Source: Stramenopiles sp. TOSAG23-6
Taxonomy: Eukaryota
NCBI GenBank assembly: GCA_900128565.1
Contig: LT635954.1
Coordinates: 1-33,457, forward strand
DNA length: 33,457 nucleotides
Direction: 5' to 3'
Shown: in pieces, positions 1-33,457 of the stretch
Layout of the letters: every line of letters begins with the position of its first letter
How positions within the stretch are numbered: position 1 is the stretch's first letter
Program-made: the position numbers and the translations under genes
The notes under the pieces: model-generated
Told to the model about the DNA's origin: nothing
Database searches by the model: none
Seen by the model: the letters and a program-made list of their open reading frames with translations, nothing else

Positions 1-61
1 ACGAAATTTTGTACCTAACAAAAATTAAGTTTTTTTTTTGAAATATTTTTCCAAAATACAT
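1..61 (+). other. 3' part of non-canonical intron (sirtuin)
   Basis: acgaaattttGTACCTAAC (11-19)…ttgaaatatttttccaaaatacat, then sirtuin coding sequence. Near-identical to the 3' half of intron 7354..7450. Exact end uncertain (57-62). Confidence 0.75.
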
Positions 62-62
62 T

Positions 63-1110
63 TGTGGTGGACTAATCAAACCAGATATTACATTTTTTGG
101 TGAGAATATTCCAAAACAGGTTGCAAATCTTCTGACCAAAGATCGAAGCAAAGCTGATCTTTTACTTGTGATGGGCACTTCACTTCAAGTAGCTCCAATG
201 TTAGTTTTCATCATGAATTTCAAATTTATTTTTTTTTACTATGAAAATTTTGTACCTAATGAATTTCAAACTATACACATACTATCCAAAAAAATATGAG
301 TTCTGTGTTGGGTTTTTTACCTGGTCATGTTCCTCAAATTCTCATTAACTTGAAACCTATAAAGATCGAAAAGCAACATAAAAGTGATGGATTTGACGTT
401 GAACTATTAGGAGAAAGTGATTCTATCATTCAAGTATGTTTCAATTTCGAATTTCGATTTTTTTTTTGAAATTTTTTTTTTAAATATTTTTTTGAAATTT
501 TTTTTTCCTAGAACATTTTATACCTAACGACTTTTTTTTGTCAAATATTTCTTCACAAGACGTTATTTAGTGAAACGATTACACGATGACGAAAATTCTA
601 GATTAAACAATAAAAAAAATAAATCAAAAAAGAAAATCATTCAATGGACTCTTCCAGAATCACTTCATTGTCAACGCACTGAAAATATTAACGTACCAAT
701 TCGACTGTCGGAGAGGCGGTTTGGCTTGTTTGTTGTCCACTTTACTTTCAAATTTATTTTCTTTTGTACCAAATTTCGTACCTAACGGAATGTGGTTTTT
801 GAATATTTTTTCACGATATTTCTTTTCAGGTACCAATGAAATGCTTTATAGAGAATCCATGAATAATAATGATAGTAATAATAATGTTGTAGTTGAAGAC
901 AAATCTGTATGTTTTGATTATAAGTGTGACTCATGTGGGAAGACTATTTGTATAAAAAGATCTAGTTGTACTATTTGTTTTGATTTTGATTTGTGTATTG
1001 ATTGTGCTCTGAATGGAGAAGCAGAGGCGCATACAAAAGAATTTAGTGACAAAAATACATCAACCAATGATGAGAAATATTTTCATGTTTTTCATCAATT
1101 TTCTATATGA
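63..1110 (+). CDS. Class I sirtuin (Sir2/SIRT1-like NAD-dependent deacetylase), 5'-partial, with C-terminal ZZ-type zinc finger; exons ~63..199, 298..433, 564..723, 821..1110
   Basis: Manual translation gives CGGLIKPDITFFGE…ADLLLVMGTSLQVAP|MSSVLGFLPGHVPQILIN…FDVELLGESDSIIQ|YLVKRL, matching Sir2 motifs KPDITFFGE, GTSLxVxP, VPQxLIN and LLGxxD. The last exon has CDSC…CTICFDFDLCIDC…H (ZZ pattern). Confidence 0.9.
200..297 (+). other. Non-canonical intron GT…AT (98 nt), sirtuin
   Basis: gttagt…gtacctaat(252-260)…aaaatat. Removal gives QVAPMSSVLGFLPGHVPQ, with the same 8-residue P-to-P spacing as Sir2/SIRT1. The GAG at 298-300 would give one residue fewer. Confidence 0.8.
434..563 (+). other. Non-canonical intron GT…GT (130 nt), sirtuin
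   Basis: gtatgt…tacctaac(521-528)…agacgt. Removal gives GESDSIIQYLVKRL, colinear with SIRT1 GDCDVIINELCHRL. The AGs at 559 and 570 are out of frame with donor 434. Confidence 0.72.
724..820 (+). other. Intron of the same family (~97 nt), boundaries ambiguous (GC…TT, GC…AT at 817, GC…AG at 829, or 719..815 GT…CG)
   Basis: Frame changes between ORF 570..785 and ORF 721..1110; gtacctaac at 778-786. The 724..820 splice yields RFVFSG, resembling SIRT1 RYIFHG. Confidence 0.6.
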
Positions 1111-1161
1111 ACATAAATAAGCATCTTTAATTCTTTATAATAAAATGTTACAATATTTATT

Positions 1162-3165
1162 TTAAATCTTTTGATATTCTTCATATAAAATCTTATCTGA
1201 ATAAGACAGGGATGTTCCAATGACGCCAGGAATTCGATGAGCCGGTGATAATCGTTTCAAATCCCAATATTTCATACCAAATTCCTTACCTAAAAAATGT
1301 TTCTCTCTTTGATCTCCACATTTTAGTCCATCCTCGTTAATAGCGACTGGAATATAATTTTCAAGAATTTTGATACACGAAATACAACAAATACAAGGTA
1401 TAAAATATGAACGAAAACTTTCTATACCTAATTCTATACTTAATTGTGGATTTTGTACATACTTTTGTTCTGGGTCTATTGTACTGACACCACTTGGCAA
1501 ATTCGAAATTGATTTTTCTTTGCATAAGTATGCAACATACCCAAAACCACTGGATACTTTTTTCTTACACATAGGACAACAATCTAAACAATTTACAGCT
1601 TTTTCTTCAATATCTAAAACACATTCTTTTGTTACTCGAGTAAATGGTCCTGTCAATACAATTTGTGTACTACATTTCTCAAAATCTTCATTTGTTCCAT
1701 TCATTGAAAGCATATACATCAATTCTTGAGCTTTTTGTGTTGTTTCTACATTATTTAATTTTTGTTTTTCAACTGTTTTATCATTATTACAATTATTATT
1801 CTCCACTATTTTACAATTCATTTGACTTGTATCAGATAATTCATTGTATCCTGGAATACCCATAAGACGAAACATAGTACCACTCAAGCAGTAGGAAATC
1901 TTCATATTATGTGTAACTGCATTTCTTAAGTCATTCGACATTATGTCAGATGTTTCGATAAAAGAATCTAAATCTTTCTGAGTTTGAGTAATAATGTTTT
2001 GACAAATCTGTATTGCACGATTACAGTCAATTATTTGATGACGTGCATCCCATCCTTGTGCCACAGCCGCATGATATGACTTCAAAGCATTTTTAAATCT
2101 ACGCAATGCAGTCATAATATAATTACTCCCATTACGAGAATGCATATACCCTGAAAAGTGAACGGCAGGAACCTTGAGCACGTTTGGTAACTTTGGTGGA
2201 TCTATTAAACAATTCCACATTGTTTGACAGAGCATAGCACTATTGAAGTTAAGTGCAGCCCATTCGAAACAATGAGATGTACGATATGGCTTTAATATCT
2301 TTAGCAAATCTTCAAAACGAGAACTGGCCTCAGTAAATGCAAGATTAGTCTCTAGGGAACGGAGATGATTAAGTCGTTGAACTTCCATAGAGAGTGCAGA
2401 TAAAATACACTCTACTGATGACGGGATATTGTTCACAATTGTATTGGTATTCTCTTTTTCTATAGGTTTGTCGTTTTGTAAAACTGTTGACGGGATATTG
2501 TTCACAATTGTATTGTTATTCTCTTTTTCTATAGTTTTGTCATTTTTAATACCATTGGAACTATGAGAAGGAACCTCTACACTATCACTAACACTGTCAA
2601 TACGTTTAGTCATCTTTGGTGGAACCGTGTCCTCATCAATTTTAGCAATCGCAGCTGCAACAGCTTCTTCATTTGATGATCCAGAAGCAAGCGCATCATG
2701 GGCTGCCTGCATACCTAGACGTAAGGACACTTCTGGGGAAATAGCTGCTGTGCACTTGGAATCTTTTGATGAAGATTTGACAGGAACTGGTTGTAAAGCT
2801 TCAAAAGCTTCAATCGTAGCGGCTGCAGCGGCGGCAGCTGCCTTTTCTTTAGTTTTCCCGCCTGCCAAGGCTATCCTACCCGCAGCAAGACCAGCATTTT
2901 TAGCTTTTTCAATCACTTCATTACTACATAATTGTGCTTGCCTATTTCCACTTTGAACCGCGGATTTCTTTCTTGCTGCCTGACAAGCTCTTTTGTGAAA
3001 CTTCCATATCTTCATCTGACACGCTCGACCACAAAAGTGTACGAGACGACAGCCAGAGCACCGAAGGAGATTTGCCTTTGTTACACCACACGCAAGACAC
3101 TTTCTAACCACTCGTAATACATCATTTGTCTTATTCAAAGATTGAGAATCACAAGCCACTGTCAT
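1162..3165 (-). CDS. MYND-type zinc finger protein (667 aa)
   Basis: N-terminal CLAC…CSGCRLVHFCGRACQMKIWKFHKRAC fits the zf-MYND consensus; long uninterrupted ORF. Confidence 0.85.
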   Translation of the reverse strand: MTVACDSQSLNKTNDVLRVVRKCLACGVTKANLLRCSGCRLVHFCGRACQMKIWKFHKRACQAARKKSAVQSGNRQAQLCSNEVIEKAKNAGLAAGRIALAGGKTKEKAAAAAAAATIEAFEALQPVPVKSSSKDSKCTAAISPEVSLRLGMQAAHDALASGSSNEEAVAAAIAKIDEDTVPPKMTKRIDSVSDSVEVPSHSSNGIKNDKTIEKENNNTIVNNIPSTVLQNDKPIEKENTNTIVNNIPSSVECILSALSMEVQRLNHLRSLETNLAFTEASSRFEDLLKILKPYRTSHCFEWAALNFNSAMLCQTMWNCLIDPPKLPNVLKVPAVHFSGYMHSRNGSNYIMTALRRFKNALKSYHAAVAQGWDARHQIIDCNRAIQICQNIITQTQKDLDSFIETSDIMSNDLRNAVTHNMKISYCLSGTMFRLMGIPGYNELSDTSQMNCKIVENNNCNNDKTVEKQKLNNVETTQKAQELMYMLSMNGTNEDFEKCSTQIVLTGPFTRVTKECVLDIEEKAVNCLDCCPMCKKKVSSGFGYVAYLCKEKSISNLPSGVSTIDPEQKYVQNPQLSIELGIESFRSYFIPCICCISCIKILENYIPVAINEDGLKCGDQREKHFLGKEFGMKYWDLKRLSPAHRIPGVIGTSLSYSDKILYEEYQKI
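2419..2547 (-). repeat. 69-bp (23 aa) coding tandem duplication in MYND gene
   Basis: tgacgggatattgttcacaattgtattg at 2419 and 2488; encodes NDKxIEKENxNTIVNNIPS twice. Confidence 0.85.
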
Positions 3166-3496
3166 TATACTAAAACTAACCAGTAATAATAAACACGTAG
3201 TTATATCAGGTCCTCTGGTGGTAAGGCCTACTACTATAATACCCTTTTGGAAGAGACTACTAGCTACACGGGATGGTATACTGGTACAGTGTACGAGTTC
3301 GTTTGATTGATGATGATGGATGTTTGGCTTTTTTTTTGGGTTGAACTTGAACTTGACCCCACGAAATCGAAATCGCCCATTTTTTTGCGGCCGTTAAAAA
3401 AAGATCCACTACTGGTGAAATAATCTACCTAGTCAGTTAAAGAAAACTTTTCAAGAATTGCAAAGCTTCTTGCAGTATACATTACACAGGGCTTCA

Positions 3497-4831
3497 ATGG
3501 TAATTGTATCAAAAATGAATGTCTTTCTTTGTCTCGCATTGGTTGTGATGTGCTATTCTGCCGATACTGCCGATTTGGTATTTAGGGTTGTACCAACAGG
3601 ATTTGTTGTAAGTGGGCCCACCGCAGAACAACAAAAGGAAATCACCAAGGACAACATTATGACTCCCGGGAGCCGAATGCACCAATGGAAATTTATTGAT
3701 AAACCAAGGATTGAGGCAGACTTTTTAGAGCCAGTACCATTATCTGGAAAGAAGCTGTATAGATCATGCGACAAATTTGGTGCTTATCCTGAAGGGAAAC
3801 GTGATTTTGAAATTTTGACTGGAGAAACCACCCGAAACGACGTTTACATTGTTCCCTTTCTTGATAACCGGGTAAAAGTGCAGGAGCTTTACTGCCGCTC
3901 CAAAGCTACAAGAAGTAATCCAAAAGTCTCGGTGTATGAATATACAGGTAAAGACGGAAAGAGACTCTTCAACTTCTCAAACGAATTGGCAAAGGAATTA
4001 TGGAACTATCAAGAGACTGAAAAAGGACCGTTTATTTTTCGTGCTTTTTTGAGTGGTGCTTTTGGTTATAAAAATGGTCATGGACAAGTGCAAAGAAGTA
4101 CACATCATAGTCCTTCGAAAAAATATTTAAAGAATGAAAGGCATGGTGACCCGCTGTTTTATATTTGGATGTGGCACAATTTGCATGAGTTCTACGATGG
4201 CTTTGTAACTGAGCAGTCGAACTGTGGAGCAAAAGAGTATGTCATATTTGCGCAGCTTTCTCCGCGTAAAGCAAATAAAGGTGGAACAATTTCTTTTGAA
4301 ATTCCATTAGATGATAAGTATGAATTCGAAGTTGACAGATACGTAGAACGAGGCGATAAAGGTGGAGCGGGGCGTCATGGTCTAAGATTTGGTGGAGTAC
4401 ATCCTAGACCACTCTTGCGTAAGCCACCTACCGCGAGTTCGGCTCTATTTGGACAGCCGTCAGACAGATCTGCAAGCCTATTTGAAGGTGGAGCAATGTC
4501 ATCCTCATCTGCAGGCCGATCTGCAAGTGGAGGACGTCGTAGACCACGCTTGCCCTTGGTTAAGCGTAAACGTGATGAAGTGGAGCCTGATTGGAAAAGG
4601 TCGGACGATCGTGCACGTGGTATTGCGAGTATGGCAGCTTTTAATCCACCATCACCATCAGAAGAACGGGGAAGTCTTGCATCTGCGCCTGAGCTGTCTT
4701 CTCCATGGTCATCTGAGCAACTTCCTCAAGCTTTATCTGGTGCTAGTACATTTGCTGAATCTATGGCATCATCTACAACTGCAGCATCTCGTCCAATGAC
4801 TCCGCCTGATGGCGGGTGGAGCACCCCATGA
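3497..4831 (+). CDS. Hypothetical, probably secreted protein with Ser/Arg/Pro-rich disordered C-terminus (start ATG 3497 or 3515)
   Basis: Long ORF; hydrophobic signal-like MNVFLCLALVVMCYSA; no family recognised. Confidence 0.7.
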   Translation: MVIVSKMNVFLCLALVVMCYSADTADLVFRVVPTGFVVSGPTAEQQKEITKDNIMTPGSRMHQWKFIDKPRIEADFLEPVPLSGKKLYRSCDKFGAYPEGKRDFEILTGETTRNDVYIVPFLDNRVKVQELYCRSKATRSNPKVSVYEYTGKDGKRLFNFSNELAKELWNYQETEKGPFIFRAFLSGAFGYKNGHGQVQRSTHHSPSKKYLKNERHGDPLFYIWMWHNLHEFYDGFVTEQSNCGAKEYVIFAQLSPRKANKGGTISFEIPLDDKYEFEVDRYVERGDKGGAGRHGLRFGGVHPRPLLRKPPTASSALFGQPSDRSASLFEGGAMSSSSAGRSASGGRRRPRLPLVKRKRDEVEPDWKRSDDRARGIASMAAFNPPSPSEERGSLASAPELSSPWSSEQLPQALSGASTFAESMASSTTAASRPMTPPDGGWSTP

Positions 4832-4967
4832 AATTCGCAAGAGTTTTGGTTGTAAATTATAACAATGGGAAGACTAAAAAAACAAACTTTTGAATATATA
4901 TAAACATTTTTTTTATAAAATTTTCATACTCGTGGATTATATAATATATTTTATATGATATATCTAA

Positions 4968-5181
4968 ATTTTGAGAAATCTTCAAAGAAAGTGTATTCAT
5001 TAATATATATAGCTATAGTACTATGATAATGTATGTGATTAATATCAACGATTGTAATACACTACAACATGTCATTATTCTAAGAAAGAATCATGATTTC
5101 AAAAAATTATTACATCATATGAACAATTTTTATAAATTTCCAACAAATTTCAAATTTAATCATTTTTTAGTAGTACCGGGT
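4968..5181 (+). repeat. ~210-bp AT-rich direct repeat, copy 1
   Basis: attttgagaaatcttcaaagaaagtg…tttaatcattttttagtagtaccgggt; highly similar to 5955..6176. Confidence 0.92.
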
Positions 5182-5293
5182 AATATTATTCTGATTTTCA
5201 AATTGTGTTTCACCAGCGTCTCACCAGCTCGAGGTCGGTCTGACAAGCAAAAAGTGTTACTAGTAGTACGTACCCTACGACTACTTTCATAAA

Positions 5294-5800
5294 ATGGTAA
5301 AAATTAATAAGATTGCAGCAAAAAAGAAGACTGTACGGCGTACAACCCCTTACCGGTTAGGCCGTATGCGCGCGCGGGCAATGCGGGCACTCCGGGTTCC
5401 AAAAAAAGGATGGGCCGCCTTACATTATGCTGTATATGGCGGTCATGTTGAAGTAGTTGGACTACTTCTTGGTAAAGGTGCTAATGTCAATCAGGCTGAT
5501 GAATTGGGAAGAACCCCATTGTGGATTGCTTCAGCGAATGGTCGTGTGGGAGTAGTTGAAAAACTCCTCAAAGTAAAGGGAATTAAGATAAATCAGACTA
5601 ATCCTAATTTCGGAATTAATCCATTGTATGCTGCTTCACTGAATGGTCATCCAGAAGTAGTTCGACTACTTCTTGAGAATGGTGCTAATGTCAATCATGT
5701 TGATGAAGACGGGCGCACCCCATTGTGGATTGCTTCAGCGAGTGGTCATGCTGAAGTAGTTGGGCAACTTATTGCTGCTGGTGCAGATGTCAATAAATAA
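5294..5800 (+). CDS. Ankyrin-repeat protein (4 repeats), C-terminally truncated, possibly decaying
   Basis: G-x-T/A-P/A-L-H/W/Y…G-H-x-E-V-V-x-x-L-L-x-x-G-A-x-V-N repeats; a fifth repeat continues out of frame after the stop. Confidence 0.85.
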   Translation: MVKINKIAAKKKTVRRTTPYRLGRMRARAMRALRVPKKGWAALHYAVYGGHVEVVGLLLGKGANVNQADELGRTPLWIASANGRVGVVEKLLKVKGIKINQTNPNFGINPLYAASLNGHPEVVRLLLENGANVNHVDEDGRTPLWIASASGHAEVVGQLIAAGADVNK

Positions 5801-5954
5801 GGCTGACAATGACGGAAATACCCCATTGTATATTGGTATATATTGCTTGCAAAAAAAGGCAGAAGAATGAAAGTTTGATATAGGATTGAATGTTTTTAAT
5901 TTAGAATTTGACGCTATTCTTTAAATAAAAACACCATCAATCTTCAAATTTTTG

Positions 5955-6176
5955 ATTTTGAGAAATCTTCAAAGAAAGTGATTAATTAATATATATAGCT
6001 ATAGTACTATGATAATGTGTATCATTTATATCAACGATTGTAATACACTACAACATGTCATTATTCTAAGAAAATATCATTATTTCAAATAAATTATTAT
6101 GTCATATGAACAATTTTTATAAATTTCCAACAAATTTCAAATTTAATCATTTTTTAGTAGGTATAGGGTACCGGGT
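5955..6176 (+). repeat. ~210-bp AT-rich direct repeat, copy 2
   Basis: Similar to 4968..5181 and also ends in gtaccgggt. Confidence 0.92.
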
Positions 6177-6275
6177 GAACGAAAAAAAATAACTGACATT
6201 AAAACGGACAAACGGATACTCGAGCTTCAAGGCTACTACAAATACTAAAAAAGATTTTTAGTTACAAAAGCCAGA

Positions 6276-7755
6276 ATGTCTGCTCCCAGAGGTCCCCGAT
6301 TCAACTTTGGTTCTGCATCTGATCGAGATAGTATAGTATATGGCTGCTGTGAACCTGGGTTTAAACATCCCGAGGTAGGTACACCAAGGACTCCGAGGAC
6401 TGCTCCAACAAATTTGAGTTCTGTCGAGACCTGGGCTTCATTTATGAAAAGTGCAAAAATATCTCGAGTAATTGTCCTGCTTACTCCGGAAGAATATTCT
6501 TTCTTTGAAACATCATTGTTATCAACATATAGAGAACATTTTAGTACTGTCATTCGTGTGGCACCGTATACAGAAGGATCGCTTGAAGGTTTACTAAGAG
6601 CCTTCAGTGACGCCGAAGAAGCAGGAGAAAAAGTTGTCGTCCACTGCGCAACTGGCCAAGGAAGAACCGCAGATGCATTGGCTCTATGGTTACACCATCG
6701 ATATAATCTTAGTGTAAGTGATGCCGTGGAAGAAATATCGCTTCATGCTAAAAAAATACGTACTTTAAGACGACCGACTGTCAGTGGTTTATTGAAGATT
6801 CTTGAACCAAATTTACGACCGCCTCAAATGGGTCAAAATTTGTTGAGAAATTCGCATTCAGAGTACGGTATGCTGACATCACGCAGTGCATATAGTGGAA
6901 TGACTCCAAGATTACCTATAGCTACACCACTCTCATCATCAGATTCATTGGTATCTTCTGAAGATACGAAAAAAGTTGATAAAAACCAATTTCACGTTAC
7001 ATTAATTCAAATGGGAGGGACTATTGACAAAATGTATCCAGTGGGTGATGGTAGCGAACCTAATGGTGGTGCAAAAGCTATGATTGGCGATTCTGCTACA
7101 GCACGATTATTTGCGTTACTTCCAATTGGATTTACGTATGACGTCATTTCCCTATGTCGTCGGTCAGGTACTGCAAAAAACGAAGATTTAAATCGTTTAG
7201 TTAGAATATGTAGTATCGCAGAATCCAACAAGATTCTTGTGACACACAGTGAAGAAGGAATGGTTCAAACAGCACAATATTTACGACAGAACATTTTAGC
7301 AGCAGGTAAACATGGTGCGCTTTCAAAGAAAACAATTGTTTTCACTGGTGCATGTATGTTTTTTTTTTTTTTTCAAATTCCAAATTTGTTTTTCGTACGA
7401 AATTTTGTACCTAACAATAATTTTTTTTGAAATATTTTTCCAAAATATATTTATTCCAGAAGTCTACAAAGCCTCTGATGCTGATTTTAATGTTGGTGTT
7501 TCTGTTGGTGCATTGAATGTTTTAAAACGTGGCGTTTTTATTTGTATGAATGGTCGAGTATTTGAGTCTTCAAGATGTCAAAGAATAGAAAAAACTGGAT
7601 TTTTCACTTCTATTCCAGGTCAAAAACGAGTACCTAGTCATATAAACAAATCATCTATACCAAGTATCACTGACAAAGGCTTAAAATCTCCAAAGAAATC
7701 TACGAAAAAGCTTCAGACCAAACCACCTCCTACAATACCACATTCAAGAGGGTAA
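6276..7755 (+). CDS. Fusion of a Cys-based (CX5R) protein-tyrosine/dual-specificity phosphatase domain and an asparaginase-like domain; exons 6276..7353, 7451..7755 (460 aa)
   Basis: VVVHCATGQGRT P-loop, followed by asparaginase N-domain motifs MGGTIDK, ILVTH, IVFTGA|FIP…SDADFNVG…GVFICMNG, restored by splicing. Confidence 0.85.
7354..7450 (+). other. Non-canonical intron GT…AT (97 nt)
   Basis: gtatgt…gtacctaac(7407-7415)…caaaatatat. Removal restores TGAFIP (asparaginase TGAxxP). The nearest CAG (7459) would create an in-frame TAA. Confidence 0.88.
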
Positions 7756-7831
7756 AAGTTTTGCAGATATAATATAATATAATATAAAATAAACCGATAT
7801 TTTTTCTTTATTTGTTTTTTTTGAATCAAAG

Positions 7832-8689
7832 TCATTTCCAAGATAAACTTTTACTATCAATAACAGAAATTCCCGCTTCAGTTGCAAACGATAAAAACTC
7901 CTGAGCATTAGCTTCAAACCCAGATACAGGTGATTGACAATCTTCAAGTAAGAATATATCACGTAATCGTTCTTTTGGCCAACGAGGAACCATATCCCGA
8001 ACTGTAAAATTTACACAATGGCTCATGGCCTGTCCACAAACTAACACACGATTTGCACGAAGAAGTCGAGCAAGAAGCTTTTCATCGTAAAAGGTACGTG
8101 GGTCTGAATCAACAGGAACATCTGCTCTAAATGCACTGTAACATTCAGTTAACATATTGTTTCCTTTTATAAAGTAATGAACTGTTCGACTTTCTTTTTC
8201 TGCCTGCTTCACCCACTTGTCAAGGGCATCATTGATTGAGTCTACAACATTGTGACCACGTGTACCGATGAGACAATGCTCAGGCCAAATACAAAGCTTA
8301 AAACGACCTTGCTTTTCCAACTCTTGACAATATTTCAGCCCCCAGGTCTTGTGAGAGGGATTTCTAGTAGTCCATTTTCCCGAAGTAATATCTTCTGAGG
8401 TAATGATTGTAAATGGTTCAGGAGATGCTCCAGTAGCAGTACTCACCCAAAATCCAGGATGTGCAATGTGCATAGCTTCATGTGTATCCAGAGTTATAAT
8501 AATATCGTTGATTTTATCGCCGTGTGTTGCGATCATGTCAGCAATTCGCGAAGCATCGGCGTCTGCAGTTTCTATGGCTAGCGAGCCACCTGGATGGAAA
8601 TCTACTTGAGGATCAATGATAAACAATGTGGTTCCACCAGACTCGGGAAGCGTGGGAGTGCCATAAAAGTCTGTGCTAGGTGCCTCCAT
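7832..8689 (-). CDS. Nicotinamidase/isochorismatase-family cysteine hydrolase (PncA/Pnc1-like)
   Basis: IIDPQVDF…GSL…LDTH…WPEHC…KG…YSAF…GQAMSHCV contain the Asp/Lys/Cys triad and metal-ligand motifs; first ATG at 8689. Confidence 0.85.
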   Translation of the reverse strand: MEAPSTDFYGTPTLPESGGTTLFIIDPQVDFHPGGSLAIETADADASRIADMIATHGDKINDIIITLDTHEAMHIAHPGFWVSTATGASPEPFTIITSEDITSGKWTTRNPSHKTWGLKYCQELEKQGRFKLCIWPEHCLIGTRGHNVVDSINDALDKWVKQAEKESRTVHYFIKGNNMLTECYSAFRADVPVDSDPRTFYDEKLLARLLRANRVLVCGQAMSHCVNFTVRDMVPRWPKERLRDIFLLEDCQSPVSGFEANAQEFLSFATEAGISVIDSKSLSWK

Positions 8690-8891
8690 TGTCGGTAAGT
8701 TTTGTTCTAGTGTCAAAAAAAACAAAGCTTAATGGATAGATTGCGTCTTCTTGAAGGCTTTTAGTAATATTCTTCTTAAACTTTACTTTACATGACGAGT
8801 GAAGAAGGCGTGAAGAAGCTGCGAGGTGTCAAATTTGACCCGAACCGAGATGATTGATTGGTGCAGTTACCGGGTACCCGGTTATCTGAAA

Positions 8892-10364
8892 ATGGTTCCG
8901 GGGTTTTCAAATGCAATTAATATTTGCAACTCAATTCCGAAAATGACTCCTTCGATTGATGCCGAAAGGCAAGCAGTACTCGATGCCAAAGCAAAATTAC
9001 AACATGCTCAGCAGCAGCTGAAACTGGCCAAAGATCGTATGCAGCAACTAGAACCAGCATGGACGACTGGTTATACTTTTCACCACCTGATGGAGCTGGT
9101 CGATCCATACTCAGAGAGTTTTTGCTATGCACTGCAAGAAGCGCAAAAGTTGATGGATGAAAAAGGGAAAGCACATGCTATCCTTTCTTTAATAAAGCGA
9201 AATGAAGATGTACTTTTTTTCAGAGAAGTAATAAAAGAGTTAGTGAGGTTCAAAGATCCCGAAATAACCAAACCATTTTGGAATCACAAAGAAGAACCAT
9301 ACTTTACCGAACCATACTTTACCGTCGATTTCTTGCAGGAGCAGGCCAATATTTTGATCGCGGCGTTTCCCCACAGCCAAGCTCAGGGACTTGACAAAAT
9401 CGAAGCTCTCTCTCTCCAGAAGCATGGAAATGAAGAAATTTTTAAGCAGACAATTATTAAGATATTGGAAAGTTATTTTGAGGTGGGAGATGAGTACATC
9501 TTAAACAACGAATTGATAGAAGCGGCCATAGGGGCTTCGGAAAAACTAAGGACGACATGTCGATTGTATGGTTATGCAGAGTCGAAACTGCAGGACGCAG
9601 CTGATAGAGCAGCCGTTGCTGCAGCCAGAGCTGCCAGAGCTGCACCTGCCATTGATTTTACGATGGAGATTAGGTGGGCTAATATGGAAGGACCTATAGA
9701 AATATACCCATTTACCACTGCCGTTGATGCTGCACGTTTCATACACGCAGTGATTGAACGATATTGTGACACAAGTTTTGACCGTGATCGGCCGCCACTA
9801 GGACCACGAGGTAATTATGACTACTATACATGCATTTGTGGGGGGTATGGAACAGTTCGTCAAAAAAATCAAGCTGGTGGTGGTTGGAAGGAAATTAATG
9901 CAGCCTTTGAAGCACTAAAAGGCACATTAGATACACCAAAAGATAAACTGTTATTGCGTTTATGGTTAGAGCGATTAAAAGACGAGTCTTGGGAAAAGTG
10001 GGACAAGGAAAGACATCTCGAAGAAGTAGAAGAACAAGAACAGCAGGAGGCAGACGATGCACTGAAGGAGGTATGTAAAAGTGATAGTATTAGTACACTA
10101 CTGGCTGCAATCAAGATAGCTGAGGAGAAAGGTATCGTGAGTGAGTCATGTCTAGAAAGCGCTAACGAGTGCTTGGAGTACTTGCAAGAGCAGGAGGCAG
10201 ACGATGCACTGAAGGAGGTATGTAAAAGTGATAGTATTAGTACACTACTGGCTGCAATCAAGATAGCTGAGGAGAAAGGTATCGTGAGTGACTCATGTCT
10301 AGAAAGCGCTAACGAGTGCTTGGAGGACTTGCAGGAAGCGGAGCAAAATAAGAAAAACCATTGA
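8892..10364 (+). CDS. Hypothetical helical protein with 49-aa C-terminal tandem duplication (start uncertain: 8850/8892/8943)
   Basis: Long ORF with coiled-coil-like segments; no family recognised. Confidence 0.72.
   Translation: MVPGFSNAINICNSIPKMTPSIDAERQAVLDAKAKLQHAQQQLKLAKDRMQQLEPAWTTGYTFHHLMELVDPYSESFCYALQEAQKLMDEKGKAHAILSLIKRNEDVLFFREVIKELVRFKDPEITKPFWNHKEEPYFTEPYFTVDFLQEQANILIAAFPHSQAQGLDKIEALSLQKHGNEEIFKQTIIKILESYFEVGDEYILNNELIEAAIGASEKLRTTCRLYGYAESKLQDAADRAAVAAARAARAAPAIDFTMEIRWANMEGPIEIYPFTTAVDAARFIHAVIERYCDTSFDRDRPPLGPRGNYDYYTCICGGYGTVRQKNQAGGGWKEINAAFEALKGTLDTPKDKLLLRLWLERLKDESWEKWDKERHLEEVEEQEQQEADDALKEVCKSDSISTLLAAIKIAEEKGIVSESCLESANECLEYLQEQEADDALKEVCKSDSISTLLAAIKIAEEKGIVSDSCLESANECLEDLQEAEQNKKNH
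10042..10333 (+). repeat. 147-bp near-perfect coding tandem repeat (2 copies)
   Basis: gcaggaggcagacgatgcac at 10043 and 10190; encodes QEADDALKEVCKSDSISTLLAAIKIAEEKGIVS… twice. Confidence 0.93.
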
Positions 10365-10431
10365 AAATTGGAATCCCACCATATATTGAGGGGGAAACAT
10401 AACAGCACTGGCTAAATAAAAAAAATTCCAT

Positions 10432-11472
10432 TTATTTTTCCCATGCCTTTTTTGCAATATTTAATACTTCATCTTTAATATATCCATTGTCTTCTGCAGC
10501 ACATTCCGGCATTAGTCCTGAAGATGTTCCATTCATCTCTAATATAAATTCCTTCCCTGTTTCTTCACAGTGTATAGCATCAACTGTTACAATAGTAAGT
10601 CCACCAAAACATTTCGCAGCTTCATCCACCCATAATTTATATCTTTCATTCATTTCAATCTCTTCAATAACACTTGCTCCTACATTCGTCTTCCAGTTTC
10701 CAGAGACAGATCGACGCTGAAATACTCTATAATGACATTTGGAGTCATCCAGACCAATTCTTTGAATACGTAAATCAAACGCACCATTTATAAAAGGCTC
10801 TACAGTACAATATTGATTTGTTGTTGCCAGGATTGATTTTACATCATCAAATCGATTTTTATTTTCTATCTTGATTTTACCATAACCCGCTTGGCCATGA
10901 CCAATTTTGCAAACTACCGGGAAGTCCTCCCACCACATCATGTTACCATGATTTTCATAATACGATTGAGGAATTACTGGGAAGACATCCTCTCCCAATC
11001 TGCTTCGAATTGTTAGAAGAGACGCATGGCTGATAGGTCGCTCGCAAAACATAATAATTGATTCCCAACTATTTAGCGAAGGAACTTGCGAATACATGAA
11101 CCCATATAAAATTTTCCGCCAATCCGTACCTGCACCAACGCCTCTCACTTCGTTTCTTACGAGAACAAAATCGGGTTTAATAAGTTTACGCGAATCGAAG
11201 CGTGGACCATTCTTTGAGCGTACACGAATATGTACAAGCACAGAAGGTGATGCGCCTTTCTCACAGCTTGATGTTAGACTAATGTCAGACCAACCGCACT
11301 GTTCTATAATAATTTCATGATTTTTACCACTAACCATCAAAGTACGCGACGAAGCAAAAATTGCTATCCAATTTGTTTCACCACCATCGATTACAAGAAT
11401 CGTTTTTTTTGGTAAACACGGCGAAGGTGGATTCGAAGGTGCAGGTGACTTTGAGAGCATTCTTTTCAACAT
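10432..11472 (-). CDS. Synapsin-like ATP-grasp protein (synapsin C domain)
   Basis: ILVID, KPDFVLVR, PSLNS, FPVVCKIGHGQAGYGKIK, EPFI…DLRIQRIG, RRSVSGNWKTNVG and RYKLWVDE…FGGL all match the synapsin C domain. Confidence 0.9.
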   Translation of the reverse strand: MLKRMLSKSPAPSNPPSPCLPKKTILVIDGGETNWIAIFASSRTLMVSGKNHEIIIEQCGWSDISLTSSCEKGASPSVLVHIRVRSKNGPRFDSRKLIKPDFVLVRNEVRGVGAGTDWRKILYGFMYSQVPSLNSWESIIMFCERPISHASLLTIRSRLGEDVFPVIPQSYYENHGNMMWWEDFPVVCKIGHGQAGYGKIKIENKNRFDDVKSILATTNQYCTVEPFINGAFDLRIQRIGLDDSKCHYRVFQRRSVSGNWKTNVGASVIEEIEMNERYKLWVDEAAKCFGGLTIVTVDAIHCEETGKEFILEMNGTSSGLMPECAAEDNGYIKDEVLNIAKKAWEK

Positions 11473-11769
11473 TTGTAGGTGAACGAAGAAGGTTGGTGAA
11501 GGACTCCGGCTCGACCTTCAAAATATTTTTCGTTGACTTCAAGCGAGTCTCACACAACAATATAAATAGTGAGTTAGTAACTGTTGTCCTATTCGCGACT
11601 GACGCGCTGTCATTTTTTGACTCATTTTTTTTTTTGACTCATTTTGATTCCGAAAGTCAAAAAAGAGGAGCGAGCTTCGTATCTACGACAACAACAATCA
11701 TAATGGATAAATGAATTTAAATCACTGGAGATACGACGCCAGGAGTTTATTTCTTGGGGTATAGGTAAT

Positions 11770-14020
11770 ATGATTGATACATCGAAGTTTTCAGTGCAAC
11801 AACTGAAGAACCAGTTGAAAAAGTATAATCTTGAGGTGGACGATACAACAGATGTAGAAGAAACTTTGGTTCGCGACTCCTTAGAACGTAAACTTCAAGA
11901 AGTACTCACACGCAGTGCAGAACCATACAAGTGGTTTACGTGTCAAGCTTTAGGAGATTTCCGACCTACTCTTCGCGAAACCGTAGGTGCGTGTGTACAT
12001 AAGGATACCTTGTACGTTTTTGGAGGATACTCAAATGGAAGGCGTCTGAATACTTTAGAAATGTATAATTTCAAAGAGAGAAAATGGAAAAAAGTAAAAT
12101 CCAAAGGAACACCACCAAAAGAACGTAGTTGGGTTTCTACTGTAGTGTATAAAGATGAGTGTATTATTGCCTTTGGAGGTCTTGGTGAAAACAGTTGTTT
12201 TTCAGATGTTCACAAATTTACTTTTGCCAACCAAACCTGGACTGAAGTGACATGTACGTTTTCATCATTCCTTTTCAATTTATTTTTTTATACCAAATTT
12301 CGTACCTAACGAATTTCAAATTGTTGAAATTGTTTTTTACAATGCATGTACAGGTTGTGTACCCGAAGAAAGGTCAAAAGTTGATGCATGTATTGTTGGT
12401 GATATATTATATATCTACGGGGGTAAGAATTGGGATGAAATTGCATTAACGGACCTTTATCAACTTGATCTCTCGGCAACTCCTGAACCAATTTGGACAA
12501 AATTGGAACTGTTGGGAAACGGTCCGAATCGAGCAATAAATAACGTTGATGGACTAATCCATCAAATGTTTTATAATGGACATCTTGTTGTTTTCTGGAA
12601 TGGTGTCATTTTTTTTCTACATCTAGAAACCAAAACTTGGCGTCGAAAAATAACGTTTGGAAAGTCACCAAAGTGTATGTTCTATTTTTTTTCAATTTTG
12701 ATTTTTTTTCATACGAAATGTTGTACTTAACGATTTTTTTTTGAAATACTTTTCTAAAATACATGTAAAAGCAGACCAAATGGTACAGGAATTGTGCTAC
12801 ACAACAACAATTTATTAGTATTTCAGTCAGGTGAAACAAATCTAGATACTCAGTCTGAACCACCATACGCGATATTTTCAGTAGTTAATGTTCTAAATAC
12901 GTTTTCATCATTCACTTCATTTTTATTTTTGTAAAGAAACATTTTGTACCTAACAAATGTTTGTACTTGAAATATTTTTTCACAGCATCTATTTAAAAAC
13001 ATTTGAATGGAAAACAGTGAAAACTTCCAGGTATCCTACATCTAGGCTTGGTGCTTCTTGTGTTGTGTATAATGATTGCCTATATTGTTTTGGTGGTTCT
13101 GTTCGTTGTCCTGATACAAACTGGGAAAAGAATCATCATGTACATTTTCAAAATTAAATATAAAAGTTACTTTTTTTGTACCAAAACTTGTACCTAACAT
13201 TTTTTTTGAAGCAAAAAACAATTCTTTCACAATACATGTTGCTACCGATAGCATAGGTGGTTATGCTTATTTAGGTGATTTAAATGGAATGACGCTCGAA
13301 AAGTCAGATTTATCTACACCATATTCGAAATTTGTTCATAATAGGGAATACTGTGACGCTATATTTATTTGTCAAACCCAAAGGTTTTACACGCACAAAA
13401 TAGTTCTTGCGTCTCACAGTGAATATTTTAAAGGATTATTTTCTTTCCCGAGAACTTGGAAATACGATCTTAAGCAGAATTTTGATGGGCAATGTGACAG
13501 TGATGTGGGTAAAGATGTGTACGATGTCAGCGAAGTAACTCCCGAGACGTTTCTTGCTATACTGCAACATTGTTATGATTGCCTTGATTTTGAAGAAACA
13601 GAAATTGATGCCTTGGAACTATTAGAATTTGCGGACAAATATATGTTGTCATCTTTGAAAGATACATGTATTTCACTAATTGCACAAAATTTAGACTGTG
13701 ATAACGTACTTGCAGTATTAACATTGACACAAGGGCGAAATATGAGAGGATTAGCATTGTTGTGCACAAGTTACATCTCCAAACATTTTCAAGATGTTGT
13801 ATCAACACCTGCATTTATAGATTTATGCCAAACGCAACCTCATTTAGTGCAAAACTTATGCAAATATAACACAGCGACAACACTACGGGACAAACGAAAA
13901 GCTCTACTGTCGACAGATATAGATGTAGATATAATTAACTTTAGCCCGGATAAAAATAATAAATTGATTGAAGTATCTGAAAGTTCTCAAAATAAAATGA
14001 AAAAGAGGCGCGCCACATAA
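11770..14020 (+). CDS. Kelch-repeat + BTB/POZ(-BACK) protein (LZTR1-like order) with possible N-terminal SAP-like motif; exons 11770..12253, 12348..12674, 12765..12896, 12991..13139, 13238..14020 (~624 aa)
   Basis: Kelch motifs LYVFGG, IIAFGG, LYIYGG, LYCFGG and GxxPxxR; BTB motifs HKIVLASHSEYFKGLF and ELLEFADKYML. The exons join in frame after removal of four family introns. Confidence 0.88.
12254..12347 (+). other. Non-canonical intron GT…AT (94 nt)
   Basis: gtacgt…gtacctaac(12302-12310)…aatgcat. Gives EVTCTGCVPEER, keeping the kelch GxxPxxR. CATGTAC is repeated at both junctions. An in-frame CAG at 12353 is an alternative. Confidence 0.78.
12675..12764 (+). other. Non-canonical intron GT…AT (90 nt)
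   Basis: gtatgt…gtacttaac(12723-12731)…aaatacat; contains an in-frame TAA. The AGs at 12771 and 12774 are out of frame with this donor. Confidence 0.78.
12897..12990 (+). other. Family intron (~94 nt), best read AT…CT; alternatives 12901..12988 GT…AT or 12901..12985 GT…AG
   Basis: atacgttttcatcattc matches the donor gtacgttttcatcattc of 12254; gtacctaac at 12946-12954. The 12897..12990 splice gives kelch-like VLNLKTFEWK. Confidence 0.62.
13140..13237 (+). other. Non-canonical intron GT…AT (98 nt)
   Basis: gtacat…gtacctaac(13190-13198)…caatacat; phase-0 join to the BTB frame. The downstream AGs (13251, 13256, 13274) are all out of phase. Confidence 0.82.
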
Positions 14021-14109
14021 CTCTCAAATGTTTTGAAGTTTTCATTTTAATTACCACAGTCAGTATATAAAGTACAATAAATATTTCACTGAAAATTTGC
14101 TTTTATAAA

Positions 14110-16863
14110 TTATGTAGAATTTGGATTAATTGTGCCTAAATTACATTTTTGCCGAGGATTACATCGACTAGAACAAGCTGATGTCTTCAATCCTTGTGTG
14201 TTACCATAGACACCTTGAGGACATGGAATCGGAACTGTTGTTTCTTCAGGGCAATAATGACCCATAGGGCATAGTCCTGAACATTTAGATGTAGATAAAC
14301 CCTCAATACTACCATATGTACCAGGTGGGCATGTATATTTAATCCCTCCTGTACAATAATTCCCTTTCACACAAATGTTTTGCATAACACGATTAGCTAT
14401 ATTTGCCTGAGAAGGCGAACCACTCAAGGGGAAAGTATAATAACCTTCACTAGCTTTCTGTGGTGACCCTGATCCTTTGGGGCAGTACACATTTGCGCTT
14501 CCACATGAGTTTTCTGTTGGACTCGTTGAGCCCCGTCCACACCAATAGCCTGGGTCACACTTTCCAGAGCAACGAGAACTTGCAACACCACTTGAACTAA
14601 ATAGACCAAGAGGACACGGATGTTGCTTTCCATTTTTGGTACCAGGAGGACAAAAATACCCAGCAGGGCAGATTCCAGAACATTGTTTAGTAGAAAGACC
14701 CTCACTTGAACCAAAATATCCCGCCGAACACAATTGTTTTACCCCTGTATTACACCAGTATCCCATGGGGCAAATACGCTGGGCATGTCTTGTTATAGGT
14801 GTCCCACCAACCGTATAATAACCTGGTTGGGAATTATTTGGGGACTCTGAACCTGCCGGGCAATAAAATGATACATGTCCACAAGCTTTTGCATCACTTG
14901 CAGTTGCAGTTGCAGAATTACAATAATGACCTACAGGACAGATCGAACTCTCACAATATCCAGAATTACACTTTGATCCATTACATTCTTCAAGAGATCC
15001 AAGTCCATCACCAGATGCATCATGTATTGTAGATCCAATGGTACCAGCCGGACATGCATTTGCTGTTGGATTAATGGTACCAGCTGGACAATAGTATCCA
15101 CTTGGACAACGATCACTACATGTGTCTTGCGCTAAACCTTCTTCCAATCCATAAACACCTTTGGGACATAAACTTGGTTTAACAGTTCCGCCACTACACC
15201 ATGACCCCGCAGGGCATAATGTTTTGCATGGAGAACTAAGTTGTTCTACATCAGAAAACGTACCAGGAGCACAGTCTATTTTAATACCATCTATACAGTA
15301 CGTACCTTTTGGACAAATTAATTGATGAGTTCTTCCAGAGCCATCATCAGAGCCTCCAAGAGTATAGTATCCTGCATCTACTAGTATTGGTGATGCCGAT
15401 CCTTTAGGACAGTATTCTTTAGCATTGCGACATTTTGTGGCTGATGGTGTTGGAGACACATTGTCTTGGTCGTCACTACAGTAGTAGCCGTCAAGACACT
15501 CTCCACTACACAATTCACTTGTTAAACCCAGAGTATCCCCATAAAACCCAACTGGACATTTTATCTGTTTAGAATTCGTTGATTTTGAAGGACAATAATA
15601 ACCCTTATCACACAAACCTGTGCATAAAGGCGATCGTAAGGACGTTGAACTTCCATATCTTCCAGGTGGACATGGATATTTCGCATGACCATCTGGACAA
15701 TAATATCCTTTGGGACAAGGTAATGGTGATATTGTACCCGCAGGACAATACGTACCTGCTTCACAGACACCTGAGCACAAGTCATCTTTTAATTCAGTTG
15801 ATATACCATATGTACCTTCTGGACATTTCCGTCTAATTCCCTTTAAAGGGATTTGTGTTTGATGTTTTCCATCTGAAGACACTTTAGTACCTGGTCCAAT
15901 GCAAAAGTAACCTGGCTCACATGGACGTTGTTCAGAGCGTAGTCTAGTATCGGCTCCATTAGATATAAAAAGAGACAACTCTGACAATACTAAATATGAC
16001 CCCTCACCCACAGATTCTGGTCTTCCAACGACACTATCTACAATGAATCTGTACGATGTATACTTTGATAGGTTTCCAGATGGAATATGAAATTGTCGTG
16101 TTTCTCCACACGACCACCCTGTTTCATTAATTACAGTGTGAAGAGTCTTCCATAAAATATCTTCGCTGTTCTGATTAGGAAAATATTTATCTTGACTTAC
16201 GTTTGATGCAGCAGCACCTTCCAACCGCCAAGACTTTGGAGCATCCCATGCACAAGCGTCCGGGTGTTTTTCAGAAAGATGCGATGCTACAGATATACTG
16301 TAACTACAAACAATTGGATCATTACCATATGGTAACGTTGGGTTTGCTGCATGAAAATCAAAAGATAGCCACTGAGGCATGCCTTCATCGGAGTGAAATA
16401 TTTTTTGAGCTTCATTCGTAGTTGTGATATTATCTACTAGCGTAGACACTTCAAATCCATCTAGTAAAGATGATGCATTTTGTATCACACCAGTGTATGT
16501 AGCCACATTAAGATCACAACTACAATCTGGCCAAGTGTAGTGACCTGGACTAACGAGGTTTCGACGTCCTTTTGAGCAGTAAAAACGAGCCGAGGATGAA
16601 CTGAGTGATTCACTACTGCAATATTGTTGCTTTGGACTTGTTGAACCTGGTGGACAGAAATATCCCTCATCACAAACACCCGAACATTCTTTATCTTTAT
16701 TAGTCAAAACATCACCGTACCGCCCCTCTGGGCAAAGTGCACAACCTTGAGCATCTTCTGTGACGTATGTTCCAAGTGGGCAAGAATTGATAGCAGATAC
16801 TACAAAAAGTGCATTTGCAATATTCAACACCACTACCCACGCATTCATGGTCTTTACTAACAT
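14110..16863 (-). CDS. Secreted Cys-rich repeat protein (GCC2/GCC3 / ephrin-receptor-like CPxGxYC repeats) with an inserted putative beta-sandwich (F5/8-like) domain
   Basis: Signal-like N-terminus; many CPxG[TY]YG…CSGxCxxGYYCPxG repeats; insert contains PQWLSFDF…YSI…APKSWRLEG…YRFIV…LSELSL. Confidence 0.85.
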   Translation of the reverse strand: MLVKTMNAWVVVLNIANALFVVSAINSCPLGTYVTEDAQGCALCPEGRYGDVLTNKDKECSGVCDEGYFCPPGSTSPKQQYCSSESLSSSSARFYCSKGRRNLVSPGHYTWPDCSCDLNVATYTGVIQNASSLLDGFEVSTLVDNITTTNEAQKIFHSDEGMPQWLSFDFHAANPTLPYGNDPIVCSYSISVASHLSEKHPDACAWDAPKSWRLEGAAASNVSQDKYFPNQNSEDILWKTLHTVINETGWSCGETRQFHIPSGNLSKYTSYRFIVDSVVGRPESVGEGSYLVLSELSLFISNGADTRLRSEQRPCEPGYFCIGPGTKVSSDGKHQTQIPLKGIRRKCPEGTYGISTELKDDLCSGVCEAGTYCPAGTISPLPCPKGYYCPDGHAKYPCPPGRYGSSTSLRSPLCTGLCDKGYYCPSKSTNSKQIKCPVGFYGDTLGLTSELCSGECLDGYYCSDDQDNVSPTPSATKCRNAKEYCPKGSASPILVDAGYYTLGGSDDGSGRTHQLICPKGTYCIDGIKIDCAPGTFSDVEQLSSPCKTLCPAGSWCSGGTVKPSLCPKGVYGLEEGLAQDTCSDRCPSGYYCPAGTINPTANACPAGTIGSTIHDASGDGLGSLEECNGSKCNSGYCESSICPVGHYCNSATATASDAKACGHVSFYCPAGSESPNNSQPGYYTVGGTPITRHAQRICPMGYWCNTGVKQLCSAGYFGSSEGLSTKQCSGICPAGYFCPPGTKNGKQHPCPLGLFSSSGVASSRCSGKCDPGYWCGRGSTSPTENSCGSANVYCPKGSGSPQKASEGYYTFPLSGSPSQANIANRVMQNICVKGNYCTGGIKYTCPPGTYGSIEGLSTSKCSGLCPMGHYCPEETTVPIPCPQGVYGNTQGLKTSACSSRCNPRQKCNLGTINPNST

Positions 16864-16871
16864 GAAACTGT

Positions 16872-16977
16872 TTATACTAGCTAAATATACTGATTTATAT
16901 TAGCTAAATATACTGATTTATATTAGCTAAATATACTGATTTGTATTAGTTAAATATACTGATTTGTATTAGTTAAA
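16872..16977. repeat. 23-bp tandem repeat, ~4.5 copies
   Basis: tag[c/t]taaatatactgattt[a/g]tat starting at 16878, 16901, 16924, 16947 and 16970 (last copy partial). Confidence 0.93.
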
Positions 16978-17181
16978 GATTTCCGTTGAGGTAGTACTGT
17001 TGTTTGTTGACTACTAGGAGAATAGAACGGACGTTTCATCAATAAAAAAAGAAAAATCATCGAAAACACAAATTTTTCGTGCTCTTTTTTNCTTCGAAAA
17101 CTATGCTACAACGTACTATTTACGACTATTTAACTATATACTATTTTATATATAGTAAACGATACTATATATACAATAATT

Positions 17182-17259
17182 TTTACAGCCATTATTAGGG
17201 CCAAAGTAGCGAAGCGTGACTTTACAGCCATCATTAGGGTATAAATAGCGAAGCGTGAC
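17182..17259. repeat. 39-bp tandem repeat, 2 copies
   Basis: tttacagccat[t/c]attaggg…tagcgaagcgtgac at 17182 and 17221. Confidence 0.88.
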
Positions 17260-17321
17260 ATTGTGGATGGGAGGGGTAGTATGGTGGAGCTAGTTATTGT
17301 ATATATCTCGTATATAGTGTC

Positions 17322-17342
17322 GTTAGGGTTAGGGTTAGGGTT
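17322..17342 (+). repeat. Interstitial telomere-like repeat (TTAGGG)3
   Basis: gttagggttagggttagggtt. Confidence 0.75.
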
Positions 17343-17754
17343 GCAAATAGAAGAAGAAGAGATAACACCAAGGAGTCCTCTCTGATGCATCGAAAGTAAT
17401 AGATCTTACTGTCTATATTATGACAAAGAAGGGCATGGAACAGAGTTTGATAGATGCACTTATATTTCAAATTATTTGCTTTGTGATTAATTGATTAATG
17501 ATTTTCATATAAAGTTAATTTGAAAGACATATTTTTGAAATTTTTTATTTTCTCGTTGAAGAAATCTAGGAAAGAATTTTAAAATTTGTGGCAATCTCGT
17601 ACAATTATTGAATATTCTCGGCCAAAAACTGAATACAAAATCTTTTTTTTAGTCTTTTCGTTTGAAATATTGTTGACTACTGGTACTTGACGGGCGTTTC
17701 ATATAAAATAAACAAAAAACAAATCAGGCATTTCACATCATGTATAAATTATAA

Positions 17755-18489
17755 TCACATATGTTTTACATCATGTGTTGCTGCTGATGGAGCTGATGGA
17801 GGTAATACTGCCGTCGCCCTTGGTAATTGCTGTGTCACACCTGTCGCATATGGAGGAGTTGCCGTCGATATTGGTGATTGTTGTGTCACACCTGTTGCAT
17901 ATGGAGGAGTTGCCGTGTGAATCGTTTGTTGTTGATGGTACAATATTGGCTGTTGGTTGTACACTACTGGATGTTGTTGTACCGTCATTGGTTGCCGAAC
18001 CACAACTGTTGGTGGTTGCCGAACAACAACTGTTGGTGGTTGGTGTACCACCATTGTTGATGGTTGCTGTATTACTCGTTGTGGGGGTTGCTGTTGTCTG
18101 TTTTGTCTGCTGTTTTGCCTTCTTTTTCGGTAGACAAAGAAGTAATATGCACCAACAGCAGCCATTATGCAAATACCTACAATTAAACACGCTATGAGGG
18201 NGTTTCTCCTTTTATCTTCCTTAGCTTGCTTCTCAGCCAAAGTAATACAATTTTTACCATCTGTTGTATATCCTGCTCTACATTCCACACATTTCGTATC
18301 ACAGCTATCCGTAATTTTACATTTGAGGCACTTGTAACAATCGGCTGTCCAAAAATCATCGAAAAGTTCCTCCTGACATACACCGTCAGAGGGGTACGTA
18401 TACTCACGTGCTTCCGCAACACTTGTGATAGAGAAGAGCAACATTATGCATACAACGCTTACAGTTTGACTCAATGCAAACATTTTCAT
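17755..18489 (-). CDS. Single-pass membrane protein: signal peptide, small Cys-rich ectodomain, TM helix, Q/P/V-rich repeat tail
   Basis: Hydrophobic N-terminus; 8-Cys segment; TM LIACLIVGICIMAAVGAYYFFVY followed by RKRR; TATPPYATGVTQQ repeats (51-bp period, 17809-17916). An N at 18201 lies in the ORF. Confidence 0.75.
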   Translation of the reverse strand: MKMFALSQTVSVVCIMLLFSITSVAEAREYTYPSDGVCQEELFDDFWTADCYKCLKCKITDSCDTKCVECRAGYTTDGKNCITLAEKQAKEDKRRNXLIACLIVGICIMAAVGAYYFFVYRKRRQNSRQNRQQQPPQRVIQQPSTMVVHQPPTVVVRQPPTVVVRQPMTVQQHPVVYNQQPILYHQQQTIHTATPPYATGVTQQSPISTATPPYATGVTQQLPRATAVLPPSAPSAATHDVKHM

Positions 18490-18811
18490 TCAGCTTTCCG
18501 TTAAAGAAGAATTTCAAATCTCTCAAAGTACTTTGTTAATCTCCAGTGCACGCACAGAGAGTTTTGGTACCAGAGAGCGCACACAATGAATCGATCGAGA
18601 ATATTCCTACTTCTTGTCGTCTTGTATTGTAACGTAACTGTGACCGACTTCAGGACTTCTTCTTCATTTTTTTTCTCAAACTGATGACGGCTGAATTTCT
18701 AATTTAAATTTAAACGTTGTTGAAAAATCGTCAACTTTTTCAGACAACAATAATTATTTTGAAATATTATATTTTATTGAGTCGTGTTGGAGTTGGACAT
18801 ACTTTTGCAAC

Positions 18812-19468
18812 ATGGTGCATTCTGAAGAAGCAATGTATATGATGAAGTCTGCGTATGAAATAGCGCGAGATCAGCGAATTCTTGAAAATGAAGCTTTTCT
18901 AGCAAGTCTTGGGATCGATAGTGCTAAAGAAAAACTTGGTCTTGTAGATTTGAAGTCGAAGCCCGTCAAACCGAAAACAAAAAAGAAGTCAAAGCGAAAA
19001 CCAAAGCAGCCAAGTCGAAGGTCCAACCGATTGAAAAATGTCCCCGCTGATCTAACAGGATTATCTGAAGATTTGACAAAACAGTTAAATGCTACTTCAT
19101 TTGACCCAGTAGATGATGCTAGGCGTGAAAGACACCGACAAGCAAAATATGCAAAACTCATGGAAAAACACGCGGCATGTGGTTTGAAACTACCACCCGC
19201 AGCAACATATAGTCATACTGTACATCGTGTACTATCAATGAGTCAAAAGGCACTTCGTACACGTATTCGGGTAATTGAGAGAGCTCAAGGTCAATATGCT
19301 TGTCTGAAAATGCGTATGTTTGCAGAGGTACTTTTATTAGAAGAATACCCAGACTTAGCAAAGGAAGCTGTTGAAGCTCTAGATAGACTTTTAGTTTTAC
19401 CTAAATTTTCAAAGGCTTCTAAAAAAAATCACACACTTGTATATCAATTAGCAAAACAAGCTGACTAA
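18812..19468 (+). CDS. Hypothetical basic, probably nuclear protein
   Basis: SAYEIARDQRILENEAFLASLGI followed by a Lys-rich PSRRSNRL segment, a pattern common at the N-termini of eukaryotic chromatin proteins; no family assigned. Confidence 0.75.
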   Translation: MVHSEEAMYMMKSAYEIARDQRILENEAFLASLGIDSAKEKLGLVDLKSKPVKPKTKKKSKRKPKQPSRRSNRLKNVPADLTGLSEDLTKQLNATSFDPVDDARRERHRQAKYAKLMEKHAACGLKLPPAATYSHTVHRVLSMSQKALRTRIRVIERAQGQYACLKMRMFAEVLLLEEYPDLAKEAVEALDRLLVLPKFSKASKKNHTLVYQLAKQAD

Positions 19469-19600
19469 TGTGTATCAATTAGCAAAACAAGATAACTAAT
19501 GTATATCAATTAGAAAAACAAATATAAACAAATATAAACAAATAAGACTTTTTAAAATTATATAAACAAATATAAACAAATAAGACTTTTTAAAATTATA
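19442..19600. repeat. 31-bp tandem repeat (~2.7 copies) over the stop codon, followed by a 38-bp tandem repeat (2 copies)
   Basis: tatcaattag[c/a]aaaacaa three times; tataaacaaatataaacaaataagactttttaaaatta twice. Confidence 0.85.
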
Positions 19601-19814
19601 CGTTTATTATATTTTCCCATATGAACTCCTGAGGATTCAAAGCTCAACGTATAAATTATATAAATTATAGTAGCACTACTCGCTGTGTTGTTGCGATTGT
19701 TTATTAGTAGTACCGATTTTTCTTGCAAATATTTTTGATTTTCTTGCAGATATTTTTGGGGGAATATTATACCCGTTCATTCATTTTCATTATAAATCTA
19801 TGAAACGCCCATTT

Positions 19815-20255
19815 TTATAATAACGTGGCTTTTATCCAGTCAACAAATTGTTTCCTTTCGCGTAGAGTAAATTTTGTCCATCTTCCATGAACTATAGACT
19901 TTGTTTCCTCAAGAAGAATCGAGCTTGAATTACCTGGAAAATTTTCCACTGCTTTTGTTATATTTGTATCTTTTGTAACATTTGTATCTTTTTTAATCGA
20001 CTGTTGTAATACACGAGAACTCCGATATGGACTTGCGAATCCTACGGCTTCTCGAGTTGTAGGTCCTTTAGCAACTGATGCGGGACGTTCGTTATTAGGG
20101 CCAAATAAGATGGCCATTGCGTCTTTTGTTTGAAGAGATATATTTGATCCTGTTCCGTGTCCAACTTTATGTACCGGAGTGTCTGCTTTTGAAAGCTTTG
20201 CTTTCGTGATGTGACGCATAGTTTTTGTATTTCGTCTATTTTCGCACTTTTCTAG
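19815..20255 (-). CDS. Probable 3' fragment of an unknown gene cut at the inverted-repeat junction
   Basis: The frame stays open up to and across the 20256 junction and has coding-like composition; no motif recognised. Confidence 0.45.
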   Translation of the reverse strand, partial: LEKCENRRNTKTMRHITKAKLSKADTPVHKVGHGTGSNISLQTKDAMAILFGPNNERPASVAKGPTTREAVGFASPYRSSRVLQQSIKKDTNVTKDTNITKAVENFPGNSSSILLEETKSIVHGRWTKFTLRERKQFVDWIKATLL

Positions 20256-21688
20256 AAATGTTAGGTACAAGTTTTGGTACAAAAAAAGTAACTTTTATAT
20301 TTAATTTTGAAAATGTACATGATGATTCTTTTCCCAGTTTGTATCAGGACAACGAACAGAACCACCAAAACAATATAGGCAATCATTATACACAACACAA
20401 GAAGCACCAAGCCTAGATGTAGGATACCTGGAAGTTTTCACTGTTTTCCATTCAAATGTTTTTAAATAGATGCTGTGAAAAAATATTTCAAGTACAAACA
20501 TTTGTTAGGTACAAAATGTTTCTTTACAAAAATAAAAATGAAGTGAATGATGAAAACGTATTTAGAACATTAACTACTGAAAATATCGCGTATGGTGGTT
20601 CAGACTGAGTATCTAGATTTGTTTCACCTGACTGAAATACTAATAAATTGTTGTTGTGTAGCACAATTCCTGTACCATTTGGTCTGCTTTTACATGTATT
20701 TTAGAAAAGTATTTCAAAAAAAAATCGTTAAGTACAACATTTCGTATGAAAAAAAATCAAAATTGAAAAAAAATAGAACATACACTTTGGTGACTTTCCA
20801 AACGTTATTTTTCGACGCCAAGTTTTGGTTTCTAGATGTAGAAAAAAAATGACACCATTCCAGAAAACAACAAGATGTCCATTATAAAACATTTGATGGA
20901 TTAGTCCATCAACGTTATTTATTGCTCGATTCGGACCGTTTCCCAACAGTTCCAATTTTGTCCAAATTGGTTCAGGAGTTGCCGAGAGATCAAGTTGATA
21001 AAGGTCCGTTAATGCAATTTCATCCCAATTCTTACCCCCGTAGATATATAATATATCACCAACAATACATGCATCAACTTTTGACCTTTCTTCGGGTACA
21101 CAACCTGTACATGCATTGTAAAAAACAATTTCAACAATTTGAAATTCGTTAGGTACGAAATTTGGTATAAAAAAATAAATTGAAAAGGAATGATGAAAAC
21201 GTACATGTCACTTCAGTCCAGGTTTGGTTGGCAAAAGTAAATTTGTGAACATCTGAAAAACAACTGTTTTCACCAAGACCTCCAAAGGCAATAATACACT
21301 CATCTTTATACACTACAGTAGAAACCCAACTACGTTCTTTTGGTGGTGTTCCTTTGGATTTTACTTTTTTCCATTTTCTCTCTTTGAAATTATACATTTC
21401 TAAAGTATTCAGACGCCTTCCATTTGAGTATCCTCCAAAAACGTACAAGGTATCCTTATGTACACACGCACCTACGGTTTCGCGAAGAGTAGGTCGGAAA
21501 TCTCCTAAAGCTTGACACGTAAACCACTTGTATGGTTCTGCACTGCGTGTGAGTACTTCTTGAAGTTTACGTTCTAAGGAGTCGCGAACCAAAGTTTCTT
21601 CTACATCTGTTGTATCGTCCACCTCAAGATTATACTTTTTCAACTGGTTCTTCAGTTGTTGCACTGAAAACTTCGATGTATCAATCAT
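20256..21688 (-). pseudogene. Mirror copy of Kelch gene, truncated inside intron 4 (lacks BTB exon)
   Basis: Reverse complement of 11770..13202; introns mirrored at 21111..21204, 20694..20783, 20468..20561 and 20256..20318 (partial). Confidence 0.8.
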
Positions 21689-21985
21689 ATTACCTATACC
21701 CCAAGAAATAAACTCCTGGCGTCGTATCTCCAGTGATTTAAATTCATTTATCCATTATGATTGTTGTTGTCGTAGATACGAAGCTCGCTCCTCTTTTTTG
21801 ACTTTCGGAATCAAAATGAGTCAAAAAAAAAAATGAGTCAAAAAATGACAGCGCGTCAGTCGCGAATAGGACAACAGTTACTAACTCACTATTTATATTG
21901 TTGTGTGAGACTCGCTTGAAGTCAACGAAAAATATTTTGAAGGTCGAGCCGGAGTCCTTCACCAACCTTCTTCGTTCACCTACAA

Positions 21986-23026
21986 ATGTTGAAAAGAATG
22001 CTCTCAAAGTCACCTGCACCTTCGAATCCACCTTCGCCGTGTTTACCAAAAAAAACGATTCTTGTAATCGATGGTGGTGAAACAAATTGGATAGCAATTT
22101 TTGCTTCGTCGCGTACTTTGATGGTTAGTGGTAAAAATCATGAAATTATTATAGAACAGTGCGGTTGGTCTGACATTAGTCTAACATCAAGCTGTGAGAA
22201 AGGCGCATCACCTTCTGTGCTTGTACATATTCGTGTACGCTCAAAGAATGGTCCACGCTTCGATTCGCGTAAACTTATTAAACCCGATTTTGTTCTCGTA
22301 AGAAACGAAGTGAGAGGCGTTGGTGCAGGTACGGATTGGCGGAAAATTTTATATGGGTTCATGTATTCGCAAGTTCCTTCGCTAAATAGTTGGGAATCAA
22401 TTATTATGTTTTGCGAGCGACCTATCAGCCATGCGTCTCTTCTAACAATTCGAAGCAGATTGGGAGAGGATGTCTTCCCAGTAATTCCTCAATCGTATTA
22501 TGAAAATCATGGTAACATGATGTGGTGGGAGGACTTCCCGGTAGTTTGCAAAATTGGTCATGGCCAAGCGGGTTATGGTAAAATCAAGATAGAAAATAAA
22601 AATCGATTTGATGATGTAAAATCAATCCTGGCAACAACAAATCAATATTGTACTGTAGAGCCTTTTATAAATGGTGCGTTTGATTTACGTATTCAAAGAA
22701 TTGGTCTGGATGACTCCAAATGTCATTATAGAGTATTTCAGCGTCGATCTGTCTCTGGAAACTGGAAGACGAATGTAGGAGCAAGTGTTATTGAAGAGAT
22801 TGAAATGAATGAAAGATATAAATTATGGGTGGATGAAGCTGCGAAATGTTTTGGTGGACTTACTATTGTAACAGTTGATGCTATACACTGTGAAGAAACA
22901 GGGAAGGAATTTATATTAGAGATGAATGGAACATCTTCAGGACTAATGCCGGAATGTGCTGCAGAAGACAATGGATATATTAAAGATGAAGTATTAAATA
23001 TTGCAAAAAAGGCATGGGAAAAATAA
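21986..23026 (+). CDS. Synapsin-like ATP-grasp protein (mirror copy)
   Basis: Identical translation to 10432..11472. Confidence 0.88.
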   Translation: MLKRMLSKSPAPSNPPSPCLPKKTILVIDGGETNWIAIFASSRTLMVSGKNHEIIIEQCGWSDISLTSSCEKGASPSVLVHIRVRSKNGPRFDSRKLIKPDFVLVRNEVRGVGAGTDWRKILYGFMYSQVPSLNSWESIIMFCERPISHASLLTIRSRLGEDVFPVIPQSYYENHGNMMWWEDFPVVCKIGHGQAGYGKIKIENKNRFDDVKSILATTNQYCTVEPFINGAFDLRIQRIGLDDSKCHYRVFQRRSVSGNWKTNVGASVIEEIEMNERYKLWVDEAAKCFGGLTIVTVDAIHCEETGKEFILEMNGTSSGLMPECAAEDNGYIKDEVLNIAKKAWEK

Positions 23027-23093
23027 ATGGAATTTTTTTTATTTAGCCAGTGCTGTTATGTTTCCCCCTCAATATATGGTGGGATTCCAATTT

Positions 23094-24566
23094 TCAATGG
23101 TTTTTCTTATTTTGCTCCGCTTCCTGCAAGTCCTCCAAGCACTCGTTAGCGCTTTCTAGACATGAGTCACTCACGATACCTTTCTCCTCAGCTATCTTGA
23201 TTGCAGCCAGTAGTGTACTAATACTATCACTTTTACATACCTCCTTCAGTGCATCGTCTGCCTCCTGCTCTTGCAAGTACTCCAAGCACTCGTTAGCGCT
23301 TTCTAGACATGACTCACTCACGATACCTTTCTCCTCAGCTATCTTGATTGCAGCCAGTAGTGTACTAATACTATCACTTTTACATACCTCCTTCAGTGCA
23401 TCGTCTGCCTCCTGCTGTTCTTGTTCTTCTACTTCTTCGAGATGTCTTTCCTTGTCCCACTTTTCCCAAGACTCGTCTTTTAATCGCTCTAACCATAAAC
23501 GCAATAACAGTTTATCTTTTGGTGTATCTAATGTGCCTTTTAGTGCTTCAAAGGCTGCATTAATTTCCTTCCAACCACCACCAGCTTGATTTTTTTGACG
23601 AACTGTTCCATACCCCCCACAAATGCATGTATAGTAGTCATAATTACCTCGTGGTCCTAGTGGCGGCCGATCACGGTCAAAACTTGTGTCACAATATCGT
23701 TCAATCACTGCGTGTATGAAACGTGCAGCATCAACGGCAGTGGTAAATGGGTATATTTCTATAGGTCCTTCCATATTAGCCCACCTAATCTCCATCGTAA
23801 AATCAATGGCAGGTGCAGCTCTGGCAGCTCTGGCTGCAGCAACGGCTGCTCTATCAGCTGCGTCCTGCAGTTTCGACTCTGCATAACCATACAATCGACA
23901 TGTCGTCCTTAGTTTTTCCGAAGCCCCTATGGCCGCTTCTATCAATTCGTTGTTTAAGATGTACTCATCTCCCACCTCAAAATAACTTTCCAATATCTTA
24001 ATAATTGTCTGCTTAAAAATTTCTTCATTTCCATGCTTCTGGAGAGAGAGAGCTTCGATTTTGTCAAGTCCCTGAGCTTGGCTGTGGGGAAACGCCGCGA
24101 TCAAAATATTGGCCTGCTCCTGCAAGAAATCGACGGTAAAGTATGGTTCGGTAAAGTATGGTTCTTCTTTGTGATTCCAAAATGGTTTGGTTATTTCGGG
24201 ATCTTTGAACCTCACTAACTCTTTTATTACTTCTCTGAAAAAAAGTACATCTTCATTTCGCTTTATTAAAGAAAGGATAGCATGTGCTTTCCCTTTTTCA
24301 TCCATCAACTTTTGCGCTTCTTGCAGTGCATAGCAAAAACTCTCTGAGTATGGATCGACCAGCTCCATCAGGTGGTGAAAAGTATAACCAGTCGTCCATG
24401 CTGGTTCTAGTTGCTGCATACGATCTTTGGCCAGTTTCAGCTGCTGCTGAGCATGTTGTAATTTTGCTTTGGCATCGAGTACTGCTTGCCTTTCGGCATC
24501 AATCGAAGGAGTCATTTTCGGAATTGAGTTGCAAATATTAATTGCATTTGAAAACCCCGGAACCAT
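23094..24566 (-). CDS. Hypothetical helical protein (mirror copy)
   Basis: Mirror of 8892..10364. Confidence 0.7.
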   Translation of the reverse strand: MVPGFSNAINICNSIPKMTPSIDAERQAVLDAKAKLQHAQQQLKLAKDRMQQLEPAWTTGYTFHHLMELVDPYSESFCYALQEAQKLMDEKGKAHAILSLIKRNEDVLFFREVIKELVRFKDPEITKPFWNHKEEPYFTEPYFTVDFLQEQANILIAAFPHSQAQGLDKIEALSLQKHGNEEIFKQTIIKILESYFEVGDEYILNNELIEAAIGASEKLRTTCRLYGYAESKLQDAADRAAVAAARAARAAPAIDFTMEIRWANMEGPIEIYPFTTAVDAARFIHAVIERYCDTSFDRDRPPLGPRGNYDYYTCICGGYGTVRQKNQAGGGWKEINAAFEALKGTLDTPKDKLLLRLWLERLKDESWEKWDKERHLEEVEEQEQQEADDALKEVCKSDSISTLLAAIKIAEEKGIVSESCLESANECLEYLQEQEADDALKEVCKSDSISTLLAAIKIAEEKGIVSDSCLESANECLEDLQEAEQNKKNH

Positions 24567-24768
24567 TTTCAGATAACCGGGTACCCGGTAACTGCACCAA
24601 TCAATCATCTCGGTTCGGGTCAAATTTGACACCTCGCAGCTTCTTCACGCCTTCTTCACTCGTCATGTAAAGTAAAGTTTAAGAAGAATATTACTAAAAG
24701 CCTTCAAGAAGACGCAATCTATCCATTAAGCTTTGTTTTTTTTGACACTAGAACAAAACTTACCGACA

Positions 24769-25626
24769 ATGGAGGCACCTAGCACAGACTTTTATGGCAC
24801 TCCCACGCTTCCCGAGTCTGGTGGAACCACATTGTTTATCATTGATCCTCAAGTAGATTTCCATCCAGGTGGCTCGCTAGCCATAGAAACTGCAGACGCC
24901 GATGCTTCGCGAATTGCTGACATGATCGCAACACACGGCGATAAAATCAACGATATTATTATAACTCTGGATACACATGAAGCTATGCACATTGCACATC
25001 CTGGATTTTGGGTGAGTACTGCTACTGGAGCATCTCCTGAACCATTTACAATCATTACCTCAGAAGATATTACTTCGGGAAAATGGACTACTAGAAATCC
25101 CTCTCACAAGACCTGGGGGCTGAAATATTGTCAAGAGTTGGAAAAGCAAGGTCGTTTTAAGCTTTGTATTTGGCCTGAGCATTGTCTCATCGGTACACGT
25201 GGTCACAATGTTGTAGACTCAATCAATGATGCCCTTGACAAGTGGGTGAAGCAGGCAGAAAAAGAAAGTCGAACAGTTCATTACTTTATAAAAGGAAACA
25301 ATATGTTAACTGAATGTTACAGTGCATTTAGAGCAGATGTTCCTGTTGATTCAGACCCACGTACCTTTTACGATGAAAAGCTTCTTGCTCGACTTCTTCG
25401 TGCAAATCGTGTGTTAGTTTGTGGACAGGCCATGAGCCATTGTGTAAATTTTACAGTTCGGGATATGGTTCCTCGTTGGCCAAAAGAACGATTACGTGAT
25501 ATATTCTTACTTGAAGATTGTCAATCACCTGTATCTGGGTTTGAAGCTAATGCTCAGGAGTTTTTATCGTTTGCAACTGAAGCGGGAATTTCTGTTATTG
25601 ATAGTAAAAGTTTATCTTGGAAATGA
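24769..25626 (+). CDS. Nicotinamidase/isochorismatase-family hydrolase (mirror copy)
   Basis: Mirror of 7832..8689. Confidence 0.85.
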   Translation: MEAPSTDFYGTPTLPESGGTTLFIIDPQVDFHPGGSLAIETADADASRIADMIATHGDKINDIIITLDTHEAMHIAHPGFWVSTATGASPEPFTIITSEDITSGKWTTRNPSHKTWGLKYCQELEKQGRFKLCIWPEHCLIGTRGHNVVDSINDALDKWVKQAEKESRTVHYFIKGNNMLTECYSAFRADVPVDSDPRTFYDEKLLARLLRANRVLVCGQAMSHCVNFTVRDMVPRWPKERLRDIFLLEDCQSPVSGFEANAQEFLSFATEAGISVIDSKSLSWK

Positions 25627-25702
25627 CTTTGATTCAAAAAAAACAAATAAAGAAAAAATATCGGTTTATTTTATATTATATTATATTATATCTGCAAAAC
25701 TT

Positions 25703-27182
25703 TTACCCTCTTGAATGTGGTATTGTAGGAGGTGGTTTGGTCTGAAGCTTTTTCGTAGATTTCTTTGGAGATTTTAAGCCTTTGTCAGTGATACTTGGTA
25801 TAGATGATTTGTTTATATGACTAGGTACTCGTTTTTGACCTGGAATAGAAGTGAAAAATCCAGTTTTTTCTATTCTTTGACATCTTGAAGACTCAAATAC
25901 TCGACCATTCATACAAATAAAAACGCCACGTTTTAAAACATTCAATGCACCAACAGAAACACCAACATTAAAATCAGCATCAGAGGCTTTGTAGACTTCT
26001 GGAATAAATATATTTTGGAAAAATATTTCAAAAAAAATTATTGTTAGGTACAAAATTTCGTACGAAAAACAAATTTGGAATTTGAAAAAAAAAAAAAAAC
26101 ATACATGCACCAGTGAAAACAATTGTTTTCTTTGAAAGCGCACCATGTTTACCTGCTGCTAAAATGTTCTGTCGTAAATATTGTGCTGTTTGAACCATTC
26201 CTTCTTCACTGTGTGTCACAAGAATCTTGTTGGATTCTGCGATACTACATATTCTAACTAAACGATTTAAATCTTCGTTTTTTGCAGTACCTGACCGACG
26301 ACATAGGGAAATGACGTCATACGTAAATCCAATTGGAAGTAACGCAAATAATCGTGCTGTAGCAGAATCGCCAATCATAGCTTTTGCACCACCATTAGGT
26401 TCGCTACCATCACCCACTGGATACATTTTGTCAATAGTCCCTCCCATTTGAATTAATGTAACGTGAAATTGGTTTTTATCAACTTTTTTCGTATCTTCAG
26501 AAGATACCAATGAATCTGATGATGAGAGTGGTGTAGCTATAGGTAATCTTGGAGTCATTCCACTATATGCACTGCGTGATGTCAGCATACCGTACTCTGA
26601 ATGCGAATTTCTCAACAAATTTTGACCCATTTGAGGCGGTCGTAAATTTGGTTCAAGAATCTTCAATAAACCACTGACAGTCGGTCGTCTTAAAGTACGT
26701 ATTTTTTTAGCATGAAGCGATATTTCTTCCACGGCATCACTTACACTAAGATTATATCGATGGTGTAACCATAGAGCCAATGCATCTGCGGTTCTTCCTT
26801 GGCCAGTTGCGCAGTGGACGACAACTTTTTCTCCTGCTTCTTCGGCGTCACTGAAGGCTCTTAGTAAACCTTCAAGCGATCCTTCTGTATACGGTGCCAC
26901 ACGAATGACAGTACTAAAATGTTCTCTATATGTTGATAACAATGATGTTTCAAAGAAAGAATATTCTTCCGGAGTAAGCAGGACAATTACTCGAGATATT
27001 TTTGCACTTTTCATAAATGAAGCCCAGGTCTCGACAGAACTCAAATTTGTTGGAGCAGTCCTCGGAGTCCTTGGTGTACCTACCTCGGGATGTTTAAACC
27101 CAGGTTCACAGCAGCCATATACTATACTATCTCGATCAGATGCAGAACCAAAGTTGAATCGGGGACCTCTGGGAGCAGACAT
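25703..27182 (-). CDS. CX5R phosphatase/asparaginase-like fusion (mirror copy; intron 26008..26104)
   Basis: Mirror of 6276..7755. Confidence 0.83.
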
Positions 27183-27281
27183 TCTGGCTTTTGTAACTAA
27201 AAATCTTTTTTAGTATTTGTAGTAGCCTTGAAGCTCGAGTATCCGTTTGTCCGTTTTAATGTCAGTTATTTTTTTTCGTTC

Positions 27282-27503
27282 ACCCGGTACCCTATACCTA
27301 CTAAAAAATGATTAAATTTGAAATTTGTTGGAAATTTATAAAAATTGTTCATATGACATAATAATTTATTTGAAATAATGATATTTTCTTAGAATAATGA
27401 CATGTTGTAGTGTATTACAATCGTTGATATAAATGATACACATTATCATAGTACTATAGCTATATATATTAATTAATCACTTTCTTTGAAGATTTCTCAA
27501 AAT
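27282..27503 (-). repeat. ~210-bp repeat (mirror of 5955..6176)
   Basis: Part of the inverted arm. Confidence 0.9.
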
Positions 27504-27657
27504 CAAAAATTTGAAGATTGATGGTGTTTTTATTTAAAGAATAGCGTCAAATTCTAAATTAAAAACATTCAATCCTATATCAAACTTTCATTCTTCTGCC
27601 TTTTTTTGCAAGCAATATATACCAATATACAATGGGGTATTTCCGTCATTGTCAGCC

Positions 27658-28164
27658 TTATTTATTGACATCTGCACCAGCAGCAATAAGTTGCCCAACT
27701 ACTTCAGCATGACCACTCGCTGAAGCAATCCACAATGGGGTGCGCCCGTCTTCATCAACATGATTGACATTAGCACCATTCTCAAGAAGTAGTCGAACTA
27801 CTTCTGGATGACCATTCAGTGAAGCAGCATACAATGGATTAATTCCGAAATTAGGATTAGTCTGATTTATCTTAATTCCCTTTACTTTGAGGAGTTTTTC
27901 AACTACTCCCACACGACCATTCGCTGAAGCAATCCACAATGGGGTTCTTCCCAATTCATCAGCCTGATTGACATTAGCACCTTTACCAAGAAGTAGTCCA
28001 ACTACTTCAACATGACCGCCATATACAGCATAATGTAAGGCGGCCCATCCTTTTTTTGGAACCCGGAGTGCCCGCATTGCCCGCGCGCGCATACGGCCTA
28101 ACCGGTAAGGGGTTGTACGCCGTACAGTCTTCTTTTTTGCTGCAATCTTATTAATTTTTACCAT
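27658..28164 (-). CDS. Ankyrin-repeat protein (mirror copy)
   Basis: Mirror of 5294..5800. Confidence 0.83.
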   Translation of the reverse strand: MVKINKIAAKKKTVRRTTPYRLGRMRARAMRALRVPKKGWAALHYAVYGGHVEVVGLLLGKGANVNQADELGRTPLWIASANGRVGVVEKLLKVKGIKINQTNPNFGINPLYAASLNGHPEVVRLLLENGANVNHVDEDGRTPLWIASASGHAEVVGQLIAAGADVNK

Positions 28165-28276
28165 TTTATGAAAGTAGTCGTAGGGTACGTACTACTAGTA
28201 ACACTTTTTGCTTGTCAGACCGACCTCGAGCTGGTGAGACGCTGGTGAAACACAATTTGAAAATCAGAATAATATT

Positions 28277-28490
28277 ACCCGGTACTACTAAAAAATGATT
28301 AAATTTGAAATTTGTTGGAAATTTATAAAAATTGTTCATATGATGTAATAATTTTTTGAAATCATGATTCTTTCTTAGAATAATGACATGTTGTAGTGTA
28401 TTACAATCGTTGATATTAATCACATACATTATCATAGTACTATAGCTATATATATTAATGAATACACTTTCTTTGAAGATTTCTCAAAAT
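28277..28490 (-). repeat. ~210-bp repeat (mirror of 4968..5181)
   Basis: Part of the inverted arm. Confidence 0.9.
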
Positions 28491-28626
28491 TTAGATATAT
28501 CATATAAAATATATTATATAATCCACGAGTATGAAAATTTTATAAAAAAAATGTTTATATATATTCAAAAGTTTGTTTTTTTAGTCTTCCCATTGTTATA
28601 ATTTACAACCAAAACTCTTGCGAATT

Positions 28627-29961
28627 TCATGGGGTGCTCCACCCGCCATCAGGCGGAGTCATTGGACGAGATGCTGCAGTTGTAGATGATGCCATAGATT
28701 CAGCAAATGTACTAGCACCAGATAAAGCTTGAGGAAGTTGCTCAGATGACCATGGAGAAGACAGCTCAGGCGCAGATGCAAGACTTCCCCGTTCTTCTGA
28801 TGGTGATGGTGGATTAAAAGCTGCCATACTCGCAATACCACGTGCACGATCGTCCGACCTTTTCCAATCAGGCTCCACTTCATCACGTTTACGCTTAACC
28901 AAGGGCAAGCGTGGTCTACGACGTCCTCCACTTGCAGATCGGCCTGCAGATGAGGATGACATTGCTCCACCTTCAAATAGGCTTGCAGATCTGTCTGACG
29001 GCTGTCCAAATAGAGCCGAACTCGCGGTAGGTGGCTTACGCAAGAGTGGTCTAGGATGTACTCCACCAAATCTTAGACCATGACGCCCCGCTCCACCTTT
29101 ATCGCCTCGTTCTACGTATCTGTCAACTTCGAATTCATACTTATCATCTAATGGAATTTCAAAAGAAATTGTTCCACCTTTATTTGCTTTACGCGGAGAA
29201 AGCTGCGCAAATATGACATACTCTTTTGCTCCACAGTTCGACTGCTCAGTTACAAAGCCATCGTAGAACTCATGCAAATTGTGCCACATCCAAATATAAA
29301 ACAGCGGGTCACCATGCCTTTCATTCTTTAAATATTTTTTCGAAGGACTATGATGTGTACTTCTTTGCACTTGTCCATGACCATTTTTATAACCAAAAGC
29401 ACCACTCAAAAAAGCACGAAAAATAAACGGTCCTTTTTCAGTCTCTTGATAGTTCCATAATTCCTTTGCCAATTCGTTTGAGAAGTTGAAGAGTCTCTTT
29501 CCGTCTTTACCTGTATATTCATACACCGAGACTTTTGGATTACTTCTTGTAGCTTTGGAGCGGCAGTAAAGCTCCTGCACTTTTACCCGGTTATCAAGAA
29601 AGGGAACAATGTAAACGTCGTTTCGGGTGGTTTCTCCAGTCAAAATTTCAAAATCACGTTTCCCTTCAGGATAAGCACCAAATTTGTCGCATGATCTATA
29701 CAGCTTCTTTCCAGATAATGGTACTGGCTCTAAAAAGTCTGCCTCAATCCTTGGTTTATCAATAAATTTCCATTGGTGCATTCGGCTCCCGGGAGTCATA
29801 ATGTTGTCCTTGGTGATTTCCTTTTGTTGTTCTGCGGTGGGCCCACTTACAACAAATCCTGTTGGTACAACCCTAAATACCAAATCGGCAGTATCGGCAG
29901 AATAGCACATCACAACCAATGCGAGACAAAGAAAGACATTCATTTTTGATACAATTACCAT
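28627..29961 (-). CDS. Hypothetical secreted protein (mirror copy)
   Basis: Mirror of 3497..4831. Confidence 0.7.
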   Translation of the reverse strand: MVIVSKMNVFLCLALVVMCYSADTADLVFRVVPTGFVVSGPTAEQQKEITKDNIMTPGSRMHQWKFIDKPRIEADFLEPVPLSGKKLYRSCDKFGAYPEGKRDFEILTGETTRNDVYIVPFLDNRVKVQELYCRSKATRSNPKVSVYEYTGKDGKRLFNFSNELAKELWNYQETEKGPFIFRAFLSGAFGYKNGHGQVQRSTHHSPSKKYLKNERHGDPLFYIWMWHNLHEFYDGFVTEQSNCGAKEYVIFAQLSPRKANKGGTISFEIPLDDKYEFEVDRYVERGDKGGAGRHGLRFGGVHPRPLLRKPPTASSALFGQPSDRSASLFEGGAMSSSSAGRSASGGRRRPRLPLVKRKRDEVEPDWKRSDDRARGIASMAAFNPPSPSEERGSLASAPELSSPWSSEQLPQALSGASTFAESMASSTTAASRPMTPPDGGWSTP

Positions 29962-30292
29962 TGAAGCCCTGTGTAATGTATACTGCAAGAAGCTTTGCAA
30001 TTCTTGAAAAGTTTTCTTTAACTGACTAGGTAGATTATTTCACCAGTAGTGGATCTTTTTTTAACGGCCGCAAAAAAATGGGCGATTTCGATTTCGTGGG
30101 GTCAAGTTCAAGTTCAACCCAAAAAAAAAGCCAAACATCCATCATCATCAATCAAACGAACTCGTACACTGTACCAGTATACCATCCCGTGTAGCTAGTA
30201 GTCTCTTCCAAAAGGGTATTATAGTAGTAGGCCTTACCACCAGAGGACCTGATATAACTACGTGTTTATTATTACTGGTTAGTTTTAGTATA

Positions 30293-32296
30293 ATGACAGT
30301 GGCTTGTGATTCTCAATCTTTGAATAAGACAAATGATGTATTACGAGTGGTTAGAAAGTGTCTTGCGTGTGGTGTAACAAAGGCAAATCTCCTTCGGTGC
30401 TCTGGCTGTCGTCTCGTACACTTTTGTGGTCGAGCGTGTCAGATGAAGATATGGAAGTTTCACAAAAGAGCTTGTCAGGCAGCAAGAAAGAAATCCGCGG
30501 TTCAAAGTGGAAATAGGCAAGCACAATTATGTAGTAATGAAGTGATTGAAAAAGCTAAAAATGCTGGTCTTGCTGCGGGTAGGATAGCCTTGGCAGGCGG
30601 GAAAACTAAAGAAAAGGCAGCTGCCGCCGCTGCAGCCGCTACGATTGAAGCTTTTGAAGCTTTACAACCAGTTCCTGTCAAATCTTCATCAAAAGATTCC
30701 AAGTGCACAGCAGCTATTTCCCCAGAAGTGTCCTTACGTCTAGGTATGCAGGCAGCCCATGATGCGCTTGCTTCTGGATCATCAAATGAAGAAGCTGTTG
30801 CAGCTGCGATTGCTAAAATTGATGAGGACACGGTTCCACCAAAGATGACTAAACGTATTGACAGTGTTAGTGATAGTGTAGAGGTTCCTTCTCATAGTTC
30901 CAATGGTATTAAAAATGACAAAACTATAGAAAAAGAGAATAACAATACAATTGTGAACAATATCCCGTCAACAGTTTTACAAAACGACAAACCTATAGAA
31001 AAAGAGAATACCAATACAATTGTGAACAATATCCCGTCATCAGTAGAGTGTATTTTATCTGCACTCTCTATGGAAGTTCAACGACTTAATCATCTCCGTT
31101 CCCTAGAGACTAATCTTGCATTTACTGAGGCCAGTTCTCGTTTTGAAGATTTGCTAAAGATATTAAAGCCATATCGTACATCTCATTGTTTCGAATGGGC
31201 TGCACTTAACTTCAATAGTGCTATGCTCTGTCAAACAATGTGGAATTGTTTAATAGATCCACCAAAGTTACCAAACGTGCTCAAGGTTCCTGCCGTTCAC
31301 TTTTCAGGGTATATGCATTCTCGTAATGGGAGTAATTATATTATGACTGCATTGCGTAGATTTAAAAATGCTTTGAAGTCATATCATGCGGCTGTGGCAC
31401 AAGGATGGGATGCACGTCATCAAATAATTGACTGTAATCGTGCAATACAGATTTGTCAAAACATTATTACTCAAACTCAGAAAGATTTAGATTCTTTTAT
31501 CGAAACATCTGACATAATGTCGAATGACTTAAGAAATGCAGTTACACATAATATGAAGATTTCCTACTGCTTGAGTGGTACTATGTTTCGTCTTATGGGT
31601 ATTCCAGGATACAATGAATTATCTGATACAAGTCAAATGAATTGTAAAATAGTGGAGAATAATAATTGTAATAATGATAAAACAGTTGAAAAACAAAAAT
31701 TAAATAATGTAGAAACAACACAAAAAGCTCAAGAATTGATGTATATGCTTTCAATGAATGGAACAAATGAAGATTTTGAGAAATGTAGTACACAAATTGT
31801 ATTGACAGGACCATTTACTCGAGTAACAAAAGAATGTGTTTTAGATATTGAAGAAAAAGCTGTAAATTGTTTAGATTGTTGTCCTATGTGTAAGAAAAAA
31901 GTATCCAGTGGTTTTGGGTATGTTGCATACTTATGCAAAGAAAAATCAATTTCGAATTTGCCAAGTGGTGTCAGTACAATAGACCCAGAACAAAAGTATG
32001 TACAAAATCCACAATTAAGTATAGAATTAGGTATAGAAAGTTTTCGTTCATATTTTATACCTTGTATTTGTTGTATTTCGTGTATCAAAATTCTTGAAAA
32101 TTATATTCCAGTCGCTATTAACGAGGATGGACTAAAATGTGGAGATCAAAGAGAGAAACATTTTTTAGGTAAGGAATTTGGTATGAAATATTGGGATTTG
32201 AAACGATTATCACCGGCTCATCGAATTCCTGGCGTCATTGGAACATCCCTGTCTTATTCAGATAAGATTTTATATGAAGAATATCAAAAGATTTAA
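30293..32296 (+). CDS. MYND-type zinc finger protein (mirror copy)
   Basis: Mirror of 1162..3165. Confidence 0.85.
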   Translation: MTVACDSQSLNKTNDVLRVVRKCLACGVTKANLLRCSGCRLVHFCGRACQMKIWKFHKRACQAARKKSAVQSGNRQAQLCSNEVIEKAKNAGLAAGRIALAGGKTKEKAAAAAAAATIEAFEALQPVPVKSSSKDSKCTAAISPEVSLRLGMQAAHDALASGSSNEEAVAAAIAKIDEDTVPPKMTKRIDSVSDSVEVPSHSSNGIKNDKTIEKENNNTIVNNIPSTVLQNDKPIEKENTNTIVNNIPSSVECILSALSMEVQRLNHLRSLETNLAFTEASSRFEDLLKILKPYRTSHCFEWAALNFNSAMLCQTMWNCLIDPPKLPNVLKVPAVHFSGYMHSRNGSNYIMTALRRFKNALKSYHAAVAQGWDARHQIIDCNRAIQICQNIITQTQKDLDSFIETSDIMSNDLRNAVTHNMKISYCLSGTMFRLMGIPGYNELSDTSQMNCKIVENNNCNNDKTVEKQKLNNVETTQKAQELMYMLSMNGTNEDFEKCSTQIVLTGPFTRVTKECVLDIEEKAVNCLDCCPMCKKKVSSGFGYVAYLCKEKSISNLPSGVSTIDPEQKYVQNPQLSIELGIESFRSYFIPCICCISCIKILENYIPVAINEDGLKCGDQREKHFLGKEFGMKYWDLKRLSPAHRIPGVIGTSLSYSDKILYEEYQKI

Positions 32297-32347
32297 AATA
32301 AATATTGTAACATTTTATTATAAAGAATTAAAGATGCTTATTTATGT

Positions 32348-33395
32348 TCATATAGAAAATTGATGAAAAACATGAAAATATTTCTCATCATTGGTTGATG
32401 TATTTTTGTCACTAAATTCTTTTGTATGCGCCTCTGCTTCTCCATTCAGAGCACAATCAATACACAAATCAAAATCAAAACAAATAGTACAACTAGATCT
32501 TTTTATACAAATAGTCTTCCCACATGAGTCACACTTATAATCAAAACATACAGATTTGTCTTCAACTACAACATTATTATTACTATCATTATTATTCATG
32601 GATTCTCTATAAAGCATTTCATTGGTACCTGAAAAGAAATATCGTGAAAAAATATTCAAAAACCACATTCCGTTAGGTACGAAATTTGGTACAAAAGAAA
32701 ATAAATTTGAAAGTAAAGTGGACAACAAACAAGCCAAACCGCCTCTCCGACAGTCGAATTGGTACGTTAATATTTTCAGTGCGTTGACAATGAAGTGATT
32801 CTGGAAGAGTCCATTGAATGATTTTCTTTTTTGATTTATTTTTTTTATTGTTTAATCTAGAATTTTCGTCATCGTGTAATCGTTTCACTAAATAACGTCT
32901 TGTGAAGAAATATTTGACAAAAAAAAGTCGTTAGGTATAAAATGTTCTAGGAAAAAAAAATTTCAAAAAAATATTTAAAAAAAAAATTTCAAAAAAAAAA
33001 TCGAAATTCGAAATTGAAACATACTTGAATGATAGAATCACTTTCTCCTAATAGTTCAACGTCAAATCCATCACTTTTATGTTGCTTTTCGATCTTTATA
33101 GGTTTCAAGTTAATGAGAATTTGAGGAACATGACCAGGTAAAAAACCCAACACAGAACTCATATTTTTTTGGATAGTATGTGTATAGTTTGAAATTCATT
33201 AGGTACAAAATTTTCATAGTAAAAAAAAATAAATTTGAAATTCATGATGAAAACTAACATTGGAGCTACTTGAAGTGAAGTGCCCATCACAAGTAAAAGA
33301 TCAGCTTTGCTTCGATCTTTGGTCAGAAGATTTGCAACCTGTTTTGGAATATTCTCACCAAAAAATGTAATATCTGGTTTGATTAGTCCACCACA
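32348..33395 (-). CDS. Sirtuin with ZZ finger, 5'-partial (mirror copy; introns 33161..33258, 32895..33024, 32638..32734)
   Basis: Mirror of 63..1110. Confidence 0.88.
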
Positions 33396-33457
33396 AATGT
33401 ATTTTGGAAAAATATTTCAAAAAAAAAACTTAATTTTTGTTAGGTACAAAATTTCGT

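What the first reader, a model, noticed from the sequence alone, without database searches (positions are those of the whole stretch)
1..13237. Introns in unrelated genes share long identical tracts: introner-like mobile origin
Seen: 1-21 equals 7397-7417 (acgaaattttgtacctaacaa). The tract ttttttttgaaatatttttccaaaata (27 nt) is in both the first sirtuin intron and the phosphatase intron. taccaaatttcgtacctaacg occurs at both 767-787 and 12291-12311. gttttcatcat lies just inside the 5' end of the introns at 200, 12254 and 12897. This exceeds what splice signals normally need. Established: introners (e.g. in Micromonas, Aureococcus, dothideomycete fungi) are transposon-derived families of similar introns. 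Inference: one introner family may have spread and carried its own non-AG splice signals. No transposase is in the window.
Basis: partly seen in the sequence, partly recalled or inferred. Interest (0 to 1): 0.72.

Follow-up and report, generated by a model that had tools for sequence, protein, structure and literature searches.

The report
Look-alike introns that end in AT
Nine short introns in three unrelated genes of an uncultured marine protist are copies of one sequence family and seem to be cut out at a GT...AT boundary instead of the near-universal GT...AG, which would explain why the public gene model for one of these genes is mis-spliced.

Summary
All four quoted identities exist at the stated places. 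They are far above chance: 183 shared 14-mer pairs against 2.3 in controls, and 12 of 22 exact repeats of 14 nt or more are intron-to-intron.

All nine introns in the non-redundant 20 kb belong to one family of 88-130 nt with 18-28% GC. The layout is a GTAYGT-type donor, a T-rich TTTCAAATTT block, a roughly 21-nt core holding the branch-like box GTACCTAAC, a TTGAAATATTTT block, and a YAT 3' end 33-42 nt after the box. All 28 intron pairs beat shuffles (z 3.6-15.6). Half of the pairs still do so with the splice signals masked.

The 3' ends are not AG. This rests on orthologue and solved-structure alignments plus reading frames for I0, I1, I4, I5 and I8. The deposited 99%-identical model forces GT-AG and deletes nine conserved residues. 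The I4 position is uninterrupted in 17 of 17 orthologous loci.

Mobility itself is not shown. I found no copy-specific target duplications, no non-genic copies and no further copies in public contigs, and I obtained no RNA reads. The window is also a 13.2-kb perfect palindrome, probably an assembly or amplification artefact.

The parts
1..61 (+). I0: 3' part of an intron of the sirtuin gene. The window starts inside it. Box at 10-19; ends CAT at 59-61.
   Evidence: 87% identical to I4 over 63 nt. There is an in-frame stop at 39-41. The only AG dinucleotides in 1-100 are at 28 and 83. The Cys codon at 63-65 aligns with the last zinc Cys of SIRT2.
200..297 (+). I1: sirtuin intron, GTTAGT...TAT, 98 nt, box at 251-260 (CTAAT variant).
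   Evidence: In frame. Yeast Sir2 residue 271 aligns with both the M before and the M after the intron. APMSSVLGF...VPQILIN therefore has the Sir2 length, and the GT-AG alternative (200-300) is one residue short.
434..563 (+). I2: sirtuin intron, GTATGT..., 130 nt, box at 519-528. The family-aligned end is CGT at 563. By my reading of the sequence, an in-frame TAT end lies 3 nt further, at 566.
   Evidence: Alignment. The frame is kept. The first AG (559) is out of frame. The 3' end is not resolved.
732..819 (+). I3: intron before the ZZ-finger exon, ...CACGATAT, 88 nt, box at 777-786. The donor is uncertain (GTTGTC at 732, GTCCAC at 735, or GTACCA at 693).
   Evidence: It shares an exact 21-mer with I5. 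The frame is kept with a phase-0 donor. The AG at 829 is out of frame.
7354..7450 (+). I4: intron in the phosphatase/asparaginase-like gene, GTATGT...ATATAT, 97 nt, box at 7406-7415.
   Evidence: Spliced this way the protein reads FTGAFIPEVYKASDADFN. All 6 orthologues read have TG/TC, then Pro at the same place, then SD..FN, and 5 of the 6 have the same length. The first AG gives a TAA stop. All five GT-AG rescues delete conserved residues.
12254..12347 (+). I5: Kelch-BTB intron, GTACGT...GCAT, 94 nt, box at 12301-12310. A 7-nt repeat CATGTAC spans both junctions.
   Evidence: WTEVTCTGCVPEERS matches the spacing and the Gly of orthologue P0019 (WSEIEADGEPPTARS). GT-AG gives TCCVPEERS, which is 2 residues short and lacks the Gly.
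12675..12764 (+). I6: Kelch-BTB intron, GTATGT...ACAT, 90 nt, box at 12722-12731 (CTTAAC variant).
   Evidence: In frame. The family donor has no in-frame AG. GT-AG is possible only with shifted donors. The orthologue's loop length is not decisive.
12901..12988 (+). I7: Kelch-BTB intron, 88 nt, box at 12945-12954. The base homologous to the family donor is ATACGT at 12897, and the usable GT is at 12901. The end is CACAG|CAT, so either AG (12985) or CAT (12988) keeps the frame.
   Evidence: P0019 aligns from 12987 onward. This 3' end is unresolved.
13140..13237 (+). I8: Kelch-BTB intron, GTACAT...ACAT, 98 nt, box at 13189-13198. The inner edge of the 13.2-kb inverted repeat (13202/13203) lies inside it.
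   Evidence: In frame. No in-frame, stop-free GT..AG solution exists within the searched range. The downstream GGYAYLGDL..M.LE is conserved in P0019.
62..1110 (+). Host gene 1: 3' part of a sirtuin gene with a C-terminal ZZ finger. It carries I0-I3.
   Evidence: Pfam SIR2 E=7.3e-13 and ZZ E=1.4e-6. PDB sirtuin hits.
6276..7755 (+). Host gene 2: dual-specificity phosphatase fused to an asparaginase-like domain. It carries I4.
   Evidence: Pfam DSPc. The orthologues carry PF00710 plus PF00782.
11770..14020 (+). Host gene 3: Kelch-repeat plus BTB/BACK gene. It carries I5-I8.
   Evidence: Pfam Kelch and BTB. Orthologue P0019.
20256..33457 (-). Mirror arm: an exact reverse-complement copy of 1-13202, holding identical copies of I0-I7 and of the 5' 63 nt of I8.
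   Evidence: blastn gives 100.000% over 13,202 nt. These are not independent copies.

Best explanation
The nine introns are copies of one lineage-specific intron family, an introner-like element.

Layout of a copy:
- length about 90-100 nt (one copy is 130 nt) and very AT-rich;
- a yeast-like donor GTAYGT;
- a T-rich block (TTTCAAATTTATTT);
- a roughly 21-nt conserved core of the form GTAC(G/C)AAATTT(T/C)GTACCTAAC, whose last 8-9 nt look like a U2-type branch site;
- a pyrimidine-rich block (TTTTGAAATATTTTT);
- a 3' end Y-A-T placed 33-42 nt after the box.

I read them as being removed from the pre-mRNA by a U2-type spliceosome as GT...AT. The -3 pyrimidine and -2 A of a normal YAG acceptor are kept and only the last base is T. 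A G(+1)/U(-1) contact could then replace the usual G/G contact of intron ends in the second catalytic step.

The family most likely arose by multiplication of one element inside genes of this lineage. Whether it spread as DNA (MITE-like) or through RNA (reverse splicing) is open.

Shown here: family membership, similarity beyond the splice signals, non-AG ends in at least five copies, and absence of one intron position from orthologues.

Inferred: spliceosomal removal, the role of the box as branch site, the G/U idea, and multiplication.
For: Family.
- The MAFFT alignment is colinear over the whole length.
- All 28 of 28 pairs of the 8 full-length introns score above every one of 200 shuffles (z 3.6-15.6). 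The median pair score is 54.5, against 12.8 for AT-rich intergenic 95-mers and 17 for reverse-complement pairs.
- With donor, box and the last 4 nt masked, 14 of 28 pairs (5' segment) and 12 of 28 pairs (3' segment) are still reached by 3 or fewer of 300 shuffles. There is subgroup structure: I1/I5/I7 against I0/I4/I6, and I3 shares a 21-mer with I5.
- All 9 introns found in the 20 kb belong to the family.

Non-AG ends.
- The family-homologous 3' end keeps the frame without stops in 8 of 8 introns. The first AG after the box is usable in only 3 of 8, gives TAA in I4, and is out of frame in I2, I3, I6 and I8.
- I4: the orthologue alignment fits.
- I1: Sir2 residue 271 aligns on both sides of the intron.
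- I0: there is no AG between 28 and 83, and a stop lies at 39-41.
- I5: the spacing of orthologue P0019 fits.
- I8: no GT-AG solution exists.
- 3' triplets: CAT in 5 copies, TAT in 3, CGT in 1.
- The deposited model uses GT at 7348 and AG at 7471 and loses GAFIPEVYK.

Lineage-specific.
- The I4 position is uninterrupted in 17 of 17 orthologous loci that cover it. Introns elsewhere in those loci mostly start GT and, where the end is clear, end AG, by eye.
- Intron phases are 3/3/3 for phases 0, 1 and 2, derived by me from the frames.
Against: - There is no RNA evidence. The one read-laying run returned nothing.
- The sample is only 9 introns in 3 genes from one 20-kb stretch.
- Junction direct repeats (0-7 nt) match no better within an intron than between introns, so there is no copy-specific target-site duplication.
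- End-to-end complementarity is 5.6 of 8 within an intron against 5.0 of 8 across introns.
- RNAalifold finds no conserved fold (-1.24 kcal/mol). Only 1 of 7 folded introns has a significant z-score.
- There are no non-genic, antisense or autonomous copies in the window, and no transposase domain.
- No further copies turned up in metagenome, genome or viral contig scans.
- The 3' ends of I2, I6 and I7 are not resolved. I7 can use AG, and I6 can be rescued with a shifted donor.
- If every intron of this organism looks like this, strong functional constraint could mimic a family.
Confidence: 0.6

Rival explanations
1. Lineage-wide constrained intron architecture, with no mobile family. In this organism every spliceosomal intron must carry extended signals (donor, long branch core, fixed box-to-acceptor distance, YAT acceptor, perhaps binding sites for lineage-specific splicing factors). 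Old, unrelated introns would then have converged on one look.
For: All 9 of 9 introns seen carry the layout. The most conserved blocks sit where signals are expected. Junction repeats and terminal complementarity are consensus properties and not copy-specific ones. Introns are concentrated in two conserved genes (sirtuin, Kelch-BTB), while 10 other ORFs have none. No non-genic copies exist.
Against: Similarity persists with the three signals masked and has subgroup structure, with exact 21- and 27-mers shared by particular pairs. Lengths are narrow, 88-106 nt in 7 of 8. The I4 position is absent from 17 of 17 orthologous loci. Phases are even. Convergence of whole 90-nt sequences is not known from organisms with strict signals such as budding yeast (my own knowledge, not tested here).
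Confidence: 0.27
2. Ordinary GT-AG introns, as in the deposited gene model. On this view the apparent non-AG ends are misreadings of where the exons end, and the shared tracts are AT-rich background plus normal signals.
For: In-frame, stop-free GT..AG combinations exist for 7 of 8 introns if donors or acceptors are moved by up to 25-45 nt. The deposited 451-aa model uses one of them. There are no RNA data.
Against: These rescues delete residues that are conserved in orthologues: GAFIPEV in I4 (all 6 orthologues read keep the segment) and the Gly plus spacing in I5. I8 has no rescue and I0 has no AG. The family end is in frame in 8 of 8 introns, where about 1 in 3 is expected by chance. Background is excluded.
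Confidence: 0.05
3. Assembly or amplification artefact. The repeated tracts would be created by chimeric joins or collapsed repeats in a single-cell-type assembly, as the 13.2-kb palindrome suggests.
For: The window is a perfect palindrome whose inner edge and whose first base both lie in family introns.
Against: The nine copies lie within one arm and differ from each other. Each interrupts an otherwise intact, homology-supported reading frame at a different place.
Confidence: 0.03

Closest known systems
Introner elements of Micromonas pusilla and Aureococcus (MITE-like DNA transposons that become introns), and the introner families surveyed across eukaryotes. Sources: review PMC11282704 and PNAS 2022 PMC9860276, passages read. 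The Huff et al. 2016 paper itself is not held.
   Same: Many similar short introns in unrelated genes. They are AT-poorer or AT-richer than the exons around them, genic and in sense orientation. They occur in marine protists. No transposase lies inside the element. Positions are not shared with orthologues.
   Different: Those families use GT/GC-AG and show 3-8 nt target duplications and often terminal inverted repeats. Here the 3' end is YAT, copy-specific duplications are not detectable, and terminal complementarity is only consensus-level. Genome-wide copy number is unknown.
Non-canonical introner elements of the parasitic dinoflagellate Amoebophrya (PMC7789003, passages read).
   Same: Repeated introns with non-canonical borders. 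Short direct repeats overlap the exon/intron boundaries and the two intron ends are complementary. There is no internal transposase. Standard gene predictors fail on them.
   Different: Amoebophrya shows no clear dinucleotide signature and no family-specific motifs. Here the borders are uniform (GT...YAT), with a strong yeast-like donor and branch box. The host is a stramenopile-type organism with about 35-40% GC.
Fritillaria borealis (larvacean tunicate) non-GT/AG introns processed by a modified U2 spliceosome (PMC13326754 and review PMC11282704, passages read).
   Same: This is a precedent that a U2-type spliceosome can evolve to accept non-AG 3' ends on introns thought to derive from MITEs.
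   Different: It is an animal lineage with highly diverse termini, and duplicated U2AF subunits are implicated. Here nothing is known about the splicing proteins, and the 5' end stays canonical.
Euglenid nonconventional introns (review PMC11282704, passage read).
   Same: Non-canonical junctions, TSD-like repeats at the junctions, and intron ends that can pair.
   Different: Euglenid nonconventional introns lack a polypyrimidine tract and a canonical donor, and they depend on a stable terminal stem. Here the donor, a T-rich tract and a branch-like box are present, and no conserved stem is found.
Fungal introner-like elements, and budding-yeast introns with strict GTATGT / TACTAAC signals (recalled; the fungal paper was seen only as a reference).
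   Same: GTAYGT donor and a CTAAC branch core. Fungal ILEs are about 50-110 nt, lack TIR and TSD, and are thought to multiply via RNA.
   Different: Both end in AG. The box here has an extra C (TACCTAAC) and sits inside a 21-nt conserved core.
U12-type (minor) introns, some of which have non-AG ends including rare GT-AT (recalled; the term appears in PMC1557818, seen only as a listing).
   Same: They tolerate non-AG 3' ends, and their branch site is strongly conserved.
   Different: The donor RTATCCTT is absent in 8 of 8. The box lies 33-42 nt from the 3' end, not about 10-26 nt.

Membership tests
Introner / introner-like element | Many introns of similar sequence in unrelated genes | tested here: met
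   9 introns in 3 unrelated genes. 28 of 28 pairs are above all shuffles, and the alignment is colinear. The genome-wide number is unknown.
Introner / introner-like element | Similarity extends beyond the splice signals | tested here: met
   With signals masked, 14 of 28 and 12 of 28 pairs are reached by 3 or fewer of 300 shuffles. Exact 21- and 27-mers are shared.
Introner / introner-like element | Copy-specific target-site duplications at the junctions | tested here: not met
   The junction repeat is 0-7 nt, but the per-position match within an intron equals the match between introns. A fixed target such as AT cannot be excluded.
Introner / introner-like element | Terminal inverted repeats | tested here: inconclusive
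   5.6 of 8 pairs within an intron against 5.0 of 8 across introns, in the register where the last two exon bases pair with the last two intron bases. The MFE pairs the ends in 5 of 7 introns, but z is significant in only 1 of 7.
Introner / introner-like element | Intron positions that are recent, not shared with orthologues | tested here: met
   Tested for I4 only. It is uninterrupted in 17 of 17 orthologous loci covering the site; 18 of the 35 returned loci were examined, and L007/L008 and L009/L010 look like duplicates. The other 8 positions were not tested.
Introner / introner-like element | Copies outside genes, an autonomous partner element, or strain polymorphism | not testable with these tools
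   No genome is held. There were 0 hits in the metagenome and genome contig scans. The viral-contig hits are chance coding matches. No transposase domain is in the window.
U2-type GT-AG spliceosomal intron | 5' GT with a U1/U6-compatible hexamer | tested here: met
   GTATGT in 3 copies, and GTACGT, GTACAT, GTTAGT, GTTGTC and GTTTTC in one each. I7's homologous base is A (ATACGT).
U2-type GT-AG spliceosomal intron | Branch-site consensus upstream of a pyrimidine tract | tested here: met
   CTAAC in 7 of 9, TTAAC in 1 (I6) and CTAAT in 1 (I1), lying 33-42 nt from the 3' end and followed by a T-rich run. Its use as the branch point was not tested.
U2-type GT-AG spliceosomal intron | 3' terminal YAG | tested here: not met
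   Non-AG in I0, I1, I4, I5 and I8 by homology and frame. I2, I3 and I6 are non-AG with the family donor. I7 is undecided.
U12-type intron | Donor RTATCCTT and a branch site close to the 3' end | tested here: not met
   No donor has ATCC, 0 of 8. The box-to-end distance is 33-42 nt.
Amoebophrya-type or euglenid-type non-canonical introns | Non-canonical borders at both ends with a stabilising terminal stem | tested here: inconclusive
   Only the 3' border is non-canonical, and no conserved stem is found. The direct repeats and end complementarity are present only at consensus level.

The most novel reading that the evidence does not exclude
In this uncultured marine stramenopile lineage the major spliceosome has changed its acceptor rule from YAG to YAT. 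A single introner family carrying that acceptor makes up most or all introns of the genome. Consequently the public proteome, predicted under the GT-AG rule, would be wrong at most intron-bearing genes.
Probability: 0.35. Interest if true: 0.9.

Novelty: new variant of a known kind. Interest (0 to 1): 0.76.

Why it matters
The terminal AG of introns is one of the most conserved signals in eukaryotes. Lineages that break the rule (Fritillaria, Amoebophrya, euglenids) do so with heterogeneous ends. A uniform GT...YAT class that keeps a strict donor and branch box would be a clean natural experiment on how the second catalytic step reads the last intron base. It could be tested directly with existing ocean metatranscriptomes.

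It would also add a stramenopile case to the link between introner bursts and spliceosome change.

There is a practical consequence too. Gene models for this group built with GT-AG predictors lose or gain residues at introns. One case is shown here, where nine conserved residues are deleted.

I found no paper in the searchable library that links MAST-3-type genomes with non-canonical introns. The two MAST genome papers I queried have 0 occurrences of 'splice'. Their supplements, and the species tables of the introner surveys, were not visible to me.

Tried and rejected
I therefore have no read evidence for junctions or for the palindrome.
3. No whole genome is held.
4. Scans for further family copies:
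 - Metagenome contigs with the box plus 3' block pattern gave 0;
 - Genome contigs with two patterns gave 0 and 0;
 - Viral contigs gave 4 and 2 hits, all within two conserved viral coding regions, so they are chance matches.
5. Protein searches meant to catch transcript-derived or intron-less alleles of the Kelch-BTB gene found nothing: the BTB exon against longer proteins and Kelch exon 2 against similar lengths.
6. Among the best 150 hits listed by the representative search with Kelch exon 1, only P0019 matched from the N-terminus (41% identity). It decides I5, is compatible with I8, and does not decide I6 or I7.
7. A conserved RNA fold was looked for and not found. RNAalifold gives -1.24 kcal/mol with only a 5-bp hairpin at the box. 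Single folds are significant only for I4 (z -3.39; the others range from -1.2 to +1.1).
8. An AT-AC register was considered and rejected. It needs AT as the last two exon bases, which I6 lacks, and it gives mixed 3' dinucleotides. The GT...AT register is the only one of the allowed slides shared by I1, I4, I5, I6 and I8 that starts with GT.
9. Rfam finds no known RNA family in 1-20300.
10. None of the orthologous loci L005-L026 is enriched for the box; each has 0-2 near matches.

Full report
**What the window is**

The sequence is eukaryotic, gene-dense and about 28-43% GC per kb. It holds 13 recognisable genes in the non-redundant part.

A deposited protein model that is 99% identical to one gene carries a source label pointing to a MAST-3-type marine stramenopile assembly. 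The public runs that hold the stretch are coded-organism DNA runs, seawater metagenomes and seawater metatranscriptomes.

No whole genome is held. Everything below therefore rests on the window, on homologous proteins and loci, and on papers.

**Check of the observation**

All four quoted identities are present.
- 1-21 equals 7397-7417.
- 767-787 equals 12291-12311.
- GTTTTCATCAT lies at 204, 12258 and 12901.
- The 27-mer at 32-58 equals 7421-7447.

In 1-20255 there are 183 pairs of shared non-low-complexity 14-mers more than 200 nt apart, against a mean of 2.34 (maximum 11) in 100 Markov controls. Of the 22 merged exact repeats of 14 nt or more, 12 are intron-to-intron. The other ten are a 215-nt intergenic repeat (five pieces), two ankyrin-repeat matches and three short scattered matches.

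The box TGTACCTAAC with up to 1 mismatch occurs 20 times in the window against 1.62 expected. Ten of these lie in the non-redundant part, and nine of those ten are the nine introns.

The mirror copies are not independent and were left out of all counts except the 20 box hits.

**Anatomy of the family**

Every intron I could find in 1-20255 is in a plus-strand gene.
- I0-I3 are in a sirtuin/ZZ-finger gene.
- I4 is in a phosphatase/asparaginase-like gene.
- I5-I8 are in a Kelch-BTB gene.

Ten other ORFs look uninterrupted.

The eight full-length introns are 88-130 nt long, seven of them 88-98 nt in the register used here, and their GC is 0.18-0.28. They align colinearly in this order:
1. a donor: GTATGT in three copies, and GTACGT, GTACAT, GTTAGT, GTTGTC and GTTTTC in one each;
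2. a T-rich stretch with TTTCAAATTTATTT;
3. a core of the form GTAC(G/C)AAATTT(T/C)GTACCTAAC;
4. a T-run and TTGAAATATTTT;
5. then (C)CAAAATACAT or TTCACAATACAT.

The distance from the box to the inferred 3' end is 33-42 nt.

All 28 pairs score above all 200 shuffles (z 3.6-15.6). The median pair score is 54.5, against 12.8 for AT-rich intergenic 95-mers of the same window and 17 against reverse complements.

I then masked the donor hexamer, the 9-nt box and the last 4 nt. After masking, 14 of 28 pairs in the 5' segment and 12 of 28 in the 3' segment are still reached by 3 or fewer of 300 shuffles. The shared tracts fall into subgroups: I1/I5/I7 at the 5' end, I0/I4/I6 at the 3' end, and I3/I5 at the core. 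The similarity therefore exceeds the recognisable signals.

**The 3' ends are not AG**

I took the family-homologous last column of the alignment as the acceptor.
- With that acceptor, the downstream exon is in frame and free of stops in 8 of 8 introns.
- With the same donors, the first AG at least 8 nt after the box is usable in only 3 of 8 (I1, I5, I7). In each of these it lies 3 or 6 nt from the family end.
- The first AG gives a TAA stop in I4 and is out of frame in I2, I3, I6 and I8.

For I3 and I7 the donor was chosen among alternatives. The unbiased count is therefore 6 of 6, where about one in three would be in frame by chance.

Independent support comes from homology and from the sequence itself.
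- **I4.** Spliced at 7353|7451 the protein reads FTGAFIPEVYKASDADFN. I read six orthologues (of eleven non-self hits). All six have TG or TC, a Pro four residues later, and SD..FN. Five of the six have exactly the same length, and the closest reads LTGAFTPEVNKDSDACFN.
- **I1.** Yeast Sir2 residue 271 aligns both with the Met that ends the upstream exon and with the Met that starts the downstream reading. One ATG is therefore split by the intron. The product has the Sir2 length, whereas the GT-AG alternative is one residue short.
- **I0.** The frame carrying the last zinc Cys (aligned to SIRT2) has a stop at 39-41. The only AGs in 1-100 are at 28 and 83.
- **I5.** Orthologue P0019 (41% identity) has W..(7 residues)G..P..RSKVD. 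This is matched by the GT...AT product and not by the GT-AG product, which is two residues short and lacks the Gly.
- **I8.** No in-frame, stop-free GT..AG pair exists within 30 nt upstream to 15 nt downstream of the donor and 25 nt upstream to 44 nt downstream of the acceptor. The downstream peptide is conserved in P0019.

Register. The junction can slide by 0-7 nt because of short repeats. Among the slides allowed in I1, I4, I5, I6 and I8, only the register GT...AT starts with GT.

The last three bases are CAT (I0, I5, I6, I7, I8), TAT (I1, I3, I4) and CGT (I2, where an in-frame TAT lies 3 nt further). The acceptor therefore reads Y-A-T where Y-A-G is normal.

Three ends are unresolved:
- I2 ends at 563 or 566.
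- I6 can be rescued with a GT 2 nt upstream and an AAAAG or GCAG acceptor, and the orthologue does not decide.
- I7 reads CACAG|CAT, and both cuts are in frame.

The deposited 451-aa model splices 7348 (GT) to 7471 (AG) and so lacks GAFIPEVYK.

**Is it mobile?**

In favour:
- There is one family with subgroups.
- Lengths are narrow.
- Phases are even (three each), derived by me from the frames.
- All copies are in sense orientation inside genes.
- The I4 site is uninterrupted in 17 of 17 orthologous metagenome loci that cover it. I examined 18 of the 35 returned loci, and two pairs look like duplicates.
- By eye, most of the introns that those loci have elsewhere start GT and, where the end is clear, end AG.
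- None of those loci is enriched for the box.

Against, or missing:
- Direct repeats across the junctions (ATG, AT, CATGTAC, TGTA, CATGT, T, and none in two introns) match no better within an intron than between introns. They reflect a shared junction consensus (c)AT|GT(a), not copy-specific target duplications.
- Complementarity between the 5' end (including the last two exon bases) and the 3' end is 5.6 of 8 within an intron against 5.0 of 8 across introns.
- RNAalifold finds no conserved fold. The minimum-energy fold pairs the two ends in 5 of the 7 folded introns (I2 was not folded), but only I4 is significantly stable.
- The window has no non-genic copy and no transposase domain.
- No further copies turned up in the metagenome, genome or viral contig scans.

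Multiplication is thus the best reading but is not shown. The route, a DNA element of MITE type or reverse splicing as proposed for fungal elements, is open.

One hint is untested. The exons between family introns measure 138, 136, 168, 327, 136 and 151 nt. This is about one or two nucleosome lengths, which recalls the linker-insertion pattern reported for Micromonas and Aureococcus introners (mentioned in PMC9860276). With only six exons it is no more than a lead.

**How it most likely works**

The donor and the CTAAC core are of the U2 type. The donor is not RTATCCTT, and the box is too far from the end for a U12-type intron.

Keeping Y at -3 and A at -2 while the last base is T suggests the normal second-step machinery with an altered reading of the final base. 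A G(+1)/U(-1) contact in place of G/G is my inference.

The fixed distance from the box, and the AT|GTAY / RYAT| complementarity of the ends, may help to place the cut.

**Comparison with what is known**

- Introners of Micromonas, Aureococcus and many other aquatic protists share the family character. They use GT/GC-AG and usually show target duplications (PMC11282704 and PMC9860276, passages read).
- Amoebophrya has repeated non-canonical introns with end complementarity and 3-5 nt boundary repeats, but no uniform dinucleotides (PMC7789003, passages read).
- Fritillaria shows that a U2 spliceosome can adapt to non-AG ends (PMC13326754, passages read).
- I found no paper joining MAST-3-type genomes with non-canonical introns. 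The two MAST genome papers I queried contain 'splice' 0 times. Supplements were closed, so species lists of the introner surveys and intron statistics of the single-cell papers may hold something I could not see.

**Verdict**

The non-AG reading is well supported for five of nine copies and compatible with the rest. The introner origin is plausible but unproven. I rate it a new variant of a known kind, with high interest because it can be tested at once with existing transcript data.

**The palindrome**

The inner edge of the 13.2-kb inverted repeat (13202|13203 and 20255|20256) lies inside I8 just after its box. The window's first base lies just before the box of I0. A single inverted join at 20255|20256, followed by re-reading of the same DNA backwards, explains the whole layout. 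This points to an amplification chimera, or to an assembler mis-join through a shared intron repeat, and not to biology. I could not test this without reads.

Noticed in passing
window 1-13202 vs 20256-33457; centre 13203-20255: This is a perfect 13,202-nt inverted repeat around a 7,053-nt unique centre. The inner edge falls inside intron I8 just after its box, and the window's first and last bases fall inside I0. It is most simply one chimeric inverted join (amplification or assembly), possibly through a shared intron repeat. Single Ns lie at 17091 and 18201.
   Followed up: partly
window 7348-7471: The deposited 99%-identical protein model (P0001) splices GT at 7348 to AG at 7471. It thereby deletes nine residues (GAFIPEVYK) that orthologues conserve. 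Gene models of this assembly may be systematically wrong at introns.
   Followed up: yes
window 4968-5182 and 5955-6170: A 215-nt direct repeat (93% identical) flanks the ankyrin-repeat gene at 5294-5800. By eye, the ankyrin reading continues in another frame after the stop at 5798-5800, so the gene may carry a frameshift. This could be a duplicated intergenic segment or a repeat-mediated insertion.
   Followed up: no
window 62-199, 298-433, 564-731, 12348-12674, 12765-12900, 12989-13139: The exons between family introns are 138, 136, 168, 327, 136 and 151 nt, roughly one or two nucleosome lengths. This recalls the linker-targeted insertion reported for other introners. With six exons it is only a lead.
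   Followed up: no
window 17323-17340: Three tandem TTAGGG units (a telomere-type repeat) sit inside an intergenic region.
   Followed up: no
window about 16878-16975: A tandem array of about four copies of a ~23-nt unit (TAGCTAAATATACTGATTTATAT) lies just upstream of the start of the 917-aa Cys-rich ORF on the minus strand.
   Followed up: no
window 10435-11472 (-): This ORF has strong Pfam matches to the synapsin N-terminal and ATP-binding domains (E 7e-20 and 9e-59). A synapsin-like ATP-grasp protein in a protist is unusual.
   Followed up: no
window 10039-10343 and 2414-2549: Two in-frame tandem duplications lie inside coding regions. One has units of about 147 nt at 96% identity, in the 512-aa ORF. 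The other has units of about 68 nt at 92% identity, in the MYND-finger ORF.
   Followed up: no
window 14113-16863 (-) and 3458-4828 (+): A 917-aa Cys-rich repeat ORF (recurring CP.G.YC-like units, by eye) and a 457-aa ORF with a signal-peptide-like start (by eye) have no Pfam match.
   Followed up: no
window 20218-20255 (-): By eye, the small 143-aa gene at the right end of the unique centre has its ATG about 37 nt from the palindrome junction. On its strand the junction reads box...ATTTCTAG|. If the join is real, this gene would have a 5'-UTR intron of the same family that ends in AG.
   Followed up: no

Follow-up and report, generated by a model that had tools for sequence, protein, structure and literature searches.

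The window analysed here, a contig stretch of 33,457 nucleotides from Stramenopiles sp. TOSAG23-6 (GCA_900128565.1, LT635954.1:1-33457), carries a sirtuin gene, a gene for a phosphatase/asparaginase fusion and a kelch-BTB gene, all on the + strand, over which nine interruptions are spread. The contig comes from a marine heterotrophic stramenopile, and the label borne by its nearest protein match points to MAST-3. A repeat search of the window revealed that positions 1-13202 and 20256-33457 form the arms of a perfect inverted repeat, 13202 nt each and 100 % complementary, with the breakpoint of the inverted copy at 13202, inside the intron that starts at 13140. As the window is a 13.2-kb inverted duplication, its introns are each present twice and the number of independent copies is nine, not 18. 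Parts of the stretch are matched in three RNA metatranscriptome runs (small shares of 0.07-0.14) and in five DNA runs. An Rfam scan of 1-20300 returned no RNA family, a comparison of the BTB exon with longer proteins found no match, and the protein searches yielded no near-identical sequence of transcript origin. For the synapsin neighbour one relative locus (L002) was retrieved, which belongs to a GC-rich, unrelated organism and has seemingly ordinary GT-AG introns.

A first-pass annotation of this DNA had reported eight complete AT-rich interruptions and a partial one at 1-61 in the three genes, all of which were located (Table 1). The donors and last three bases that it had read at 200, 434, 7354, 12254, 12675, 12897 and 13140 are those listed; the partial copy ends in CAT. 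The intron that it had put at about 724-820 is present too, but the alignment of the copies places it at 728-821; both positions are in frame, a GC-AG reading of 724-829 is a further alternative, and this linker lies outside the coverage of the homologues. The copy at 12897-12990, the sole one without G at +1, may equally be placed at 12899-12992 (AC...AT). The partial copy holds GTACCTAAC at 11-19 and is followed by an exon reading CGGLIKPDITFFGE, which matches SIRT2 chains, while the additional length of intron 434 is an internal tandem duplication (tandem repeat 459-519).

Table 1. Introns of the repeated family and the inverted copy within the window.
Feature	Position	Strand	Evidence or remark
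Sirtuin family intron, 3' part, truncated at window edge, ending ...AATACAT	1..61	+	nhmmer E 1.9e-07, model positions 42-94
Sirtuin core intron, GTTAGT...TAT, 98 nt, ATG at both borders	200..297	+	alignment, nhmmer, homology
Sirtuin core intron, GTATGT...CGT, 130 nt	434..563	+	alignment, nhmmer, homology
Sirtuin linker intron, GTTTGT...TTT, 94 nt	728..821	+	nhmmer envelope, E 2.4e-17; in frame
Asparaginase-part intron of phosphatase/asparaginase gene, GTATGT...TAT, 97 nt	7354..7450	+	homology, family alignment
Kelch-BTB intron, GTACGT...CAT, 94 nt, CATGTAC at both borders	12254..12347	+	alignment, nhmmer, orthologues
Kelch-BTB intron, GTATGT...CAT, 90 nt; GT-AG 12673-12771 equally possible	12675..12764	+	alignment, nhmmer
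Kelch-BTB intron, ATACGT...TCT, 94 nt	12897..12990	+	alignment, nhmmer, orthologue spacing
Intron between kelch and BTB parts, GTACAT...CAT, 98 nt, CATGT at both borders	13140..13237	+	alignment, nhmmer
Inverted copy of 1-13202	20256..33457	-	same introns, e.g. 26008-26104, 21111-21204

What the first-pass annotation had missed, along with the inverted repeat, is that these introns are copies of one repeated family of about 95 nt, with pairwise identities of 56-81 % (mean 64 %). An nhmmer search of 1-20253 with the family model gave nine + strand copies at E ≤ 3.2e-07 and no antisense or intergenic copy, and all interruptions found in the window belong to this one AT-rich, putatively non-AG family, which accords with the earlier claim that every intron here is of a non-AG class. 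Allowing at most one mismatch, GTACCTAAC turns up at 22 places, where 4.2 are expected and 100 shuffles yield no more than 11; the nine introns with their mirror images account for 18 of these matches. With nine sense copies in three genes, the family shows the introner hallmark of many similar copies in unrelated genes; transposon hallmarks are indistinct, with border direct repeats that are significant as a set yet of varying length and a terminal complementarity that amounts to a 6-nt consensus palindrome. Two motif patterns scanned elsewhere gave one and then no match in viral contigs, none in metagenome contigs, and none and then 17 in prokaryote genome contigs. Because none of the 19 loci retrieved matches the family model at E ≤ 1e-3, the viral and prokaryote matches are all ascribed to chance.

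The family is characterized by a GTAYGT 5' end, a branch-like box (G)TACCTAAC and a Y-N-T, mostly YAT, 3' end. GT opens seven of the eight complete copies, with G at +5 in seven and T at +6 in all eight. The box, exact in six of nine copies and with one mismatch in three, lies 34-40 nt from the 3' end in complete copies and 43 nt in the partial one; that it is nearly invariant among copies so diverged suggests long selection as introns. Towards the 3' end the tail is A-rich, with A at -9 in 9/9 copies and mostly A at -7, -6 and -4, followed by a pyrimidine at -3, by A (6), G (1), T (1) or C (1) at -2, and by T at -1 throughout (9/9). The last dinucleotides at the homology-supported borders are hence AT (six), GT, TT and CT, none of them the AG of U2-type GT-AG introns. 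On the exon side the bases before the donor show CAT| (C 5/8, A 6/8, T 6/8; P about 0.01 for each). The CAT|GT that had been noticed at three 3' junctions is indeed found at 12347, 12764 and 13237. Direct repeats of variable length (0-7 nt) occur at the borders and total 25 nt against 5.9 expected (P about 5e-5), and removal of the family-aligned stretch restores the frame in 8/8 complete copies. A long fixed target-site duplication was rejected because most 3' exons do not begin GTA, and a scanning rule by which the first YAT after the branch is used was rejected because of an earlier TAT in 7354. An AT-AC reading via shifted borders, possible for 13140 only, was rejected as well.

The junctions themselves were assessed by scoring every stop-free alternative against homologous proteins. 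Products made with the family-aligned non-AG junction scored best for four introns (200, 434, 7354 and 12254) and second best for 12897; orthologue spacing was restored in five of six testable introns, with AG-ending alternatives worse in five of six. Within conserved cores the GT-AG readings deviate from orthologue spacing by -1, -1, -4, -2, -1 and +3, the family junctions by 0, 0, 0, 0, +2 and 0. At intron 200 the family junction was the best of 596 distinct stop-free products (76 sirtuin homologues) and gapless against yeast Sir2 (2hjh, 270|271|272) and human SIRT1 (4if6, 218|219|220). At 434 it was the best of 564 distinct products and outscored GT-AG 438-570 in 41 of the 76 homologues, with 18 favouring GT-AG and 17 equal.

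Intron 7354 lies in the asparaginase part, and here the family junction ranks first among the products of 1002 stop-free candidates and beats each of three GT-AG options in 11/11 homologues. Its product TGAFIPEVYKASDADFN aligns without gaps to orthologue P0002 (TGAFTPEVNKDSDACFN), and at the junction TGAFIPEVYKASDA stands against TGAFTPEVNKDSDA in the 55 %-identical orthologue. All GT-AG options delete part of a TGAxxPE motif that is conserved in 8/8 aligned homologues, with A replaced by S or T in some, and as 7354-7457 contains no AG, none is available upstream that would preserve IPEV of the FxPEV residues. The nearest protein, a database gene model labelled as a MAST-3 stramenopile and 99 % identical to exon 1, forces a GT-AG intron at 7348-7471 and loses nine conserved residues.

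For the kelch gene the tests draw on two orthologues only, and the nine independent copies all lie on one contig. The product of intron 12254, WTEVTCTGCVPEER, agrees with orthologues P0017 and P0019 in its spacing and in their conserved G, and holds rank 1 (tied) of 575 distinct products. That of 12897, FSVVNVLNLKTFEW, has an F-to-W spacing of 13 as in both orthologues; its junction ranks second among the products of 1040 candidates and is better than GT-AG 12901-12985 and GT-AT 12901-12988 in 2/2 orthologues. At 12675 the family junction ranks 20 among the products of 630 stop-free candidates and is two residues longer than both orthologues, whereas GT-AG 12673-12771 is one residue shorter and scores better in 2/2, by 4 units in sum. 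At 13140 the flanking exon frames are fixed by orthologue matches (CFGGSV; YAYLGDL), no stop-free GT/GC-AG pair exists within 25/30 nt, and wider options have weak donors or lose YAYLGDL. The non-AG 3' junctions that had been proposed from the sequence are supported by orthologue alignment in five of the six testable introns, the exception being 12675, where GT-AG is slightly better. The test is indirect: were the copies transposon insertions, homology would lead back to the empty site no matter where the spliceosome cuts.

Ordinary GT/GC-AG introns, in which donor and branch site come with the repeat element and splicing ends at the next usable AG, a few bases inside the apparent exon, offer another reading that we consider unlikely; family borders would then be insertion scars, and the proteins would carry small indels relative to their orthologues. 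An in-frame GT/GC-AG reading is available for 8/8 complete introns given weaker donors or later AGs, among them 438-570, 12673-12771, 12901-12985 and 724-829, and for 13140 only 13140-13303 or pairs with donors inside the CFGGSV motif; further GT-AG pairs considered were 200-300, 7354-7462, 7348-7459 and 12254-12353. In five of the eight introns the first AG past the box follows the family border at a distance of just 3-9 nt, acceptors such as tttcttttcag at 829, ttattccag at 7459 and ttttcacag at 12985 look good, and the border direct repeats fit an insertion origin; the marginal advantage of GT-AG at 12675 also speaks for this reading. AG is moreover scarce within the introns, at 7 where base composition predicts 19.4, which could mean that it is still read, although the deficit is alike upstream and downstream of the branch box. 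Against this reading, the conserved donor combined with the first AG keeps the frame in just two of eight introns (200 and 12254). At 7354 the AG that comes first after the box, at 7458-7459, yields t|aa with the donor and hence a stop, and no in-phase AG goes with the best donor at 434, 12675 or 13140, all as the first-pass annotation had it. The loss of orthologue spacing in conserved cores and of TGAxxPE residues weighs against GT-AG as well, and since the copies are old, as judged by their mean identity, it would be surprising if a non-coding relic of 12 nt still specified F-I-P-E-V.

The border repeats, the repeated family and the several insertions in the same genes would also suit mobile-element insertions that are never removed, leaving disrupted or decaying genes, or that are removed at the DNA level in the manner of ciliate internal eliminated sequences. 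We hold this to be extremely improbable: the exons are all open and conserved across hundreds of residues, although genes disrupted by copies of this age should have decayed, and all nine copies are in sense orientation with donor and branch signals, which argues against ciliate-type DNA excision too.

The complementary termini of the copies (ATGTAT...ATACAT) bring a further mechanism into view, namely non-spliceosomal removal, for instance by an endonuclease and a ligase acting on a terminal helix, modelled on proposals for hairpin-bearing non-canonical introners or euglenid non-conventional introns. Between exon -2 to intron +4 and intron -6 to -1, 38 of 48 positions are pairable where 18.4 are expected, and the minimum-energy folds of several copies pair both ends, with z = -4.6 for copy 7354. 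Yet 5' ends matched with the 3' ends of other copies come close to this value (mean 35.6, with 38 attained in 11 % of derangements), which indicates a consensus palindrome rather than covariation. According to RNAalifold, no helix joining the two ends is conserved (-1.24 kcal/mol), and seven of eight copies fold no better than shuffles, so that a conserved RNA structure was rejected. Both the GTAYGT start and the TACCTAAC box belong to the classical signals of the spliceosome, and we judge removal outside it very unlikely.

On the sequence and homology evidence, the interruptions are probably genuine nuclear introns of one introner-like family that are spliced at a non-AG 3' site. GTAYGT would be recognised by U1 and U6 and TACCTAAC by U2, placing the branch A 34-40 nt upstream of the 3' end, or 43 nt in the partial copy, and the second catalytic step would join the exons after Y-A-T instead of Y-A-G. 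AGs in the 3' portion of introns 434, 12897 and 13140 would then be skipped. The final T may pair with the +1 purine, which is G in seven copies and A in one, and the conserved A-rich 3' tail, together with the distance from the branch, may help to fix the 3' site. Reverse splicing or movement as a mobile element, into sites resembling CAT|GT, probably dispersed the family and would have left the short direct repeats at its borders.

A broader reading is that the MAST-3-type lineage as a whole now uses YNT (mostly YAT) in place of YAG as its 3' splice site, with CAT|GT as the matching protosplice site; we regard this as conceivable but doubtful. The redefined 3' splice site suggested by the first-pass annotation finds backing in the homology tests and in the exon-side CAT|, but all copies form one introner-like family with border repeats, and the signature may therefore belong to that family or its insertion scars and not to the whole spliceosome. 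Were the lineage-wide reading true, the U2AF small subunit, second-step factors and perhaps the U1 and U2 snRNAs would have co-evolved, annotations of such genomes by standard GT-AG gene finders would be systematically wrong, and abundant ocean protists would harbour an undescribed lineage-wide exception to the GT-AG rule. The AG with which introns end ranks, to our knowledge, with the most strongly conserved signals of eukaryotic gene expression, and few lineages depart from it. A YAT-spliced family in abundant uncultured ocean grazers would be an independent additional exception, and its simple, yeast-like donor and branch signals make the second-step question of 3' site choice unusually clean. 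Among the papers searched, none described non-canonical introns in MAST-3, and among the matches listed none linked such introns with Bigyra, Opalozoa, Nanomonadea, Incisomonas or Blastocystis; for published MAST-3 single-cell assemblies few genes are reported (PMC5778133).

Saccharomyces-type U2 introns follow the pattern GTATGT...TACTAAC...YAG. The present family shares with them the GTAYGT 5' consensus and a branch-to-3'-end distance in the yeast range, and its branch box TACCTAAC is the Saccharomyces-type box plus one extra C; it differs in having T for G as the final base, and AGs 4-5 nt and 26 nt upstream of the proposed site would need to be skipped. U12-type introns have an RTATCCTT 5' motif and a long branch box ending TAAC about 10-26 nt from the 3' end. 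Like the present copies they have a long conserved branch box, and they tolerate non-AG 3' ends, but here RTATCCTT is absent, the 5' ends are GTAYGT-like and the distance from the box to the 3' end is 34-40 nt, or 43 nt in the partial copy; a U12-type assignment was rejected on these grounds. Non-canonical introns of Fritillaria borealis carry the terminal signatures AG-AC, AG-AT and AG-AG. In this species the major spliceosome is reported to remove many non-GT-AG introns, for which changes in U2AF are the proposed cause (bioRxiv 10.1101/2025.08.15.670264). It is a tunicate animal, whereas the family described here is GT-YAT and resides in a stramenopile.

Introner elements, on which Huff et al. 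reportedly worked in 2016, and introner-like elements likewise appear as family copies of near-equal length that form introns in unrelated genes, all in sense orientation and with short border repeats, the element supplying donor and branch site as in the present family. They are known from Micromonas, Aureococcus and fungi through surveys by Gozashti and colleagues, and in the 2025 survey families with unfamiliar splice sites were checked against transcript data and failures discarded (PMC12130899). The families described there use GT-AG or other listed sites, whereas ours ends in YNT, mostly YAT (PMC12130899); its copies, at a mean identity of 64 %, are also more diverged than the introners described there, without clear TIR or fixed-length target-site duplication. 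The non-canonical introners of Amoebophrya are similarly repeated non-GT-AG introns with transposon-like spread in a marine protist (Farhat et al. 2021, PMC7789003), and they have direct repeats of 3-5 nt that overlap the exon/intron borders, so that the exact cut is not placeable. Amoebophrya introners as characterized there have inverted repeats of 8-20 nt forming a hairpin and no preferred terminal dinucleotides, whereas the present family shows an inverted match of only about 4-6 nt, at consensus level, and has a conserved GT at the 5' end (7/8), T at the 3' end (9/9) and a strong yeast-like branch box.

All eight complete interruptions described by the first-pass annotation, as well as the partial one at 1-61, were found in place, although family alignment moved the third from ~724-820 to 728-821. 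The introns are mutually homologous in a multiple alignment, with 56-81 % pairwise identity among seven copies (mean 64 %), and a profile built from seven introns recovered nine copies from positions 1-20253 (E 2.4e-17 to 3.2e-07). All nine lie on the plus strand within plus-strand genes, and the profile search found no antisense or intergenic copy in this interval. The window has 22 matches to the box GTACCTAAC with no more than one mismatch (4.2 expected), a count that none of 100 shuffles reached, and 18 of these matches come from the nine introns and their mirrored counterparts. In intron 434, a tandem duplication inside the copy (459-519) accounts for the length of 130 nt. The window, itself mirrored, holds one intron family with nine independent copies, which confirms and extends the original observation.

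The mirroring was found in a repeat search of the window as a perfect inverted duplication of 1-13202 and 20256-33457 (100 % complementary) around a unique centre of 7,053 nt, so that left-arm features recur mirrored in the right arm. The right-arm start at 20256 mirrors 13202, a position within intron 13140-13237; as an intact intron and gene run across 13202|13203, 20255|20256 is the odd junction. The duplication may have arisen as a chimera during amplification or assembly, or the palindrome may be real. According to Pfam matches and ORF lists, left arm and centre carry compact eukaryotic genes, which are compiled with the introns in the table.

Genes and family introns, with the outcome of the junction test
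Feature	Position	Strand	Rank of family junction	Comparison or remark
Sirtuin fragment	1-1110	+
MYND-finger protein	1162-3393	-
Ankyrin protein	left arm/centre
Dual-specificity phosphatase fused to L-asparaginase-like domain	6267-7755	+
Isochorismatase-like protein		-
Arm-repeat protein	left arm/centre
Synapsin-domain protein, full synapsin-type ATP-grasp	10435-11517	-		Pfam Synapsin_C, E 1e-58
Kelch-BTB/BACK protein	11770-14020	+
Cysteine-rich protein, 929-residue ORF	14110-16899	-
Intron	200-297	+	1 of 596 distinct products	vs GT-AG 200-300: 49 better, 25 worse, 2 equal
Intron	434-563	+	1 of 564	vs GT-AG 438-570: 41 better, 18 worse, 17 equal
Intron	728-821	+		no homologue over linker; GC-AG reading 724-829 possible
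Intron	7354-7450	+	1 (tied), products of 1002 candidates	beats each of three GT-AG options in 11/11 homologues
Intron	12254-12347	+	1 (tied) of 575	beats GT-AG in 2/2 homologues
Intron	12675-12764	+	20, products of 630 candidates	GT-AG 12673-12771 better in 2/2, by 4 score units in all
Intron	12897-12990	+	2, products of 1040 candidates	beats GT-AG 12901-12985 in 2/2
Intron	13140-13237	+	uninformative (variable linker)	narrow search: no stop-free GT/GC-AG pair

A database protein labelled GSMAST32 shares 99 % identity with exon 1 of the phosphatase/asparaginase gene, and this label offers only a lead towards a MAST-3-type marine stramenopile. Sequencing runs matching the window include two very small organism-labelled DNA runs and several seawater metagenomes and metatranscriptomes. 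The synapsin-type protein gene sits in a stramenopile-like contig; the sole related metagenome locus found for it stems from an unrelated GC-rich organism and its introns look ordinary. The 929-residue ORF, which has a signal-peptide-like start, many C-P-x-G-x-Y/F-C repeats and no Pfam match at E<=0.01, probably encodes a cysteine-rich repeat protein that is secreted or sits at the cell surface; directly upstream of its start on the minus strand lie 4.9 repeats of a 23-nt unit, ACTGATTTATATTAGCTAAATAT (16867-16977). The Arm-repeat ORF contains a 147-nt unit twice at 98 % identity (10042-10333), 49 codons having been duplicated recently within the ORF and in frame. One AT-rich non-coding segment of ~180 nt lies upstream and another downstream of the ankyrin gene (4995-5173 and 5981-6160, 92-96 % identical, ~986 nt apart), both ending in ...CATTTTTTAGTAG; they could be promoter or terminator modules, or could bound a small duplicated or mobile unit.

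The family consensus reads CAT|GTAYGTTTTCATCAT...TTTGTACCTAAC...TTGAAATATTTTTYCAMAATAYAT|. At the 5' end, T+2 and T+6 are found in 8/8 introns and G+1 and G+5 in 7/8, while the 3' end shows T-1, a pyrimidine at -3 and A-9 in 9/9 and A-2 in 6/9. The exon before the donor favours C-3 (5/8), A-2 (6/8) and T-1 (6/8), each departing from coding composition at P about 0.01. The branch box hardly varies although the copies average 64 % identity, and the predicted branch A lies 34-40 nt from the 3' end in complete copies. GTAYGT and TACCTAAC are classical, yeast-like spliceosomal signals, the branch box here carrying one extra C.

Junctions were placed by protein homology, combining all donors and acceptors up to 25 and 30 nt, respectively, from the family borders, keeping only stop-free products and scoring these against homologues. 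The sirtuin set comprised the 76 of 110 matches of 280 residues or more (the 34 shorter ones being left out), the asparaginase set seven homologues for ranking and eleven (P0002-P0012) for the GT-AG comparison, the partial P0013-P0016 being dropped. For the kelch-BTB gene, P0017 and P0019, two of the 150 matches listed, gave the sole whole-gene alignments; P0045 was inspected and dropped.

Independent comparisons point the same way. In solved sirtuin chains exactly one residue lies between the exon translations (Sir2 2hjh, 270 then 272-273; SIRT1 4if6, 218 then 220-225), a residue that corresponds to the codon split by the family junction at 200. Joined at 7353|7451, the window gives TGAFIPEVYKASDADFN, which stands opposite TGAFTPEVNKDSDACFN in the orthologue P0002 (55 % identity). 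The first AG at this intron indeed creates a stop with the conserved donor, as previously claimed, and since there is no AG between donor and 7458, no AG acceptor can keep the conserved I-P-E-V. The database model P0001, which uses GT-AG 7348-7471, lacks nine residues present here in all aligned homologues; the organism's other gene models may carry errors of this type. In the kelch gene, the 12254 product matches the W-to-R spacing of P0017, that of P0019 being one residue longer, and the F-to-W spacing of the 12897 product equals that of both orthologues. For intron 13140, the GT/GC-AG options from a wide search either rely on weak donors within CFGGSV or, as 13140-13303, cost the product its conserved YAYLGDL.

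The border direct repeats (ATG, none, TT, AT, CATGTAC, TGTA, AT and CATGT; 25 nt in total versus 5.9 expected, P about 5e-5) are consistent with an origin by insertion or reverse splicing, and for inserted copies exact removal recreates the ancestral sequence regardless of where splicing occurs. Some findings speak against splicing at the family borders: once weak donors are allowed, all eight introns have an in-frame GT/GC-AG reading, 12675 is ambiguous, and AG is scarce inside the introns (7 versus 19.4 expected from composition), although the deficit is alike upstream (4) and downstream (3) of the branch box and may be inherited composition. In favour of the borders also being the splice sites, stretches that GT-AG readings would make intronic keep orthologue-like residues such as F-I-P-E-V despite the age of the copies, whose branch box hardly varies; moreover, the frame is kept by the family border in 8/8 introns, but by the first AG with the conserved donor only in 2/8. 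The proposal that every intron ends in T rather than AG is supported by protein homology for five of the six testable introns, whereas at 12675 homology is ambiguous and slightly favours GT-AG. From these comparisons, we consider it fairly probable that the family introns end at a non-AG 3' splice site; a change of the 3' splice site throughout the organism appears doubtful.

A conserved RNA helix across the family introns was not found, and seven of eight copies fold no better than shuffles. The intron termini are complementary as consensus (ATGTAT/ATACAT, 38/48 pairs versus 18.4 expected); covariation was rejected, as partners swapped among introns pair nearly as well. Because of the classical GTAYGT and branch-box signals and the lack of both a conserved helix and terminal covariation, we favour removal by the spliceosome, whose second step would follow Y-N-T. 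In the normal second step, the G and the A of the 3' end interact with the 5' G and the branch A, respectively. Here A-2 would mostly be kept with T replacing G as last base, and T-1 could pair with either purine at +1; the sole copy with A+1 still ends in T, a single case from which this pairing is suggested.

The nearest described systems are introner elements, the non-canonical introners of Amoebophrya and the Fritillaria introns. Passages on introns and splicing in two MAST genome papers and one Incisomonas paper mention no unusual introns, and our literature search, supplements aside, found nothing linking MAST-3 or relatives to non-canonical introns. Introner elements are the same kind of repeated family but with listed splice sites, and a 2025 survey (PMC12130899) discarded families with unfamiliar splice sites unless transcript-supported. 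The non-canonical introners of Amoebophrya have border repeats of 3-5 nt but, unlike the family here, show no preference for particular end bases, and their long inverted repeats form hairpins (PMC7789003).

Follow-up and report, generated by a model that had tools for sequence, protein, structure and literature searches.

Nine introns distributed over three genes of the window (the whole analysed stretch of 33,457 nucleotides, contig LT635954.1 of assembly GCA_900128565.1, Stramenopiles sp. TOSAG23-6) are copies of one sequence family of approximately 90-130 nt. Judging by reading frame and protein homology, there is good support for the absence of AG at the 3' end of at least three of these introns, and such an absence is likely for six. 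On balance, and with considerable reservation, we read them as introner-like, i.e. as a family of U2-type introns whose 3' ends are not AG. AG at the end of introns is among the most constant signals of eukaryotic genes and, to our knowledge, only few lineages escape it on a large scale, including Fritillaria, Amoebophrya and the euglenids. The scope of the analysis is three genes of one organism, and half of the window is a duplicate.

The window consists of two arms (1-13202 and 20256-33457), 100% complementary to each other over 13,202 nt, which flank a centre of 7,053 nt. Because this inverted duplication is perfect, the contents of the left arm all recur as mirror images; the non-redundant part is thus 1-20255 (20,255 nt). 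Gene-dense, with 29-42% GC and eukaryotic content according to Pfam, the window contains three genes in which the family was detected, all on the plus strand and all assigned by Pfam: a sirtuin-like (Sir2-like) gene with four family introns, a gene for a fusion of a dual-specificity phosphatase and an asparaginase-like domain with one (in the following, the focal intron), and a Kelch-BTB gene with four. Pfam also identified MYND, ankyrin and Arm-repeat genes and a synapsin-like ATP-grasp gene. Further introns are not evident in the window, as the other genes look like single open frames. The positions of the introns are collected in Table 1.

Table 1. Family introns of the window and their mirror copies, with ends as placed by frame, family alignment and homology, and with the match of each branch-like box to GTACCTAAC.
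Feature	Gene	Position	Strand	Length and termini	Branch-like box	Box end to 3' end (nt)	Remarks
Intron 1	Sir2-like	1-61	+		11-19, exact	42 if ending at the homologous T	5' part beyond the window start; family alignment
Intron 2	Sir2-like	200-297	+	98 nt, GTTAGT...AATAT	252-260 (GTACCTAAT), one mismatch (..AAT)	37	
Intron 3	Sir2-like	434-563	+	130 nt, GTATGT...GACGT	520-528 (ATACCTAAC), one mismatch (ATAC..)	35	
Intron 4	Sir2-like	728-819 by family ends	+		778-786, exact		alternative in-frame ends in the text
Focal intron	Phosphatase + asparaginase-like	7354-7450	+	97 nt, GTATGT...ATATAT	7407-7415, exact	35	
Intron A	Kelch-BTB	12254-12347	+	94 nt, GTACGT...TGCAT	12302-12310, exact	37	
Intron B	Kelch-BTB	12675-12764 or to 12770	+		12723-12731 (GTACTTAAC), one mismatch	33 or 39	
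Intron C	Kelch-BTB	12897-12988, ends placed within about 2 nt	+		12946-12954, exact		family alignment
Intron D	Kelch-BTB	13140-13237	+	98 nt, GTACAT...ATACAT	13190-13198, exact	39	inverted-repeat arm ends at 13202, inside this intron
Mirror copies of the nine introns		20256-33457	-				copy D cut at 20256

Regarding the source of the DNA, the runs with matching DNA were seawater metagenomes and a small coded data set. An Rfam search for snRNAs gave no matches in 1-20300. An origin from a giant virus or mirusvirus was considered and dropped, as viral hallmarks are absent from the window and the published introns of these viruses are, in the portions of that literature available, overwhelmingly GT-AG. 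Amoebophrya was rejected as the source because its GC content far exceeds that of the window. Ciliate-type DNA elimination was dropped as well, since the junction supported for the focal intron does not correspond to an excision from TA to TA.

The nine introns can be aligned collinearly over their full extent. At the 5' end the copies share the block (C)AT/GTAYGTTTTCA (the slash marks the intron boundary), followed by TTTCAAATTTA and a T run. In the middle, ACCAAATTTY, the branch-like box and a second T run come in this order, and on the 3' side TTGAAAT precedes ATTTTTYCACAATACAT, with which the intron ends. Seven of the eight complete copies start with GT (GTATGT three times, GTACGT, GTACAT, GTTAGT and GTTTGT), and intron C starts with ATACGT, A replacing G. 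The last base is T and the last three bases are YRT in all nine aligned copies, with AT as the final dinucleotide in eight of them. The alignment also shows that the copies are mutually diverged.

A profile derived from this alignment (nhmmer) matched only the nine copies and their mirrors, with E values from 3e-19 to 1e-9, the mirror of intron D being matched only partly (20321-20259). All nine copies lie in sense orientation within plus-strand genes. Neither intergenic nor antisense copies were found in the window with this profile, and no autonomous partner element was seen there. Pattern scans of viral contigs and of prokaryote genome contigs gave chance matches only; the same was observed for metagenome contigs, where none of the 47 loci inspected resembled the family.

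The best-conserved internal block of the family is the box itself, in which TAC.TAA is invariant in the nine aligned copies. The sole variable position within the box core is a pyrimidine, C in eight copies and T in one. The first-pass annotation had described this motif in all nine introns, and GTACCTAAC was indeed recovered with at most one mismatch at each of the nine positions. In its exact form the 9-mer is also restricted to introns within the non-redundant part (1-20255), where it occurs six times, always intronic and always on the plus strand, with no occurrence on the minus strand. For the looser core TAC[CT]TAA[CT], this part has 11 occurrences on the plus strand (in the nine introns and at 1425 and 1437) and none on the minus strand. 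In the whole window, 22 matches with up to one mismatch compare with 4.23 expected, a number that none of 100 shuffles reached; nine of these 22 are mirror images from the inverted duplication, and the nine original copies are homologous and hence not independent events.

The box lies upstream of a T-rich stretch, which is the position expected of a branch site, and the segment 3' of it contains 27-52% T. The TTGAAAT-like box that had been noticed earlier between the motif and the 3' end was found in most copies of the alignment. As a side observation, a weaker TTCAC/TTTAC motif located about 9 nt from the end in five of the nine copies is an alternative candidate branch site.

U12-type introns are characterised by the 5' consensus [AG]TATCCTT and by a branch box TCCTTRAY located 10-20 nt from the 3' end. 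The 5' end [AG]TATCC was found in none of the eight complete introns, and in the present family the sequence of the box is TACCTAAC or TACTTAAC, with 33-42 nt between it and the end. GTAYGT is the standard donor of the major spliceosome, and a GTRNGT-like 5' splice site of the U2 type is present here, the start being GT in all complete introns except intron C. What appears to be the U2-type branch-site consensus (YTNAY/CTAAC) with its pyrimidine tract was detected in nine of nine copies. The terminal AG of U2-type introns appears to be lacking in introns 2, focal, A, 3 and D. U2 snRNA pairs with the branch site through GUAGUA. Because UAC-Y-UAAC can pair with canonical U2, leaving one bulged pyrimidine, the box does not call for a variant U2. 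The second step alone would be unusual, with exons joined after ...CAU and not after YAG.

The junctions were placed by reading frame, family alignment and protein homology, which leaves a margin of a few nucleotides. In the frame test, the family-homologous donor was fixed and all in-frame 3' ends were enumerated. The family-homologous GT...YRT ends turned out to be in frame and stop-free in six of the eight complete introns, the probability of at least six of eight by chance being 0.02. The first AG 3' of the box was usable in only two of the eight, and for introns 3, B and D the same test found that no AG shares the frame of the GT donor of the family. In the case of three introns (2, focal and A), comparison with homologues shows that only a non-AG cut would restore a collinear protein, and no AG-ending cut is equivalent to the supported junction. 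Altogether, at the level of sequence, the frame test, the homology scoring and the analysis of equivalent cuts support the earlier suggestion that these introns do without an AG acceptor.

The most detailed evidence comes from the focal intron. Removal of 7354-7450 yields the product ...IVFTGAFIPEVYKASDADFNVG, which is gapless against eight of the nine homologues covering the junction. The ninth, P0006, has a 2-residue insertion, and the closest homologue, P0004, with 55% identity, reads LTGAFTPEVNKDSDACFNIG. A total of 1,423 in-frame, stop-free excisions were scored against an HMM of nine homologues, and the removal of 7354-7450, with 493.1 bits, belongs to the top group. The leading solutions are 97-nt removals starting at 7352-7359, which score 492.6-493.2 bits and thus lie within 0.6 bits of each other; both GT-starting solutions in this group end in AT. 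The best GT-AG excision takes rank 413 with 477.9 bits, GT-AG choices scoring 15-25 bits lower overall, and the nearest AG (7458-59) creates an in-frame TAA.

In the Sir2-like gene, the 3' end of intron 1 was set at the homologous ...ATACAT, its upstream exon lying outside the window. From position 29 to the conserved CGGLIKPD exon, which matches sirtuins, there is no AG. In the case of intron 2, residue 270 of yeast Sir2 (2hjh_A) aligns with the final codon (P) before the intron, and residue 271 with the Met formed by the AT/G junction. SIRT1 is likewise collinear across this AT junction, both solved sirtuins being gapless, and use of the AG at 299-300 would drop one residue. At intron 3 the family-homologous end keeps the frame and creates no stop, and use of either AG (559 or 570) together with the GT donor would shift the frame. 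This intron would end in GT; its junction has no covering homologue, and a PDB search with the downstream exon was empty. For intron 4, excision at the family ends (728-819) would shift the frame and GT732...AT819 (88 nt) preserves it, the AG at 829 being out of frame with donor 728, in a linker region without homologue.

In the Kelch-BTB gene, the AT end of intron A gives WTEVTCTGCVPEERSK, which has the length of the orthologue P0001 and keeps a Gly common to P0001 and P0053, and an AG end at 12353 removes TG. The two AGs of intron B (12771 and 12774) are both out of frame with the GT donor. Two orthologues fit an end at 12770 without gaps, 6 nt past the family-homologous ATACAT (12764); this cut is GT..AA or, equivalently, TA..AG. 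In the case of intron C, joining donor 12897 to the homologous T would shift the reading frame, and orthologues favour none of the in-frame candidate ends (12984, 12987 and 12990). The homologous end of intron D is in frame, and its AGs (13211, 13251 and 13256) are all out of frame. A search with the last Kelch-BTB exon gave no matches; a search of representative proteins returned mostly generic Kelch proteins and one added orthologue, P0053.

The first-pass annotation had also listed the distances from the box to the 3' end of eight introns and had interpreted their near-constancy as a possible sign of a ruler. Six of these eight distances agree with the boundaries placed here, and the other two (34 for the box at 778, 36 for the box at 12946) have no matching value. 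These belong to introns 4 and C, the ends of which are left ambiguous by frame and homology. The distances by themselves do not speak for this interpretation, since the spacing to the 5' end is equally fixed and the 3' terminus itself is conserved. From the 5' end to the box there are 46-53 nt in six of the seven introns measured and 86 nt in intron 3, where a T-rich segment is expanded internally. As the introns are copies of one element of about 95 nt, constant spacing is expected without a ruler, and given the conservation of the 3' terminus (YRT, nine of nine), recognition by sequence is as likely as recognition by distance. That the spacing is nearly constant is mostly a legacy of the ancestral element.

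A spliceosome that finds the acceptor at a set distance from an altered branch site, with a variant U2 or a U2/U12 hybrid pairing with TACCTAAC, seems unlikely to us. Such a mechanism would fit with AG not being used and with box-to-3' spacings within 33-39 nt, a range that narrows to 35-39 if intron B ends at 12770, an end without the usual CAT. It would also fit with intron 3, in which the expansion of 33 nt is located in the 5' half and the 3' spacing is still 35, and with the tolerance of U12-type splicing for GT-AT and AT-AN termini (PMC1557818). However, shared descent explains the spacing equally well, including that on the 5' side, the terminus itself is conserved, and the distances differ by 6 nt, or by 9 nt including intron 1. 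In addition, a hybrid with U12-type splicing has to contend with the U12-type 5' end being present in none of eight introns, and a variant U2 with the standard pairing rule, by which canonical U2 pairs with the box at the cost of one bulged pyrimidine.

Several traits of the family are reminiscent of mobile elements. The focal copy folds over its whole length into a hairpin with an energy of -14.9 kcal/mol (z -3.68, with none of 200 shuffles folding as well), the terminal helix of which has 9 bp. The other seven of the eight complete copies show no significant fold (z from 0.08 to -1.25, five of them at -0.72 to -1.25 and two close to zero), so that the case for a mobile-element origin comes mainly from one copy. 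The 3' hexamer ATACAT and the 5' junction AT/GTAT are reverse complements of each other. Across the junctions, direct repeats of 7, 5, 4, 3, 2 and 0 nt were found, i.e. 2-7 nt in five of six introns, always with a shared CAT/GT core; these repeats may be part of the element or reflect a target preference. Similar copies in unrelated genes, as expected of introners, are present (nine copies in three genes). The Amoebophrya type of introner is not matched, as GT and the terminal T are conserved and a strong terminal helix is found in one of eight copies.

For the introner elements of Amoebophrya and the nonconventional introns of euglenids, terminal RNA pairing has been proposed. A pairing of the 5' junction (AT/GTAT) with the 3' end (ATACAT/), assisted by the flanking direct repeats, could analogously set the cuts in the present family, which we consider rather improbable. 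The complementarity of the two ends, with the 9-bp terminal helix of the focal copy, and the overlap of the direct repeats with the intron boundaries are consistent with such a pairing, as are the elements of Amoebophrya, which carry inverted repeats of 8-20 nt and direct repeats of 3-5 nt at their boundaries (PMC7789003). Against this, seven of eight copies lack a significant fold, and the ends of introns 2, 3 and A are weakly complementary, with no compensatory changes. Furthermore, the strong GTAYGT and the branch box point to ordinary spliceosomal recognition.

It could be objected that these are, after all, ordinary GT-AG or other AG-terminated introns, the non-AG ends being artefacts of homology inference. 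In a search for near-identical proteins, the sole near-identical match was the predicted CDS P0003 (EukProt, 99% identical), the label of which points to an uncultured marine stramenopile, and this automated model takes a GT-AG pair at the focal intron. Introns 2 and A also offer an AG in frame, the cut of intron B can equally be described as TA..AG, and loop lengths may differ among homologues. Nevertheless, we regard this explanation as very improbable. P0003 deletes the segment GA...EVYK, which is conserved in the nine covering homologues, and it thus reads as a forced canonical prediction and not as evidence. Introns 3 and D are without in-frame AG for a GT donor, and at the focal intron the nearest AG leads to a stop and the GT-AG choices carry the penalty of 15-25 bits. 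It is hardly credible, finally, that the elements stay in the RNA as recent gene-inactivating insertions or are amplification or assembly artefacts, a trouble hinted at by the arm of the perfect inverted duplication ending inside intron D, because six of eight removals restore the frame, long open exons that match homologues well persist in the host genes, and the copies are mutually diverged and all sense-oriented.

Returning to the introner-like family of U2-type introns, its ancestor was probably a hairpin-forming mobile element, copies of which now occupy three genes of this compact marine eukaryote. If both copies of the repeated CAT/GT are cut at one and the same point, the host sequence would be restored. 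The box UAC-Y-UAAC most likely supplies the branch adenosine, and the spliceosome would perform the 3' cut. This cut would fall at the conserved terminal box (...YACAATRCAT/), 33-39 nt past the branch box, which would result in GT...AT introns and, for one copy, in GT...GT. The 3' site would possibly be read via sequence or context and not via distance. In a more specific form, which we propose tentatively and with slightly more doubt than belief, the major spliceosome routinely joins at ...CAU/ about 36-40 nt past UAC-Y-UAAC, the site being set by the terminal box or by distance.

If true, this would mean that a whole intron family with GU-AU termini has recently expanded in a marine protist lineage, and it would represent a further route from mobile elements to introns. 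Published automated gene models would, in that case, be systematically mis-spliced at such introns, and the protein sets of such genomes may hold many errors like the forced GT-AG of P0003.

Yeast-type U2 introns have the consensus GUAUGU ... UACUAAC ... YAG. The present family resembles them in its strong GTAYGT, in its UAC..UAAC box with a CTAAC core followed by a T-rich tract, and in a box-to-3' spacing in the tens of nucleotides. It differs from them by the extra pyrimidine in the box, by the ends in AT (once GT) and by the mutual homology of its copies over the whole length. Intron-poor lineages are known to possess strong branch boxes whose spacing is constrained (PMC2483917).

With U12-type introns the family shares a highly conserved 5' end and branch box, and these introns also tolerate non-AG termini and tie the choice of the 3' site to the branch site (PMC1557818). 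In contrast to U12-type introns, the present copies are without [AG]TATCCTT (none of eight), and their box is located at a distance of 33-42 nt from the end, compared with 10-20 nt in the U12 type. The same survey lists GT-AT termini for 7 U12-type introns in four species and for one conserved U2-type case (PMC1557818). Thus GT-AT is rare in that survey, whereas here it appears as the rule for a family.

The introners of marine protists and fungi are similar to the present family in that many similar short introns are found in genes, with hints of terminal inverted repeats and of a repeat across both junctions, by which splicing would restore the original sequence (PMC12130899). The difference lies in the apparent non-AG 3' ends of the present family. 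Families with unfamiliar splice sites were kept in that introner survey only if confirmed by transcripts (PMC12130899); with such a filter, a family like the present one would be missed in a genome with forced GT-AG models. Our literature search returned no description of the motif or of a GT-AT intron family, and the papers covered on the suggested protist group make no mention of unusual introns in their main text. Within the literature searched, a transposon-like intron family with putative non-AG 3' ends thus appears to be undescribed.

Amoebophrya is likewise a marine protist with short repeated introns, direct repeats at the boundaries, some end-to-end hairpins and no GT-AG rule (PMC7789003). 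According to the available portions of that report, its introns follow no conserved dinucleotide pattern and U1 was not found (PMC7789003). The present family, in contrast, conserves GT, the branch box and the terminal T, and the coding GC of 54-58% in Amoebophrya (PMC7789003) compares with 29-42% in the present window.

Fritillaria borealis offers the parallel of a whole intron class without AG, processed there by the major spliceosome with altered 3'-end factors (PMC13326754). Its non-canonical introns accompany divergent U2AF paralogues (PMC13326754). Unlike the present case, this is an animal in which both intron ends are non-canonical (PMC13326754), whereas here the 5' end is canonical. 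By keeping a textbook 5' end and branch box and apparently dropping only the AG, the present introns would thus isolate, by nature, the 3' step of splice-site choice.

In the case of the focal intron (7354-7450), which belongs to the family of nine related short introns with apparent AT 3' ends, a public gene model could be compared. This 99%-identical EukProt predicted CDS, P0003, joins ...IVFT to ASDADF... via a GT-AG pair in the region 7347-7473. The residues GA...EVYK are lost in this splice, and they are conserved in the 9 homologues spanning the site. Automated models of the TOSAG23-6 organism have probably mis-spliced this intron family.

At the level of the terminal bases, intron C of the Kelch-BTB gene differed: its first base (12897) is A, not G (ATACGTTTTCATCAT, versus GTACGTTTTCATCAT in intron A). 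Intron C is also the only copy in which cutting at the family-homologous 3' T, the last intron base as placed by alignment of the nine copies, never keeps the reading frame. The first and last intron bases may change jointly. In three copies (766-786, 12290-12310 and 13178-13198; ..GTACCAAATTTCGTACCTAAC..), an additional GTACC or ATACC precedes the box, the branch-site-like TAC[CT]TAA[CT] motif, by 12 nt, and in the predicted fold of the focal copy the upstream GTAC is paired with the GTAC of the box.

The window contains a perfect inverted duplication, with arms of 13,202 nt each (1-13202 and 20256-33457; 100% complementary) around a centre of 7,053 nt. Intron 1 is cut by the left end of the window, and the arm's inner end falls within intron D, 4 nt past the box of that intron. 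In the right arm, the copy of this intron is truncated and adjoins an apparent 5' leader and ATG of a different gene. The duplication could be a real palindrome, or an amplification or assembly chimera seeded at the repeated intron. Single N bases occur in the central unique region at 17091 and 18201 (n=2), one of them within an open frame at 17755-18489.

Selected genes and open frames of the window
Feature	Position	Strand	Domain evidence
Open frame, 917 aa, Cys-rich CPxGxYC-like repeats	14110-16863	-	no Pfam match
Synapsin-like ATP-grasp protein	10432-11472	-	Synapsin_C E 9e-59, Synapsin E 7e-20
Dual-specificity phosphatase domain and asparaginase-like domain, single fused protein	6276-7755		PF00782, PF00710

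Animal synapsins form the nearest Atlas clusters to the synapsin-like protein, and the host of its gene seems to be a protist. The phosphatase/asparaginase-like fusion is a conserved architecture, since the same domain pairing recurs in most homologues found.
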